From the NCBI GenBank assembly GCA_041665505.1, contig JBAYIR010000002.1, positions 11,602 to 75,601 of the forward strand: DNA of 64,000 nucleotides, read 5' to 3'. Of this stretch, positions 1-64,000 are shown piece by piece. The position numbers and the translations under genes are program-made. How positions within the stretch are numbered: the first letter of the stretch is position 1; each line of letters starts with the position of its first letter. The DNA comes from Patescibacteria group bacterium. Its GTDB lineage: Bacteria; Patescibacteriota; Patescibacteriia; UBA1558; GWA2-36-10. Below the pieces are notes generated by a model that worked only from the letters and a program-made list of their open reading frames with translations, had not been told where the DNA came from and ran no database searches.

Positions 1-511
1 ATAGTAATGTGATAATATTATAATTTTCTAAAGCTATAATACTTAAGGCATGCCTAAATGTAGTAATTACATACAATGACAAAGTTTCTGAATAAGGCGC
101 CTGCCATGATTTTCTGACTGTGGGAGCAAAACCAAGCATATCTATTGTAGAGAGTAAAATAATAGACACTACCGGCTGTTTTACTATTAGCCAAAGCGGT
201 ATAGCTAATAGAGCCAGCACTAAAAATATTATATCTATTTTTTTAACATCTTTACTCCCTTTTTTAAAACCAATAATAAATATCAAAAGAGAAATCATTG
301 CTACAGCCAAGGTGACTAAAGATCCCAAGCCAGCCCCAGCACTTACTTGCAGAGCAAAAATAATTGCCGTGACAATACTCCAAATAAACCAAGAAAAAAT
401 ATGTGGTTTTGTCCTACCTTTGATAAGATCAATAAAATATGGAGTATAGCCAATAAAAGTCAGAGCAATGGCAACAATACTTGTAACTGTTTTGATGTTT
501 AAAAATTCCAT
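1..511 (-). CDS. Hypothetical multi-pass membrane protein, 3' partial (stop lies beyond the window edge)
   Basis: Manual minus-strand translation from the ATG at 509-511 gives an uninterrupted hydrophobic protein running to position 1 (MEFLNIKTVTSIVAIALTFIGYTPYFIDLIKGRTKPHIF...). It is absent from the ORF track only because its stop codon lies outside the window. Confidence 0.45.
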   Translation of the reverse strand, partial: MEFLNIKTVTSIVAIALTFIGYTPYFIDLIKGRTKPHIFSWFIWSIVTAIIFALQVSAGAGLGSLVTLAVAMISLLIFIIGFKKGSKDVKKIDIIFLVLALLAIPLWLIVKQPVVSIILLSTIDMLGFAPTVRKSWQAPYSETLSLYVITTFRHALSIIALENYNIITLL

Positions 512-515
512 ATGT

Positions 516-1397
516 TTATTTCATCAAAAGTAAGCCTGCTAAAGCAATCAAACTGCCAATAATTTTTCGTGGCAAATCTTCACGTTCTTTCAAAAATATA
601 GCGGCCGCAATAAAAATAATCACAACTTTAAAAGTTGTAATGGCCGAGACTAAACTTAAATTTCCAACTACAAATATTAGAATGACCCAAGATAGTGATT
701 GCAAAAATCTTAAAGTCCCTGTAATAGTAATATCTTTTTTTGAATAGGCGCTTTTGTCTTGTGTTATAATAGTTGCTAAACCTAAAAAAATACATTGCAG
801 CCACCAACTAAGCATTGTGGAGGCGCTAAAACCTGTTATTTTTTGAAGTGTTCTTTCAGCAGTCAAACAAACGCCCAACATAATACCGCTTAACACCATC
901 AACATAAAATATTTATCAAATTTAAATTTCCCAATACGGTGCTTTTGAGAAACAATCAGCATTCCAATTAACAATAAAATAGTCCCAAATATTTGTATTG
1001 TTGTTAATTTTTCATTAAGAAAAAAAGTAGCCAAAAATATCGTTACTGGGGTATAAATATTACTGACCAATGTAGTCAGACCAGCCTCAATATGTTTTTG
1101 GGCAATATAGGAGCTTATAAAATAAGCTGCTCCAAATATTCCACAAATAATAGCTAGCCCTAATACATACAAAATATTCCCTGCTAGATAAAAAGGTGAG
1201 AAAAAAGGTAAAGCCAAACTCAAAATGACTGTAATCAAAGTCACTTGAAAAGCAAAATGTATTTGTCCTTTGTTGCTAATATTTTTTGTCGTGGCTAACC
1301 ATCTCCTTTGTAATGGAGAAGCGCTACCGGCAATAAAATAAAATATATAACTTAAAAATTCCAGCATACCCCTATATATTAACATAATATAAACCAT
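516..1397 (-). CDS. EamA/DMT-family transporter
   Basis: 293 aa with about 10 TM segments and two EamA-like halves; typical DMT hydrophobic periodicity. Confidence 0.7.
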   Translation of the reverse strand: MVYIMLIYRGMLEFLSYIFYFIAGSASPLQRRWLATTKNISNKGQIHFAFQVTLITVILSLALPFFSPFYLAGNILYVLGLAIICGIFGAAYFISSYIAQKHIEAGLTTLVSNIYTPVTIFLATFFLNEKLTTIQIFGTILLLIGMLIVSQKHRIGKFKFDKYFMLMVLSGIMLGVCLTAERTLQKITGFSASTMLSWWLQCIFLGLATIITQDKSAYSKKDITITGTLRFLQSLSWVILIFVVGNLSLVSAITTFKVVIIFIAAAIFLKEREDLPRKIIGSLIALAGLLLMK

Positions 1398-1473
1398 TAA
1401 TAAATATGGATATTTTATTTAAACAATGCCTAATAATTGCCAAAAATAACTAAATTGTTATAATAGCCTTAAA

Positions 1474-1770
1474 ATGGCTAATAAATATAAACAACTCAGT
1501 CTCCCTCAAGCTAGCTTTGATTTCCATAATCACGGTCCTTTAACTACTCAAGAAATTTTGCAATTGGCTGATGATTTTATAGCTGATAGCTTGGAAAATA
1601 ATTTGTCTATTATTTCTTTGATTGTCGGCCAAGGCATCCATTCTAGTAATGGCCCAGTGGTCAAACCACTGATTTCAGACTTTCTAAGAAATCACCCCTC
1701 TGTCAAAAGTTTTTCTGAAGGAAAATTTACTCAAGGCGGACAAGGTGTCTTTATTGTCAAACTAAAATAA
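1474..1770 (+). CDS. Smr domain-containing protein
   Basis: 98 aa; the FDFHNHG motif matches the Smr D-x-HG signature, followed by LIVGQGIHS (Smr TGKG-like). Confidence 0.65.
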   Translation: MANKYKQLSLPQASFDFHNHGPLTTQEILQLADDFIADSLENNLSIISLIVGQGIHSSNGPVVKPLISDFLRNHPSVKSFSEGKFTQGGQGVFIVKLK

Positions 1771-1939
1771 TTTCTAAGGCTTTGGGCTTAGGTAGTTGAA
1801 TTAATTGGCACTTTCCTGTATAGTAGCCAAGATAATATTAAAATTCACTCCGTTAAATAAATTTGATTCCAAGTCATTTTATTATGGGAGGGGTGTTTAC
1901 AATATATTAATGTATAAATTATTAGTTATAATCAAATTT

Positions 1940-1964
1940 AATATTTGAGCTTAGCTCAAATATT
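1940..1964. promoter_or_regulatory. Perfect 11-bp inverted repeat (AATATTTGAGC-TTA-GCTCAAATATT) about 18 nt upstream of the ABC-F start
   Basis: Seen directly in the sequence; candidate operator or attenuator hairpin. Confidence 0.35.
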
Positions 1965-1982
1965 ATTTAACGGGGTAAAATT

Positions 1983-3434
1983 ATGTCTGAAGAAGTAGTA
2001 CTTAGATTTAGTGACGTCACTTTTGAATATGCCGAGAGAAAACCAGTCTTAGATGAAGTCAGCTTTAGCGTGCGAAAAGGAGCCAAAATAACCCTAATGG
2101 GTCAAAATGGTGCTGGAAAAAGCACTGTCTTTAATTTGATTAAAGGCACTCTCAAACCAAAAAGCGGTAAAATTTCTTACCAACATGACGCTACTATCGC
2201 TACTGCTCAGCAGATGATTGATAGGGCTGACTACGAATTATCTATTGATGAATATTTTGCCAAAGCTTTCACCCAAGTAATTCCCGGACTAAAAAGCCAA
2301 ATTGCCAAAATACTAGATGTAGTCAACTTGAATATCTCCATGGACAAAAAAGTCGGTCTTTTGTCTGGTGGACAGCAAGCTAGATTACTTTTAGCTTTTG
2401 CTTTGATACAAAATCCAGACATATTACTACTTGATGAGCCAACCAATAATTTAGACCAAGCTGGTATTGATCATCTTATCCAATTTTTGATTATGTACGA
2501 TAAGACTGTGGTGGTGATTTCTCACGACGCAGATTTTTTGAACTGTTTTACTGAAGGAGTTATTTATCTTGATTCTCATACAAAAAAAATAGAAAACTAT
2601 GTTGGCGATTATTATTCAGTGGTAGAAGAAATATCCAAGCGGATAGAAAGAGAAATAAAAAAGAATGCTCAATTAGAAAAAGCTATTCAAGACCGCAAAG
2701 ATAAAGTAAATTTCTTTTCCAACAAAGGTGGTAAGATGAGACAGCTAGCCAAAAAACTCAAAGAGGAAACTGAAGACTTAGAAGAAAACAAAGTAGATGT
2801 CAGGCGAGAAGATAAAGTAATTAGAGATTTTATTATTCCTAGGCAAGACATTGTCGGCGAACTGGTCAATATCCAATCAGTCAAAGTCATTAAAAATCAC
2901 GAGCCAGTGACCAAAAAAGTAGAAAGAATACTAAGACACAAGACTCGCCTACTGGTCTCTGGGCCAAACGGTATTGGTAAAAGCACATTACTAAGATCAC
3001 TAGTAGAAAATAAAAGTGAAGGCGCTAAAATAAATTCCGAAGCTATAGTCGGTTACTATAGTCAAAATTTTTCCAATTTGGATTTTAATCAGACCGTTAT
3101 AGAATCACTAGAGAGTGCTCGCCTAGAAGGCTATACTATCCAAGAAATGCGATCTGTCGCCGCTGGCTTTTTGATTGGGGCTGATTTGATGGGACACAAA
3201 GTAGCTGAATTGTCCGAAGGACAAAAAGGACTACTAGCTTTTGCCCGGCTAGTTTTGATGAAACCGGGACTGCTGATTTTGGATGAACCGACTAATCATA
3301 TCAACTTTCGTCATATTCCCGTAATTGCCAAAGCCTTAAATCATTATGAAGGTGCAATAATACTTATCAGTCACATGCCCGACTTTGTCAAAGAAATAGA
3401 AGTCAACGAATATCTAGATTTAGGTAAATTATAA
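1983..3434 (+). CDS. ABC-F family ATPase (tandem ABC domains, no TM domain)
   Basis: Two Walker A motifs (GQNGAGKST, GPNGIGKST), two signature motifs (LSGGQQ, LSEGQKG) and a charged interdomain linker. Confidence 0.8.
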   Translation: MSEEVVLRFSDVTFEYAERKPVLDEVSFSVRKGAKITLMGQNGAGKSTVFNLIKGTLKPKSGKISYQHDATIATAQQMIDRADYELSIDEYFAKAFTQVIPGLKSQIAKILDVVNLNISMDKKVGLLSGGQQARLLLAFALIQNPDILLLDEPTNNLDQAGIDHLIQFLIMYDKTVVVISHDADFLNCFTEGVIYLDSHTKKIENYVGDYYSVVEEISKRIEREIKKNAQLEKAIQDRKDKVNFFSNKGGKMRQLAKKLKEETEDLEENKVDVRREDKVIRDFIIPRQDIVGELVNIQSVKVIKNHEPVTKKVERILRHKTRLLVSGPNGIGKSTLLRSLVENKSEGAKINSEAIVGYYSQNFSNLDFNQTVIESLESARLEGYTIQEMRSVAAGFLIGADLMGHKVAELSEGQKGLLAFARLVLMKPGLLILDEPTNHINFRHIPVIAKALNHYEGAIILISHMPDFVKEIEVNEYLDLGKL

Positions 3435-3439
3435 AAAAT

Positions 3440-3476
3440 AAATCCGCTGATAAAATATAAAAGCGGATTTTTTATT
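3440..3476 (+). terminator. Rho-independent terminator after the ABC-F gene
   Basis: 9-bp stem AAATCCGCT/AGCGGATTT followed by a T-run. Confidence 0.6.
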
Positions 3477-3546
3477 TAGCAACTTGCCACTAATATAAAA
3501 CATTGCTAATATTAAAAAGCAATTTAATTATTTATTTTTTATATAT

Positions 3547-3951
3547 ATGTCTACAAAAGTATTTGTAAACCTGGCAGTCAAAGACCTGTCAAAAACTATG
3601 GAGTTTTTTAGTAAATTGGGATTTTCTTTTAACCCACAATTTACTGATGATAACGCCGCTTGCATGATTATCAGCGAAGAAAATTATGCTATGCTCTTAA
3701 AAGAAAAATTCTTCGCCAGTTTTATCACCAAAGAAATCGCTGATGCTAAAAAGACTACTGAAGTATTAATAGCCTTGTCTTTTGATAGCAAAGAGGCAGT
3801 GGATAAAATAGTAACTAAAGCCCTAGCTGCTGGTGGCAAAGAAACTAGAGATGCTCAAGATCTTGATTTTATGTACAGTCGCAGTTTTGAGGATTTAGAT
3901 GGTCATATTTGGGAACCATTTTGGATGGATCCAAAACATGTCCAAAAATAA
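3547..3951 (+). CDS. VOC (glyoxalase/bleomycin-resistance fold) family protein
   Basis: 134 aa; small VOC-like architecture; tandem with a second VOC gene. Confidence 0.6.
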   Translation: MSTKVFVNLAVKDLSKTMEFFSKLGFSFNPQFTDDNAACMIISEENYAMLLKEKFFASFITKEIADAKKTTEVLIALSFDSKEAVDKIVTKALAAGGKETRDAQDLDFMYSRSFEDLDGHIWEPFWMDPKHVQK

Positions 3952-3986
3952 TATTAAAAAATTAATCATTAAAGAGAATAAAATAT

Positions 3987-4385
3987 ATGAATAGAGTAGT
4001 ACACTTTGAAATACAAGTTGAAAATCCCGCTAGAGCTATCAAGTTTTATCAAGAGATTTTTGGCTGGGATTTCCAAAAATGGGACGGTGGTGATACTGAT
4101 TATTGGATGGTTTTGACCGCTAGCTCAGATAGCAAAGAGCCCGGTATAAATGGAGGCTTACTAAAGCGTCCTGGGCAAATGCCAACTAAAATGTCTGGTG
4201 CTAATGCTTTTGTCTGTACAGTTCAGGTAGATAATTTTGACGCCACAGCTGAAAAAATAGCTTTGGCTGGCGGTCTAGTGGCTATGCCCAAAATGGCGCT
4301 AGTCGGTATGGCTTGGCAAGGTTATTTTATAGATACTGAAGGCAATGTTTTTGGTGTACATCAGCCAGATACAAATGCCAAATAA
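3987..4385 (+). CDS. VOC family protein (glyoxalase-like)
   Basis: 132 aa; N-terminal VHFEIQVENPARAIKFYQEIFGW is typical of VOC/glyoxalase-I-like proteins. Confidence 0.7.
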   Translation: MNRVVHFEIQVENPARAIKFYQEIFGWDFQKWDGGDTDYWMVLTASSDSKEPGINGGLLKRPGQMPTKMSGANAFVCTVQVDNFDATAEKIALAGGLVAMPKMALVGMAWQGYFIDTEGNVFGVHQPDTNAK

Positions 4386-4406
4386 ACCTTTAAACTAAAT
4401 AACAAA

Positions 4407-4443
4407 AATCACTCTTGGTATTATGCTCAGAGTGGTTTTTTGT
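4407..4443 (+). terminator. Rho-independent terminator
   Basis: Stem AATCACTCT/AGAGTGGTT (one G.U) followed by TTTTTTG. Confidence 0.5.
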
Positions 4444-4546
4444 TTATTATATTTTTTAAAATACATAAAGCTCGTCAAAGCCTCTTGACAATAATGTTAG
4501 AATAATATAACATAAAAATATGCTAACTAATTCTAACTAAAAAAAT

Positions 4547-5092
4547 ATGACTCTAAAAAAATACCAAAAAATTAGGTTAATAATTACTATTATTATTGCC
4601 GCCATTTTTAGCCAATCTATCAGCATGAATAACTTCTTTATTCCTATTGTTACACTACTAGTCAGCACTTTGATTCTGATTTACCTTCGAAAAAAAGTCA
4701 CTGAAGTAATGGTTGATGAAAGGGACAAAGAAATAGGTGGCAAATCTGCTTTGTTGGCCATACAAATATATTCATGGCTAGCAGTTATAATTATGTTTTT
4801 GATGTACTCACTAAAAAATATTAACCCTTTCTATGAAGCAGTAGCATTGACCTTAGCTTTTTCTACTTGTATTTTGATGCTCCTCTATGCTTTAATATTT
4901 AGGTATTATAATAAAATAAAAATGACGGACAAAAAATTGGCCTACACTACTCTGGTATTAGTACTATTTGTAGTGATGGCTATTTTGTCACTAAGAGTAT
5001 TCTCTGGCGAAGATAATTGGGTATGTAGTGATGGACAATGGGTAAAACATGGTCAGCCTGACTACCCTGCTCCACAAATAGAATGTAAATAA
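4547..5092 (+). CDS. Membrane protein (DUF2178-like) paired with the downstream HTH regulator
   Basis: 181 aa, 4 TM; ends 1 nt before the XRE HTH gene, a recurrent membrane-protein plus HTH-XRE cassette. Confidence 0.4.
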
Positions 5093-5093
5093 A

Positions 5094-5285
5094 ATGAAAA
5101 ATAATATAAAAAAATATCGGCTAAAAATGAATCTAACTCAAGATCAATTGGCACAAAAAGTGGGTGTTAGAAGAGAAACAATTGTATTTTTAGAGCAAGG
5201 GAAATACAATCCATCGCTCAATTTAGCTCATAATATTGCCAAAATTTTTGATGTGTCAATTGATAAATTATTTCTTTTTGATTAG
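5094..5285 (+). CDS. HTH XRE-family transcriptional regulator (YozG-like)
   Basis: 63 aa; [41 protein letters not shown] is a canonical Cro/C1-type HTH. Confidence 0.8.
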
Positions 5286-5361
5286 GACTAATAGCCCAAG
5301 CATTGCTTTTTATCCACAAAACAGCTAGAATGGAAACATATTAACTAATATAAACTAATTT

Positions 5362-5877
5362 ATGGGAAACTTTAATAGAGACAGAGGTGGAGACCGACGC
5401 GGTGGCGGTGGAGGTTTTAATAGAGACAGAGGTGGAGACCGACGCGGTGGCGGTGGAGGTTTTAATAGAGACAGAGGTGATAGACCAACTATGCACAAAG
5501 CTATTTGTGATGCTTGTAAACAAAGTTGTGAAGTCCCATTTAAACCAAGTGGTGATAAACCAATATATTGCAGCGACTGTTTTAGCAAACAAGGTGGTGG
5601 CAGTGATAGACCAAGATTTGGTGGTGGCGACAGAGACAGAAGACCACGCTTTGAAGATAAAAGCGCCGGACCTAGAGATTCAGATTCCAAAGATATTTTA
5701 AAAGGTGTTAAAACCTTAAATTACAAGCTGGATGAACTGATAAAAATACTAGGTTCACAAAATACTAGAGTTTCAATAGAAACTACTAATGAAGAAGCAG
5801 CTCCTACTAAAAAAGAAGCTAAGAAAAAAGCTAGCCCCAAGAAAGTAGTCAAGAAAAAAGCTAGCAAAAAGAAATAA
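5362..5877 (+). CDS. CxxC-x17-CxxC zinc-ribbon protein with RGG/RG-rich N-terminus and lysine-rich C-terminal tail
   Basis: CDAC-(17 residues)-CSDC counted directly from the translation; N-terminal FNRDRGGDRRGGGGG repeats; C-terminal KKKASPKKVVKKKASKKK. Confidence 0.7.
   Translation: MGNFNRDRGGDRRGGGGGFNRDRGGDRRGGGGGFNRDRGDRPTMHKAICDACKQSCEVPFKPSGDKPIYCSDCFSKQGGGSDRPRFGGGDRDRRPRFEDKSAGPRDSDSKDILKGVKTLNYKLDELIKILGSQNTRVSIETTNEEAAPTKKEAKKKASPKKVVKKKASKKK
5371..5481 (+). repeat. Perfect 45-nt tandem repeat (about 2.5 copies) inside the CxxC gene
   Basis: The unit TTTAATAGAGACAGAGGTGGAGACCGACGCGGTGGCGGTGGAGGT is repeated exactly; it encodes the FNRDRGGDRRGGGGG units. Confidence 0.9.
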
Positions 5878-5887
5878 TTTCAATTAT

Positions 5888-5917
5888 AAAAACCGGTCAA
5901 CTAAGATCGGTTTTTTT
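5888..5917. terminator. Bidirectional terminator (AAAAACCGGTC-N6-GATCGGTTTTTTT)
   Basis: Hairpin plus T-run between convergent genes; the same stem recurs at 11157-11186. Confidence 0.5.
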
Positions 5918-5944
5918 AATGAGTGATTTAATTTTAAAAATATA

Positions 5945-6847
5945 CTATTTTAATAAAATAAGTATCTCCGACGAATAAAGTAAAATAACACCTATAACAA
6001 TCATCAAAATTGGTATTATTTTTTTACTAAAATTATTTTCAATGCTCATTTTAATGCCAACTTTGTTAGCACTAGATTCTAGAATCAACACAGTAAGGGG
6101 CTGTGTGGCCGCAATTGAAGAAACAATTGTTGCTGGCAAACCAGCCATAGCAAAATAAGTTGTCAATATTCCCAAAAATGTCAGACTTTCATTAAGCACT
6201 GCCCATTTCAAATTTTTGAGCTCTGCTGGGAAACCCAGCCTAATTTTCTTATTAAACAAACCAGGTAGTATTGCTAAGCCAATACAAATACTACTAATAG
6301 CTATTCCATTTAATTCTGGCAAATTGTTAGTAGCAATTTTAATAAAAAATTCATACAGTGCCACAATAAATATAAGCGAAATCATCATCCACAAAGACAT
6401 TTTTAATTTAATTTTTTTATCTTTAATAGAAAGAAAAATTACTCCCAATAAAATGAAAAGCATACCAATATAAGCAATGGCAGATAATCGCTCATTGAGT
6501 ACTAAAAAAGATAATAGAGCAACAATTATTGGATAAACATAAACCATTCCGACCACATTTGATATATCATCTTTTATTAATATGTAATAGTAGAGAAAAA
6601 ATTCTAAACCAAAAATTAAACCAACTATTGCTGGAAAAAATAAATCTTTAATAGTTATGTCTGACCAGTCTAAAAAAATAGACAAAATAATTCCCATAGT
6701 AAAATTTACAATACCTGCTACGATTACAAAACTAAGAGGATTTTTTACTCGGTGAGAAACAACAAATTTATCTAACACATTCATTAAACCAAAAATAAAT
6801 GGCGAGATAATTGCAAAAATTAAAGGTAAAAATATGACGCTGGTCAT
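5945..6847 (-). CDS. EamA-like/DMT-family membrane transporter
   Basis: 300 aa, about 10 TM segments with a duplicated 5-TM architecture. Confidence 0.55.
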   Translation of the reverse strand: MTSVIFLPLIFAIISPFIFGLMNVLDKFVVSHRVKNPLSFVIVAGIVNFTMGIILSIFLDWSDITIKDLFFPAIVGLIFGLEFFLYYYILIKDDISNVVGMVYVYPIIVALLSFLVLNERLSAIAYIGMLFILLGVIFLSIKDKKIKLKMSLWMMISLIFIVALYEFFIKIATNNLPELNGIAISSICIGLAILPGLFNKKIRLGFPAELKNLKWAVLNESLTFLGILTTYFAMAGLPATIVSSIAATQPLTVLILESSANKVGIKMSIENNFSKKIIPILMIVIGVILLYSSEILILLK

Positions 6848-6901
6848 TTATATTCTTAATATTAAGTTAAATCTTTTATAAATTACACAAAAAAACTTAT
6901 T

Positions 6902-7531
6902 TTATTTTAAATCAAATTCTTTTACAAATTCAACAGCCGCACCATTATCCCCTATCTTATGTAAGACCAATTTATCAACCATAAATGTTTTTATATTCCA
7001 TTTCAAATTGCTTATTATATTTTTAGCTTCTTCAACGTCTTCCAAACGTATCAAAGATAAATGCGGATGACAATAATGATTCATGACGTAGGGATAAGCA
7101 TACTGGCTGACCATTTCCATTTCTTGCCTACTCAAGCGTTCTGCATATTCTATACTAGCAAACTTAGGATTTATATAACCTTCTCTTAGTGGATTTAATA
7201 TTTCTACTATATTTTTATGTAATATTTTTATTTCTGGGCTGAGTTCAAAATAGACCATTACATATCCGTGACGAGATTCTATTTTAGAATATGTCATCTG
7301 AATCAAATCAATATTCTTAACAAATTTCTCTACATTAGCTATAATCTTTGGCAGATTTTTGGCTGGATAGCTGGGAGGATAAATTGTAATGTGAGGATAA
7401 AAATTTTTAGCATCAAGAACAAACTTGGCTTTATATTTTGTAGCCAATTCTTGACTCATAGCCACAGCTTTATCAGATACTACTGGTGGAACCTGAAATG
7501 ATAGCCCAAGTCTTATATATTTTTCTTCCAT
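6902..7531 (-). CDS. 2H phosphoesterase superfamily protein (LigT / 2'-5' RNA ligase-like)
   Basis: Two H-x-T/S-x motifs (HITIY and HLSLI) with the spacing typical of 2H enzymes. Confidence 0.5.
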   Translation of the reverse strand: MEEKYIRLGLSFQVPPVVSDKAVAMSQELATKYKAKFVLDAKNFYPHITIYPPSYPAKNLPKIIANVEKFVKNIDLIQMTYSKIESRHGYVMVYFELSPEIKILHKNIVEILNPLREGYINPKFASIEYAERLSRQEMEMVSQYAYPYVMNHYCHPHLSLIRLEDVEEAKNIISNLKWNIKTFMVDKLVLHKIGDNGAAVEFVKEFDLK

Positions 7532-7545
7532 GATTTTATTTTATC

Positions 7546-9477
7546 TTATTTATTTTGTAAGGAATCTATAAACAAACCCGGCAAAACTTTTTTTATTCTG
7601 CTTGCAAATTCTCTAGCATCTTTCAAAAATAAATCAAATTTAGGATTAGCTTTGATATTTTCATATATCATTACCTGTAATTCATCATTATAAGAAATAA
7701 AATCATGACAATGATAATCATCCATCTGGAGACCATCAAGATAAGCTTTTAATACTTCAGCAAATTTGAAATATGGATTTGCTTGAAAAATTTTCCATAA
7801 AGTCTCAATTTCACTCATGTCAGCTTTACTACCTAAATCTTTATATCTTTCCCCTATTATATCTAAAAGTGCTGGAGGTATTTCAGGTACAGTGTCTTCT
7901 TTACTAAGCATATGCACAATTCGCGTACTAAAAAATAAATTTTCTTCATCGCTAATTTTTTTATGCTTTGCTTCTACTCCAATCTGTAAACCCATTCTTG
8001 CCAACTCATCATCATTAAAATTATTTAAATCAAGTACCTGCCCAAATTTTTCTCTGGCAGCTGAAATATAATATGTTCGTTGACCTGGGTGTAATGAATC
8101 AACAGAAGCAGCCTCTAGCTTACTTTGACTTAATCTCTCCATTTTTAATAAATAATAAGATAAAACGTGTTTTATTTGTTCTCCTCTATTTGGAGCATCT
8201 GGCGGTATATCAAAAGCTATCTTATTTATAATGGGTTCCATACGTGTCAGAGTATAATCCAAACCTTCAATATTACCTGTATCAAGATCTCTTTTTGCCC
8301 AAGTCGTATCAACAATTGTAGCATTTGCCTTAGTCTCTGAAATACTAACAAAAGTATTCCAAGCATGACCTGGTGTAGCACTTTTCAGTACATCTCTATC
8401 CTCACGCCTCGGTTCATGTGTCTTGGTAGCAGTGTCATATAAACAATAAGTATCTCGTAATCTATTATATTTTGTTTGTTTGGCCTTCAAAGCCTCAAAT
8501 ACAGCTTTGGTCATACTAGCAAAATTTCTACAGACTCCATTTCCTTCCCATGCTTGATTACCTCTATTCAACAATCCTTCTTCTAATAAAGTTAAAGCAC
8601 TACTTTGATCTGCTTTAGTTTCTCTCTTAGGATCTAAATGCTGGGTGCCAGTTGTTTCAATGACATCACTATGTTTATATTTTGTAAATTCAACTACTAT
8701 TCTAGTTGCTAACTCAGCTGCCTGCCTAGGGCTAAGTGAATCCAAATGTTTAATCCCTAGTTCCTCTGCAATTTTCTGACCTTCTCTTTCTAGATATGAA
8801 GAAACAAAAGCAAAAATTTTATCTTCCCAACCATCTTCAATAATAGTTTTTTGATAAGTAGCTGCCCCCAAACTCTCTCCAGCTATTTTATCTCTCTTAA
8901 GTATATATTTTTGTATAGCTGGCGGTATTTCTCTAGCCTCTTTAGCTGGTGCTACATTTGGCCTAAAATTATCAAAATCTGAAAAAGCGATTTGTTCGGA
9001 ATCGCTAACCTGCAATTCTACAATAGGATCCTTTGTCAGGCTAGAATCATCTTCTAACATCCTCAAATAAAATTCTTTAGCCTGCTCCCAAGAAGGAAAA
9101 ACCTTTTTGGAAGTTCCTACATAATGTCCTGTTCCTAAATCTTTTAAACCAGGAAAAGTTACTACAAATTGACCACCTTCTTCATCTGCATCGATTCTAT
9201 AAAAATGTTTTGTATAACTCTTTTCTAGGGAAATTCTTTCATATCTCTCCTGCCAATCTTTTCTTGATGCTTCTATAGCCGTTTCTGCCTCCTCTCTGGT
9301 CTCAAATTGTAATAATGAAGTACCAACTATATGGCCTGTTTTAAGATCGTAAAATCCTGGCATAGCAACATCAAAACTACCATCGTTATTAGCTTCAATG
9401 TCATAAAGATGTGAAGATTTTTTTGGTCGTTTTGTCTGTTCTCCACTATCTATATTTTCTTGTACTTCGGCGCTCAT
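7546..9477 (-). CDS. Transglutaminase-like (papain-fold Cys-His-Asp) domain protein with a duplicated N-terminal ~50-aa domain
   Basis: GVCRNFA and PGHAWNTFV motifs resemble the transglutaminase-like core GxCxxFA and HAW. The N-terminus holds two homologous modules (YDIEANNDGSFDVAMPGFYDLKTGHIVGTS / YRIDADEEGGQFVVTFPGLKDLGTGHYVGTS). Confidence 0.45.
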   Translation of the reverse strand: MSAEVQENIDSGEQTKRPKKSSHLYDIEANNDGSFDVAMPGFYDLKTGHIVGTSLLQFETREEAETAIEASRKDWQERYERISLEKSYTKHFYRIDADEEGGQFVVTFPGLKDLGTGHYVGTSKKVFPSWEQAKEFYLRMLEDDSSLTKDPIVELQVSDSEQIAFSDFDNFRPNVAPAKEAREIPPAIQKYILKRDKIAGESLGAATYQKTIIEDGWEDKIFAFVSSYLEREGQKIAEELGIKHLDSLSPRQAAELATRIVVEFTKYKHSDVIETTGTQHLDPKRETKADQSSALTLLEEGLLNRGNQAWEGNGVCRNFASMTKAVFEALKAKQTKYNRLRDTYCLYDTATKTHEPRREDRDVLKSATPGHAWNTFVSISETKANATIVDTTWAKRDLDTGNIEGLDYTLTRMEPIINKIAFDIPPDAPNRGEQIKHVLSYYLLKMERLSQSKLEAASVDSLHPGQRTYYISAAREKFGQVLDLNNFNDDELARMGLQIGVEAKHKKISDEENLFFSTRIVHMLSKEDTVPEIPPALLDIIGERYKDLGSKADMSEIETLWKIFQANPYFKFAEVLKAYLDGLQMDDYHCHDFISYNDELQVMIYENIKANPKFDLFLKDAREFASRIKKVLPGLFIDSLQNK

Positions 9478-9593
9478 GATAGATAATTATAAATTAGTTA
9501 GTCAATTTTATTAATAAACTTATAATTCTATTATATCAAAAAACCGCCTAGGAGGCGATTATTTTAATCCTTAACCCCTTACGAGGAGCTAGA

Positions 9594-9835
9594 TTGACAA
9601 ATAATACAATAAAAGGTAATAATAAGCTATTAATCGTACCTTTCTAAGGTTTTAACGAATACTAAGCGTTTTGAAAGTATAAACGCAGTTTCGTAGGAAC
9701 CCCTTCTGATTGGAGGTAAGCCTTGGGACAGAGGCGACTTTACCTCATTGATACTGTGCTCCGTGGTGTGTATCGGAGTATAAATAGGCTGGATAGCAAT
9801 CGAAAGACTACTCTCCAGTCTTTTGCTTTTTAAGC
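9594..9835 (+). ncRNA. Candidate structured small RNA or cis-regulatory leader of unknown class
   Basis: GC-enriched non-coding segment. TTGACA (9594-9599) lies 17 nt upstream of TAATAA. Five consecutive hairpins follow, including the 14-bp composite ACGAAUACUAAGCGUUU...AAACGCAGUUUCGU, the GAGGTAAGCC...TTACCTC hairpin and CTCCG...CGGAG. The last hairpin (AAAGACT...AGTCTTT) is followed by TTTTGCTTTTT. There is no ORF of 12 aa or more. Confidence 0.35.
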
Positions 9836-9898
9836 TAGCTTATTTTAAAACACAATCTATGTTAGTATTATATTATAAAAAATTCCTACAATAAATTT

Positions 9899-11134
9899 AT
9901 GCATATAGCAATAATTGGTGGTGGCGCAGCTGGTATGATGGCAGCGGCTACTATAGCTGAAAACAATCCAAAAGCAAAGATTTCTTTGATTGAGAGAAAT
10001 GACTCACTGGGTAAAAAAGTTATTATCTCTGGTGGTGGCAGATGTAATGTCACAACTGGTATTGAAGATATTAAAATTGTCTTGGAAAAATATCCTCGCG
10101 GTAGTAAATTCTTAAACTCCGCTATGCACCGTTTTCCGCCAGCCCTTGTAAAAAATTGGTTTGAAGAGCACGGTGTGCCTCTAAAGTGTGAAGATGATAT
10201 GCGAGTTTTTCCAGTCTCCAATCAAGGTAAAGATATAGTCAAAGTTTTTGAAAAAATATTAGCTAAGAGTAAAAATCAAATACTATTTAAACACTCTGTC
10301 ACAAAAATTGAAAAAAAAGATAAGCAATTCATTATTCATTTTAAAGAACAAAAAGCTCTAAGTGCCGACAAAGTGATTTTGACTTTAGGCGGACAAGCTT
10401 ATAGACAGACTGGCTCAACTGGTGATGGCTACACTTTAGCTGAAAGTCTTGGACACCATATAAGTAATTTAGCTCCTAGCTTGAGCTCACTGGTCACCAA
10501 AGAGACTTGGCCTAGCGCTGTCTCTGGCTTATCATTTGTAAACAGCCAATTCAAAGCCCAAGGTGAAAAAAAATATGAATTTAGTGGGCCTTTTGTTTTT
10601 ACCCATTGGGGTATCAGTGGCCCAGCAGTTTTTGCTCTATCATCTCTGATTGCTTTTGAAAAGTTTAGCGCTGAAAAACCACTAAAAATTTATTTGGATC
10701 TCCTGCCCGATTTATCACTGGATAAAGTCCTTGAAAAAATAAAAAACTTTACTTTATCTGAACCTAAAAAAATATTCAAATACGCTATTCATCAAGCCAT
10801 ACCATTGTCTTTAGCTAGTGTCGCTTTAAAACAATTGGCTATTAGTGAAAAAAAGAAAAATAGCGAAATCAGCAAAGCCGAATTACAAAGAGTGAGCTCT
10901 TGGCTAAAAAATCTACCATTGACTATAGTCAATCGTCGAGCTGGAGACGAATTTGTCACCGCCGGTGGTGTATCTTTGACTGAGGTTAATCCTAGCACTA
11001 TGCAATCAAAAGTTTGCCCAAATCTATATTTTGCTGGGGAGATACTAGATATTGATGGCTATACTGGTGGTTTTAATTTACAAGCAGCCTGGGCTACTGG
11101 TCGCTTGGCTGGCATGGCTAGTAGTGTAAAGTAG
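9899..11134 (+). CDS. HI0933-family NAD(P)/FAD-dependent oxidoreductase (BaiN/YhiN-like flavoprotein)
   Basis: N-terminal IAIIGGGAAGMMAA dinucleotide-binding motif; GGGRCNVTT; C-terminal FAGEILDIDGYTGGFNLQAAWATG. Confidence 0.8.
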   Translation: MHIAIIGGGAAGMMAAATIAENNPKAKISLIERNDSLGKKVIISGGGRCNVTTGIEDIKIVLEKYPRGSKFLNSAMHRFPPALVKNWFEEHGVPLKCEDDMRVFPVSNQGKDIVKVFEKILAKSKNQILFKHSVTKIEKKDKQFIIHFKEQKALSADKVILTLGGQAYRQTGSTGDGYTLAESLGHHISNLAPSLSSLVTKETWPSAVSGLSFVNSQFKAQGEKKYEFSGPFVFTHWGISGPAVFALSSLIAFEKFSAEKPLKIYLDLLPDLSLDKVLEKIKNFTLSEPKKIFKYAIHQAIPLSLASVALKQLAISEKKKNSEISKAELQRVSSWLKNLPLTIVNRRAGDEFVTAGGVSLTEVNPSTMQSKVCPNLYFAGEILDIDGYTGGFNLQAAWATGRLAGMASSVK

Positions 11135-11156
11135 GATAAAAAAAATTATTTTAATT

Positions 11157-11186
11157 TAAAAACCGGTCTTAGTAGATCGGTTTTTT
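11157..11186. terminator. Bidirectional terminator, second copy of the AAAAACCGGTC...GATCGGTTTTTT hairpin
   Basis: Same stem as at 5888-5917 with a different loop; lies between convergent genes. Confidence 0.5.
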
Positions 11187-11189
11187 GTT

Positions 11190-11684
11190 TTATAGCTTAG
11201 TTATAATCTCTAATCTTATTACACTTTCCAAATCCTCTTCTCCGTGTTTTATATGGACAATACTTAAGTTAGATTTTTTTATTATCTCATTTACAAAATT
11301 ATCTCTTTTTATTCTGCCGGCTTTTTGATGCGTCCATCCATCATATTCTATAGCTAGTACTGGCTCTAAATATTGTTTTTTAAAAATTACAAAATCTATT
11401 GTTTTTCTATTAATCTTATTTTGATAATACCAAAATCTATTCTTATCCCTAACATTCAAAATACTACTAATCACTATCTGCGGATAACAGACATATTCTG
11501 GGGGTAATAAAGTTTGTAAAATTTCAAAAAAATGCCTTTCTGGAATATTTAAAAGATATTCTTTTTTAAAATAATTATTATCGTCTTCTTTGTTAGCTTC
11601 TTCAAATTTTTCTTTTGTGCTAGCGGCTTTAATAGCTACTCCTATTATCCAAATTACTAACAATAATAAAATGATTTTTGTCAT
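11190..11684 (-). CDS. DUF2726 domain protein (PD-(D/E)xK / Vsr-like endonuclease fold) with an N-terminal TM anchor
   Basis: IDFVIFKKQYLEPVLAIEYDGWTHQ matches the DUF2726/DUF559-type D...E.DG..H core. Confidence 0.55.
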   Translation of the reverse strand: MTKIILLLLVIWIIGVAIKAASTKEKFEEANKEDDNNYFKKEYLLNIPERHFFEILQTLLPPEYVCYPQIVISSILNVRDKNRFWYYQNKINRKTIDFVIFKKQYLEPVLAIEYDGWTHQKAGRIKRDNFVNEIIKKSNLSIVHIKHGEEDLESVIRLEIITKL

Positions 11685-11790
11685 ACTTTTTTATTATGTC
11701 TCATTTTTTAATGATCTATAGGCCAACTTCTTCTCTACTATTTTTTAATCTATTTTTACTTATAACGACATAATAAAAAAGTATATAAAA

Positions 11791-12525
11791 CTAGGGTATA
11801 TAATTAATTATCTCCTTATAAAAATATCCATAACTATCCACTTTTCCTCTACCGGCAAGATCTATATAATCTTCTTTTGTTATATTACCAACAATCTTAT
11901 TACAGATATCTCGATCCTTATTATAATTAACGCCTACTGAAGCTAATATCCTTTTAACTTCATTAGCTGGCTTATTACATTGTTTTTCAGCATCAATATT
12001 TTCTAGATCTAAACCAAATTTTGTCTTTATATGATCCACTGTTAATTTTTTATTTATCTTCTCAAAAAAATTATAAAGTCCTAGAAACCAAGACTCTATT
12101 TCCATGACAGCAAAAAATATTTTTACCTTTTTTTTATATTTAAGGGTCGCTATATTATTTTTGTTGGTGAGCAACATTTCTTCTATAGCACTTTTTTTAT
12201 CCATCCTACTAGTTAAAATATTATATTCTTCAGAATACATATCTCTTAAACCTAAGATATTATTGAAACCATTATTTATTAAATTCTCTCCCCTATTTTT
12301 AATAGCAGCAAACACTTTTTTATCACCACCTACATCCATTATTTGAAAAAGAATATCTACTCTGTCATTATCATTATGAGACCATGGTACTGATTTTGAA
12401 ACTCCACTACTAAGAAGTTCTATGCATCTTATCCCTATTTTATCATTAGGCATTACCTTAAGTAAAAGATCTCTAACAAAAATCAATTCCGTTTGCCCCT
12501 CCACAAAAATAGCTATCTTTTTCAT
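11791..12525 (-). CDS. DUF4276 family protein (TOPRIM-like, OLD-nuclease-like partner of the upstream ATPase)
   Basis: N-terminal KIAIFVEGQTELIFV (TOPRIM-type Glu), IMDVGGD (DxD-like) and a C-terminal EIESW motif; 9-nt gap from the upstream ATPase. Confidence 0.55.
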   Translation of the reverse strand: MKKIAIFVEGQTELIFVRDLLLKVMPNDKIGIRCIELLSSGVSKSVPWSHNDNDRVDILFQIMDVGGDKKVFAAIKNRGENLINNGFNNILGLRDMYSEEYNILTSRMDKKSAIEEMLLTNKNNIATLKYKKKVKIFFAVMEIESWFLGLYNFFEKINKKLTVDHIKTKFGLDLENIDAEKQCNKPANEVKRILASVGVNYNKDRDICNKIVGNITKEDYIDLAGRGKVDSYGYFYKEIINYIP

Positions 12526-12534
12526 CTATGTGCA

Positions 12535-13629
12535 CTATTTATTTATAAAATTGGAGGTAAATAAATCTAGATTACTTAATCCTGAAGAATAAAACTTATC
12601 AAACTCTTCTTTATTTTTTTTATAATTATATGATTTCGTAATACTACCAACTCTATATATTATGTTCCAATATTTAACTTCAACGCTATTTATCAAAAAA
12701 TAATCATTAGAAGTAAAAATAAAATTAAACTTATATTTATCTACTTTATCAAATAAGAGTTTTAATAATTTAGACGACCTATCATAATCTAACCCCTCTG
12801 AGAGGTTATCAACTAAAAATAATTCCTCGCTAATATTATTTTGTACCATATATTGCACATAAATGATCAAAGCTAAGGCTCTATACATTCCATCGGATAA
12901 ATATTCTTGAGAAATTGGATGTTCTAATCCCTTTTCCTTCACGAATAAAAACTTAAACTCCCTTGGAATTCCTGGCAAAAATTCAGAATACATACTCTCT
13001 AAATCATATCCTAATTTGTTAAAATCTTTCACAACTTCTTTTATGGATTTTGGATTGAGCTCATTCACAATACTTGGAACAATATTTAAACTATCGAGCC
13101 TATTATTCTGTGGTAATATTATAGTTTTAGCACTAGTGTTACCAAAGTCTAAGCCATGTGTGCCTTCTGCCCAATTAATAAGTTCCTCAAGAAACGGATA
13201 CTCTTTCTCATCCCTTCTGACTTGTATTGTAAGTTTATCTACTGGAGGATTTATATCTACTTCATTACCACCAACTATTTTTATCCTAGCCTTATTCTTT
13301 GATCTAATAAGTAATGGCTCTTTATTAATATATAATTCCTCTTTATCTATCTTCCCATCCTTTATATGTAAATTATATTTAAAAATTTTGTCTTTCTCCA
13401 AAATAAATTCTGCAAACCACTCATTATCTTTAATTTTATTATAAGTGAATTCACCTCTAATAATTTTGGCCAGATTATTTATAATATTAATAATTCTAGT
13501 TTTACCACTAGCATTTTTGCCTACTAATAAAATTTTATCCCCTAATTGGAGCTCTTCTAGCTCCCAAACATTTTTCTCTTTTGAAAAATATAAGTTTTCC
13601 TTAAAACTTAATGTTTTTAATTTCATCAT
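12535..13629 (-). CDS. ABC/AAA_21-type ATPase (SMC/OLD-like), first gene of a two-gene ATPase plus TOPRIM module
   Basis: Walker A VGKNASGKT; ABC signature-like LSDGMYRALALI; Walker B-like LFLVDNLSEGLD. Confidence 0.65.
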   Translation of the reverse strand: MMKLKTLSFKENLYFSKEKNVWELEELQLGDKILLVGKNASGKTRIINIINNLAKIIRGEFTYNKIKDNEWFAEFILEKDKIFKYNLHIKDGKIDKEELYINKEPLLIRSKNKARIKIVGGNEVDINPPVDKLTIQVRRDEKEYPFLEELINWAEGTHGLDFGNTSAKTIILPQNNRLDSLNIVPSIVNELNPKSIKEVVKDFNKLGYDLESMYSEFLPGIPREFKFLFVKEKGLEHPISQEYLSDGMYRALALIIYVQYMVQNNISEELFLVDNLSEGLDYDRSSKLLKLLFDKVDKYKFNFIFTSNDYFLINSVEVKYWNIIYRVGSITKSYNYKKNKEEFDKFYSSGLSNLDLFTSNFINK

Positions 13630-13724
13630 ATTATTATATTATAACAAGTATACAAAAATATACAAACTATTTAATATATTAAACAATAATTTTTCTAATA
13701 CGTCAATAAATTAACCTAAATCCT

Positions 13725-13753
13725 TGACATTTCCCCCAAAATATAGTATTATC
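13725..13753 (+). promoter_or_regulatory. Sigma-70-type promoter for typA (TTGACA-17nt-TATTAT)
   Basis: Perfect -35 (13725-13730), 17-nt spacer and -10 TATTAT (13748-13753). The predicted TSS is about 7 nt downstream, which coincides with the typA ATG at 13760. Confidence 0.5.
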
Positions 13754-13759
13754 TGCTTT

Positions 13760-15541
13760 ATGCAAATAAGAAATATCGCAATTATCGCTCACGTTGACCA
13801 TGGTAAGACTGCTTTGACTGATGCCATCTTAAAACAAACTGGCATGGTTTCAGATGAAAATGTCACTATGGATTCCAACGCTCTGGAAAAAGAGCGTGGT
13901 ATTACTATTTATTCCAAAAATGCTTCTATATTATACAAAGATACCAAGATAAATATTGTGGATACTCCTGGTCATGCTGACTTTGGAAGTGAAGTAGAGC
14001 GAGTGCTCAGATCAATTGACAGTGTCTTACTAGTTGTAGATGCTCAAGAAGGTCCAATGCCTCAAACTAGATTTGTATTAAAGAAATCTCTAGAGCTAGG
14101 ACTCAAACCAATTGTGATACTCAACAAAATAGACAAGCCAGCCGCCAATCCTCACAAAGCTCATGAAGAAGTTTTTGAATTGTTTATGGATCTGGGAGCG
14201 ACTGATGAACAGTTGGATTTTACCACTGTCTATGCTATTGCCAAAAACGGTGTAGCCAAAAGATATTTGACCGATGAGGACAAAGATATTTTTCCTTTAC
14301 TTGATACCATACTAGAAAAAGTCCCGGCTGCTCAGACAGACGCCTCTGCTCCACTACGTTGTCAGGCTTTCAATCTGGCCTATGACAATTTCCTAGGACG
14401 TATTGCTATTGCTAGAATATATGAAGGCACGCTCAAAGCGGCTGCCAATCTAACAGTCAAAAAAATAGATGGCACTAGTGAGACTGGTCGAGTGACCAAA
14501 CTCTTTACCTTCCAAGGACTAGAAAGAAAAGAAACTGATGAGGCAATAGCTGGAGATATTGTGATGATTGCTGGTTTTCCCAAAATTGATATTGGTGAGA
14601 CACTCTGTCTAAATGCCGAACAAGTTGCTCTCCCAGCTATCACAGTGGACGAGCCTACAATATCTTTGGATTTTTTGGTAAACAATTCTCCTCTAGCTGG
14701 AAGAGAAGGTAAATATGTAACCAGTAAACAAATCAAAGAACGTCTAGAGAAAGAACTAGAAGTAAATGTCGGTATGAAGATTGATTTTACTGGTGAATTT
14801 TTCAAAGTCTATAGTCGCGGTGAACTTCACGCTGCCATACTTATAGAAACTATGCGCCGTGAAGGTTATGAGCTACAAGTATCTCAACCAAAAGTTATTA
14901 TTGAAGAACGTGATGGCAAAAAATTTGAACCATTTGAAGAAGTAACTATTGATGTTCCAGAAGTAAGCTCTGGTATAGTGATGGAAAAGATGGGTAAAAG
15001 AAAAGGTATCATCACTTCTATGAAAACTGAAAACGGCCAAATGCGTTTGGTATTTGAAATGCCAACTAGAGGTCTGCTTGGTTATCGTGGTGAATTTACC
15101 GTCGATACACGAGGTGAAGGAATCCTGTGCTCACACTTTCTAGAATATCGTCCTTATACTGGAGAAATCAAAAAACGAAATGTTGGTTCTATGATTTCTA
15201 TGGCTACTGGTAAAGCATTAGGTTTTTCATTATTCAATCTCCAAGAACGTGGTGATTTATATATCGGACCAAACGTAGAAGTCTACGAAGGCATGGTCAT
15301 TGGTAATACTGCTAAAGGCTATGATATGGTCGTTAATCCTATTAAAGGTAAACAGCTCTCCAATATGCGCTCTTCTGGTGCTGATGAAGCTATTGCTCTG
15401 ACTCCTCCTAATATATTGACTATTGAAACCGGCCTAGAGACTATAGCTGAAGATGAATATTTAGAAGTCACTCCTCATAATGTCAGGCTGAGAAAACAAG
15501 GCTTAACTGAAAATGATAGAAAGAAAAGTACTAGAATATAA
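13760..15541 (+). CDS. typA: Translational GTPase TypA/BipA
   Basis: MQIRNIAIIAHVDHGKT G1 motif, DTPGHADF, NKID; EF-G-like domain order. The track start at 13724 is a TTG inside the promoter -35, so the true start is taken as the ATG at 13760. Confidence 0.9.
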   Translation: MQIRNIAIIAHVDHGKTALTDAILKQTGMVSDENVTMDSNALEKERGITIYSKNASILYKDTKINIVDTPGHADFGSEVERVLRSIDSVLLVVDAQEGPMPQTRFVLKKSLELGLKPIVILNKIDKPAANPHKAHEEVFELFMDLGATDEQLDFTTVYAIAKNGVAKRYLTDEDKDIFPLLDTILEKVPAAQTDASAPLRCQAFNLAYDNFLGRIAIARIYEGTLKAAANLTVKKIDGTSETGRVTKLFTFQGLERKETDEAIAGDIVMIAGFPKIDIGETLCLNAEQVALPAITVDEPTISLDFLVNNSPLAGREGKYVTSKQIKERLEKELEVNVGMKIDFTGEFFKVYSRGELHAAILIETMRREGYELQVSQPKVIIEERDGKKFEPFEEVTIDVPEVSSGIVMEKMGKRKGIITSMKTENGQMRLVFEMPTRGLLGYRGEFTVDTRGEGILCSHFLEYRPYTGEIKKRNVGSMISMATGKALGFSLFNLQERGDLYIGPNVEVYEGMVIGNTAKGYDMVVNPIKGKQLSNMRSSGADEAIALTPPNILTIETGLETIAEDEYLEVTPHNVRLRKQGLTENDRKKSTRI

Positions 15542-15549
15542 AGATAAAA

Positions 15550-15580
15550 ACACCCATTCGACTAGAATGGGTGTTTTTTG
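15550..15580 (+). terminator. Rho-independent terminator after typA (ACACCCATTCGACTAGAATGGGTGTTTTTTG)
   Basis: 7-8-bp stem plus T6; a near-identical copy lies at 16657-16687. Confidence 0.65.
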
Positions 15581-16642
15581 TTTGATTTTCAATTATTTCT
15601 ATGCTATTTTATCCATATGGATTTGGATAAATATCTACAACAAGAATTAGAAAATTGTGGCCTATATGAGCTGACTGAGGCAGACAATCAAATGCTACAA
15701 GAGCAAGGTCTGTTGGAATTTATATTTTCAAAAGTAAGTAGCAAAAAATTTAGGAAATGGAAAATAAGTGATGAAACAAGTCAACAAATTAAGGAAGCTA
15801 TTAAGATAAATATAACAAATAATACTCCCATTAAATTTACTTTTCCTTTTGGTGGCTACAAACTATGGTCTATGCCTTCTGCTCCAGAGGTAGATTGGGC
15901 AGAATTTTTTATGATTTCCTATTATTGTAAATATCTAGCACCTATTGCTAAGGTCTATCAACCAGGTGTTCATTTTAGATTTTCTAGCGATGATATAATC
16001 ATCTGCCAAATGAATAATGTCCCTACAGAAGATACAGAAAAGTATTTTAAATCTTTTAATATTTTACTAGCCAATTTCAAAAAATTTTTACCCCCTAATC
16101 TACGGCTAGAAATAGTACGTGTAGCTGATATGTATTCTAATGCCGAAGAATACCAAAATGAACTAAATATCAAAATTTTAGAACAAACACAAAAATATAA
16201 TAATTTGAGTGAGGCCGATAAAGAAAGGATGCTCATTATGTCAAAATTAAATATAAAATTTCAGGGTGTGGAAGATTGGACAAAATTATCTAAGCTGGAA
16301 CAAGAAGCAAAAATAAAGCAAGGAGTTATTTTACACAATGCTCATTGTGACGTCAGTAAGCGTAGAAGCTTTGTACGTTCACAAGACAATGTCACAGTTT
16401 TCAGTACACCTATCAACAGAGCCGTGGCTATAGGAACTACTAGATCATCAGTGGCAAAATTTTGGGCTGGTTTCGGTGTCCTACAAAATAAAGATAATAG
16501 CTATAGTAATAAAATCTTATCCCCTACTCAATTAGCCGAAGCTAATAAAGGAGAATATAAAACCTTTGATATATCATTAATTCCTCTAGATAATTTCAAA
16601 AAAATTAGAGTTTACGACCAAACGCTTAATTTTTCTAATTAA
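15578..16642 (+). CDS. Hypothetical protein (no recognisable family). The start is ambiguous: 15578 overlaps the terminator T-run, and the alternative Met is at 15617
   Basis: 354-aa ORF with even codon usage; bracketed by two copies of the same terminator hairpin. Confidence 0.5.
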   Translation: MFDFQLFLCYFIHMDLDKYLQQELENCGLYELTEADNQMLQEQGLLEFIFSKVSSKKFRKWKISDETSQQIKEAIKINITNNTPIKFTFPFGGYKLWSMPSAPEVDWAEFFMISYYCKYLAPIAKVYQPGVHFRFSSDDIIICQMNNVPTEDTEKYFKSFNILLANFKKFLPPNLRLEIVRVADMYSNAEEYQNELNIKILEQTQKYNNLSEADKERMLIMSKLNIKFQGVEDWTKLSKLEQEAKIKQGVILHNAHCDVSKRRSFVRSQDNVTVFSTPINRAVAIGTTRSSVAKFWAGFGVLQNKDNSYSNKILSPTQLAEANKGEYKTFDISLIPLDNFKKIRVYDQTLNFSN

Positions 16643-16656
16643 AATATAAACCCCCA

Positions 16657-16687
16657 ACACCCATTCGACTAGAGTGGGTGTTTTTTG
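16657..16687 (+). terminator. Rho-independent terminator, second copy of the ACACCCATTCGACTAGAGTGGGTGTTTTTTG hairpin
   Basis: Differs from the 15550 copy at 1 nt in the loop/stem. Confidence 0.6.
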
Positions 16688-16700
16688 ATATAATTGATTT

Positions 16701-17582
16701 ATGAAAATGTCTGGCAAGTATATACTAGCTACTATAATATTTACCGCCCTAACAGGTGGTGCTGTACCTGTATTTAGTAAAATAACTCTCGCCGAAATAC
16801 CACCACTTACCTTTACCTTTCTTCGTTTTGTAATAGCCACCCTTATCTTATTGCCATTTTATCTTAAAGTAAGGCAACCAATCGGAAAAGATTTTTGGAA
16901 AATATTTGGTTTATCTCTACTAGCGATGGGAAACGTTGTGTTTTTTTCTTTTGGTATCAAGCAAACCTCAGCTGGAATAGCTCAAGCCATATATACTCTA
17001 AGTCCTATACTAACGGCTATATTTGCTTACTTTATCATTAAAGAGCCTTTCAATACTAAAAAAATCACAGGTATAATACTAGGACTGGCCGGCGCGGCGT
17101 TAATTGTTTTGCTTCCATTATTAACTAATGACCTACCTATAAATTATCTAATTGGAAATATATTAATAATCATTGCTACTATCTCAATAACTATTTACAC
17201 AGTTTTATCTAAGCCTTTTCAAAGAAAATACCACCCTATAGAGATTACTACATTCTTTTCAATAACTACGGTGATAATTCTTTTTTTCTTGTCTATATTT
17301 GAACTATCAGGAAATACAAATTGGTGGCAAAATATATCATTACCTGGATTTTTAGGATTGCTATATGTGGGTTCTATTGGTACATCAATTTATTATCTAC
17401 TGACTCAATATATTATAAAACATACTAGCCCTGTATTAGCCTCAATGATTTTGTATATACAACCTTTCGCCGCTATACTATGGGCTTATTTATTTCTCAA
17501 AGAAACAATTTCTGCAATTTTTGTTATTGGAATTGTTCTGGTTTTAAGCGGAATCTGGCTGACTATAAACTCAAAAAAATAA
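16701..17582 (+). CDS. EamA/DMT-family transporter
   Basis: 293 aa, 10 TM, duplicated EamA halves. Confidence 0.7.
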   Translation: MKMSGKYILATIIFTALTGGAVPVFSKITLAEIPPLTFTFLRFVIATLILLPFYLKVRQPIGKDFWKIFGLSLLAMGNVVFFSFGIKQTSAGIAQAIYTLSPILTAIFAYFIIKEPFNTKKITGIILGLAGAALIVLLPLLTNDLPINYLIGNILIIIATISITIYTVLSKPFQRKYHPIEITTFFSITTVIILFFLSIFELSGNTNWWQNISLPGFLGLLYVGSIGTSIYYLLTQYIIKHTSPVLASMILYIQPFAAILWAYLFLKETISAIFVIGIVLVLSGIWLTINSKK

Positions 17583-17586
17583 TTTT

Positions 17587-18255
17587 ATGAAAGACATCAT
17601 CAATCCATTTCATTTAAACAACGAACCAATCAGTGCCTTAACTCACTTGATAGGTCTAGCCCTAGCTATGATTGCTATGATTGTCATGGTTATACTAGCT
17701 ATACTTAAAGGTACAGCTATGCATTTTGTTGGTTTTTCTATTTTTGGACTAAGTCTAGTGTTACTTTATACTTCTAGTTTTTTCTACCATATACTCCCCC
17801 AAGACACCAAAGTTAAAGAAATATCTCAAAGGATAGATCATGCTATGATATTTTTTTTGATTGCTGGATCCTACACACCAATCTGTCTGACCATTGATAA
17901 TCGCAAAGCTGGCTGGACATTGCTCATTACTATTTGGTCAATCTCTATTGTGGGAATGATTATCAAATCAATTGGTATAAAAATAAAGTCTTGGAAATCA
18001 ACTATAATTTATATTTTACTAGGCCTACTGATGCTAACCGCTATTTACCCCTTGAGGGAATGGCTATCTGCACCAGCTATGTTGTGGTTATTTGGTGGTG
18101 GTAGTCTTTATATTATTGGCGCCATATTTTATATCTGGGAAGATTATATGCCAAGACGCTATCGCTTTGATATGCATGAAATTTGGCATATTTTTGTTAT
18201 GCTCGGCAGTTTTAGCCATGTCTATTTGATGATAATATATATTTTATACCTATAA
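17587..18255 (+). CDS. Hemolysin-III / PAQR family membrane protein
   Basis: 222 aa, 7 TM; conserved His/Asp positions (SALTHLIG..., HILPQD, DHAMIFF, HEIWHIFV) typical of HlyIII/PAQR. Confidence 0.65.
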   Translation: MKDIINPFHLNNEPISALTHLIGLALAMIAMIVMVILAILKGTAMHFVGFSIFGLSLVLLYTSSFFYHILPQDTKVKEISQRIDHAMIFFLIAGSYTPICLTIDNRKAGWTLLITIWSISIVGMIIKSIGIKIKSWKSTIIYILLGLLMLTAIYPLREWLSAPAMLWLFGGGSLYIIGAIFYIWEDYMPRRYRFDMHEIWHIFVMLGSFSHVYLMIIYILYL

Positions 18256-18257
18256 AT

Positions 18258-19490
18258 ATGCTTTATGATCTGATAGTTATTGGTGGCGGACCAGCTGGTA
18301 TGATGGCAGCTGGAGTAGCAGCTGAAAAAGGCGCTAGTGTCTTGCTACTGGAAAAAAATGACCGACTAGGCATCAAATTACTCATTACTGGTAAAGGTAG
18401 ATGTAATATCACTAATGCCGATTTTGATAATAAAAAACTAATAGATATTTTCGGCAAAAATGGCCGTTTTTTATTTTCCGCCTTAAACAAATTTGGTAAT
18501 CAAGATATTATTGATTTTTTTAATAGTAGAGGTCTAGCTACTAAAATAGAAAGAGGCAATCGCGTTTTCCCACAAGCTGATTCCTCTCTGGATGTCTTGG
18601 CCGTTTTGAAAAATTATCTAGCTGAAGGCCATGTCAAAATACAAACTAGAGTGCAAATCAAATCTATCGTCAAAAAAAATAATCTAATCAGTAAGATTAT
18701 ATTAGCTGATCAGAGTGAGCTACAAGCCAAAAAATATATTATTGCTACTGGTGGAAAATCATACCCTATGACTGGCTCTAGTGGTGACGGCTACATTTGG
18801 CTCAAAAATTTGGGTCACACTATAGTTACTCCTATGCCAGCGCTAAGCCCTATACTAATCAAAGAAAAATTGGTCAAAGACTTAGAAGGCTTAAGTCTTA
18901 AAAATGTTAGTATTAGTATCTATCAAAATAATAAAAAAATAGACTCCCGTTTTGGTGAAGCACTTTTTACCAATGATGGTATGAGTGGGCCAATAATCAT
19001 AGATATGAGCAAAAATATCGGCTTAGCACTAAAACAAGGAGCTGTCCGACTAGAGATTGATTACAAAGCAAGTTTAGATTTTAAAACTTTGGATAAGCGC
19101 CTACAAAATGATTTTGCCAAGTCCAACAACAAACTATTTAGAAACAGTCTGAGTGACTTATTACCTGCTAAGCTAATTCCCTTAATTATCAGACTCTCGG
19201 CTATAAATCCTGAGAAAAAAGCCAATGCTATCACCAAAGATGAAAGAAAAAAATTAATCCATCTTCTAAAAAATTTTGAATTAAATGTCAAAGCTTTATA
19301 TGGTTTTAATAAAGCTATAGTCACCGCCGGTGGAGTCAGTCTCAAAGAAGTAGATCCTCAAACTATGCAATCTAAAATAATAAAAAACCTCTACCTAGTA
19401 GGCGAGATTTTGGATTTAGATGGACCAACTGGTGGCTACAATCTACAAGCTTGCTGGAGTACAGGATATTTAGCTGGCCAAAGTATCTAA
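18258..19490 (+). CDS. HI0933-family NAD(P)/FAD-dependent oxidoreductase (paralog of 9899..11134)
   Basis: LIVIGGGPAGMMAAG, GKGRCNITN; C-terminal VGEILDLDGPTGGYNLQACWSTG; colinear with the other paralog. Confidence 0.8.
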   Translation: MLYDLIVIGGGPAGMMAAGVAAEKGASVLLLEKNDRLGIKLLITGKGRCNITNADFDNKKLIDIFGKNGRFLFSALNKFGNQDIIDFFNSRGLATKIERGNRVFPQADSSLDVLAVLKNYLAEGHVKIQTRVQIKSIVKKNNLISKIILADQSELQAKKYIIATGGKSYPMTGSSGDGYIWLKNLGHTIVTPMPALSPILIKEKLVKDLEGLSLKNVSISIYQNNKKIDSRFGEALFTNDGMSGPIIIDMSKNIGLALKQGAVRLEIDYKASLDFKTLDKRLQNDFAKSNNKLFRNSLSDLLPAKLIPLIIRLSAINPEKKANAITKDERKKLIHLLKNFELNVKALYGFNKAIVTAGGVSLKEVDPQTMQSKIIKNLYLVGEILDLDGPTGGYNLQACWSTGYLAGQSI

Positions 19491-19492
19491 AA

Positions 19493-21181
19493 TTATTCTA
19501 AAATTTTTAATACTCCTCTATCAAAGGTGAGAATACCTAGCTCACCTTGTTTTATTTTGTCCCTTGTTTCTGGCTCTGGAATTAGACGAATAATATTGGC
19601 TTTATAATTTTGATAATTATAATTCCACAGTTCCCAATAGACATTGTTCATGTTAATAGAAGTAATGCCAGTCACTACAAAACTGCCATCAACACTTTCA
19701 CCAAACCAACCATGGTCATCTTGTCGCCATTTAAGCAGCTGATTATTTTGATTATTTTTATTTACTTCTACATAAGCCAAAGTCGTTAAAATATTAGGAT
19801 GATTGTTGGGATAATAAATTTCTAAAGCTTGATTTAAATTGTTTCTAAATACTTCTGCCCCCATGAAATTATCTGGCAAAGCCACGGTCAAAAAACTTTG
19901 GCCATTTTTGGTGTTTAAATCTTTATAACTGGTGACAATCTGCTGACTCAAGCTGCTAGCTTCATTCCAAATACTTAATTTATAAATATTAATACCTAAA
20001 GACAAAATAATAAAAATACCCAAAAGCGCCATACTAAATTTAAAATTTATTTTAAAATCTTTAAGCGCTATTATCAACCAAATCACAAAAAAAGAAGTAG
20101 CTAAATACAAATATCTTTCTCCCCCAAAACTGCTATGGTGTAAGCCCGTTACTAAAACTGGCGCTAATATAAACAATAAAGCTATCAAACTAGTGGCTTG
20201 TAATGTTTTTTTCTTTAACAAAGTCATGAGAAAATAAAGTGCCAAAATTGCCAAAACCACAATCACTACTGATTCTTTGTAATGATAAATCGCTTTATAA
20301 ATTATGGTCCTTAAAAAGCCAAAAGACACAAAATCTCCACCAAAAGCTGCCAAATTAGCTGTCCAATCCAAATAAGAAAAACCGAGTTTGGTGCTGGCAT
20401 AATAGCCAAAAACCAAACCAATAGAAAGATATCTCAAAAGCAGAAATAAAGCCAAAATAGCAAAATAAATTAATACATAAGGCCTATTATTTTTATTTTT
20501 TCCTAAACTAGAATAAAAATACATTTCCCAAATCATTATTACTAAAGGCAGAGATATAGCTATTTCTTTGGTCAACAAGGCCAAAATAAAAAACAAGACA
20601 GAATAAATTAATTTTGACCAAGCTTTATTTTGTCTGAAGGTCGAAGACCTTGAGCGAAGTCGAAAGGAAAAATAGCTAACTAAAGATAATAAATAAAAAA
20701 ATGTAGCCCAGAGATGTGGCCAAGCAGCTAGCCAAGAAATTACTTCCACGTGAATGGGATAAAGTAAAAACAAAATCCCGGCTAAGAGAGCTAATTTTTT
20801 AAAATTTTTAAACCCGACTAGTTCAAATATTTTTTGAGCTAAGACATAAAGCAAAAATCCATTGCTAGCGTGTAATACTATACTCAGCAAATGGTAGCCA
20901 AAATAATTGGTATTAAATAAGCTATAGAAAAACTTAAATATTAACACCAAAAAAGGATTGTATGAACCACCGTCATGAGTGCCTAGATAATTGGTCAAAA
21001 ATGTTTGCCAGCTAATCTGACTATCTCTAGCTATAACTAGCCAATGGAAATCATCTGAAGCAAAAAAATTATTTAATATTTGACCAAAAACCAAAATAGC
21101 CACAAACAAAAAAATCAACCATATAGAAAAATCTTCCAGCTGGTGATTTTTTTTAAAAAAATTCATATTGAAGGGAGGCAA
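19493..21181 (-). CDS. Large polytopic membrane protein, possible GT-C-fold glycosyltransferase (PMT/ArnT/YfhO-like); family uncertain
   Basis: 562 aa, more than 10 TM segments in the N-terminal two thirds, with a soluble C-terminal domain. Confidence 0.35.
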   Translation of the reverse strand: MPPFNMNFFKKNHQLEDFSIWLIFLFVAILVFGQILNNFFASDDFHWLVIARDSQISWQTFLTNYLGTHDGGSYNPFLVLIFKFFYSLFNTNYFGYHLLSIVLHASNGFLLYVLAQKIFELVGFKNFKKLALLAGILFLLYPIHVEVISWLAAWPHLWATFFYLLSLVSYFSFRLRSRSSTFRQNKAWSKLIYSVLFFILALLTKEIAISLPLVIMIWEMYFYSSLGKNKNNRPYVLIYFAILALFLLLRYLSIGLVFGYYASTKLGFSYLDWTANLAAFGGDFVSFGFLRTIIYKAIYHYKESVVIVVLAILALYFLMTLLKKKTLQATSLIALLFILAPVLVTGLHHSSFGGERYLYLATSFFVIWLIIALKDFKINFKFSMALLGIFIILSLGINIYKLSIWNEASSLSQQIVTSYKDLNTKNGQSFLTVALPDNFMGAEVFRNNLNQALEIYYPNNHPNILTTLAYVEVNKNNQNNQLLKWRQDDHGWFGESVDGSFVVTGITSINMNNVYWELWNYNYQNYKANIIRLIPEPETRDKIKQGELGILTFDRGVLKILE

Positions 21182-21184
21182 ATA

Positions 21185-21691
21185 TTAAAAAGATATTTTT
21201 AGCATCGATAAAGTAACAATAATTTGAAAAGGCACTCCATAAACTATGGAATACTGCCAATCAAAAAGATTATGCAACTTACCGTGATAAATTATATACC
21301 AATAAAATTTGGTCAGCTTGAAGTGTTCTATGACTATCCAAGCGACATCAGGCAACCAAGTACCAAAGACTGCTGAATAAAGTACATAAGGGTTTACCAC
21401 TGGACCATTCTGAACAAAAAAATATATCAATAAGACAGCCAATACGACATCAACAAAGGCTACTTTCATTCGATATATAAATTTTTCCTTCTTATCTTCT
21501 ATATGATCATCTAACTTTTCATCGCCATGAGGAATCATATCAAATACAAAATGAGACACTACCCCCAATATAAAAGCCAAAACTGGATCAGTGATTTTGG
21601 TACTAATCCACAAGGCGGCTGATGTGTGTGCTGTTATAAACATATACTCTATAATATCATAAAAAGATGGGAAATAAAATAGCCCTTTCAA
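21185..21691 (-). CDS. Hypothetical membrane protein (His-rich; possibly a metal-dependent membrane hydrolase-like protein)
   Basis: 168 aa, 4 TM; HFVFDMIPHGDE motif. Confidence 0.35.
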   Translation of the reverse strand: MKGLFYFPSFYDIIEYMFITAHTSAALWISTKITDPVLAFILGVVSHFVFDMIPHGDEKLDDHIEDKKEKFIYRMKVAFVDVVLAVLLIYFFVQNGPVVNPYVLYSAVFGTWLPDVAWIVIEHFKLTKFYWYIIYHGKLHNLFDWQYSIVYGVPFQIIVTLSMLKISF

Positions 21692-21713
21692 GTGAAAGGG
21701 CTATAATAAATCT

Positions 21714-23135
21714 TTAATAATCCCTTAATTTTCTCATATCTTCGTGTTTTTTGATGCGCTCCAAAGCTTTAGCTTCAATTTGTCTAATACGCTCACGGGT
21801 CACTCCAAATTCTTGTCCTACTTCTTCCAAAGTGTGAGCTACACCATCACTTAGACCAAATCTCATTTCCAATATTTTTTGTTCACGTGGGGTCAAATCA
21901 CCAATTATCTTACGCACATGGTCTCCCAAAAGTTTTAAAGCAGCTACCCTATCTGGACCAATATTTTTCTCATCTTCAATAAAATCTCCTAAGGTGCTAT
22001 CTTCATCGTCATCACCGACTGAGGCTTCTAGCGATACTGTCTCTTGGGAAATTTTTATAATCTGTCTAATCTTATCAATATCTTCACCCATCTCAGCGGC
22101 AATTTCTTCTGGCAATGGATCACGACCAAGCTCTTGAACCAAACGACGCTCAATCTGATTGAAACGATTGATAGTCTCTACCATATGAACTGGAATACGA
22201 ATGGTTCTAGATTGATCAGCCAAAGCCCGAGTAATAGCCTGACGAATCCACCAAGTAGCATAAGTAGAAAACTTGTAACCTTTGCGATAATCAAATTTCT
22301 CTACGGCTCGAAACAAACCAATATTTCCTTCTTGAATAAGATCTAGTAAAGTCAAAGAGCGACCAGTAAATTTTTTGGCAATAGACACTACCAAACGAAG
22401 GTTGGCTTCGATTAATTTTTTCTTGGCTTCCAACTCTCCTTTTTCTTTACGCTTGGCCAAGGCCATTTCTTCTTCCGAATTGAGTAGCGACACTTTACCA
22501 ATTTCTCGCAAATACATTTGTATAGAGTCAGCGGCAATATCAGTCAAGTCACCTCTTTTGGTATCACTACCTACTCCAGATTTTGATAGTAAGGCTGAGT
22601 TATCTGTGGCCATATCCAAAATATTGCCTTCTGTCACCACCACTTGAATAGCTAAATCTTCCAATTTATCTAGCAACTCTTCTAATTGAGGAACATAATC
22701 TTCTAAATTATTAAAAACACGCAAGACCTCATTTTCGGTAATAAAACTACGAGAATGAGCCTTCTTAATCAAAAGCGCCACCGCTGCTTCATCTAATTTA
22801 GATTTAGCGGCTTTGATTTTGGCTGGATTTTTTTCTCGCAAACGGGACCCCGCTACGCGTGGGTTAACTACTGACTTTTCACCTACTAGCTTCTTGCTAT
22901 GGTGAACTACTTTGACAGCCTTTTTGGCTGGATTTTTTTTCAGTGTTGTTTTGGTGCCAGTGACCTTCTTAGAAGGATGGACTGATTTTGAAACAACAGC
23001 TTTACGTACCTTACTAGGTTTGTTGGCACTAGCTTTTTGACTAGTGTTTTTTTCCCGCGCACGGGATCCCGCTACGCGTGGATTGACTAGCTTAGTGCTA
23101 ATCTTTTTTTTAGTTGTAGTTTTTTTGACAGGCAT
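21714..23135 (-). CDS. rpoD: RNA polymerase sigma-70 factor RpoD with a lysine-rich N-terminal extension
   Basis: Regions 2-4 are conserved ([13 protein letters not shown]; C-terminal [23 protein letters not shown]); lies immediately downstream of dnaG. Confidence 0.9.
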
Positions 23136-23137
23136 GT

Positions 23138-24928
23138 TTAGCTCTGTAATTTAAAAGCCTCTTTATTAATTAAATTTATTTTGTGAGATAACTCGTCTTG
23201 TTTTTGATGGTCATCAGACATTTCAGCTTGCCTTAGCTTATCTATCAAGTCTTGTCTTTGCAGATCTAATGACGCTTTTTTGAGCCTAAAAATCAAATTT
23301 TGGAAGTCACTGGCAATATCTATTTCTTTGGCTTCATGATAATCCTTTTCTCCAAACATAGATAGCCTAATCCATGTTTCCTTTTCTTCTAGGCTCAATT
23401 GCTCAAAATCACCAAATTTTTCCAAATTCTGATGCTTAGTATAATAAATAATCACTTTTTTGTAAAGGTCTTGAAGACCTTCCACTATCATGTCTGGATC
23501 AAGCTCTGAAATCAGTTTGTCTAAATATTGATTTTTATAAAAAGCAATAGTCAGTATCATTTCTGATAAAAGAGTAGCTGAATCTTTTTTATCTTGAACT
23601 ATTTTCTGAACAGCGATGTCTTGTTTTTCTAGAAAAGAGGTTGTCCCTTCTAAATCTTTTTTTAATATCTCAAAAGGTACTTGTAATTTATCAGACAATA
23701 TCTTCAAATAATGTACTTGTTCTATTTCTGTTTTTAAATATTTGATAATTGGTAATAATTTTTGAACGGCAATTTTTTTGTGATCCGCTCTATTTATATC
23801 GATAGCCTGAAATATTCTTTTAAAATAATAATCCATCACTGGTATAGAATCTTTGATAAATTGTAGCCACTGATCTGGATTATCTTTGATGATATCAGCT
23901 GGGTCTTTGCCTTTGGGTAAAACCAATATTTTGACATTCATGTCTTCTTGCCAACATAAGGCAATAGATCTAAAAGAAGCACGAGAGCCAGCGGCATCAC
24001 CATCAAAAGCTAATATCATATTATTGGCGTAGCGCTTGATTAGTTTGATATGCTCAATAGTCAAAGCTGTACCTGACACTGCTATAGTATTTTTGGCGCT
24101 AGTCTGATGGGCAGAAATAACATCCATATTGCCTTCTACTACAATCAAATATTTCTTTTTGCGCATTAGCTCTTTAGCTAAGTGCCAACCGTATAATATC
24201 TTACTCTTATCATAAATCAAAGTCTGTGGACTATTTATATATTTGCCACCTTGTTCTTCTTCATCATAGACAATACCCGCTAAAGAGCGCGAAGTAAAAG
24301 CTACTACTCTACCCTGAGTATCAGAAATAGGAAACATCAAACGTTTTCTAAAACGATCCACATAGCCACTACCATCTTTTTTCTTGACTGTTAAGCCCGC
24401 TTTAAAAATATCTTCTTGGCTATATTTAGCATCAACTAAATATTTAAACAAACTATCCCAAGACTCAGGTGAGAGCCCTAATTGCCAATTACTAATACTA
24501 TCGGCTTTGATTTGACGCTTGTCTAGATAGGCCAAAGTCTTTTGGCTAGCTGGGCTATTTTCTTCTAAAATAGTATGAAAAAATTCAGCCGCCGCTTTGT
24601 TGATAGCATATAATTTGCTATTGTCTTCTTTTTTGGAACTGCTAAAACCAGTTAAAACTACATTGGCTTTTTCCGCTAAAATACGAATAGCTTCTTTAAA
24701 TTCTATGCCTTCATATTGTTCAACAAAACTAATCAAATCACCGCCCTTATCACAGCCAAAACAATGCCAAATCTGCTTTTCACGAGAAACCATAAAACTA
24801 GGCGTTTTTTCATTATGAAATGGGCAAACAGCCTTAAAATTACCACTAGATTGTTGGAGGTTTATATAAGAAGATACTATATCCACAATATCAAGCCTAT
24901 TTTTTATTTCTTCCACTGGGTTCATCAT
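23138..24928 (-). CDS. dnaG: DNA primase DnaG
   Basis: CHC2 zinc finger ([11 protein letters not shown]...HCFGC) and TOPRIM ([16 protein letters not shown]). Confidence 0.9.
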
Positions 24929-24955
24929 GTACTTATATTAGGTCAAATCCTCTTA

Positions 24956-25411
24956 TTAGTCAAAAGACTGCTCCAGGCTCAGCAGGGTGGCTTTTTTAGC
25001 TAATCCACCAGCATAACCAACTAGCTGTCCACTGCCTCCTAGCACTCTATGGCAAGGGATAATAATAGGAATCTTATTCTGGTTGACTGCCCCGCCTACT
25101 GCTCGAGCGGCTTTAGCATTACCAGTCATAGCCGCCAAATCACCATAAGATATAATACTAGCGTAAGGAATTTTTGACAGATTCAATAGAACTTTTTGCT
25201 GCCAAATAGTGCCAGATAATTTAACAGGCACCTCAAAAACCCGACGCTGGCCATTGAAATATTCTTTTAGCTCAATAACACACTGTTTAGTCAGTGTGTT
25301 ATCTTTGGATTTCTTAATATTTTTGACAAAATTGATAGCCAAGATATCTCGCTCATCAGCTACAATTTCTAAAATACCAAGAGGTGAATTGTAGTAAGAA
25401 AAATGTAACAT
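24956..25411 (-). CDS. ogt: Methylated-DNA-protein-cysteine methyltransferase (Ogt/MGMT)
   Basis: Active-site PCHRV motif and the C-terminal helix-turn-wing region. Confidence 0.8.
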   Translation of the reverse strand: MLHFSYYNSPLGILEIVADERDILAINFVKNIKKSKDNTLTKQCVIELKEYFNGQRRVFEVPVKLSGTIWQQKVLLNLSKIPYASIISYGDLAAMTGNAKAARAVGGAVNQNKIPIIIPCHRVLGGSGQLVGYAGGLAKKATLLSLEQSFD

Positions 25412-25413
25412 TA

Positions 25414-26361
25414 TTATAATCTGACTGGAGCTGGCTCTAACTTACTATCAATAGTTGATAAAACCTTTCGGCTGAAACATTCATAGCCAGCATCATGAAG
25501 GATTAGATCTGAGCCATAGTAAGCATAAGAATTATTATCCTTATTATCTAAATTTGAGTTTAAAAAATCTGTACAAATCTTGTATTCATCAGCTGCTATT
25601 ATTGTATATTCATAAACCTTACCAGTGGAAGGATTATTGATGTTATCCATAGTTATCATTCTTTTTTCTGTGTCGCTAGCTAAAATTTGGATATTTTCTG
25701 GTAGAGAATTATTTAAAGTATAATAATCACGGATAGCCCAATGGATTTGATTCAAATCATTAGTTATTTCACTATCAATTTTTATCTTTCTAGTTTCTTG
25801 AGGGGAGTCAACATTAAACCAAGAGAATATAAATACCACCACTACTACTACCAAAGAAATCCAAGCATATAAACTAATTACTTTATCTTTTTTAGCTTGG
25901 ACTTCCTCTCTTCTAATATCATAAAAATAAAAAGAAAAAACTGTTCCAGAAATTATCAAAGCGGTAAGAGTTTTTAAAATAAATTTGGTAGTTAAATCGC
26001 CATCTAAGAAACTATTAATAGTAGCTATTAAAAATCCAATCATCACTACTACTGAAATCAACATGATGAAATAGGTCAACCATTTGCGGACTCCAGCATC
26101 TTTATCCAAATTACCAGCAAATAAATTTTTGTAAATTTGACGAGAAGTGAAATAATAAATTGGAGCAGCTACAATAATAGCAGAAATGGCAAATTTCATA
26201 GCTCCGTCATTATAACTAGCCGCATAGTTATTTATAATATCTATTATTTCCTTATTGATGATTTGAAAAACTATTATGCCAACTGAAATTGACATAAAAA
26301 CTAAAGCCACTAGTGATAGCAAATAAAGAAATGCATATTTAGCGGCATCGTGTTTAACCAT
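25414..26361 (-). CDS. Hypothetical membrane protein (N-terminal 4-TM domain, C-terminal extracytoplasmic domain)
   Basis: 315 aa; hydrophobicity pattern only. Confidence 0.4.
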   Translation of the reverse strand: MVKHDAAKYAFLYLLSLVALVFMSISVGIIVFQIINKEIIDIINNYAASYNDGAMKFAISAIIVAAPIYYFTSRQIYKNLFAGNLDKDAGVRKWLTYFIMLISVVVMIGFLIATINSFLDGDLTTKFILKTLTALIISGTVFSFYFYDIRREEVQAKKDKVISLYAWISLVVVVVVFIFSWFNVDSPQETRKIKIDSEITNDLNQIHWAIRDYYTLNNSLPENIQILASDTEKRMITMDNINNPSTGKVYEYTIIAADEYKICTDFLNSNLDNKDNNSYAYYGSDLILHDAGYECFSRKVLSTIDSKLEPAPVRL

Positions 26362-26436
26362 AAATTTATAAATTATTTTTATTAAATATCTACTCTTAGT
26401 ATATTATATCCCCTCTAAACTAGCAAATCTGCTAAT

Positions 26437-26706
26437 TTAACCATTAACTTTTTTTGATTTAAATAATCTGACAAAATGAGCAACAGCTGAAATAGTAAAT
26501 ACTACCTGCAAAACAACAAAAATCCACTCTTTAATATGATAACTATAAACAAATAAGGCTATGCCGCCTAAAATGTAAAGTAAATCTTCAATATATTTCT
26601 TTTGCCAAAATACTCCCACAGAGATAATCGTTAAGCCTAAAATACCAACAAATTTATAAATATCCATACTTTTATTATTAAATAATATTATTAGCAAATT
26701 TACCAA
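26437..26706 (-). CDS. Small hypothetical membrane protein (start uncertain)
   Basis: 89 aa, 2-3 TM; overlaps the upstream VIT gene's 3' end by 29 nt. Confidence 0.3.
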   Translation of the reverse strand: MVNLLIILFNNKSMDIYKFVGILGLTIISVGVFWQKKYIEDLLYILGGIALFVYSYHIKEWIFVVLQVVFTISAVAHFVRLFKSKKVNG

Positions 26707-27415
26707 TTAAATAACCAGCTAAAAGAGCAATCCCTCCTAAAATAAATACCCTTAATCCCATTTTTTGCCAAGAACCCTTGGTATATCTAGTGGTAGCTGC
26801 TCCCAAAACAAATAGACCTAATAAGGTGATAACTGTTGAAATCTTAATAGCGACATTTATTGGCAGTATAAAATAAGCAAACAATGGAATAAGACCTCCT
26901 ACAATGTAAGCAAAAAACATAAAAATACCATTATGCCAGAGATGATGTTTGACATTAGGAGAAATATTGAGCTCATGGTGAGCCATTTCATGAAGCATCA
27001 GCTTTTTATCTTTAGAGGCTGCTTCAGCCATTTTAACAGCTAAATCTTTGGGCCAACCGTCACGAATATAAATACCAACTAACTCTTGTTTTTCTTCGTG
27101 CGGAAAATCATTTATCTCTTGCTTTTCTTCATAGAGCTTGCGTTTTAAAATATCCGACTCTGACAAATTGGAAATATAAGAACCAATGCCCATAGAAATT
27201 GATTCAACGGAAATAATAACCATACCAGCCAAAACTACTGTAAAATGATCTTGGCTACCAACTGCAATACCAGTCACTGCTCCCAGAGTAGAAACCATAC
27301 CATCCTCTATACCAAAAACTATTTCCCTAATAGAAGAAGCTATTTTGGAATTTTGATGATGAATATAATCTGGATTATATCTATGATGCATAAAAATTAA
27401 GTACCCATACTCCAA
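26678..27415 (-). CDS. VIT1/CCC1-family (vacuolar iron transporter-like) membrane protein
   Basis: N-terminal [25 protein letters not shown] is a VIT-family hallmark; 5 TM in the C-terminal half. Confidence 0.7.
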
Positions 27416-28653
27416 GAAGAAAGATATTTCTTCTGCTCGGCTGTTAAGGTATCAATATTTATATTCATGGCTTTAAGTTTCAACTGAGCCACATATTCTT
27501 CAATATTTTTTGGTACATAATAAACTTTATTTTCTAGTTGTTTATGATTTTTTACTACATACTCACTAGCTAAAGCTTGGGTAGAAAAACTCATATCCAT
27601 GACACTAGCTGGATGACCTTCAGCAGCTGCTAAATTTATCAGTCGTCCATCGGCTAAGACAAAAATTCTTTTTTTACCAACAGTATATTCATCAACAAAA
27701 TTACGAACACCTTTTCTGACTTTAGTGGCCATTTTTTTGAGGCCGGCTACATCAATTTCTACATCAAAATGACCAGAGTTACAGACCATAGCGCCATCTT
27801 TCATTAGTTTAAAATGTTCAGCCCTAATCACATGTAGATCTCCAGTCAAAGTACAAAATAAATCACCAATTTTAGCGGCCTCTTTCATTGGCATCACATC
27901 AAAACCATCCATAGCAGCTTCTAGTGCTTTGATTTTATCCACTTCGGTCACAATGACTTTAGCTCCCATGCCACGAGCACGCATAGCAAACCCCCGACCA
28001 CACCAACCATAGCCAGCTGATACTATGTATTTACCGGCTATGAGCATATCAGTAGCTCTGATAATACCATCAACTGTAGATTGCCCAGTGCCATAACGAT
28101 TATCAAACATATTTTTGGTTTGAGCATCATTGACGGCAATGACTGGTAATTGTAATTTACCATCGGCCTCCATGGCTTTGAGACGAATAACACCAGTAGT
28201 AGTTTCTTCCATCGAGCCCATGACCTTTGGTGCCCAAGATTTATATTTGTTGTGAAGAAGTGATATAAGGTCTGCTCCATCATCCATAGTAATGACTGGT
28301 CGGCGAGACAAAGCGGCATTTAAATGCTGATAATAGGTATCTTTATTTTCCCCGCGGATAGCCATGACTGGTATATTATAATATTTGACTAGCGCTGCCG
28401 CCACATCATCTTGAGTAGAGAGTGGATTAGAAGCTACTAGCAATATATCAGCCCCACCAGCTTTGAGGGCTCTGACCAAATTGGCTGTTTCGGCTGTGAC
28501 ATGTAGACAGGCTGACATCTTAAGTCCTTTAAATGGCTGCCCCTTGGCAAACTTATCTCGGACATTTCTAAGAACTGGCATATCATTGTCTGCCCACTCT
28601 ATTCTTTTTTTACCCTCTTCAGCTAATTTTAAACTTTTAACATGGTGTGTCAT
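27397..28653 (-). CDS. ahcY: Adenosylhomocysteinase
   Basis: [37 protein letters not shown]-binding region; the overall 418-aa SahH architecture. Confidence 0.9.
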
Positions 28654-28658
28654 AATTG

Positions 28659-29624
28659 TTATTTATAATTTTGTTTATATCTATTAATAAATTCTTTTAA
28701 AGTAAATTTGTGTGCTTGGGTACCTTGATGTTCCACTGCATAAGCCGCAATAGTACTAGCTAGCTGAGCTGACTTTTCTAAACTAGCTCCTGAGACTAGT
28801 CCTTTTATCAGTCCAGCCCGATAAGCATCGCCAGCCCCTGTGGGATCTATCACTTTTTTGACCTTAGTAGCTTTAATATCTATCCGCCCGTCTTTAGAAT
28901 GTATCTCTGAACCATCAGCTCCTTTGGTAATTACCAAAATGTCTACTAATTTTTCCAATTTATCATGCCCTAGATTTAATTTATCTAAAATTAATTTTAT
29001 CTCATAGTCATTACCAATCAGTATTTTAGAGCCTTTTATCACTTGTCGCAACTCAGAGGCGGTAAAAGAAGTAATCTGCTGACCTGGATCAAAAATATAA
29101 TCTAAACCCATTTCTTTATACAGCCTGATATAGGCTATCATCCGTGGTTTAAAATCAGGTGAAACAATAGCTAGAGCTGGATTTTTTATTTTTCTGACTA
29201 ATGAGCAATATTCAACATCCATTGGTCCTGGATAAAAGCCAGATATTTGATTATCTGCTTTATCAGTCATGATATAAGCTGAAGCAGTGGCTTCTTTTTT
29301 GGATTGTTTGACCAAAGAAAAATCAATTTTATTTTTCTTAAGCCACTGACCATAGCGAGTAAAATCATGTCCAACCAAACCAAGTAAAACTGCCGGCTCT
29401 TTGAGCAAAGCTAGATTATAAGCAATATTTCCAGCCGTGCCACCAAAACTTTCATCAGTTCTTTCTAAAGTAAAACTGACATTTAAAATATGAGTTTGAT
29501 CTGGCAAAATATGATCTGAAAACAAACCAGGAAAATCCATGATTCGGTCATAGACAATAGAGCCAGAAACTAATATTTTTTTATCCCGCGGACGGGATCC
29601 CGCTTTATGGTGATTATTTGTCAT
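28659..29624 (-). CDS. PfkB-family carbohydrate/nucleoside kinase (possibly adenosine kinase, given the ahcY neighbour)
   Basis: C-terminal [17 protein letters not shown] (the GAGD anion-hole motif of the ribokinase family); the N-terminus carries the in-frame GC-rich AGSRPRDKK element. Confidence 0.7.
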
Positions 29625-29638
29625 AAAAATAATCTATA

Positions 29639-30085
29639 TCAAGATAATATTAAAAAATTAAAATAATAATGAATAGCTATCGCTATTAAAAAAGCAGGCC
29701 ACAATAAATAACGTTTCCAAGAGGCTAAAGTGACCATAAAAAACATGGTAAAAATATGCAAAGCGGTCGGACCGACAAATCTTTGAAAATAAGCTACTAA
29801 GTTATTCTCCGCAATAAAATCCGGTAAGTAAAAAATATTTTCTGAAAAGGCCAAAATAATACCCACAAATAAAGTAACCGAAAAACGACAGCGAAGACAA
29901 CGAATAGGCAAAATCAGAAAAAATATTAAAAGGACTTTAGCTGATTCCTCAACTATAGCTGGTGCTAATAATAATTTCCTTTCCGAAAATAACAAAAAAA
30001 ATGGTAATACCAAAGAAGATATCATTGCTAAATGGGCATACAAAAAATCTCTAGGAGAAAAAGAGGCATTTATTTTTTTAATCAT
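29639..30085 (-). CDS. Small polytopic membrane protein, possibly a PrsW/CPBP-like intramembrane protease (weak)
   Basis: 148 aa; EESAK motif in TM1 and His residues (HIFTMFF, HYYFN) resemble the EExxK/H motifs of PrsW/CAAX proteases. Confidence 0.3.
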   Translation of the reverse strand: MIKKINASFSPRDFLYAHLAMISSLVLPFFLLFSERKLLLAPAIVEESAKVLLIFFLILPIRCLRCRFSVTLFVGIILAFSENIFYLPDFIAENNLVAYFQRFVGPTALHIFTMFFMVTLASWKRYLLWPAFLIAIAIHYYFNFLILS

Positions 30086-30089
30086 TTAT

Positions 30090-31064
30090 TTATTCCCCAG
30101 CATTAAAATAATTATAAACTTCCAAAGAAATATCATTAATTAAAGATTTACTTTTCTCTATCTCAATACCAGAGGTCATCACACAAATAAAGTAAGGATT
30201 TTGCTTATTATAAACAATACCACAATCATGCAAAGCATCATTTCGCTCACCATATTTATGGGACACTTGTATTTCCCAAGGTAATTTGGCAGATAGTAAG
30301 CCCTCTACTCTAGTGTCTGTCAGTAAAGTCAAAAGAGCTTGGGAGTTGGCTGGCTTAAGATAAGTACTAAAAAATAAAGCTTTAAACATTCGCTCATACT
30401 GACGCGGACTGATATTCTGGTTATCATAATCAGCTGTATAAGGATTTTCAATAGCGACATGCGTAAATACTGAATTGAGTTCCTCTGGGTCTAAACTACC
30501 TTTAAGAATATTTTTGGCAGTGTTGTCAGAAATTTTTAACATCCATTCCAATAATTGTTTAACCTTATAACTATGTCCAACTGTATAGCGATCTGGCACA
30601 CCAGCTTCTGTATCTATATCTTCTGCTCTAGCTATTAATTCATCATCTAAATTAATATCCCCTCCCTCATATTTTTTATATATGGCCATAGCAATTGGCA
30701 CTTTGAGTAAACTAGCTGGCACAAAACGTTCTGACTCATTGATGCCTAACCAGGCCCCAGTGTTGGCATCTTGAATATAAAAAGCTACTTTCTTGTCACT
30801 AGGTAGAGTGTCTAGCTGTTTTAATATTTTTTCTTTTAAGGGCACAAAATGTAGCAAGACGCGATCTGGGTCTTGATTGCTATCTAATGGTAAGGTTTTT
30901 ATATTATTACTCAACATGGTATAGCTATTATACCAATTTTGATATTCTAAACTTTGTTTATCATACAAAGCTTTTTGTTTTTTGAAAGCCCAATAAAACC
31001 AAACATTACTGGCTAACAACAAAATAATTAAAAATACCAAAATATATAAATGTTTTTTACCCAT
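30090..31064 (-). CDS. Serine hydrolase, class-A beta-lactamase / penicillin-binding-like, N-terminally anchored
   Basis: SxxK (ASLLKVP), SDN (KISDNTAKN) and a KxG-like region; a single N-terminal TM segment. Confidence 0.5.
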   Translation of the reverse strand: MGKKHLYILVFLIILLLASNVWFYWAFKKQKALYDKQSLEYQNWYNSYTMLSNNIKTLPLDSNQDPDRVLLHFVPLKEKILKQLDTLPSDKKVAFYIQDANTGAWLGINESERFVPASLLKVPIAMAIYKKYEGGDINLDDELIARAEDIDTEAGVPDRYTVGHSYKVKQLLEWMLKISDNTAKNILKGSLDPEELNSVFTHVAIENPYTADYDNQNISPRQYERMFKALFFSTYLKPANSQALLTLLTDTRVEGLLSAKLPWEIQVSHKYGERNDALHDCGIVYNKQNPYFICVMTSGIEIEKSKSLINDISLEVYNYFNAGE

Positions 31065-31074
31065 AATAATTTAA

Positions 31075-34000
31075 TTAACCTTCTATTTCTGTTATGTATT
31101 GCCCATAAATCCAGCCACTGATTTTATCATCGACTATAACCTTATACCAATTATAGCTATCATCAGCCACACTCTGTTTTTCTACAGCCTCAAATTTATC
31201 ACCACTATTCACTTGCGTCAAGATTTTAGCACTCTTACTGGGATTTTCTCGTAGATTCAACCAACCAGTTGGCGTATCTTTAACGATCAAATAAATAACT
31301 ACTACCTCCTCCACTCCTGTACTAGTGGCAGTACTAGAACTATTTCCTCCATCAGAAAATGATAAATCAATTAACTCATTATCTATATTCCCCGAAATAA
31401 CAAAATCATCAACTGCTTCATTAGTGACTAAATCGTTGACATTAGTAACTATAGCTTTATTATCGCTAGTAGCTATTATTTTATTTTTCAAAATCATTAT
31501 TTGTGACCTTAACAGATAAGCACTAAAGACTGCCAATATAATAATTAAGACTAACCAAACTATCTTACGATTTATTTTCTGCCAAATAAATTTGGTAAAA
31601 TTAACGTTTATTTTTTCTTCTATAGCTTCTATAGCTAATTTACTCACTTTCTTTTTAGCTCTAGTAGATTTTTTTGCTTTTGCCCCACTAGAAGCTACCA
31701 GTGGTTTTGGTTCGCCGGCAATAACTGCCATATTGCTCTGCAAAGCTAACTGACCATTGGCAATATTTATCTGATGTCGCCACATGGAGAAAAGTATAGT
31801 GACTAGTAGTGCGAAGCCAGTGACAAAAGCAATGATTATACCCCAAACTGAAACTGCTTGCATACCACCAAAGGCACCCAAAAATCCTTGAGAAGCATCA
31901 GCTTGTGTAACCAAAGCTTTTAATTCTTCTAAATCTTTGTTGACGGCACTTAAACTTTCTTTGTTCTCCCGATAAGTCATTATTTTATCTTGAGGCGAGG
32001 CAGTATTTTCTTTTTGGGTACGCAAAATCTTTTCTACTCTTTCATCAACGTCATTTTTTAGTAAAAGAGCTTGGGAAGAATATTGATTTTTTTGTAATTT
32101 TTTATAAAAATCACCAGCTTGAGCTTGAGCTAAACTCAAATCATTTTCCGCTATGAGCCAAATGTCACGCATCTTGATAAATTTTTTGACTGACTCACCT
32201 GGTTTAAGTTCAATTTCACCACTAGCAAATAATGTGTCCAATTGAATATCATACTGTATATTGAAACCGCCATCATCTATAATATGCTCAGTCTTGGCCT
32301 CTTTTGGTAAATAAATCTTAAACGGCACTTTTTGGGTAATTAAAGCTGGATTGGATATCATGATATTTAAATCGACTGATCCTGATGTATACCAAGTACT
32401 GACTATTGGTGAAGCAGTCTCTTGCACTACTTGTCTTTGGACATTAGCGACAGTTTTAAAATCAGCTATCTTATTACGGACATATTTGACATCATCCATA
32501 TTTTCTCTAGATACTGATAAAATGGTGTCTAAGGTATCATTATCTAGCCGTCCCAATTTTGTATTAATACTACTTATGGAACTAGAAATAGTACCCATAG
32601 CACTAAACATTTCTTCTGGCTTAAGATTATAAACATTAGTATGATTAGTAGTGCTACTGCCTGAGCCGACTTCAATATCATTAATACTTGTTTCTAAACT
32701 AGCAATACTAGCTTCAATATTATCTAATTGCGTTTTAATCAAAGCAATATCTTCCTTAATTAAAGTTACATCATCTTTTATACCAGCTACGTCTGATTGA
32801 ATGGTGTTTATTTTAGTGACTGGTACAGCTAGCTGTTTTAATATTGTAAAAGCATCACCGTTATTTGGCGCAAAAGGCAAATCTGGTTCTAGAATAATAG
32901 CTTTGGTCGTACCATTATAATCATCTATCCGCCTAGCCACTCCGCTATTTTGACCAGAAGTAAATGTCAATAAGGCATGAGTATACAAATCATCAACTGT
33001 ACTGGCTAAGTTACTTCCTAATAATGAAAGCGTGGAGGCAATCTCAGCTGTACTGACAGTAGATCGTATAGCAATCAAATCATCCGATAATAAATCAATT
33101 GTATTTTGTAAGGTGCTAATACCACTACTCAATGTCGTCTCAGTAGATTGTAAATTTGAAAGAGTGGCTAATGATCCACTATCCAAATTGGCACCTGATA
33201 AATAGCGTCCACTATAAGCCCAAACTGAGGCAGCATCTAAAGTAGCCGCATTTGAAGTTTGTGCTAAAATTGTAAAAGTATCAGCATCAGTCGGAGCTAA
33301 AGATAAAGCTGGATCAACTGTAATAGCCTTGGTCGTACCATTGTAAGCAGTGATACGTCTGACTTGGCCAACATTCATACCCGAGGTAAATAATAAAATA
33401 TTATTTTTATAAAAATCATTAGTAGCATTGGTCAGAGCAGTAGCAAAAACTGTAGTAGAAGGAGATAAATCAGCCACTGCCGTCTCCGCTACAATCAAAG
33501 CACTAATAATTTTGTCTAATTTAGCACTATTAGCACTAATAGCATTAGATAAAACTGTTTCCGTGGCTTGAATGTCTGATAAAGTAGCTAGTGACCCAGT
33601 GTCCAAAGTAGCTCCTGATAAATAACGGCTACCATAAGACCAAATAGCCGCTGCATCCACTGCTGAATTAGCTGTTTGGGCTAAAATAGTAAAGGTATCG
33701 GCATTGCTTGGAGCACTAGCTAAGGCTGGCGAAACAGTGATTTGTTTATTGGATCCAACATAGTCTGTAATACGACGAGCCTGGCCTGCATTAACGCCAG
33801 AAGTAAAGACTAAAACTCCATTGTTATAAAAATCATTAGAAGTACTAGTTAGAGTAGTAATAAATTGTGTATCACTTGCACCAGCATCATTAACAGCTTT
33901 TTGAGCAACAATTAAATTATTTATCAAAGTATCCAGCTGAGCACTCAAAGTAGTTTCAGTGCTTTCGATGTCTGATAAAGTAGCTAGTGACCCAGTGTCC

Positions 34001-37000
34001 AAAGTAGCTCCCGATAAATAACGACTACCATAAGACCAAATAGCTGCTGGATCTAAAGAAGCATTAGCCGTAGCTGCTAAAATTGTAAAAGTATCACCAT
34101 TAGCTGGCGCGGAATTTAAAGCTGGGTTGAGTGTTAGTTGTTTGGTAGCCCCAACATAATCAGTAATACGTCTGACTTGACCCGCATTAGCACCAGAGGT
34201 AAAGACTAAAACTCCATCATTATAAAAATCATCACTAGCACTAGCTAAAGTACTAATAAATTGAGTATTAGAAGCTCCAACATCATTGACCGCTTTTTCA
34301 GCAATAATTAAAGTAGCTATAAATTGATCTAAAGTGGCTTGTAAAGCCGCTAGATCACTAGCTGAGGCGCGAGAAGAAATAGTAACGTCAATATTAGTTT
34401 TTAATAAGGTGCCAATACTATCAACAGCTGTTATAGAAGTAAGTAGTGTATCCCATACCCTCTGAGCTGTCACATCACCGGCTGTCAACTCACGACTAGA
34501 ATAAGCCCAAACCGAAGCCGCTAAAGATGCTAGACCGTCATTTTCAATATCAGTAATTGTCCTAGTGGCTGCTGACCAGACATCAGTGGCTGTCAAATTA
34601 CTAATACCACGTGAAGATATAGTAGCATCTAAATTATCAGCTATTAATTTACCGATTGACCCATTTTGTGACAAGAGAGCTGAAGCTACATCCCATACTT
34701 GTGTCGGATCATCTAAGCTTACTCCTCCGGTCAAAGTGCGGACACCATATTCCCAAACTTGTTGGGCTGACAGGTTATTTAAAGCGGCAATAGCTTCATA
34801 ATTTTGTTGAATGCGTCCAAATAAAGTATCAGCACTGGATAAATCAGAAGGTGAACCCACTAAGGTTTCTAGGGTATCAACGTAACCCTCCATCTGATCA
34901 ACATAAGCTAATACTGACTGTAAATCTTGATAAGCTGAAGTCGATTGTCCATTGTAGCCTAATTCTGTTTGGACAGAATTTATCTTATTATAGGCGTCAT
35001 CAGCTTTGTTGAAAATAGCATCAGCTGTTTGAGTACCCCATTTTTCTTGTAAAAATTTACTGCGGCCAAACAAAGTATTGGCACTGGATAAATCTGTATG
35101 TTCACCAATTCTAGTCTGGACAGTAGTCAAAGACGAAATAATATCAGCCGCACTATAGGCTCCCCAATTAGCCACAATATCATCTACTTGAGTTCTAATA
35201 TATTGAGTATCTGTATAAATATCATCCACCTTAGCCTTTATATAAGTCACATCAGCTTGCAAGGTGGCAATCTCCGCACTAGTGGCCAGTGCTCCACCGC
35301 CTGACAAAGTAGCACTAGTCAGTTTTCTATCTACATATTCCCAGACTGCTTGAGCAATTTCTGCAGCTGAAGCTCCACCACCACTAGAGCTGACGTTGGA
35401 ATATTGGCTTAATACCACGAACTCATCATTAAAAGCTGGGGCAAATGGTAAAGCTGCATCTACTGTAATGGCTTTAGTAGTACCATTATAACTAGAAATA
35501 CGACGAGAAATACCAGCATTTTGACCAGACATCATAACCACAGTTTGATTCTGATAAAAGTTTGATGTCGCTTCAGTCAAATCAGTCACAAAAGTAGTAG
35601 CTGTAGCTGCCACATCGCTGACTAAACCTCTTTTGACAGCCAAACGATCATTGAGCAACTGACCAAAAGATCCATCAATATCAGCAAATGAACCAACTTG
35701 AGCTCCCCAAATACTAGAAGCTGTGAGTCCTGTAGACAACCAAGGTGAGACTGGCTGACCAGAAGAGAAAAAGTCTAGAGTACCAGTATCTACTGTGCCT
35801 GACAAAACAGAAACGTCATCTAAATAAACAAAAGGTCGTCTGAAAAGCTGATAGTCACCAGCAGTAGCATTGACCATGGTCGTGCTCTTTAAATGTGGTG
35901 CTACTATACCTTTTAAAAATAATATAGTTGGCGTATTTTTTACTACCTCAAAAATACGACCGTAAGTATCTTTAAATAAATAGCCAACCCATTGATTGGG
36001 TGTCCAAGATTTATCTACATCTTCCACCCATGGTGGTAAATAATTACCTAATGGATTAAATATCACTTCACTACTACCCTCATCTTCCACTACAAAAGAT
36101 GACTGCGCGGATATAGTCAAATCTGCCAAAGCAGATTCTGTTGGTGTACCAGAAACTACAAACTGTTGCCATTCATTAGCTGTGTCGGCAGCAGTCCAAG
36201 TCAAATTAGCACCAGTCATACCAAGACCTGACAAAGTAACTGTTGGTAAATTACTGGATCCATAATAACTATTAACTCGAATATAGCCCGTGACCGCTAG
36301 TGGCTCATTGGCCACACCAATAACTTTGGCTGAATATTCCAAAGGCACATCTGCACTTTGCGACTCCATACGCCAAGCATAACCACCAGGTGTATGCACG
36401 GTAGTGTCAATTAGACCAGCACCAGTAGTACGCATATTACCAAAAGTACTTTGATTGACTATATCTCTGGTACTACTAGAATAATTCATACGAATATCAG
36501 TACCTGGTATAGTACTAGCCATATAAGTATCCCCCAAACGAGACATATTATTATAATCTTGGGTGCCAAAAAATACTGGGCTCAAAATCTGCGTATCCAC
36601 ACCAGTAAACTGTAATAATGATTCTGCTTCAAAAGTTACAGTATTTGGTGGCATACTAATATCTGCTTCATTCCACATACCACGTCCAAAAATACTACCA
36701 TTATCAGTCACTGATACAGAAGAATAAGAAGGATGCGAACGGATACCTGAACCATATTCAGCACCAACTGTCACTGAACCATCAGAAACATGCCCATCAA
36801 AGGTATTATCAGACATATTAACAAAAGCATTACCATGCAAACGAATACCATTGGTATTTAAAGAAAATTTATTATCATTAATAGTGACCTTGGCAACGCC
36901 GACACCAAAGTTTAGTGCTCCAGATGTTCCAGCACCAGTCACACCATTATTATAAAATTCAGAATTAGCTACAGTATATAAACGACCAGACACAAAGGTC

Positions 37001-40000
37001 GCCGCACCACCGGCTGCTGCTGGCGGGGCAGTTACATAGGCATTACGATGACCCATGAAAATACTACCGTCAATACCAACATTTTGACTAGTAAAAGCGT
37101 TATAACCAGCGCCAATATTGGCTGCTCCCACATGAGTAGTCACAAAGTAAGCACCAACCATATTTGAGCCCTGAGTTTTAGCTATGACAGTATAAGCTCT
37201 GTCAAAATAGTTATAAAAAACTGATTTAGAAATTGTCTGTGTTGGGTATGGTGTTACCGAGGTATAAGGATTAGTAGTCACAGCAAAATTATTATACTGA
37301 TTTTCCATTGACAGATGATTCAAATTCATACTGGCTAGCCCGGCTAGACCCACTGCTGATACACCAAAACCAATTCCTTGATTTACCATATTAGCTGCTG
37401 CCAAAGTTGCACCAGTGTAAGAAATATCTTCATCTGACCAAATATGCGTACTGCGCTTGAGATTCAAAACTGGTGAATAAGTCGGACTAGAGCTGGAATC
37501 CCTAGCTGCTTTATGATGATAAGTAAAATTGTGTGACCAACCAGCTAAAGTGGCCGCTGTTCCATTTTCCTCATGACCAGAACCATATTTGATACGAGCC
37601 GAAGGAGTATATTTTTCTCCAGTATTATCTACCCAAACACGAGTGCGCTCTGGATAAGTAATTACCCTAATTCTTTCATTACCAGTATCAGCACCATTGG
37701 TAAAAATCATATTAGGACTACCCCAGGCATAATCAGCCCAAACCCAACCCTCTTGGGGATTCATAGCGCTGTCAAAACTAGCTCGATAAATATTTGTGCC
37801 AATACTGGAGCCACAACCAGCTGTTGCTCCTCCAGTCCAAATAGTTGCCGGTACTGTAAAATTACCAAAATTACAAGCATCAGAAGTATCTACTTCATAA
37901 TCAAAAATATTAAACTCATCAATCGCTCCATCAAAAGCGCCATTGTACTGCCAATTATTACCAAGTCTAATTAAACCAGCATTAGCACCACGGGCCGCTA
38001 AAGTCGTACCTTGGTTAGTTTCAAAAGCTACACCATCAAGCCAAGCTCGTTTAAAAGCCGTGGCTGTTTCTCGCCAAGCTACCCGTAAATGATGCCACTC
38101 GCCAGCCGTAGCTGAGAAGGTCTGCTGTAAGACAGTGCCTTGTACTGCACCAGCATAAATAGCTACCTCTAATTTACCATTAGTATTATGTCTGACAAAC
38201 AAACGATCCGTATCACCTTGGTTAGCGTAGTCAAGTAAATATTGACCATAAGGACTAGTGGAAGTTGCCGGTGAACCAGTATAATTAGTTTTAAACCAAA
38301 GATCTATTGTGCCATGTTGCCTAGCTGTAGCTGTGCCACTCTGACCTTCTATATTATAACGAGTGGCAATCGGACTACCAGTTGTCGCCCAAGTAGGTGG
38401 CATTAAAACTGCACTACCCATACCATTGACGCCAGTCCAAGCGCCATTATTTCTCAAATAATTATTTTGTAAAAGCAACATCCGATCACCAAACTTGGTG
38501 GCTGTTGGGTTACCAGAGTTTATACGCAAAGAAATTTTACTATCTGGTGCAGTATAAGTTGTACCTGGTGTAGCTGTACCAGCTGCACCTGTGGTACTGC
38601 CTGTGACTGTATAATTACTATTAGTCGGGTTCCACTCAAAATCCCAAACTTCATATTTAGTATTAGCATCACTAGTTGTAATACCTATACTATTATCTAA
38701 ACCCTTATAGCTCTTAATAGCGGTAGAGCTAATATAAATTTTATCTCCCACTTCAGGTCTGACTGTGCCATTCCAACCACCTTTATGTTTAATAGTAAAA
38801 TTTAAATAAGAACTAGTGAAAGGCACACTGGGATAAGCATTACCTATTGGTCCAGCACTTGATCCAACTAAACGCCAATAATCAGCATCATCAAAATTAT
38901 CGGCCCAGCCATTACTAGCACTCATAGAATCAAAAATCGCTTTGGTGCCAGCACCACTGGTCGCTGATCCTACATAAACACCTGTTTTACCAGTGGTGTA
39001 AGTAGCATTAGTAGTTGTAAAATCCCAAGAGCCTGGTTCGCCAGAATTGCAATCAGTAGTAGCCCAAAATTTGACACTTAGTGCTGTGCCTGTTACATCA
39101 GCTTTTAGACAATACCAAGTACTATCACTAAAAGCTTTGGTGGTTGGTGTGCCAATTACCGTTGGTACACCAGCTAAAGTAGTATAAAGCCCTACCGTGT
39201 TGGCGGCATTGGTCTTAGTAATTAAAGCAGCATAGCCATTACCATCAATACTCTGTCTCATTAAAAATCCTAAGCGACGTGAAGTAGCATCAGCTGCCAT
39301 ATCCATATAAACTAAGCCCGAAACAGTATAGTCAGTCGTATCTACATTGGTATTTTGAATATTAAGATGAGTCAAGTTTGTCTCATTGATATTCATCTGA
39401 CCATCTTTGATATGCCAAACATAAGGAGCTGACGGCGGCACAATAGCAGCCGCAGAATATTTGTGAGTTTCTATCCAACCTGGTGAATTACCATATTCTA
39501 AAGTAAATGTTTCATTGGGATTATAGCTCAAGCCAGTGGTAATCTGTCCAAGCTTAGCTTCTTGACTACCTGAAGATACATTAAGTACCCCCGAATCAAT
39601 ACGCTCTAGACCACTCATACCAATGGGTGTATTTTGATTAACTGGCGAAGTGGTCCAAGAAGTAAAACCAGAAATTCGCACCCTCACCCAATAGGCATTA
39701 ACTCCATTGATAGTAGTTTTGGCTGGAGTGCCAGTCAAATCATAAGGCGTCCAACTTAAAATGCGACGTGGAGAATTACCATTTTCTGTGAAAAAATTAC
39801 TAGGATTAAATGATTTCCACTGTCCGCCATTGAGACGAGAAATCGTAGCTGACTGAGCTGTAGTATAGTCAGCCGTCACTGGCTCCGTAAAAGTAATAAC
39901 ACCCGCAGCGACCGCACTAATACGCCTATAGATTGGGCTAGAATCATTATCATCTATCATTACTACTTGATCAACGCCAAAGTTGGCTTGATTACCAGAT

Positions 40001-43000
40001 GTCACTGACACAGTATAAGAATTTCTAGTGGTGTTGGCAGATAATGGTACGCTATGTCCTGTACGTGTTTGATATTTATAAGCATCACGCGGTGTAAAAC
40101 TAGTCCAACCAGCCCCATTATAAAACTCCCAAGTGAATAGTGCTGAGGAGTTCATCAGCGTACCCAGATTTGCTTCCAAAGAATACATCATGTTGGTACC
40201 TTGATCACCAAAATATATAGCATCGTTTAACTCAGTATTAGCTCCATCACCAAATAAAGTCCAAGTAGTAGAACTAGCATAATTTGCCGAATACAATGGT
40301 GAACCACCATTGTAATCAGCATTATAAACATTAGTGACTGGTATAGTGCCAATTTCTGCTGTCTCAGTATTTGGTGTTGGCAAAGCATTACGACCCAAGC
40401 CGGCCAGGCCAGTCCAAACTGGGAATTGATTAATATCATCAGTGCCACCCATTCTGACAGAAGACAAATTATTATCTACTACTTGATTGGTAGCACCAGC
40501 TACTGTGATATTATCTAGTGGCTGCCAATTACCCACTACATTGTCTTTGACATCCACCCAAGTAGCTCCAGCATCAGTGGAATTATTACCCAAATAGCCA
40601 GTATCAATATTACCGTCAATATCAACAGCCAAGTCACTTTTCATAGTGCGAAAATCATCACTACCTTGACCATACAGATTGACCCTACCAGTTCTATTGT
40701 TATCTTGCGTGCCGGCATTAGTACCAGTTAGTCCTGTCATAGTATATACTCCTGCTCGCCTATCTGTACCAGTTGGTAATTCTGTCTGTGGACCCTTGGC
40801 AGCATAGGCACCTTGAGCCACTGTATAGCCAGTCACCAAAGCAGCTGTCAAAGTAATAACCGTAGAACTCTCCACTGCTGCTACAATCCTAGTAGTAGCC
40901 ACTGAGTCATTATCATCAATTATGATTGTGTCTCCTGGAGCAAAATTACTAGTGGAAGCTACAGTCAGAGTGACAGTAGCTGGCGAGTCAATAGTTAAAA
41001 GTGAAGAAGCAGCTGGTGAAACATTATCAAAATAAATATCCGCATGTGTAGAAGCTGGTAGTGGATCAGTACTATCACCAAAAGCCAAAGTAGCATCAGA
41101 ATCCAAAACAATTTTACCAGGAATAGTGATACGATAATGTTGATTAGCTGTGTCAGCAATAGTCAATTTTGAACCCGGTGTCACAAGAGCTGATACCCAA
41201 CCACCATTATAAGAATAAGCAGCAAAATTACCTCTAGTTCCAGCACCATCGCCAATAGCTGCACCATAATTACCAGTATAAGCTAGAGCCGCATCCCAAG
41301 AGCGATCAATACTGACTACATGTTGGGCTTTGTTGAGCCAGACATAATCATTGGTCAAATTTGTCGAATCAGCTGTATCAGAATTATTAGCCCCATTACC
41401 AACTATCACAATATCACCATCAGCTGGAGCATCAGTATTGGCATCACCATAAGCTACAAAGAAAATATGTCTATTAGATAAAAAAGGATAATTAGTTAGT
41501 GAGGTTGCTACAGCTTGACTCTTGGCATAAGCCAAAACCACTGAGGTAGTACGAGCTAATTGCGAATTTAAGCCAATTGGATTTTGGGTAAAATTATAAG
41601 AAGTAAAACGCAAAACATCACCATCGCTTGGTGTTCCAACATTAGATAGGTTAGCTGAAATCTCAGCTATTCTAGCCCCCTCAGCCACAGTAAAAGCAGT
41701 AGTTAAATTGGCTGCTAAAATAATAGATGGACCACTGGAAGGACAAGCTCCATCAGAAGCGTTGGTGCTGGCAATACGATGTGTCACAATTGGTGCTGTA
41801 TTATTGTCCCAAATCTGGACACTAGCTGCTGTACCAACTGCTGCTGAAAAACCGTCAATACTAGCTACACAAACACGAGTAGAGACAGCTGAATCAGCAG
41901 TCAAAGTAGTAATAGCACCTTGGACTATTCTATTTTTCCAGATAGCCTGAGCAACTGTGGCATTTTTGCTAGTAGTAAAACCAGTTGTAGTCGCGGCCGT
42001 TGTGACAATAGCTGGACCATTGCTGCAACTAGCATGAGAGTTGGTCACTGAAGCTACGGTCAAAGCCACTGTAGCTGTATCAGCATCCCATAAATTAATA
42101 GTTTGATTAATAGAAAAACCACTAGTTGAAGCTACACATAAAACAGTGCTAGCAGTAGAATCAAGAGTCAGAGTAGTCAAAGGTACACCATCATTAACCC
42201 AAGCAGCGCCCGTGCCACCAGTGGTGGGTGTAGTTAATTTATTTGTTTGCGTACCAGAGACAGTACCGGCTAAAGTCCAATTAGAATTACTAGAAGAATA
42301 AGTAGCTGTCCAATGCTCATTTTGTGTCCTTCTAACCGTTGGTAAACCCACACCAGCAGCTGAATTGGCAGCGACCATAGCAGCCGCTGTCAAGCCATTA
42401 TGTGCAGCTAAAACTTTTGGCATAGTAATAGTTGGTGCATTGACCAAGTCTATATCATTAGCACCAATAGTTCTTATTGTACCATTTACTGTCGGAAAAT
42501 CTCCATAAGGTGCATTAGCTGCCCAAGTACCAAATACTGGTGTACCAGCACCCATATTAATTATTCTAATACCATAATGGGCACCAGAGGTGACTGCTAA
42601 CTCTGGATCAAAACGAAAATCAAAAGTACCACGACCATATTGACCAGGCGCTAGATTTTCACCAGACAAACCCTTATTAAACTGTATAGCTGCTCTTCTC
42701 AAAACAACAGTATCACTCGGATAGGTATAAGCACCTTGGGTGCCAGAGACATAGTTAGAACAAGAAGTAGTACAAGTTGCTGTTGGAAAGCTCAAAAGCT
42801 CGGCTACAATATCCACATTGGATAAAGAAGTGATAGTTAAATTTTCTAAAATCAACTGTACACCACGTAAATTACCACTAGCGCTAGGCTTAAAACCAAT
42901 AAATTGAGCGGCCGCATAAGTAGCGGTTGCACCAACTGCCACATGACCCAAAGCCAAAGCTCCAGCCGCACCATCAGTCACCGATGGTCCGGGATGAATA

Positions 43001-43926
43001 GGATTAAAAGTACCGGCCTCGGCATCACCATTTACACCATCACCAGAATAAGCCATAGCTGTATACCAAGAGCCGTTAGTGGATAGAGTAGTAGTACCAG
43101 CTGATACCTTGACCGCTCCTGTAAAAGTAGCGGCATAAGCTGGTGTATCATTTTTAAATAACCAATTAAATAAAGGTGTAAAAGAAGTAATACCTAAGGT
43201 ACTAACAATTATAGAAAAAACCAGCCAAGAGGCCATAGTCCGACGTAAAAGTATTTGTCTTGGCTCTCTTAATAGCTGTTTAAAGTCCGCCAAATTGAGC
43301 ACTGGTTGCATAGCCAATCTAGCTTGTCTATTTTTTGGTATTATTTTTTTCTCATAATAATCTGGCACAAAACGAACTAAAGGTTTTACTATCCATAATA
43401 AAAATAATTTGAATTCGCCTAGTCTGATTTTAAAATTATTTTTAAACTCTGCCCGATGGTCTAAAAGATAGCTGGCTCTTGGTCCAAAAAATCCCAAAAA
43501 TTTAACAAAAAATAAACTTATCCCGTACCAAGTAATTTTTAATAACAAAAATAAAAATAAATAAAGCCCTTTAAATATAGAAAAAACTCCTAGGGCAATA
43601 TTTTTTACTAAAAAACGTAATGATATTTCTACAATTGGCAATTTAGTTTTAACCAAACGGCTAAAATCATTAACTCTTGGCCAAAAATCACGCTTCAGAA
43701 AAGATGAAACTCTAGGTAAAAGCCACTTAAAGAATAAAAATAAATTTTTACCAATAAAAACAAGGCTAATAAATAATATATAGCCTATAAGTACTAAAGC
43801 TGAGGTGATTATTTTGGCCAACCAGACTAAAAAATAAACAAATAACTCTAATAATATCAGCGCCTTTTTAGTAGTTTGTTTACCATGACGCCTAAATTGC
43901 CAAACCGGCCAAGAATGTTTTTTCAT
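31075..43926 (-). CDS. Giant (4283-aa) membrane-anchored surface protein with LamG/ConA-like domain, repeated ~135-aa modules, coiled-coil region, two C-proximal TM segments and a C-terminal SH3b domain
   Basis: Single uninterrupted ORF. The N-terminal ~250 aa are polytopic. The product is Thr/Ser/Ala/Gly-rich. A LamG-like block is present (…WHHLRVAWRE…NGAFDGAIDEFNIF). Four to five FTSGxNAGQxRRIxDYxG modules are seen. The C-terminal SH3b-like block reads GWLNLRENPSKSAKILTQVNSGDKFEAV…YNWYKV. Confidence 0.8.
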   Translation of the reverse strand: MKKHSWPVWQFRRHGKQTTKKALILLELFVYFLVWLAKIITSALVLIGYILFISLVFIGKNLFLFFKWLLPRVSSFLKRDFWPRVNDFSRLVKTKLPIVEISLRFLVKNIALGVFSIFKGLYLFLFLLLKITWYGISLFFVKFLGFFGPRASYLLDHRAEFKNNFKIRLGEFKLFLLWIVKPLVRFVPDYYEKKIIPKNRQARLAMQPVLNLADFKQLLREPRQILLRRTMASWLVFSIIVSTLGITSFTPLFNWLFKNDTPAYAATFTGAVKVSAGTTTLSTNGSWYTAMAYSGDGVNGDAEAGTFNPIHPGPSVTDGAAGALALGHVAVGATATYAAAQFIGFKPSASGNLRGVQLILENLTITSLSNVDIVAELLSFPTATCTTSCSNYVSGTQGAYTYPSDTVVLRRAAIQFNKGLSGENLAPGQYGRGTFDFRFDPELAVTSGAHYGIRIINMGAGTPVFGTWAANAPYGDFPTVNGTIRTIGANDIDLVNAPTITMPKVLAAHNGLTAAAMVAANSAAGVGLPTVRRTQNEHWTATYSSSNSNWTLAGTVSGTQTNKLTTPTTGGTGAAWVNDGVPLTTLTLDSTASTVLCVASTSGFSINQTINLWDADTATVALTVASVTNSHASCSNGPAIVTTAATTTGFTTSKNATVAQAIWKNRIVQGAITTLTADSAVSTRVCVASIDGFSAAVGTAASVQIWDNNTAPIVTHRIASTNASDGACPSSGPSIILAANLTTAFTVAEGARIAEISANLSNVGTPSDGDVLRFTSYNFTQNPIGLNSQLARTTSVVLAYAKSQAVATSLTNYPFLSNRHIFFVAYGDANTDAPADGDIVIVGNGANNSDTADSTNLTNDYVWLNKAQHVVSIDRSWDAALAYTGNYGAAIGDGAGTRGNFAAYSYNGGWVSALVTPGSKLTIADTANQHYRITIPGKIVLDSDATLAFGDSTDPLPASTHADIYFDNVSPAASSLLTIDSPATVTLTVASTSNFAPGDTIIIDDNDSVATTRIVAAVESSTVITLTAALVTGYTVAQGAYAAKGPQTELPTGTDRRAGVYTMTGLTGTNAGTQDNNRTGRVNLYGQGSDDFRTMKSDLAVDIDGNIDTGYLGNNSTDAGATWVDVKDNVVGNWQPLDNITVAGATNQVVDNNLSSVRMGGTDDINQFPVWTGLAGLGRNALPTPNTETAEIGTIPVTNVYNADYNGGSPLYSANYASSTTWTLFGDGANTELNDAIYFGDQGTNMMYSLEANLGTLMNSSALFTWEFYNGAGWTSFTPRDAYKYQTRTGHSVPLSANTTRNSYTVSVTSGNQANFGVDQVVMIDDNDSSPIYRRISAVAAGVITFTEPVTADYTTAQSATISRLNGGQWKSFNPSNFFTENGNSPRRILSWTPYDLTGTPAKTTINGVNAYWVRVRISGFTSWTTSPVNQNTPIGMSGLERIDSGVLNVSSGSQEAKLGQITTGLSYNPNETFTLEYGNSPGWIETHKYSAAAIVPPSAPYVWHIKDGQMNINETNLTHLNIQNTNVDTTDYTVSGLVYMDMAADATSRRLGFLMRQSIDGNGYAALITKTNAANTVGLYTTLAGVPTVIGTPTTKAFSDSTWYCLKADVTGTALSVKFWATTDCNSGEPGSWDFTTTNATYTTGKTGVYVGSATSGAGTKAIFDSMSASNGWADNFDDADYWRLVGSSAGPIGNAYPSVPFTSSYLNFTIKHKGGWNGTVRPEVGDKIYISSTAIKSYKGLDNSIGITTSDANTKYEVWDFEWNPTNSNYTVTGSTTGAAGTATPGTTYTAPDSKISLRINSGNPTATKFGDRMLLLQNNYLRNNGAWTGVNGMGSAVLMPPTWATTGSPIATRYNIEGQSGTATARQHGTIDLWFKTNYTGSPATSTSPYGQYLLDYANQGDTDRLFVRHNTNGKLEVAIYAGAVQGTVLQQTFSATAGEWHHLRVAWRETATAFKRAWLDGVAFETNQGTTLAARGANAGLIRLGNNWQYNGAFDGAIDEFNIFDYEVDTSDACNFGNFTVPATIWTGGATAGCGSSIGTNIYRASFDSAMNPQEGWVWADYAWGSPNMIFTNGADTGNERIRVITYPERTRVWVDNTGEKYTPSARIKYGSGHEENGTAATLAGWSHNFTYHHKAARDSSSSPTYSPVLNLKRSTHIWSDEDISYTGATLAAANMVNQGIGFGVSAVGLAGLASMNLNHLSMENQYNNFAVTTNPYTSVTPYPTQTISKSVFYNYFDRAYTVIAKTQGSNMVGAYFVTTHVGAANIGAGYNAFTSQNVGIDGSIFMGHRNAYVTAPPAAAGGAATFVSGRLYTVANSEFYNNGVTGAGTSGALNFGVGVAKVTINDNKFSLNTNGIRLHGNAFVNMSDNTFDGHVSDGSVTVGAEYGSGIRSHPSYSSVSVTDNGSIFGRGMWNEADISMPPNTVTFEAESLLQFTGVDTQILSPVFFGTQDYNNMSRLGDTYMASTIPGTDIRMNYSSSTRDIVNQSTFGNMRTTGAGLIDTTVHTPGGYAWRMESQSADVPLEYSAKVIGVANEPLAVTGYIRVNSYYGSSNLPTVTLSGLGMTGANLTWTAADTANEWQQFVVSGTPTESALADLTISAQSSFVVEDEGSSEVIFNPLGNYLPPWVEDVDKSWTPNQWVGYLFKDTYGRIFEVVKNTPTILFLKGIVAPHLKSTTMVNATAGDYQLFRRPFVYLDDVSVLSGTVDTGTLDFFSSGQPVSPWLSTGLTASSIWGAQVGSFADIDGSFGQLLNDRLAVKRGLVSDVAATATTFVTDLTEATSNFYQNQTVVMMSGQNAGISRRISSYNGTTKAITVDAALPFAPAFNDEFVVLSQYSNVSSSGGGASAAEIAQAVWEYVDRKLTSATLSGGGALATSAEIATLQADVTYIKAKVDDIYTDTQYIRTQVDDIVANWGAYSAADIISSLTTVQTRIGEHTDLSSANTLFGRSKFLQEKWGTQTADAIFNKADDAYNKINSVQTELGYNGQSTSAYQDLQSVLAYVDQMEGYVDTLETLVGSPSDLSSADTLFGRIQQNYEAIAALNNLSAQQVWEYGVRTLTGGVSLDDPTQVWDVASALLSQNGSIGKLIADNLDATISSRGISNLTATDVWSAATRTITDIENDGLASLAASVWAYSSRELTAGDVTAQRVWDTLLTSITAVDSIGTLLKTNIDVTISSRASASDLAALQATLDQFIATLIIAEKAVNDVGASNTQFISTLASASDDFYNDGVLVFTSGANAGQVRRITDYVGATKQLTLNPALNSAPANGDTFTILAATANASLDPAAIWSYGSRYLSGATLDTGSLATLSDIESTETTLSAQLDTLINNLIVAQKAVNDAGASDTQFITTLTSTSNDFYNNGVLVFTSGVNAGQARRITDYVGSNKQITVSPALASAPSNADTFTILAQTANSAVDAAAIWSYGSRYLSGATLDTGSLATLSDIQATETVLSNAISANSAKLDKIISALIVAETAVADLSPSTTVFATALTNATNDFYKNNILLFTSGMNVGQVRRITAYNGTTKAITVDPALSLAPTDADTFTILAQTSNAATLDAASVWAYSGRYLSGANLDSGSLATLSNLQSTETTLSSGISTLQNTIDLLSDDLIAIRSTVSTAEIASTLSLLGSNLASTVDDLYTHALLTFTSGQNSGVARRIDDYNGTTKAIILEPDLPFAPNNGDAFTILKQLAVPVTKINTIQSDVAGIKDDVTLIKEDIALIKTQLDNIEASIASLETSINDIEVGSGSSTTNHTNVYNLKPEEMFSAMGTISSSISSINTKLGRLDNDTLDTILSVSRENMDDVKYVRNKIADFKTVANVQRQVVQETASPIVSTWYTSGSVDLNIMISNPALITQKVPFKIYLPKEAKTEHIIDDGGFNIQYDIQLDTLFASGEIELKPGESVKKFIKMRDIWLIAENDLSLAQAQAGDFYKKLQKNQYSSQALLLKNDVDERVEKILRTQKENTASPQDKIMTYRENKESLSAVNKDLEELKALVTQADASQGFLGAFGGMQAVSVWGIIIAFVTGFALLVTILFSMWRHQINIANGQLALQSNMAVIAGEPKPLVASSGAKAKKSTRAKKKVSKLAIEAIEEKINVNFTKFIWQKINRKIVWLVLIIILAVFSAYLLRSQIMILKNKIIATSDNKAIVTNVNDLVTNEAVDDFVISGNIDNELIDLSFSDGGNSSSTATSTGVEEVVVIYLIVKDTPTGWLNLRENPSKSAKILTQVNSGDKFEAVEKQSVADDSYNWYKVIVDDKISGWIYGQYITEIEG
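32700..34700 (-). repeat. Internal tandem repeat array (about 4-5 units of ~410 nt) inside the giant gene
   Basis: Near-identical DNA blocks are visible (e.g. AGTGACCCAGTGTCCAAAGTAGCTCC[CT]GATAAATAAC recurs at ~33590 and ~33995); protein units are ~135 aa each. Confidence 0.55.
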
Positions 43927-44085
43927 ATTTATTTTATTGATTTTTTACCGCTATATTATAACATAGTTTTAAGTTTTTTCATAACAATTTATCACAAAAA
44001 AATAAGACCTTCCGCACTCTAAGATCTTTGATATAAATTTATATATAAAATTTTATTTTAGCTCAGCTACGAAATATAAAATAGG

Positions 44086-44721
44086 CTATTTTTTATTCTT
44101 AAACTTTATAAATATGAAAAATAAGGCCGCTAGCAACCAAATAAAAAATAAAACTAAACATAAATAAAAAGTAGTATCTTTTATTTCCCAGAGGGATAAA
44201 GCTCTTTGCCAAATAGCCCCTAAATAACTAAGCTCTCTAACATTAAAATTAATATAGGCAGTAGCCTCGGCATTATCACTAACATCGGATACAACATTTT
44301 TTGATTGCACCAATAATTGTCCTTGATAATCCCCTGCTTTTAAATTAAGGGGTAATTGTAAGTTTAAATTTATCTGCTGAGCTTTGCCTGCTTCTAAAAA
44401 CAACTCCTTTGGCCATAAATGGAATTTTTCATTACTATTATTTTTGTCCAAATAAAAAAACAAATTAGTATCTAAGACTTCATCACCAATATTTATTATG
44501 GTCAATTTATCAATACTAATAATTTCCCCCGGAGAAACTACTGGGCCGACATTATATTCTTTAGCTGAAAAAATAATATTTTTAAAAGCCTTTGAGCCAG
44601 TTGGCCAAATGATTAAAAAAATAAAAACTATTATCTTAGCTAATTTGGACAAATTAAAAAAATATCTGCTTCCAAAATTATTAATCATCATCTTCCTCCT
44701 CATCGTCATCTCCCCTACCAA
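44086..44721 (-). CDS. Hypothetical membrane-anchored extracytoplasmic protein (N-terminal signal/TM, C-terminal TM); last gene of the NOX/cyt-b5 cluster
   Basis: 211-aa ORF; overlaps the upstream gene by 41 nt, so the true start is probably one of the internal Met residues (MMINN...). Confidence 0.4.
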   Translation of the reverse strand: MVGEMTMRRKMMINNFGSRYFFNLSKLAKIIVFIFLIIWPTGSKAFKNIIFSAKEYNVGPVVSPGEIISIDKLTIINIGDEVLDTNLFFYLDKNNSNEKFHLWPKELFLEAGKAQQINLNLQLPLNLKAGDYQGQLLVQSKNVVSDVSDNAEATAYINFNVRELSYLGAIWQRALSLWEIKDTTFYLCLVLFFIWLLAALFFIFIKFKNKK

Positions 44722-45523
44722 TGTTATTATTAGTAGATGGCGGTGGAGTACTATTTAAAGTATCAGGCGAAACTGTAGATCCTATTGTCCCTATTTTATA
44801 ACTAGCCAAAATATTACTAGCATTAGCTGAGTGCCCCTGAGCTGTAAAAGCTGCCGCTATATCGGCCCCACAATATTTAGTAATATTAGAGCTACCACCG
44901 GGATGAGAGCTTATGTATGAGGTGACATTATAGACATTAGATCCTACAGTTGCCCAGCAATCTGCTGATGAATTATGTTGAGCTACCAAGGCTGTAGTCA
45001 AAGTATAAGTAACTGGAATAGGAGTAGTTGGCTCGGGGCTAGTAGTATTTTGATTATTATTTACAGAATTTTTATTGGAATTTGTAGGATTATTAGAATT
45101 AGTATTAACACTAGCAGAAATACTAGTGGCCTCACCAATATAATATTTTTCTAGCAATGAATAGGCTGTGTTAGAATGATCTTTTGGTCTAGTTTTATCC
45201 ATAGTAGCAAAGGCTCTAGTAGCATCTTGCCCACAATATTTAGTAATTTCATTGGCACCGCCGGGATGAGAATAAATATATTCTGTCACATTATAAATTT
45301 TATTAGAAATCAAAAGCCAACAATCATTTTGATTATTATGATTTGATAATTCAAGAGCCAAAGTACTTTTGGTGATTGTACCACTGTCATTGGTGTTCTC
45401 CAATTGATTTGTATTATTTAAATTTTTAGTAATTGCATCATCATCTTTAAATAAGCTATTAGCATAAAAAAAGCATAAGGCTGTCCAAAAAATAAAAACA
45501 AAAATAATAACAATCTTGTTCAT
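44681..45523 (-). CDS. Secreted or membrane-anchored protein with two cytochrome-b5-like heme-binding domains and an acidic tail
   Basis: Two HPGG motifs in b5-like context (YIYSHPGGANEITKYCGQDATRAF; YISSHPGGSSNITKYCGADIAAAF), an N-terminal signal/TM and a C-terminal DDDEEEDDD tail. Confidence 0.7.
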   Translation of the reverse strand: MNKIVIIFVFIFWTALCFFYANSLFKDDDAITKNLNNTNQLENTNDSGTITKSTLALELSNHNNQNDCWLLISNKIYNVTEYIYSHPGGANEITKYCGQDATRAFATMDKTRPKDHSNTAYSLLEKYYIGEATSISASVNTNSNNPTNSNKNSVNNNQNTTSPEPTTPIPVTYTLTTALVAQHNSSADCWATVGSNVYNVTSYISSHPGGSSNITKYCGADIAAAFTAQGHSANASNILASYKIGTIGSTVSPDTLNSTPPPSTNNNIGRGDDDEEEDDD

Positions 45524-45532
45524 AAATTTATA

Positions 45533-46849
45533 TTATAATAATTTAAAGGCTTCTATATTAATATGATTTTTAGAAATATTTTCTTTCCGCAGAGCTGTGA
45601 CAAAATATTCTACCATCCCCGCTGGCCCACAAATAAAAAAATCACAAGTCCTAAAATCACGAACAAAAGAACTGAGTTTAGCTATATCAAAACGACCTTC
45701 CTGTTTAGAGACATAAGTAGTCAATTTAAAGTTTGGACAACTGGCCTCCATTTTTCTTAGCTCGTCTGCTTCGGCTAAATCATCTTCAGATGATACTACA
45801 TAAAAAATATTTACCTGGCTAGCTTCAGTTGGACAAGAAACATATGATTTGGCCATAGCTATAAAAGGCGTAATACCAATTCCCCCAGCAATCCAAACCT
45901 GATGACTATTTTTATTCGCTCTATCACCAAAATTGCCATAAGGGCCATCTAACTTAGCCAAACTACCAGCTGTAAGGGTAGATAATCTAGCTGTATAATC
46001 ACCCAATATTTTAGCGATTATAGCTAATCGACCATCTGGCAAAATATGAGCCACAGAAAAAGGGTGCTCTTCGCCTTTTTTTATATCTGGAAAAGATACA
46101 AAAACAAATTGACCAGGCTGACAAGCTATTGTTTTTTTAAGTGGCTTTAATATAATCTTAACAGTATTTTTACTAGGGTTGGTGACACTCTCCACCAAAA
46201 AAGATTTAGTCTTGATACCATATTCTATCAAAAATAATCTAGCCAAATAAAGCAACACGCTGGTAGAAATAAGTATCATATAATACCAAGCTAAAGCCTC
46301 CATTCTTTTGATATCACTATCTATCAAAATAGCATGCATGCCCCCCAACATTAAAGGTACAGCCAAGAGACTATGTAATGATTTGAGTCTTTCGTAACGT
46401 AGGCGCCAAAAAAAAGTCATAACAATCAAAAACATGAATATAATAATAGACAGATAGCCAAAAACAAAAGATATTTCCGTCCAATAAAGAAAAATGCTCA
46501 GTGGTGCCTGACTGGAGAGTGGCAAAAGTCTAAAAGCCAAAAATATTGGATGCAAAATTATCAAAGTAAAAGAAATTGTGCCTAAGTAGCGATGAATATT
46601 TAAGACTTTGGGCAGGCCATAAAAAAGCTTGTCCAACCACACAAAACGAGAAGCCAATAATAAAGAAAAGGCAAAAGCTGACAAGCCTATCAAAGCAGTT
46701 AATTTGCCTAAAGTAGTAAATAAAGCTGACCAAGGATAAAAAGCCTGACTAATGGGAATATTGCTATATAAAATAAAAATCGGAACTATTATTAATAGTA
46801 TTACTATTAATAAACTAAAATATGATATAAAACTTTTTTTATTTATCAT
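45533..46849 (-). CDS. NOX/ferric-reductase (FRE) family flavocytochrome: 6-TM bis-heme domain plus FAD- and NAD(P)H-binding domains
   Basis: Two His pairs in TM helices (HRYLGTISFTLIILH; HSLLAVPLMLGGMH), HPFSVAH (FAD), WIAGGIGITPFIA (GGxGxxP, NAD(P)H) and a C-terminal CGPAGM. Confidence 0.75.
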   Translation of the reverse strand: MINKKSFISYFSLLIVILLIIVPIFILYSNIPISQAFYPWSALFTTLGKLTALIGLSAFAFSLLLASRFVWLDKLFYGLPKVLNIHRYLGTISFTLIILHPIFLAFRLLPLSSQAPLSIFLYWTEISFVFGYLSIIIFMFLIVMTFFWRLRYERLKSLHSLLAVPLMLGGMHAILIDSDIKRMEALAWYYMILISTSVLLYLARLFLIEYGIKTKSFLVESVTNPSKNTVKIILKPLKKTIACQPGQFVFVSFPDIKKGEEHPFSVAHILPDGRLAIIAKILGDYTARLSTLTAGSLAKLDGPYGNFGDRANKNSHQVWIAGGIGITPFIAMAKSYVSCPTEASQVNIFYVVSSEDDLAEADELRKMEASCPNFKLTTYVSKQEGRFDIAKLSSFVRDFRTCDFFICGPAGMVEYFVTALRKENISKNHINIEAFKLL

Positions 46850-46860
46850 AAAATAATAAA

Positions 46861-48084
46861 CTATAAGGCTTTATTAATTTTTAATAATTTCTCAATAACT
46901 TCATTTCTCTCTGGCATGCTACGAGCATGAAGTATAGAAAATATTTGATTGCCTTTTTTAAATACTGCCGTACGCTGAGCTTCAATTAAAAAACCAGTTT
47001 TAGCAGCATCAAGACCATAAGCCATTAAACTATAATTACGATTAACTACTGCTATCTCACTCTCTGTACCATCAGGATTATTAGCATAAATTGTATATTG
47101 ACCTTTGGCGCTAGCCTCCACTATAGCTGCTTTAGAAAAGGCTTCTTGAGCAATTTTGGCCATTTCTTTGGCAGTAGAAACATTACTGGCATCCAGACCA
47201 GCAATATCATAAAATATTGTTTTTTCTAATCCTAGCTCTTTGGCTTTAGCATTCATCTGAGCTACAAAATCTACCCGTGACAATCCACTTGATTCAGCTA
47301 GAGCCACTGCTGATTGATTAGATGAAGCTAGTAGCATCGCTACCCACAAATCATAAAAAGAAACTTTTTGTCCTGCTTCTATAGCTACCTCACTAGTCTT
47401 ATCCTCGCCAACATATTCTTTGGGATAATTTATTTGCTCTGGAGTAATAGTTATTTCCTTATCCCAATCTGGATCAAGATCTAAAAGTACCAAAGCCGTC
47501 ATTAGTTTGGACAAAGAGGCAATTGGTAAAATCTTATCTTCAAAATAACCTTCTTGAAAAACACCATCTTCATATCTAGCATAAGAGACATCATCAAATG
47601 AATAACTAGAAACTATTTGCTTGTCACTGACTGGTATCTGATCTAAATCACTATTGCTAATACCCAAAGATAATTCTCTCATAATATCATAAGCTGCTCT
47701 ACCATCTTTGAGATAATATCTGATACCAGTGTCTGGATGGACATACCAAGCTTCACCATGAGATTCTACTTGTAATAAAATATAACCCTTTAATCTTTCG
47801 GTTAGTTTACGGTCATAAGCTTGACCACTGGCTGTTTTTATTTTTGCCAAGTCTTTATTGCTTATTCCTAAACTATATTTTCTCATAATATCATAAGCCG
47901 AGGCTCCATCTTTGAGATAATATCTAGTTTGCTCTACTGGGTGAACATACCAAGCTCGGCCATAGCTTTCTACCTGTAATAATATTTTTCCGGCTAATTT
48001 TTGCGACAAATCAGGACTAGCCGCTTTAGTTGCCAGTGGCCAGAAAAATTGACTAATAATAATGACTAATAATGCTTTATTCAT
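46861..48084 (-). CDS. D-alanyl-D-alanine carboxypeptidase (PBP5/S11-like) with a duplicated ~50-aa N-terminal repeat
   Basis: SxxK (ASLSKLMT), SxN (SSNQS), KTG (AKTGF); an N-terminal signal; two homologous repeats (LLQVESYGRAWYVHP…/LLQVESHGEAWYVHP…). Confidence 0.75.
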   Translation of the reverse strand: MNKALLVIIISQFFWPLATKAASPDLSQKLAGKILLQVESYGRAWYVHPVEQTRYYLKDGASAYDIMRKYSLGISNKDLAKIKTASGQAYDRKLTERLKGYILLQVESHGEAWYVHPDTGIRYYLKDGRAAYDIMRELSLGISNSDLDQIPVSDKQIVSSYSFDDVSYARYEDGVFQEGYFEDKILPIASLSKLMTALVLLDLDPDWDKEITITPEQINYPKEYVGEDKTSEVAIEAGQKVSFYDLWVAMLLASSNQSAVALAESSGLSRVDFVAQMNAKAKELGLEKTIFYDIAGLDASNVSTAKEMAKIAQEAFSKAAIVEASAKGQYTIYANNPDGTESEIAVVNRNYSLMAYGLDAAKTGFLIEAQRTAVFKKGNQIFSILHARSMPERNEVIEKLLKINKAL

Positions 48085-48208
48085 AGCTTAAATAATAACA
48101 TAATATAAAAATTGTTCAAAACATAGCCTAATGGGTTTTATAAAAACATATCTGACTCAATTTTAAAAAAGGTTTTTGTTTAAAAACCTTTGAAAAAAAA
48201 TAAAAATA

Positions 48209-49408
48209 TTATTCGCTTCTCAAAGCATCAACTGGATCTAATCTACTAGCTTTATAGGCTGGATAAAACCCAAAAAATATACCAACCACTACTGAAAAAC
48301 CAAAACCTATAATTGGTCCCCAGTAAGAAAAGGCTACGGCCATTATATTAAATTTGGAAAAAATAGGTATAATAGATGAGCCTAAGGCTATCCCCAAAAA
48401 TCCCCCTATCATAGACAAAATGACTGACTCTAATAGAAATTGTCCTAAAATATCCTCCTGCTTACCGCCAATGGCTTTGGCAATACCTATCTCCTTGGTT
48501 CTCTCAGCTACTGTCACAAACATTACATTCATAATACCAATACCCGAAACCAAAAGTACTATGGCGGCTACTGATGTGAGCAAAATAGTCATCAGTGCCG
48601 CTGACTCTTGAGCCGCACCGACCATAGCTCCAGCATCCATAATTCTAAAATCATCAGCGGCGCTATCTTTCAATTTATGTTCGGCTCGCAAAGCGGCTGT
48701 TACTTCTTCAGTGGCTATTTCTACATTATCTACATCATCAGCCAAAGAATAAATCATGATCTGAGAATTGGCACCCAAAACACTTTTTTCAGCTGTGCTA
48801 ATAGGGATAAATATAGAATCGTCCATTGATGTTGGCCCCATACTACGACCAGTCTCTTTGACTACTCCCACAATCTGAAATTGTTTACCAGCTATCTTGG
48901 CTGTTTGACCTATAATATTATTCTTATCCAAAGCTAAGGTGCTTATCAGGCCACTACCAAATATTACCTTCTTAGCATTATCTAAAATATCCTGTTCAGA
49001 AAAAAACTGTCCCGTGTCAATCTCTATACTAGATATACCAAAATAATTACTCTCCACGCCTATAGCATTGGCCGAAGCACTATCAGAATTAACAGATAGA
49101 GTGACATTGGCTTGCATCACGGATGATGATTGAGAAATATGAGGAGAATTGGCTAATATAATCTTGGAATCACTAGTAGACAATTTGGAACTACCTGTTG
49201 ATTCACGTCCTTGCATTTTCATCACTATAATTGAATCTGCCGACAAACCTTGGAACTGGTCACTAACAGATTGCTGAGCACCTTGGCCAATGGCAAAAAC
49301 CGCAATAACCGTTGATACACCAATGATAATACCGAGCATAGACAAAAAACTCCTAGTTTTATTACTAAGTAAAGATTCAAAAGCCATTTTGACAATTTCA
49401 AATTTCAT
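48209..49408 (-). CDS. ABC transporter permease, MacB/FtsX-like
   Basis: N-terminal TM, a large periplasmic domain and a C-terminal 3-TM FtsX-like region. Confidence 0.75.
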   Translation of the reverse strand: MKFEIVKMAFESLLSNKTRSFLSMLGIIIGVSTVIAVFAIGQGAQQSVSDQFQGLSADSIIVMKMQGRESTGSSKLSTSDSKIILANSPHISQSSSVMQANVTLSVNSDSASANAIGVESNYFGISSIEIDTGQFFSEQDILDNAKKVIFGSGLISTLALDKNNIIGQTAKIAGKQFQIVGVVKETGRSMGPTSMDDSIFIPISTAEKSVLGANSQIMIYSLADDVDNVEIATEEVTAALRAEHKLKDSAADDFRIMDAGAMVGAAQESAALMTILLTSVAAIVLLVSGIGIMNVMFVTVAERTKEIGIAKAIGGKQEDILGQFLLESVILSMIGGFLGIALGSSIIPIFSKFNIMAVAFSYWGPIIGFGFSVVVGIFFGFYPAYKASRLDPVDALRSE

Positions 49409-49409
49409 A

Positions 49410-50120
49410 CTAATAAGTGCTAGTCAACTGATAATTATTATCTATGACCTTACCATCTTTCATATAAATAATGCGGTCTGCATATTTGGCTACTTCAGCT
49501 GTATGGGTCACCATGATGATAGTTTTATTATTATTTTTAAGCTCTACAAATATTTTCATTATTTCTAAACCTGAGCTAGAATCAAGTGCCCCTGTCGGCT
49601 CATCCGCCAACAAAATATCTGGATCATTCATCAAAGAACGACAGATTGATACCCGCTGTTGTTGACCACCTGACAACTCTGTCGGCTTATGATTAGCCCT
49701 ATCAGCTATATTGACACTTTTCATCAATTCCAAAGCTTTAGCTTCACGAGTTTTCCTATCTTGCCCAGCATAAAGAGCTGGCAAAGAAATATTTTTTAAA
49801 GCACTCAATCTAGAAAAAAGGTTAAATTGCTGAAAAATAAAACCCATTTTTTTATTTCTGATATAGGCCAAAGTATAATCATCTTTTACCTGCCCAATAT
49901 TTTCCCCTTCCAAAAAATACTGCCCACTTTTCAAAGGGTGCAGACAACCTATAATATTTAATAGTGTTGTTTTACCGCAACCAGATTCTCCCATTAAAGC
50001 TACAAATTCTCCTTCCTTAATATCCAAATCAACACCATTTAATACTGGCACTTCTTCCGTATTGGCTAAATAATATGACTTATGTACCCCTTTGAGTACA
50101 ATAATAGATTTATCAGTCAT
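49410..50120 (-). CDS. ABC transporter ATP-binding protein (MacB/LolD-type)
   Basis: Walker A GESGCGKTT, signature LSGGQQQRV, Walker B ILLADEPTGALD. Confidence 0.85.
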   Translation of the reverse strand: MTDKSIIVLKGVHKSYYLANTEEVPVLNGVDLDIKEGEFVALMGESGCGKTTLLNIIGCLHPLKSGQYFLEGENIGQVKDDYTLAYIRNKKMGFIFQQFNLFSRLSALKNISLPALYAGQDRKTREAKALELMKSVNIADRANHKPTELSGGQQQRVSICRSLMNDPDILLADEPTGALDSSSGLEIMKIFVELKNNNKTIIMVTHTAEVAKYADRIIYMKDGKVIDNNYQLTSTY

Positions 50121-50122
50121 AA

Positions 50123-51946
50123 TTAGTAAGATATTGTGTCACCGTTATTTAAACCACTAATAACTTCTACATATTGACCGTCAGTAAATCCAGTCACCAC
50201 TGGAATCCAGTCACCAGATTGACTAAGCACAGAAGGATTATTATTAACATTTTTGACAGCGTCCACTGGAATTATCAAAACATCTTTGGCTTCAGCAGTC
50301 ACAAAATCTACAAAAGCTGTCATGCCCTCTCTGATTTGTACATCACCTTTGTTGTTTATTACTATCCTGACTAAGTAAGTGACAATGCCACTATTATCAG
50401 TTTCTGAAGTTAAAGAAATAAATGTAACTGCTCCTTCTAATTTTAATCCCTCTAAGGAATCAAAAGTAGCATAAGCTATTTGACCATTTTTTATATTATT
50501 TATTTCTACCTCCTCTATTTGAGCCTCTATAAACAAGGTATCATTGTTTATGATTACAGCTACTGGATCACTGGTGCTGTTATCAACAATAATATCCCCC
50601 GTTTTATAATTTAACATCGCCACCTCTCCATCAATAGGTGAAATAATAGTAGCTTGCTCTAGGTCTAATTGAGCTTTTTCCAAACTAATACTAGCTGACG
50701 TCAACTTGGAGTTGGCTGAATTTTTTTCTGATGTAGTCAAGGGAGCTAATAATTCTTGATAATCGCGTTTGGCTTGTTCCAAACTTAATTCTTTGGACTG
50801 CAAACTAGCCTCCGCATTTTTTATATTTCTATCAGCTTCAGCCAGAGCATTATCATAATCTATAATATAATCTGCTAAACCATCTTTAGCTTCATCAACA
50901 GCCGTTATTTTGCTGTTCAAAGTAGTAATTTTTGTATTAATAGCCGAGCGGTTACTATCAATAGTGCTTATAAAAGTATCCAAAGAATTTTGAGATAAAT
51001 CTGTGGAGGTAATAGTGGCATCTAAAACCAATTTCATTCTATAAAGATGATCCTCAAAAATTTCTAAAGTTTCTAGAGTCTGCTCTGCGGCTATATCAAT
51101 ATCAAAATAATTAGAACTATTATTCAAATATATAACTAAATTATTTAAAATTTTCAAGCTATCTCTAGCTTGAATATATGTGGTCTGAGCTTGACTAAGT
51201 GTAGTGCTATCTTTAGCTCCTAATAAATTTTCATAAGCATCATTTAAATGCTCGTCATCTACACCGATAATCTCATCTGAATTTCTCAGAATAGAATTAA
51301 AACTAATATTAGTTGATTTGAGGGTATCCACTAAAGCATCATAAGCATCATTAACATCTTGACTACTTAGCTCATCTTTATTTTCATCCAGATTATTTTT
51401 AGCATTTCTGATGCTCTCTTCTGCCGACTGTTTAGTATTAGCTAGAGATATTTGAGCCTGAGTCAAAGAGATTTCAGCTGTAGTAATTTTGTCTTTGGCA
51501 GTAGCTATTTCACTATCACTAGCCCCAGCTATAATTTCATTGTAATCAGCCAACACTGCTAGATAACTAGCATAAGCGTTTCTGACGCTCATCTCCAAAG
51601 TAGATGTTTTTACAGTCGCTATCTTATCACCTTTCAAAATTTTATCCCCTTCTTTTACAAACACTTGCTCAATTTCTAGATTGTCCCCACTAACTGAAAA
51701 AGATAATTCTACTCCATCCTCTGCTACCACCTTACCATCTGATTCGATAGCTATACTCAAATCGTCTTTTTTAACAGACCATATTTTTTGTTCTGTGACT
51801 ACCTCTTGCTTATTATTTTTATTAAAAAAATAATAGACCAGACTGAACGCTAGCAAAATAATAATAAGAGCTAAAATTGTTTTTTTACCAAATTTAAATT
51901 TAAATTTTTTTCTAGCTTGTTTACTTTCCTCAATTATAGAAGTCAT
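50123..51946 (-). CDS. Periplasmic adaptor (HlyD/MFP-like) subunit with a long coiled coil
   Basis: N-terminal TM anchor, a ~300-aa coiled-coil/low-complexity region and C-terminal beta-barrel-like domains; 2-nt gap to the ABC ATPase. Confidence 0.6.
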   Translation of the reverse strand: MTSIIEESKQARKKFKFKFGKKTILALIIILLAFSLVYYFFNKNNKQEVVTEQKIWSVKKDDLSIAIESDGKVVAEDGVELSFSVSGDNLEIEQVFVKEGDKILKGDKIATVKTSTLEMSVRNAYASYLAVLADYNEIIAGASDSEIATAKDKITTAEISLTQAQISLANTKQSAEESIRNAKNNLDENKDELSSQDVNDAYDALVDTLKSTNISFNSILRNSDEIIGVDDEHLNDAYENLLGAKDSTTLSQAQTTYIQARDSLKILNNLVIYLNNSSNYFDIDIAAEQTLETLEIFEDHLYRMKLVLDATITSTDLSQNSLDTFISTIDSNRSAINTKITTLNSKITAVDEAKDGLADYIIDYDNALAEADRNIKNAEASLQSKELSLEQAKRDYQELLAPLTTSEKNSANSKLTSASISLEKAQLDLEQATIISPIDGEVAMLNYKTGDIIVDNSTSDPVAVIINNDTLFIEAQIEEVEINNIKNGQIAYATFDSLEGLKLEGAVTFISLTSETDNSGIVTYLVRIVINNKGDVQIREGMTAFVDFVTAEAKDVLIIPVDAVKNVNNNPSVLSQSGDWIPVVTGFTDGQYVEVISGLNNGDTISY

Positions 51947-51958
51947 GTTATTTACAAA

Positions 51959-52519
51959 TTAATTGATTATCACAAACTCTGCTATATTACGATCTTCAAT
52001 ATCTTTGTTAAGCCAAATCATTAGAGTCTGATTGGTTTTGATATCCAGTAAAGTAGCCTCGGTCATTTCTCCATTAACATTTGTCAACATTTTTATACCC
52101 ACTGGTATAGTCACCTTAGCTTCACCTGTAGACATACTCTTCATCATTGCCAAACGACTTTCTTCGTCCATATTAGCTCTATTCCCAGTACCTCCACCCA
52201 TACCTGGTCTCATTCCAGCACCTCCCCCAAAGCCAGCTACTGGAGCTTGTTTACTTTCTTCATTATCATTTCCTATAAGCTGCTCGTCTGGTATTTCTTC
52301 TCTATTTGGCATGTTTAATTCTAAGATTGTTACTTCATTGCCAATTACATTTGAAACCAAACCTCGCATATTTGGTTCTTCTTCTGGCCTGACAAAATCT
52401 GGCATATTATTATCTGATTTAACATTTTCAGGATTTAAGGCTTGATTATCATTAGTTTGGATACCACAGCCTGATAACAAAATGACTAATAAAAAGCTCA
52501 AAAATAGCGATTTTTTCAT
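51959..52519 (-). CDS. Lipoprotein (LSGC lipobox), Gly-rich, function unknown; first gene of the exporter cluster
   Basis: MKKSLFLSFLLVILLSGCG signal peptidase II lipobox. Confidence 0.5.
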   Translation of the reverse strand: MKKSLFLSFLLVILLSGCGIQTNDNQALNPENVKSDNNMPDFVRPEEEPNMRGLVSNVIGNEVTILELNMPNREEIPDEQLIGNDNEESKQAPVAGFGGGAGMRPGMGGGTGNRANMDEESRLAMMKSMSTGEAKVTIPVGIKMLTNVNGEMTEATLLDIKTNQTLMIWLNKDIEDRNIAEFVIIN

Positions 52520-52591
52520 ATTTTTATTTAATTATATTATTCTACTACCTAATACGTTAATTGACGGAATATCTTTCATTATTATGAAAAC

Positions 52592-52630
52592 AAAAATCAC
52601 CCCAACATAGGTCGCTTAGGGTGATTTTTA
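52592..52630. terminator. Strong bidirectional terminator (10-11-bp stem AAAATCACCC/GGGTGATTTT)
   Basis: Perfect stem flanked by T/A-runs; lies between the cupin gene and the lipoprotein gene. Confidence 0.6.
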
Positions 52631-52647
52631 AAAATATTTTTTAACTA

Positions 52648-53046
52648 CTACTCAGTAGTCTGGCCGTCGAAATCTTCTTCATTGGCTTCGGCTTCTTCTT
52701 TGGTAGCTCTGACAATCCCATCTTTATGATGAGCTGGGGAATAAATAGTATAAAGTTTCAAATCCTCAGTCTCTGAAGTATTGATTATGTTGTGCTGAGC
52801 TCCGGCTGGTACTACTACTGCTACTCCGTCTGACAGGGCATATTCATGGCCATCAATAATACATTTGCCCTCACCACTTTCAAAACGGAAAAATTGATCA
52901 TTGTCAGCATGAATTTCTTGACCAATTTCTGATTTTGGAGCGATACTCATCAAAACTAATTGGCTATGTTTTGAGCTGTAGAGCACCTGACGAAAATTTT
53001 TATTGGCCAGAGTCTCCTGCTCAATGTTAATACTAAATCCTTTCAT
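52648..53046 (-). CDS. Cupin domain protein
   Basis: 132 aa; a cupin motif G(X)5HXH-like region (EIHADNDQFFRFESGEG …PAGAQHN). Confidence 0.65.
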   Translation of the reverse strand: MKGFSINIEQETLANKNFRQVLYSSKHSQLVLMSIAPKSEIGQEIHADNDQFFRFESGEGKCIIDGHEYALSDGVAVVVPAGAQHNIINTSETEDLKLYTIYSPAHHKDGIVRATKEEAEANEEDFDGQTTE

Positions 53047-53066
53047 AGTTTTTATATTTTAAAAAG

Positions 53067-53612
53067 TTAATTAAACTTCATATCATACCAATCTAAATTG
53101 TATTCTTTTTGTATCAAAGTGCGCTCGCCATCATTCCATGTTTTATGATTTTCTAATTCCAATAATTTAATACCCTCTTTCACATGATCTTCACTTTGCC
53201 CTTCAATTTCTATAAAAGGCGGCATATTAGGATATTTGTCTATATCAAAACGCCATTCTTTATAATTCCAAGAGATTCGATCTTTTTCCTGATGAGCATA
53301 AGGTTCCAGACCGATTTCTTCAAAAAGATCCCCCATAGATTCAGGCTGAAGTAATGCAAAATTAATTTCTTTATGCCTACGAGCAACTCCCAAAATATCT
53401 GACTTAGCTTTCCAAGTAAGTTCAGAGCTACCGTCACTGCGGGAACGAATTCGTAAAAACCAAGGATCTTGTCCCTCAATCACGCCTTTCAATCTATACC
53501 AATCAACTACAAAACGAGTATCTTGAACTTTTATTGCGCCTAATTTTAACAATATATCATTTATCTTTATAGTATCAATATCCAAGACCTTAGTTTCAAT
53601 TTCTTGAGCCAT
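53067..53612 (-). CDS. CYTH (triphosphate tunnel metalloenzyme) domain protein
   Basis: N-terminal EIETKVL matches the CYTH ExExK signature; ~180 aa. Confidence 0.6.
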   Translation of the reverse strand: MAQEIETKVLDIDTIKINDILLKLGAIKVQDTRFVVDWYRLKGVIEGQDPWFLRIRSRSDGSSELTWKAKSDILGVARRHKEINFALLQPESMGDLFEEIGLEPYAHQEKDRISWNYKEWRFDIDKYPNMPPFIEIEGQSEDHVKEGIKLLELENHKTWNDGERTLIQKEYNLDWYDMKFN

Positions 53613-53680
53613 AAAATATTTATAATCTAAATAAATTAATACTACTTATAGTATAGCAAATAATAAATTTTAGAGCGATT

Positions 53681-54658
53681 TTAATAAGTTACTATTTTTA
53701 TAAAGTGTCCTTTGTTTACCCAATCGGCATGTTTTTGTAGCTCTTCTTTAAAAGTTGGAAACTCTTCGCTAACTCTTTTTAATCTGTCTTCATCTATGAT
53801 AAATTTTGGGTCTACAAAACGTAATTTATTTTTTGCATAAAAATCATAATTTTCGGAATCAGAAATAATTTCGAATTTAGGATTCAATTTTTCAAGATAG
53901 CTAATTACCTCTTTATGCCCAGACTCTTTTAGTTTATTATAAACAAAATTGTCATCAGTAAATAAATCATCTTGGCTAATAATTTTTTCTTTTAAAGCTA
54001 CCTTAATAGCGTCTGCTAAAACTTGGAAAAGCGCTATCTCCATTGGATGAGACCAATATTTATAATCCATTTCCAAAAAATCTTTGGCAAAATCTAAGGC
54101 AAGGTTTTTATCACTAAAAATAATTTCATTATTAAAAACTCTTAAACTATTTATATAACTTTTAATATTTTTTATGTTATTATCTCCCATACCCAGCCTA
54201 TCTCTTAAAGAATAGTCAATTCTATCCGCACACAAGTCTGGCAATTTTCTTTCCAAAATAGGAAAATTTTTTTCATCCAAAATTCTACTCAAATCAAAAT
54301 TATATTTTTTCAAAATATCTGGAATTTCAGAATTTTTTATAATACCCTCATGGAATTTCTCATGAAACTCATGGTCTTTGTTTTCAAAAACAAAATCAAT
54401 AACATGCGAAAAAGCAGTATGTGGAACATCGTGAAGCAATCCTGCTATTTGTTCTTCCAAAGGAGCTTTTAAAAATCTTAACAAAAGCATCACTCCTAAA
54501 GAGTGCTCATAACGACTAATTAACTTCGGCAAAACATACTGCGACGCACCAGCCTGATTGATACCCTTGAGTCTTAAAACCGGTTTAGAAGCAATGAGCT
54601 CCAACAAGACTTCGTCTTGTATATCAAATGTTCCGTAAACTCTATCTTTAATAATCAT
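53681..54658 (-). CDS. HD-domain phosphohydrolase (COG1078 / SAMHD1-like N-terminal region)
   Basis: DRVYGTFDIQDEVLLELIASKPVLRLKGINQ followed by an HD motif (LLHDVPHTAFSH). Confidence 0.7.
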   Translation of the reverse strand: MIIKDRVYGTFDIQDEVLLELIASKPVLRLKGINQAGASQYVLPKLISRYEHSLGVMLLLRFLKAPLEEQIAGLLHDVPHTAFSHVIDFVFENKDHEFHEKFHEGIIKNSEIPDILKKYNFDLSRILDEKNFPILERKLPDLCADRIDYSLRDRLGMGDNNIKNIKSYINSLRVFNNEIIFSDKNLALDFAKDFLEMDYKYWSHPMEIALFQVLADAIKVALKEKIISQDDLFTDDNFVYNKLKESGHKEVISYLEKLNPKFEIISDSENYDFYAKNKLRFVDPKFIIDEDRLKRVSEEFPTFKEELQKHADWVNKGHFIKIVTY

Positions 54659-54734
54659 ATTTTAACTTTACACTCAAAAACTCCTAAAATCAAGCAACAA
54701 AATATTAATAAATAAACTATTTTAATATATATAA

Positions 54735-54762
54735 TTCTAAAACTAAAATCGGCTTTCGTAAA
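54735..54762. terminator. Bidirectional terminator (12-bp stem AAAATCGGCTTT/AAAGCCGATTTT)
   Basis: Perfect hairpin with a 4-nt loop, flanked by A/T runs. Confidence 0.65.
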
Positions 54763-54780
54763 AGCCGATTTTATAATCCT

Positions 54781-54969
54781 CTAATCTAGAAGTCCTGCTA
54801 GGTGCAGGAGATAGAGAAATAGTCCACTCGAGACAATAAATATTGCCCAACCAAGGCTTAATCCGACTGGAGAACCCCACTCATCCCATCTTGATCGGCG
54901 AGATTTTCGCTCTAGCCAATACCTTTGATCGGCGGTCAAACTAAGCTTGTCGTCTTCGTTTTTATCCAT
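54781..54969 (-). CDS. Small hypothetical protein with a C-terminal TM helix
   Basis: 62-aa ORF; basic N-terminus, hydrophobic C-terminus; coding status uncertain. Confidence 0.3.
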   Translation of the reverse strand: MDKNEDDKLSLTADQRYWLERKSRRSRWDEWGSPVGLSLGWAIFIVSSGLFLYLLHLAGLLD

Positions 54970-55268
54970 AAAAAAATATAATAAAAATTTGAGTTATATT
55001 ATCCAATCGACCATTTATTTTTTGGATAATTTGGGGCTCTTGATTTTTGTTGATTGGGACCCCTTTTGTTGTCTCAAGAGCAAGACGGAGTGCAAATTCC
55101 AATATTTAATATATTAACTTATTTTTTATTTAGTAGCAAATATAGGTACAGAGGCCTCAGATTGGTCCTAGTGCATGACAAAGTATCATTATAATAACGA
55201 TAAATACATATTGACAAACGATAAATAACAGTTTAAGATACCTATATAAATAGTTTAAAGAATTAATT

Positions 55269-55760
55269 ATGAAAAAAAGCTCAACAATATTTCTTCAGGT
55301 AGTCATTGTGCTTATCGGCGTCGTGGCACTAGCTATCCTGATCCGCTTTCCTTTGACTGAAGGGAGAGCTGCAAATTTAGACCTTCTGAGTATCTACGCT
55401 GATCCCTTTCTGATATATGGCTATCTAGCTTCTATCGCATTTTTTGTTGCCCTGTATCAGGCTTTCAAATTACTCGGATATATCGGGCAGAATAAAGTAT
55501 TCTCACTAAACTCTGTGAAGGCCTTAAGGACTATAAAATATTGCGCAATCATACTGAGTTTCTCAATCGTGATAGCGGCAATATATATAAGGATATCTTA
55601 TGGGATATCTCCTGCTAAAGATGATGATCCAGCGGGCTTTATTGCTATGTGTATTGTGACTACTTTTATTTCCATTGTAATCGCTACTGCCGCGGCTGTG
55701 TTTGAAAGCCTTTTACAAAGCGCTATAGATATAAAATCGGAAAATGATTTAATAGTATAA
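55269..55760 (+). CDS. DUF2975-like membrane protein (paralog 1)
   Basis: 163 aa, 4 TM; conserved YQ(A/S)(F/L)KLLG(Y/H)I...KALR(T/N)IKYCAI motif shared with the next gene. Confidence 0.55.
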   Translation: MKKSSTIFLQVVIVLIGVVALAILIRFPLTEGRAANLDLLSIYADPFLIYGYLASIAFFVALYQAFKLLGYIGQNKVFSLNSVKALRTIKYCAIILSFSIVIAAIYIRISYGISPAKDDDPAGFIAMCIVTTFISIVIATAAAVFESLLQSAIDIKSENDLIV

Positions 55761-55772
55761 TAAATAAATTTT

Positions 55773-56234
55773 ATGAAAAAAGGAACAACATTATTTTTAA
55801 AAATAGTTATTGCTCTCATAGGAGCCGCGGTACTAGCTCTGGGTATTACCTTTACGATAGCCGTGGCAGATGAGGATGGGAAAATGTATATTCCCATGTT
55901 AATAGTAATGTATGTAACGGCAATACCGTTTTTTTTCGCGTTATATCAATCGCTGAAGCTACTCGGCCATATCGATAAGAACATAGCCTTCTCGGAATTG
56001 TCAGTTAAGGCATTGAGGAACATAAAATATTGCGCAATTGCAATCAGTGTCTTGTATGTTGCAGGCATGCCCCTTTTAGTTTTTGTAGCTAATAAAGACG
56101 ATGCCCCTGGTGCAGTAGGGTTTGGACTAATTTTTACTCTCGCCTCGATTGTAGTAGCAACCTTAGCGGCCGTGCTTCAAAGGCTTATACAGCATGGATT
56201 AGATATGAAGTCAGAGAATGATTTAACAGTATAA
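55773..56234 (+). CDS. DUF2975-like membrane protein (paralog 2)
   Basis: 153 aa; about 45% identical to the preceding gene; followed by an HTH-XRE gene. Confidence 0.55.
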   Translation: MKKGTTLFLKIVIALIGAAVLALGITFTIAVADEDGKMYIPMLIVMYVTAIPFFFALYQSLKLLGHIDKNIAFSELSVKALRNIKYCAIAISVLYVAGMPLLVFVANKDDAPGAVGFGLIFTLASIVVATLAAVLQRLIQHGLDMKSENDLTV

Positions 56235-56240
56235 AAATAT

Positions 56241-56444
56241 ATGGCAATAATAATTAACATCGATATAATGTTGGCGAAGAGAAAAATGAGTGTCACCGAA
56301 CTGGCCGACAAAGTCGGAATAACTATGGCTAATATCTCAGTCCTGAAAAATGCTAAAGCTAAAGCTATTCGTTTATCAACCTTGGAAGCAATTTGCAAAG
56401 CCTTGGAATGTCAACCGGGAGATATTTTAGAATATAAAGATTAA
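56241..56444 (+). CDS. HTH XRE-family transcriptional regulator (YozG-like)
   Basis: 67 aa; MSVTELADKVGITMANISVLKN…LSTLEAICKALECQPGDI. Confidence 0.75.
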   Translation: MAIIINIDIMLAKRKMSVTELADKVGITMANISVLKNAKAKAIRLSTLEAICKALECQPGDILEYKD

Positions 56445-56492
56445 AAAATGCTGAGCTTTATTTTACGATAAATCCTTTTTGCTATGGAGTTC

Positions 56493-56873
56493 CTATCCTT
56501 CTACTTCCACATTAAAACCTCCGTAGGCCATGCGCTGCATATCAAATGGCATAGAAAAATCTTTTGTGTCCTTATACTTTTCGTCCATCTCAGCCATCAC
56601 CTTTTTGTTTACCTCGTCTCGATGCTGTTTGGACTCAAACACAATAAATGAAAACCATACAGTTTCGTCTGCATTTGCTTTGGCTAGCTCAGTAAACGCA
56701 AGTGGCTTCATACCGCCTGTTTCTTTGGGCTCAAGATCGTCACCCTTGCATTCATAATATTCAAGTGCACCATGCTTCATCCACATATCGCGGCCTTCGC
56801 TAGCCATCTTTGTATATTCCTGTACTTTGTCTTTGGGAACTACTAGTACAAACCCGTCTATATATTTTGACAT
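56493..56873 (-). CDS. DUF1428 family protein
   Basis: N-terminal SKYIDGFVLVVPKDKVQEYTKMA is the characteristic DUF1428 start. Confidence 0.6.
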   Translation of the reverse strand: MSKYIDGFVLVVPKDKVQEYTKMASEGRDMWMKHGALEYYECKGDDLEPKETGGMKPLAFTELAKANADETVWFSFIVFESKQHRDEVNKKVMAEMDEKYKDTKDFSMPFDMQRMAYGGFNVEVEG

Positions 56874-57007
56874 ATTATTTTTTATCTTAATAATTAACTA
56901 AATTTAGTTTATCAAATTATCCTTTGAAAAGCTAGAATCGTTATAATGCAAACAAATTTTTTTGTTAAGCTTTAATTATCTACAGCTAATAATTACTGCC
57001 CAAACAA

Positions 57008-57046
57008 AAAACACTTCACTTAATGTGGTGTTTTTTTGATTTTTTA
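57008..57046. terminator. Bidirectional terminator downstream of tRNA-Ser
   Basis: AACAC..CAC..GTG..GTGTT imperfect hairpin followed by T7 on the plus strand and TTTTGTTT on the minus strand. Confidence 0.45.
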
Positions 57047-57091
57047 TTTTATAGCGACCGGCATCTCGCCGAAGCCTCTGGCGAAGGCGGA

Positions 57092-57181
57092 TGGCGGAAG
57101 GTGAGGGATTCGAACCCTCGGAGGTTTTGACACCTCACACGCTTTCCAAGCGTGCGCACTAGACCACTATGCGAACCTTCC
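57092..57181 (-). tRNA. tRNA-Ser (anticodon GGA), CCA-encoded, long variable arm
   Basis: Manual fold: acceptor GGAAGGT/ACCTTCC; D-stem GCAT/GTGC; anticodon stem CACGC/GCGTG with loop TTGGAAA; variable stem GAGG/CCTC; T-arm GAGGG-TTCGAAT-CCCTC; discriminator G; CCA. Confidence 0.85.
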
Positions 57182-57441
57182 ATTTAAAAAAAATGCTACT
57201 AAACTAAGTGTATTAACTACTCTGTCTGCCTGTGGTAGCTAGAGTAAGAAGGGGCCACCCCCGCAGAGCAGGATGCCGCCTGTGGCGGCATCTGCGAAGC
57301 TTTCAAATACGAACTCTATTATAAATTTTATTGCCCCATTAGTCAATATACAAAATACTTGATCTAAATATTAAACCCCTGTTTGACTAAACAAAGTGAC
57401 ACAAGGTAAAATAGACTATATTAATTATATAATATATAAAT

Positions 57442-58395
57442 ATGTTTGAAATATTTGTAGTAATTATCCCTTTATTTTTAATAATTTTTGCTAGCGCTAT
57501 TTTTAGTTACTTCCACAAGCTAGATACCAGCTGGCAAAAAGTTCTCAATTCTTTTGCTCTAAATATTGGTCTACCGGCTTTGATATTTTCATCTTTAGCT
57601 AAAGTGTCGCTGCAAGGAAAATTTGATATTATTTTAGCTAATTCTCTATTTTTACTACTGAGTTTTACTCTAGTCTATGTTTTTGGAAAAATTCTAAAAA
57701 TCAAAACCAAGACTTTAAAAACATTATTTATCTGTTTAGCCTTTGGTAATATTGCTTATTTAGGTATCCCAGTTTTAACTCAAGTATATGGTCAAAAAAT
57801 ATTACCGGAATTAAGTCTGATTATTGGTGTCCACCTTTTTTGGCTCTTTACTATTGGCTTAGGATTTTTGGATTATGATATTTCCAAACCACAAAGTTGG
57901 ATTGGCAAATTATTTCACCAGAAAAGCAAAGAAGATATTATCAAACACATTGGTCTGGATTTAATAAAAAATCCAATAATCATTGCTATTTTATTGGGAC
58001 TACTAGTAGCTGCATCTCATATTTCTCTGCCCAAAATTATCACGACTCCGATAGAGATGCTATCTGCTTCTGTCAGCCCCATAGTTTTAATAGTGATAGG
58101 TCTGTTTATTGTTCAATCCAAGCTTGGACAGCTCAAAGAATGGCTACCAGTTTTGGCTTTCACTGCCATTACTTTATTTATATCACCGTCTATATTTTAT
58201 TATGGGCTCAAAATATTTACTTCTGATCTAACAAAATATACTCCTTCTATTATAGAAGTAGCTATGCCACTAGCTATTACTCCTTTTGCCTTGGCTGATA
58301 AATTTGACTTAGATAAAAAATTTATTGCGCGAGCTATAGTACTAAGTACTATACTTTCTATTATTACTATTCCGCTTTGGATTAGTATCTTATAA
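57442..58395 (+). CDS. AEC (auxin efflux carrier / Mem_trans) family transporter
   Basis: 317 aa, about 10 TM in two 5-TM halves with a central hydrophilic loop. Confidence 0.7.
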   Translation: MFEIFVVIIPLFLIIFASAIFSYFHKLDTSWQKVLNSFALNIGLPALIFSSLAKVSLQGKFDIILANSLFLLLSFTLVYVFGKILKIKTKTLKTLFICLAFGNIAYLGIPVLTQVYGQKILPELSLIIGVHLFWLFTIGLGFLDYDISKPQSWIGKLFHQKSKEDIIKHIGLDLIKNPIIIAILLGLLVAASHISLPKIITTPIEMLSASVSPIVLIVIGLFIVQSKLGQLKEWLPVLAFTAITLFISPSIFYYGLKIFTSDLTKYTPSIIEVAMPLAITPFALADKFDLDKKFIARAIVLSTILSIITIPLWISIL

Positions 58396-58456
58396 ATACA
58401 CAAACAAAATAAAAGCCCCTACTAAGAGGCTTTTTGTTTTATTTATTTTTTTGATA

Positions 58457-61400
58457 TTAATTATTTATTAATAAATTTACAAAAGATCTGCTAGACTCTC
58501 CAAAATATCCCGTGCCTGAAATAAGATTTAAGGGGCTTAAAATATCTTTTTGATAATAATTTTGAAATTTTATAAGGGCTTGATAAGTCAGCTGCCCAAA
58601 AAATTCTGTTTCCTGACCAGGTGAGCCAAGACCTGCCTCGGCTAATTTGAAATTATTATCATTTAAAAACTTTTGTAATCTTTTCACATCTTGACCAATA
58701 TCTCTAAATCCTAAATTCTTTAAAAATTGAAAATTAGCCACCACTTTTATAACTTCGCCACTTGGATAATCATCTAAATTATCTACTTCTACAACATCTG
58801 ACCACTGATAATCAAAATGAAAAAAAGTATACTCATTAAAAATTGGTCTTTTATAACCCGACTCTATCAAATAAACGGCTGCTTTATTTTTTTCTTTAAC
58901 TAAATCTCCATCTGAAAAAATATTAGGCTCCGTTGGAATATCTGTATCAACATCTGGTTCGTCAGGAGTATTGTCTATTGGCTCATCAATATTGTCATCT
59001 AGCTCGTCAGGAGTATTATCTGTGTCGGGGGTATTATCAGGCGGCGGATAAAATGTCCCGCCACCACCTGGTGATACTTTGAACCAACCCGTATTGGTAT
59101 TAGTCAAAGTTACTTCACTATCATAGGCAAACTCTACTATACTGTCCAGATTTGTCTGATTGCTGTTTTCAACATTTAGATAATCTATAGTCCGACCAGA
59201 GCTAGCAATATTGATATTGAAACGGTTAGTGTCATCACTGGAATTTAAAGTTAATAGACCACCGCTTTTACCTCGCAAGGTAGTACTGCCAGTGATAGTA
59301 GTAGTAGAAGCCGGCCAAAATAAAAGTTCTTGAGTATTAGTAAAAGCACTACAGTCTTTAACAAAATTATAAAAAGTAGTGTCACCTCTCAGTGTTTGTT
59401 TATTGTTTGGTGAGGCCAGGTCCGCATTATCAAAAGTGATGATATTATTGCCATGAGTGAAACTACCATAATTTGTCCAATCACCAGCTAAAGTAATTGC
59501 TTCGCCATTAGCGTTTAAAGTAGCATTGGCATTAATGACTATATCATTATTAATATCAAAATTTATGGTAGAAGTAGCTGACACAGATACACTCTTAGTA
59601 TTGGTGCCATCACCAATAGTCAAATTATAAAAATTAAAATCAACTTCATCACTTTCCTCTATCACTATCTCTACATCATCATTGCCAATAAATTGTACTG
59701 TTCCACCAGTCACAGCAAAACTAGCCCCATCATCTATATACATAATACCATAACCACTATGTCCAGGTCCTTCAATAGTAATAGTCCCTCCTGATATGTC
59801 AGCTACTGAACCACTATTTTGATGCCACCTAGCAGCCACATCTGGTGTTATATTATCTGCACCTAAAATAATATTACCACTAGCCATAGTCAAAGTAGAA
59901 CCACTATTTAATAAAATCACTCCGGGCACAGTGATATCATTGCCATTAGTAATAAACTCCCCTGTATACATTTGTAAATCTCGCAAATGCAAATCTGAAT
60001 TAGCTATCACGGTACTTGCACTTGTGCCTAAATCTATATCTAACTCCGCCAAAGTTGTACTAGTACCTAAAAAATTATTAGCTCCAGTAATAGCCATAGT
60101 AAAATCTCCTGTACCATTTATAGTAAATACTGGATGCCCCGAACCTCCATAGACAAAAGTATTATCACCTGATATAGCCACGTCACCAGAAACAGTAGTA
60201 TAGCCATCTGACCAATTGCTAGCTCCAGCATCAGCGGTAATTGTATAGTCATTATCTACTTCAATAGATGAAGTACTTTCATCCATGACGATGTTACCAC
60301 CATTTTTGGTAAAATTATGCCTGACTTTCAAAAAACCAGCATTAAAATCCAAAGTGCCACTAGTTAAAATAAAATCATTATCTACTTCCATATCTGGAGT
60401 CAGTCCGGCGAAATTGACAGCCAAAGTCATAGTGCCACCATCTAAAACCACATCATAAAAATCATCATTGGTGGCATTAGTAGCACCAATAGTGTGAGTA
60501 CCACTACCATTAAAAGTAACTTGGTTATTGTCATGGACATAAGTACTATTGTTTGTCCAACTGCCAGCGACTAGAATATCTTCACCGTTACTATCGAAAG
60601 TGGCATTACTATTAATAGTCAAAGCACCATCTAAATCCAAAGCTAAAACAGTGCTGGTATTAATACTAACTGTCTTAACATTTGTACCATCACCCACACT
60701 AATATTATATAAATTAAAATCCGCATCATCTACCTCAGCTGAATACAATGCTGCACTATCGTCGCCAATAAAACTAAGTGTGCCCCCAGTTGGCGTATAA
60801 GCCGAACCATTTTGAAAATAAGCTGCTCCATAAGTGGCATTACCAGGTCCTTCTATAGAAATAGTGCCCCCCGTGATATTTTCTGTAAAACCTGATTCAA
60901 TATGATAAATAGCATTCCCTCCTGGGGCTGCATTGTCCCGCCCTAAAGTAATGGTAGAATTTGCCATTTGCAATTTACCGCCAGCTTGACCAATAAATAA
61001 ACCATCCATATCCGCAGTAATGCCATCACTGAGCGCTAGAGTGCCTTCATAAACTTGTACATTATAAAGCTGAACACTACTGGTAATAGTAATAACATCG
61101 CTAACTGAGTTCATAATTATATCCAGCTCTCCAATATTAGCCGCTCGGCCAATATAATTTCCGCTACCCGAGACTGTTATATTTTTTGTGCCTGTCCCAT
61201 TGATGGTCAAGACTGGATAGCTAGCACCACCCATTTGAAAAGTATTATCGCCACTAACTACAAAATTACCTGAAGTCACAGTAAAATACCCCACACTAAT
61301 AACAAAACTACCACCACTGATACTAGTATCACCTGTTACTTCAAAATAATCACCATTATTATTCATCTCAATAGTACCGCCGGCTTTAGTAAAACCGCCA

Positions 61401-61717
61401 GTGATAGTCAGACCATTGGTATTCATATCCAAAGTGCCTGTATAATCACTTTCCATATTAAAGCCAGCAATAGTTCTACCAGGATTAATATCCAAATCTA
61501 GAGAAGCATTTGACACTGCCCCATCAAAAACTACTATGTCTGTAGCGCCTGGCACACCACCGGCACAATTTGTCCAATTCAAAGCATCATTCCAAATAGC
61601 TGTATTATTACCATTGGACCAAGTACAAGTAGCCGCTTGTGTTTTATTAACAAAAACACCAAGTGCTCCTAAAAACATTGTTATTATTATGCCAGTAGTA
61701 ATTATATTTTTAAGCAT
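58457..61717 (-). CDS. Large secreted beta-helix-like (Gly/Thr/Asn-rich) surface protein with an internally duplicated ~360-aa module and a C-terminal peptidoglycan-binding (PG_binding_1) domain
   Basis: Signal peptide MLKNIITTGIIITMFLGALGVFVNKTQA. Two homologous modules (…ISGGTITIEGPGHSGYG… / …ITGGTISIEGPGNATYG…). An acidic PDNTPD linker. The C-terminal block DVKRLQKFLN…FGQLTYQALIKFQ. The track start at 61816 lies inside the ppsA terminator hairpin, so the start is moved to the internal ATG at 61715-61717. Confidence 0.6.
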   Translation of the reverse strand: MLKNIITTGIIITMFLGALGVFVNKTQAATCTWSNGNNTAIWNDALNWTNCAGGVPGATDIVVFDGAVSNASLDLDINPGRTIAGFNMESDYTGTLDMNTNGLTITGGFTKAGGTIEMNNNGDYFEVTGDTSISGGSFVISVGYFTVTSGNFVVSGDNTFQMGGASYPVLTINGTGTKNITVSGSGNYIGRAANIGELDIIMNSVSDVITITSSVQLYNVQVYEGTLALSDGITADMDGLFIGQAGGKLQMANSTITLGRDNAAPGGNAIYHIESGFTENITGGTISIEGPGNATYGAAYFQNGSAYTPTGGTLSFIGDDSAALYSAEVDDADFNLYNISVGDGTNVKTVSINTSTVLALDLDGALTINSNATFDSNGEDILVAGSWTNNSTYVHDNNQVTFNGSGTHTIGATNATNDDFYDVVLDGGTMTLAVNFAGLTPDMEVDNDFILTSGTLDFNAGFLKVRHNFTKNGGNIVMDESTSSIEVDNDYTITADAGASNWSDGYTTVSGDVAISGDNTFVYGGSGHPVFTINGTGDFTMAITGANNFLGTSTTLAELDIDLGTSASTVIANSDLHLRDLQMYTGEFITNGNDITVPGVILLNSGSTLTMASGNIILGADNITPDVAARWHQNSGSVADISGGTITIEGPGHSGYGIMYIDDGASFAVTGGTVQFIGNDDVEIVIEESDEVDFNFYNLTIGDGTNTKSVSVSATSTINFDINNDIVINANATLNANGEAITLAGDWTNYGSFTHGNNIITFDNADLASPNNKQTLRGDTTFYNFVKDCSAFTNTQELLFWPASTTTITGSTTLRGKSGGLLTLNSSDDTNRFNINIASSGRTIDYLNVENSNQTNLDSIVEFAYDSEVTLTNTNTGWFKVSPGGGGTFYPPPDNTPDTDNTPDELDDNIDEPIDNTPDEPDVDTDIPTEPNIFSDGDLVKEKNKAAVYLIESGYKRPIFNEYTFFHFDYQWSDVVEVDNLDDYPSGEVIKVVANFQFLKNLGFRDIGQDVKRLQKFLNDNNFKLAEAGLGSPGQETEFFGQLTYQALIKFQNYYQKDILSPLNLISGTGYFGESSRSFVNLLINN

Positions 61718-61805
61718 ATTATTTATATTTCCCAAACTTCCATCTAAGCCTCTAATTTTTATTATTATAACATAAATTATACAAATTAAACATAAACGAA
61801 AAAAA

Positions 61806-61834
61806 CCCCTTGCCAACTGGCAGGGGGCTTTTTG
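61806..61834. terminator. Rho-independent terminator downstream of ppsA (CCCCTTGCC-AACT-GGCAGGGGG + T-run)
   Basis: 9-bp stem with one G.U; T/A runs on both strands. Confidence 0.65.
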
Positions 61835-61840
61835 CTTATC

Positions 61841-64000
61841 TTATTTTTTTCTTTTTTTCTTTTTGGACTCTGTTTGTTTAATAGCAATCATGGTTTTAAT
61901 CACTGAGTCAGGATTGAGCGATATACTATCAATACCCTCTCTGACCAAAAATTGAGCGAAGTCTGGAAAATCAGATGGTGCTTGACCACAAAAACCAATC
62001 TTGCGTTTATTTTTTTTGGCCACGGCTATCACTCGACTAACCAATTCTTTGACGGCATCATTTCTCTCATCATAGACATGAGATACTAACTCACTATCAC
62101 GATCAACTCCCAAAGTCAGCTGAGTCAAATCATTGGAGCCAATAGAAAAACCATCAAAAATTTCACAAAACTTATCGGCTAAAATAACATTAGACGGTAT
62201 CTCACACATCACATACACTTCCAAACCATCAACACCACGCTTTAAACCATTATCAGCCATAATCTTCAAAACTTTTTTACCTTCTTCTACCGTCCGACAA
62301 AATGGCACCATTATTTTTAAATTATTTAAACCCATTTCTTTACGGACTTTAACCAAGGCTTTACACTCTAGCACAAAAGCTGGTAAATATTTTGGACTAT
62401 AGTAGCGACTAGCCCCACGCCAGCCAATCATAGGATTTCTTTCCTCTGGCTCAAATTGTGCCCCACCAATTAAACTAGCATATTCATTTGATTTAAAATC
62501 AGACAACCTAATAATCACATCTTTTGGATAAAAAGCAGCCGCAATGCGAGCTACACCCTCAGCTAATTTATCTATAAAAAATTGTGACTTGCTCTGATAG
62601 GCGGCGGTAGCCTCTTCAATAATACTAATTACTTTTGGATCTTTAACTTTAGAAAAATTTAGCAGAGCCAAAGGATGAATACGAATATAATTGGAAATAA
62701 TAAATTCCTCACGCGCTAAACCAACACCTTCATTGGGAATGAATGATTGGCTCATGGCCATTTCTGGGTTGCCAATATTCATCATGATTTTAGTTTTTGA
62801 TTGTTTGAAATTCTTAAGATTAGTCTTCTTTACTTCATATTTAAGTAAGCCATTATAAACAAAACCTTTTTCTCCTTCAGCGCAAGAGACTGTGATGTTT
62901 TGACCATTTTTTAATTTTTCAGTGCCATTTTTGGTGCCGACCACGCAAGGGATACCTAACTCCCGTGAGATAATAGCGGCATGACAAGTGCGGCCACCAG
63001 AATTGGTGACAATCGCACTAGCAATTTTCATAATTGGTTCCCAATCTGGATCAGTCATTTCAGTTACCAGCACTTCGCCCGCTTTAAATTTATCTATATT
63101 TTTGGCATCTTTGATAATATGCACTTTGCCCTGACCAATTTTATTACCGACTGAAGCACCAATCACGGCAATTTTACCTCTTTCTTTTATAATATATTCA
63201 ATCAAAGTATTTGGATCATCTTGAGAGCGCACTGTTTCTGGACGAGCCTGAACAATAAACAGCTTATTGCTGCGACCATCTTTGGCCCACTCCATATCCA
63301 TTGGTTTTTTGTAATGATCCTCAATTTGAGCAGCCCAGGAGGCTAGCTGTAAAATTTCTTTATCTGACAGGGCAAATCTAGTTTGATCACTTTTCGCCAC
63401 TGGCATATTTTTGACATTGCTCTTGGCTTTGGCATCATAGACCAACTTCTTGCTTTTTAAGCCCACGGTTTTACTAATAATTGGTTTAAAACCTTTTTTC
63501 AAAGTTGGCTTAAAAACATAATATTCATCTGGGTTGACCATACCTTGCACTATATATTCACCCAAACCATAAATAGCATTGATGAGCACTGTACCTCTAA
63601 AACCAGATTCGGTATCAATGGAAAACATCACCCCCGAGGTAGCCAAATCACTACGCACCATTTTTTGGACAGTGATAGAAAGTTTGACTTTAAAATGGTC
63701 AAAACCTTTGTCCGTGCGATAAGAAATAGCCCTGTCTGTAAAAAGAGAGGCCATACATCTACGACAAGCATCCAACAGTTCTACTCCCCCTTCAATATTA
63801 AGATAAGTATCTTGCTGACCAGCAAAAGAAGCATCTGGTAAATCCTCAGCAGTAGCTGACGAGCGGACAGCCACGTCAACATTTTTTACTCTAAATTCTT
63901 GTGATAATTTTTTGTAATCAGCAATAATTTGGGCTTTCAAATCTTCTGGAAATTCTGCTTTTAATATTGCCTCTCGCACAGCCTTGGCTCGAGCTTGTAA
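61841..64000 (-). CDS. ppsA: Phosphoenolpyruvate synthase (pyruvate, water dikinase), 5' partial (N-terminus beyond the window)
   Basis: VAVRSSATAEDLPDASFAGQQDTYLN; the phosphohistidine domain GGRTCHAAIISRELGIPCVVG; the C-terminal PEP-utilising TIM barrel (IVRLSDFKSNEYA…FSIGSNDLTQL). The ORF stays open to position 64000. Confidence 0.85.
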   Translation of the reverse strand, partial: LQARAKAVREAILKAEFPEDLKAQIIADYKKLSQEFRVKNVDVAVRSSATAEDLPDASFAGQQDTYLNIEGGVELLDACRRCMASLFTDRAISYRTDKGFDHFKVKLSITVQKMVRSDLATSGVMFSIDTESGFRGTVLINAIYGLGEYIVQGMVNPDEYYVFKPTLKKGFKPIISKTVGLKSKKLVYDAKAKSNVKNMPVAKSDQTRFALSDKEILQLASWAAQIEDHYKKPMDMEWAKDGRSNKLFIVQARPETVRSQDDPNTLIEYIIKERGKIAVIGASVGNKIGQGKVHIIKDAKNIDKFKAGEVLVTEMTDPDWEPIMKIASAIVTNSGGRTCHAAIISRELGIPCVVGTKNGTEKLKNGQNITVSCAEGEKGFVYNGLLKYEVKKTNLKNFKQSKTKIMMNIGNPEMAMSQSFIPNEGVGLAREEFIISNYIRIHPLALLNFSKVKDPKVISIIEEATAAYQSKSQFFIDKLAEGVARIAAAFYPKDVIIRLSDFKSNEYASLIGGAQFEPEERNPMIGWRGASRYYSPKYLPAFVLECKALVKVRKEMGLNNLKIMVPFCRTVEEGKKVLKIMADNGLKRGVDGLEVYVMCEIPSNVILADKFCEIFDGFSIGSNDLTQLTLGVDRDSELVSHVYDERNDAVKELVSRVIAVAKKNKRKIGFCGQAPSDFPDFAQFLVREGIDSISLNPDSVIKTMIAIKQTESKKKKRKK

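What the first reader, a model, noticed from the sequence alone, without database searches (positions are those of the whole stretch)
31075..43926. 12.9-kb single ORF encoding a 4283-aa membrane-anchored giant surface protein
The ORF is uninterrupted for 12,852 nt in an AT-rich genome. The predicted topology is a polytopic N-terminal ~250 aa, then a ~3700-aa Thr/Ser/Gly/Ala-rich ectodomain with a LamG/ConA-like jelly-roll block and repeated modules. A coiled-coil stretch, two TM helices and a C-terminal SH3b-like cell-wall/host-binding domain follow. Giant proteins of this type are hallmark candidates for host-attachment in episymbiotic small-genome bacteria. It is encoded next to a serine hydrolase and a PrsW-like membrane protein, which may be processing or partner genes.
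Basis: partly seen in the sequence, partly recalled or inferred. Interest (0 to 1): 0.6.

Follow-up and report, generated by a model that had tools for sequence, protein, structure and literature searches.

The report
Giant membrane-anchored surface fibre protein
A real 4283-residue gene of an ultra-small (Patescibacteria, probably Moranbacteria) bacterium encodes a long surface fibre with a lectin-like head. It is anchored by a C-terminal membrane hairpin plus a cell-wall-binding SH3 domain, and it always sits next to a tiny PrsW-type membrane protease that probably processes it.

Summary
The ORF is real. It runs 31075-43926 on the minus strand (4283 aa). An ortholog of 4281 aa from an independent sequencing run gives dN/dS 0.067 at dS 0.40. 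Collinear uninterrupted reading frames of 3731-4303 codons (stop to stop) occur at 11 other loci.

- N-terminal hydrophobic segments, of which only the last is conserved. It is followed by a conserved signal-peptidase-like site.
- An all-beta head of about 2400 aa, nearly gap-free across species. It holds two LamG jelly-rolls, a beta-helix and four copies of a new small repeat.
- A length-variable stalk of Ile-rich heptad coiled coils and five Phage_BR0599-like modules.
- A conserved anchor module with no Pfam or PDB match, then TM1, a basic loop, TM2 and SH3b.

The head family is rare: 35 hits among 1.84 billion representatives and 11 loci among 185,579 species genomes, two of them labelled Moraniibacteriota.

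The new point is the neighbour. A 129-159-aa PrsW-family protein with intact EE..K and H...N motifs lies beside every anchor-bearing relative examined (16 of 16) and beside neither of two anchor-less relatives. TM1 carries an invariant GG.Q....WGI motif.

Best reading: a probably trimeric, wall-tethered adhesion fibre that this dedicated protease matures or sheds. Adhesion and cleavage are both inferred, not shown.

The parts
31075..43926 (-). Giant gene, 4283 codons plus stop
   Evidence: purifying selection against the L002 ortholog; uninterrupted frames at 11 other loci
43955..43982 (-). Promoter-like site (ATGAAA, 16-nt spacer, TG-TATAAT) about 29 nt upstream of the ATG. It follows a hairpin plus T-run that I read by eye after the upstream gene.
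   Evidence: a consensus match only, and the number of such sites in the region is no higher than in shuffles
43237..43926 (-). aa 1-230: variable N-terminal extension. Basic loops and two hydrophobic stretches (aa 21-70 and 109-144), each long enough for a hairpin.
   Evidence: identity 0.20 with 43% gaps across species; dN/dS 0.23
43129..43236 (-). aa 231-266: conserved signal-anchor helix ending in AYA|A, followed by TFTG. Predicted signal-peptidase-I site.
   Evidence: position -1 is Ala in all 12 aligned sequences and FT(G/N) follows; cleavage is inferred
35827..43128 (-). aa 267-2700: conserved all-beta head
   Evidence: identity 0.48-0.65 with at most 5% gaps across 10 species; AF2 models are all beta but low confidence
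41977..42207 (-). R1, a small repeat of about 80 aa with a Cys pair (C597/C634)
   Evidence: hhalign R1-R2 probability 99.6
41692..41946 (-). R2 repeat (C686/C728)
40807..40998 (-). R3 repeat
   Evidence: R1-R3 probability 98.5
39832..40014 (-). R4 repeat
   Evidence: R3-R4 probability 98.6
38857..39396 (-). aa ~1511-1690: first LamG/ConA-like jelly-roll (no Pfam hit)
   Evidence: AF2 pLDDT 60-78 in this stretch; Foldseek aligns about 500 columns to tandem laminin LG4-5 pairs, E 1.6e-8
37882..38331 (-). aa 1866-2015: Laminin_G_3 jelly-roll
   Evidence: Pfam 46.4 bits against a cut-off of 27.6; matched by 7 of 9 family members; Foldseek
36577..37176 (-). aa ~2251-2450: right-handed beta-helix region
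   Evidence: Pfam Beta_helix in 3 family members, best E 1e-10, but not in this copy; assigned here through the nearly gap-free family alignment, which is 57% identical in this region
32377..35826 (-). aa 2701-3850: stalk of helical and heptad segments alternating with beta modules; its length varies between species
   Evidence: (BR-1 identity 0.65; the remainder, aa 2851-3850, identity 0.27-0.41 with 12-34% gaps)
35386..35658 (-). BR1, Phage_BR0599-like module
   Evidence: self-BLAST repeat; hhalign BR1-BR2 probability 99.9
34057..34311 (-). BR2
   Evidence: Pfam Phage_BR0599, whole protein 75.9 bits against a cut-off of 22.9, best stretch aa 3234-3284
33667..33927 (-). BR3
   Evidence: self-BLAST repeat; sequence shown
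33241..33498 (-). BR4
   Evidence: self-BLAST repeat; sequence shown
32833..33093 (-). BR5
32623..32820 (-). aa 3703-3768: seven near-perfect heptads, mostly Ile at both core positions (trimer-type coiled coil)
   Evidence: read directly from the sequence; periodicity score 0.92 against a 99.5th-percentile null of 0.52; weak match to a trimeric adhesin fragment, 2wpr, E 0.14
31777..32529 (-). aa 3800-4050: conserved anchor module. By eye it reads as a beta-rich stretch (aa ~3851-3950), then helices, then TM1 with the invariant GG.Q....WGI motif and a W(R/K)xx stop-transfer.
   Evidence: alignment A5; no PDB relative; no Pfam family; shared with P0007, P0009, P0010, P0011, P0014, P0023, P0025, P0026, P0032, P0034 and P0039; motif present in all 12 family sequences
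31582..31776 (-). aa 4051-4115: basic loop, predicted cytoplasmic
   Evidence: 11 K+R against 4 D+E; poorly conserved, identity 0.18
31486..31581 (-). aa 4116-4147: TM2
   Evidence: not sequence-conserved, identity 0.17
31282..31485 (-). aa 4148-4215: acidic, polar extracytoplasmic linker
   Evidence: 2 K+R against 11 D+E
31093..31260 (-). aa 4223-4278: SH3b (SH3_3) domain
   Evidence: Pfam E 4.9e-11; matched by 7 of 9 family members
30090..31064 (-). 324-aa serine hydrolase (Beta-lactamase2, class-A-like) with a hydrophobic N-terminus read as a membrane anchor. SLLK and SDN motifs are present; no (K/H)(T/S)G motif.
   Evidence: a homolog lies near the giant gene at 9 of 13 loci
29639..30085 (-). 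148-aa minimal PrsW-family intramembrane glutamic protease (EE..K, SEN..Y, H..T and H...N motifs)
   Evidence: Pfam 21.0 bits here; orthologs score 27.7-37.9 against a cut-off of 23.5; invariant motifs; beside 16 of 16 anchor-module genes
44086..44721 (-). 211-aa protein with hydrophobic segments at both ends, upstream of the giant gene. Membership in the unit is doubtful.
   Evidence: conserved only at L002 (called there as two genes of 83 and 105 aa) and weakly at L017

Best explanation
The gene encodes a cell-surface fibre of a Patescibacteria (probably Moranbacteria) cell.

Proposed mechanism, all inferred from sequence:
1. The precursor is exported by Sec through a signal-anchor helix (aa 231-253) and is probably cut at the conserved AYA|A site. 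This frees an N-terminal, all-beta, lectin-like head of about 2400 aa. The head holds two LamG jelly-rolls, a beta-helix, four small R domains and several unassigned beta domains.
2. The head is carried on a stalk of about 1100 aa. The stalk is made of Ile-rich heptad coiled coils interrupted by five BR0599-like modules, so the protein is probably a trimer.
3. The C-terminal end is held by a conserved juxtamembrane module, a TM1-basic loop-TM2 hairpin and an external SH3b domain that binds the cell's own peptidoglycan.
4. The fibre binds a conserved glycan or surface ligand on a partner cell or substrate.
5. The adjacent minimal PrsW-type glutamic intramembrane protease acts on the anchor, most likely at or near the invariant GG.Q....WGI motif at the outer end of TM1. 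It either matures the fibre or sheds it.
6. The co-located membrane-anchored serine hydrolase (class-A beta-lactamase/PBP-like) probably remodels peptidoglycan around the insertion site.
For: Shown here:
- The gene is real and under purifying selection along its whole length.
- Hydropathy and charge give the topology N-in, ectodomain out, basic loop in, SH3b out.
- LamG_3, SH3_3 and BR0599 pass the Pfam cut-offs. A tandem LamG fold match has E 1.6e-8. Beta_helix matches in three homologs.
- Cys residues occur only in pairs in the head, none after aa 2038. This fits an extracytoplasmic domain.
- Heptad segments lie only in aa 2876-3807. Seven near-perfect heptads carry mostly Ile at both core positions.
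- The signal-anchor plus xA|(A/D)(T/P/D)FT(G/N) site is present in all 12 family sequences.
- The head is conserved and nearly gap-free, the stalk varies in length, and TM1 is conserved (0.51) while TM2 is not (0.17).
- A PrsW-like gene is adjacent at 13 of 13 giant-gene loci and also beside the distant anchor-bearing proteins P0034, P0011 and P0023. It is absent near the anchor-less relatives P0024 and P0008.
- Its catalytic-type motifs are invariant, and five orthologs exceed the Pfam cut-off.

From the literature:
- Giant membrane proteins of a CPR predator are thought to mediate host attachment (PMC8080830).
- A CPBP-family glutamic intramembrane protease sorts surface proteins that carry a motif-TM-basic signal, sometimes as a two-gene enzyme-target pair (PMC11980579).
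Against: - No binding, localisation, oligomeric state or cleavage has been observed.
- AF2 models of aa 261-2660 are poor (mean pLDDT 43 and 48). About 1500 aa of the head have no assigned fold.
- The uniformly conserved head is not what an arms-race host-recognition protein would show.
- If the protease cut at TM1, the ectodomain would be separated from its SH3b anchor. This needs an extra assumption: non-covalent retention, transfer to another anchor, or regulated shedding.
- The motif-TM-basic element is internal, not C-terminal as in known sorting signals.
- The window's own PrsW-like copy scores below the Pfam cut-off (21.0 against 23.5).
- Many of the loci come from one clade, so part of the synteny could be inherited rather than selected. 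However, gene order and orientation differ between loci.
Confidence: 0.55

Rival explanations
1. It is a structural envelope component rather than a host adhesin. On this reading the fibre spans or organises the cell's own wall or surface layer, or holds sister cells together. The PrsW-like protease and the serine hydrolase then serve envelope biogenesis.
For: - The head is strongly conserved and nearly gap-free across 10 species, and dN/dS is 0.03-0.05 in the head.
- The SH3b wall tether fits an envelope role.
- Wall enzymes lie nearby: Beta-lactamase2 and Peptidase_S11.
Against: - The head family is confined to very few species: 11 loci among 185,579 genomes and 35 hits among 1.84 billion representatives. 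A core envelope part would be expected more widely.
- Lectin-type LamG domains and a beta-helix are typical ligand-binding parts.
- The stalk length varies freely between species.
Confidence: 0.2
2. It is an enzyme-carrying weapon or feeding fibre. On this reading the beta-helix and jelly-roll block is a polysaccharide lyase or hydrolase that attacks a host envelope, and the PrsW-like protease releases it.
For: - Beta_helix matches in homologs.
- Foldseek lists CBM-bearing lyases and glycosidases among its weaker hits: alginate lyase 5zu5, arabinanase 5ho2, levanase 6r3u.
- Giant genes of predatory bacteria have been linked to cell-wall degradation (bioRxiv 10.1101/2023.11.21.568195).
Against: - No catalytic family passes any threshold in Pfam, NCBIfam or the PDB sequence search.
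- The lyase and glycosidase fold hits are explained by the shared jelly-roll.
- No catalytic residues could be identified.
Confidence: 0.12
3. It is a domesticated phage tail fibre, or part of a phage- or tailocin-like particle.
For: - Phage_BR0599 modules.
- PHROG 778, 'tail assembly protein', E 1.4e-11.
- TIGR02218, the baseplate hub family, E 1.1e-10.
- A coiled-coil fibre architecture.
Against: - TIGR02218 scores 41.6 bits against a cut-off of 80.5.
- tblastn of two repeat units against 50,697 phage records finds nothing.
- The neighbours are housekeeping genes at every locus, with no capsid, tail or terminase genes.
- The protein has a signal anchor, a TM hairpin and SH3b, which are features of a cell-envelope protein.
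Confidence: 0.03
4. It is an artefact: a chimeric assembly, collapsed repeats, or a run of shorter genes read as one.
For: - The assembly is a short-read MEGAHIT contig.
- One relative (L003) has an in-frame TGA.
- Two relatives (L009, L013) are interrupted by runs of N.
Against: - An independent run gives the same ORF at 91% nucleotide identity with dN/dS 0.067.
- Eleven other loci have uninterrupted collinear frames.
- The DNA repeats are at most 78% identical.
- The chance of such an ORF arising at random is about 1e-127.
Confidence: 0.01

Closest known systems
Giant membrane and surface proteins of CPR bacteria, for example the 1392-4163-aa proteins of Vampirococcus lugosii (PMC8080830)
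   Same: Very large, membrane-localised, adhesion-domain-rich proteins in a small-genome Patescibacteria cell. They are proposed, not shown, to mediate host recognition and attachment.
   Different: The domain content differs. Here it is LamG x2, a beta-helix, R repeats, a BR0599/coiled-coil stalk, a TM hairpin and SH3b. The paper lists WD40, PKD, DUF11, integrin and fibronectin domains. I made no sequence comparison with those proteins. This family is confined to a small clade.
Dedicated intramembrane glutamic protease and surface-protein pairs: myxosortase MrtX with MYXO-CTERM, and MrtJ with JDVT-CTERM (PMC11980579; bioRxiv 10.1101/2023.06.07.544157)
   Same: A small polytopic protease with EE and H...N motifs is encoded next to its presumed single target. 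The target carries a conserved short motif, then a TM helix, then basic residues.
   Different: The protease here belongs to the PrsW Pfam family, not CPBP, and is only 129-159 aa long. The motif has no invariant Cys. The element is internal, followed by a loop, TM2, a linker and SH3b, about 230 aa in all. Cleavage is untested.
Bacillus subtilis PrsW, the site-1 protease of the anti-sigma factor RsiW (from my own knowledge)
   Same: The same Pfam family (PF13367). The conserved motifs are retained, and the presumed substrate is a membrane protein with an extracytoplasmic domain.
   Different: No sigma or anti-sigma module sits at the locus. The presumed substrate is a 4283-aa surface protein whose cytoplasmic loop is poorly conserved. 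The protease is about two-thirds the length of the Pfam model, matching positions 47-174 of 196.
Phage and gene-transfer-agent baseplate hub proteins (TIGR02218; Pfam Phage_BR0599)
   Same: The BR0599-type module is detected in the stalk at 75.9 bits for the whole protein.
   Different: Only that one domain is shared. The TIGR02218 score is below its cut-off. Here the domain is repeated five times in a stalk, not present once in a hub. There is no phage context.
Trimeric fibrous adhesins, that is trimeric autotransporter adhesins (from my own knowledge)
   Same: A head-stalk-anchor design, with coiled-coil segments carrying Ile at the core positions interrupted by small beta modules. There is a weak match to a SadA fragment construct (2wpr, E 0.14).
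   Different: There is no match to any beta-barrel translocator family, and I expect no outer membrane in this lineage (own knowledge). The anchor is a TM hairpin plus SH3b. The weak PDB match may reflect only heptad composition.

Membership tests
Pfam Laminin_G_3 (ConA-like lectin/glucanase superfamily) | The profile match exceeds the gathering score. | tested here: met
   46.4 bits against 27.6, aa 1869-2012; 7 of 9 family members match; Foldseek hits tandem LamG pairs at E 1.6e-8
Pfam SH3_3 (bacterial SH3) | The profile match exceeds the gathering score. | tested here: met
   43.1 bits against 27, aa 4223-4278. Peptidoglycan binding itself was not tested.
Pfam Phage_BR0599 | The profile match exceeds the gathering score. 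| tested here: met
   75.9 bits against 22.9, four stretches; five copies by self-comparison
Phage/GTA baseplate hub protein (TIGR02218 equivalog) | A full-length match above the curated cut-off. | tested here: not met
   41.6 bits against 80.5; only profile positions 151-221 of 266 match
Phage tail fibre or prophage component | Phage structural genes lie in the neighbourhood, or there is similarity to phage records. | tested here: not met
   Housekeeping neighbours; tblastn against phage records finds no match
Sortase-anchored (LPXTG) Gram-positive surface protein | A C-terminal LPXTG-type motif followed by a TM helix and a basic tail. | tested here: not met
   No [LN]Px[TSA][GNDA] motif anywhere in the protein
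Trimeric autotransporter adhesin | A C-terminal beta-barrel translocator anchor. | tested here: not met
   No such family appears among the Pfam hits at E up to 1; the C-terminus is a TM hairpin plus SH3b
RTX/Bap-type giant adhesins exported by type I secretion | RTX nonapeptide repeats and a C-terminal secretion signal. | tested here: not met
   No RTX or calcium-binding repeat family appears in Pfam or NCBIfam; an N-terminal signal anchor is present instead
PrsW family intramembrane protease (the neighbour gene) | A Pfam PF13367 match above the gathering score. | tested here: inconclusive
   The window copy scores 21.0 against 23.5. Orthologs at L018, L011, L017, L014 and L019 score 37.9, 34.9, 31.1, 28.7 and 27.7.
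PrsW family intramembrane protease (the neighbour gene) | Conserved glutamate pair and histidine motifs (EE..K/R and H...N/D). | tested here: met
   EE..K, SE(N/S)..Y, R, H..T and H...N are invariant in 14-16 aligned sequences
PrsW family intramembrane protease (the neighbour gene) | Proteolytic activity on a membrane-protein substrate. | not testable with these tools
   Needs a co-expression and cleavage assay.
C-terminal sorting-signal systems (sortase, exosortase, rhombosortase, myxosortase type) | A tripartite signal (motif, TM helix, basic cluster) at the extreme C-terminus. | tested here: not met
   A motif (GG.Q....WGI), a TM helix and W(R/K)xx are present, but about 230 aa follow: a loop, TM2, a linker and SH3b
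C-terminal sorting-signal systems (sortase, exosortase, rhombosortase, myxosortase type) | A dedicated processing enzyme co-occurs with the signal. | tested here: met
   A PrsW-like gene lies beside 16 of 16 anchor-module genes and 0 of 2 anchor-less relatives. The sample is small.
Diversity-generating-retroelement target | A nearby template/variable repeat pair and a reverse transcriptase. | tested here: not met
   No near-identical repeat pair in 30000-45000; no reverse-transcriptase family among the neighbours

The most novel reading that the evidence does not exclude
The conserved anchor module (GG.Q....WGI motif, TM1, basic stop-transfer) together with the always-adjacent minimal PrsW-type protease may be a previously undescribed, Patescibacteria-specific surface-protein sorting or release system. 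On this reading the protease recognises an internal tripartite signal and cuts it. That converts a hairpin-anchored precursor into a mature fibre, which is either kept at the wall through the SH3b fragment or shed on demand. The giant protein would be only its largest client. Smaller clients of 950-1700 aa carry other heads, such as MG2.
Probability: 0.3. Interest if true: 0.7.

Novelty: new variant of a known kind. Interest (0 to 1): 0.5.

Why it matters
Patescibacteria make up a large share of bacterial diversity, and all cultivated ones live attached to other cells. Beyond type IV pili, little is known about the molecules that build their surface and make contact. This locus gives three things:
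- a well-validated, deeply conserved giant surface protein with a clear head-stalk-anchor plan;
- a new anchor module with no Pfam or PDB relative;
- a concrete, testable enzyme-substrate hypothesis, a 129-159-aa PrsW-type protease paired with that anchor.

The hypothesis could be tested in E. coli without culturing the organism. If it holds, it would add a monoderm, PrsW-based member to the short list of prokaryotic protein-sorting systems. It would also give a sequence handle, the anchor plus its protease, for finding surface proteins across these genomes.

Tried and rejected
- The search for homologous proteins with the full protein timed out. With aa 1461-2660 it returned nothing. That tool never returned any protein longer than 1874 aa, not even the query's own parent, so I treat its negatives as weak.
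- AF2 on aa 261-1460 and aa 1461-2660 with shallow alignments of 11 and 8 sequences gave mean pLDDT 43 and 48.
The recurring weak hits to phage tail-tip proteins and small beta-barrels were not pursued because the model is poor. The second model only confirmed the LamG pair.
- PDB sequence searches found no relatives, either with the whole protein or with the anchor profile.
- tblastn of two stalk repeats against the phage collection found nothing.
- hhalign found no relationship between the R repeats and the BR0599 modules. The best pair, R4-BR1, reached a probability of 37%.
- A search for DGR-type repeats was negative.
- The promoter and terminator scans found no more sites than shuffled sequence.
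- Rfam found only one tRNA-Ser in the window.
- I considered TGA recoding for the in-frame stop at L003. I rejected it because the neighbouring genes there read normally under the standard code.
Full report
**1.

The window contains one ORF on the minus strand at 31075..43926, with an ATG start and 4283 codons. With the gene's own base composition, the chance of 4283 stop-free codons is about 1e-127.

The exact protein is on a 188.5-kb ENA metagenome contig (ERZ27249449, k141_1380258). It is deposited at NCBI as MFA6466582.1, 'MAG: LamG-like jellyroll fold domain-containing protein [Patescibacteria group bacterium]'.

Its 90%-identity cluster holds a second protein of 4281 aa, from an independent Logan assembly of run SRR28219341 (locus L002). 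The two differ at 212 residues and 1194 of 12849 aligned nucleotides, with a single 2-codon indel and no frameshift. Nei-Gojobori dN/dS is 0.067 at dS 0.40. It stays between 0.03 and 0.23 in each of ten segments.

The internal DNA repeats are at most 78% identical over 300 nt, so short-read collapse is unlikely.

**2. The family and the organism**

A full HMMER scan of 1.84 billion representative proteins with aa 261-1460 found only 35 hits at E up to 1e-3, and nine below 1e-30. These include full-length proteins of 4253, 3726 and 3639 aa. They are collinear with the query from about aa 180 to 2890 and again in the C-terminal anchor.

A scan of one genome from each of 185,579 species found 11 loci:
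- Two are labelled Candidatus Moraniibacteriota.
- Two are labelled 'Patescibacteria group'.
- One lies on a complete 945-kb chromosome.
- Several carry automated labels that look wrong, such as 'uncultured Gammaproteobacteria'.

Uninterrupted stop-to-stop frames of 3731-4303 codons are present at 11 loci other than the window. The exceptions are one in-frame TGA (L003) and two loci with runs of N.

So this is a rare but well-conserved gene of a small clade, probably Moranbacteria. The assignment rests on record titles only. I made no marker-gene phylogeny.

**3. Anatomy, from N to C**

*N-terminal region (aa 1-266).*
- Hydropathy finds hydrophobic stretches at aa 21-70 and 109-144, each long enough for a hairpin, and a single helix at aa 231-253.
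- The intervening loops are strongly basic: 7/0, 9/3 and 18/7 K+R against D+E.
- Across the family only the last helix is conserved. It is always followed by x-A|(A/D)(T/P/D)-F-T-(G/N)-x-(V/I)-x-(V/I)-S. Position -1 is Ala in all 12 aligned sequences, and position -3 is a small or aliphatic residue in the six I tabulated.
- I read this as a signal-peptidase-I site. That is an inference.
- The upstream extension varies in length (the FTG motif lies at residue 99-314 of the stop-to-stop frames). It has 43% gaps and the highest dN/dS, 0.23.

*Head (aa 267-2700).*
- Both AF2 models are all beta, but confidence is low (mean pLDDT 43 and 48).
- Four copies of a new repeat of about 65-85 aa are homologous to one another, with hhalign probabilities of 86-99.6%. 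Two of them carry a Cys pair.
- There are two LamG/ConA-like jelly-rolls. One passes Pfam at aa 1869-2012. The other, at aa ~1511-1690, is seen only by fold: Foldseek aligns about 500 columns to laminin LG4-5 pairs at E 1.6e-8.
- A right-handed beta-helix sits at aa ~2251-2450. Pfam Beta_helix matches three homologs, best E 1e-10, but not this copy.
- Roughly 1500 aa have no assigned fold.
- All ten Cys lie in the head, in pairs.

*Stalk (aa 2701-3850).*
- Five Phage_BR0599-like modules are present (75.9 bits for the whole protein against a cut-off of 22.9).
- They are separated by helical linkers that carry a recurring (I/V)W.Y..R.L(T/S) motif.
- Heptad-periodic segments occur nowhere else in the protein.
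- At aa 3703-3751 there are seven near-perfect heptads, mostly Ile at both core positions. From general coiled-coil knowledge this favours trimers, but the oligomeric state is not shown.

*Anchor (aa ~3800-4050).*
- By eye it reads as a beta-rich stretch, then two helices, then TM1.
- It has no Pfam family and no PDB sequence relative.
- TM1 begins with F(L/I)(G/A)x(F/I/L/V)GG(M/I)Q....WGI and ends with W(R/K)xx. The GG.Q....WGI core is present in all 12 species-level sequences.

*C-terminal end (aa 4051-4283).*
- A basic loop (11 K+R against 4 D+E), then TM2, then an acidic linker (2 against 11), then SH3_3 at aa 4223-4278.
- The predicted topology puts the ectodomain and the SH3b domain outside and the basic loop inside.

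**4. Conservation pattern**

Across ten species, excluding the near-identical L002:
- Every head segment is 48-65% identical to the query, with at most 5% gaps.
- The first stalk module, BR-1, is as conserved as the head (0.65).
- The rest of the stalk (aa 2851-3850) is 27-41% identical with 12-34% gaps, so its repeat number changes.
- TM1 is conserved (0.51).
- TM2 (0.17), the cytoplasmic loop (0.18) and the linker (0.13) are not.

The head therefore does something that is constrained along its whole length. The stalk acts as a spacer. TM1 has a sequence-specific role beyond membrane insertion.

**5. The neighbours**

On the same strand, separated by 10 and 4 nt, lie two genes:
- A 324-aa protein of the Beta-lactamase2 family. 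It has a hydrophobic N-terminus, SLLK and SDN motifs, and no (K/H)(T/S)G motif.
- A 148-aa protein weakly matching PrsW-protease (21.0 bits against 23.5).

Homologs of the small protein lie next to the giant gene at all 13 loci that could be evaluated. Their order and orientation differ, and the surrounding contexts are otherwise unrelated at L004 and L007.

The same small gene sits immediately downstream of three much shorter and more distant proteins that share only the stalk and anchor modules: P0034, P0011 and P0023. It is absent within 6 kb of two relatives that have stalk modules but no anchor, P0024 and P0008. That gives 16 of 16 against 0 of 2.

The aligned small proteins keep EE..K, SE(N/S)..Y, R, H..T and H...N invariant. 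Five orthologs exceed the Pfam cut-off.

The serine hydrolase is linked less tightly, at 9 of 13 loci.

**6. Mechanism**

Shown here:
- a real, selected gene;
- the predicted topology;
- the domain identities listed above;
- heptad periodicity in the stalk;
- the conservation pattern;
- the gene linkage.

Inferred:
- Sec export and signal-peptidase cleavage, which would leave the conserved head at the free distal end;
- trimerisation of the stalk;
- SH3b binding to the cell's own peptidoglycan;
- ligand binding by the lectin-like head, probably to a glycan on another cell or surface;
- action of the PrsW-type protease on the anchor, most plausibly near the invariant Gly-Gly at the outer end of TM1.

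The last point has a precedent. A CPBP-family glutamic intramembrane protease, myxosortase, cleaves a motif-TM-basic signal to sort surface proteins. A related enzyme occurs in a conserved two-gene pair with its single target (PMC11980579).

There is one open difficulty. Cutting at TM1 would separate the ectodomain from SH3b. So the outcome (maturation with retention, hand-over to another anchor, or shedding) cannot be decided from sequence.

**7. Rivals**

- *Structural envelope role.* This fits the very conserved head and the wall enzymes nearby. It fits poorly with the narrow distribution of the family.
- *Enzymatic weapon.* This rests only on the beta-helix and jelly-roll folds. No catalytic family was detected.
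- *Phage origin of the whole gene.* I reject this. The hub equivalog fails its cut-off. There is no phage context at any locus. tblastn against 50,697 phage records finds nothing.
- *Artefact.* Rejected for the reasons in section 1.

**8. Comparison and novelty**

Giant membrane proteins proposed to mediate host attachment have been described for a CPR predator (PMC8080830). The kind is therefore known, and this protein already has a generic NCBI annotation.

As far as I could find, four things are new:
- the specific head-stalk-anchor plan, including a stalk built from repeated BR0599 modules;
- the R repeat;
- the anchor module, which has no family;
- the strict pairing of the anchor with a minimal PrsW-type protease.

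I file it as a new variant of a known kind and score interest at 0.5. The most novel reading that the evidence does not exclude is a new PrsW-based sorting or release system for Patescibacteria surface proteins. I give that a probability of about 0.3.

Noticed in passing
L003:9953-9955: The giant ortholog on JGI contig Ga0172379_10001031 is called as two genes of 1819 and 1842 aa. They are in the same frame and separated by a single in-frame TGA inside the second LamG domain, and homology continues across the stop. This could be a sequencing error, a recent nonsense mutation or read-through; it is undecided.
   Followed up: partly
L020:4206-9895 and L022:4879-11133: Two shorter proteins with the same stalk modules lie directly downstream of tatC-tatA genes. 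P0011 has the anchor and P0008 lacks it. This hints that some members of the wider family are Tat-linked.
   Followed up: no
window 58457-61816 (-): A 1119-aa protein with no Pfam match. It has N-terminal hydrophobic segments and a C-terminal stretch that to my eye resembles a peptidoglycan-binding repeat (not tested). It is probably another surface protein of the same cell.
   Followed up: partly
window 44086-44721 (-): A 211-aa protein with hydrophobic segments at both ends and a KFKNKK tail lies directly upstream of the giant gene. It is called as two genes of 83 and 105 aa at L002 and has only a 32%-identical counterpart at L017, so it is probably not part of the conserved unit.
   Followed up: partly
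window 44681-46849 (-): A tandem cytochrome-b5-domain protein (280 aa) sits next to a ferric-reductase/NOX-type flavocytochrome (438 aa: Ferric_reduct, FAD_binding_8 and NAD_binding_1). This membrane redox pair is not what I would expect in a fermentative small-genome bacterium. It is conserved at L002.
   Followed up: no
window 9899-11134 (+) and 18258-19490 (+): Two paralogous HI0933-like flavoproteins lie within 9 kb of each other.
   Followed up: no
window 7546-9477 (-), 15578-16642 (+), 19493-21181 (-): Three further proteins of 643, 354 and 562 aa have no Pfam match. The 562-aa one has about nine predicted transmembrane segments.
   Followed up: no
L008, L009, L010, L013, L018 (record titles): Several genomes that carry this Patescibacteria-type giant gene and its neighbours are titled 'uncultured Gammaproteobacteria' or 'Bdellovibrionales' in automated TPA MAG records. 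These are probably taxonomic mislabels.
   Followed up: no
alignment A1 members: One family member also matches Peptidase_M32 (carboxypeptidase Taq, E 1.6e-26). This could be a fused gene call or a real extra domain. I did not identify which member it is.
   Followed up: no
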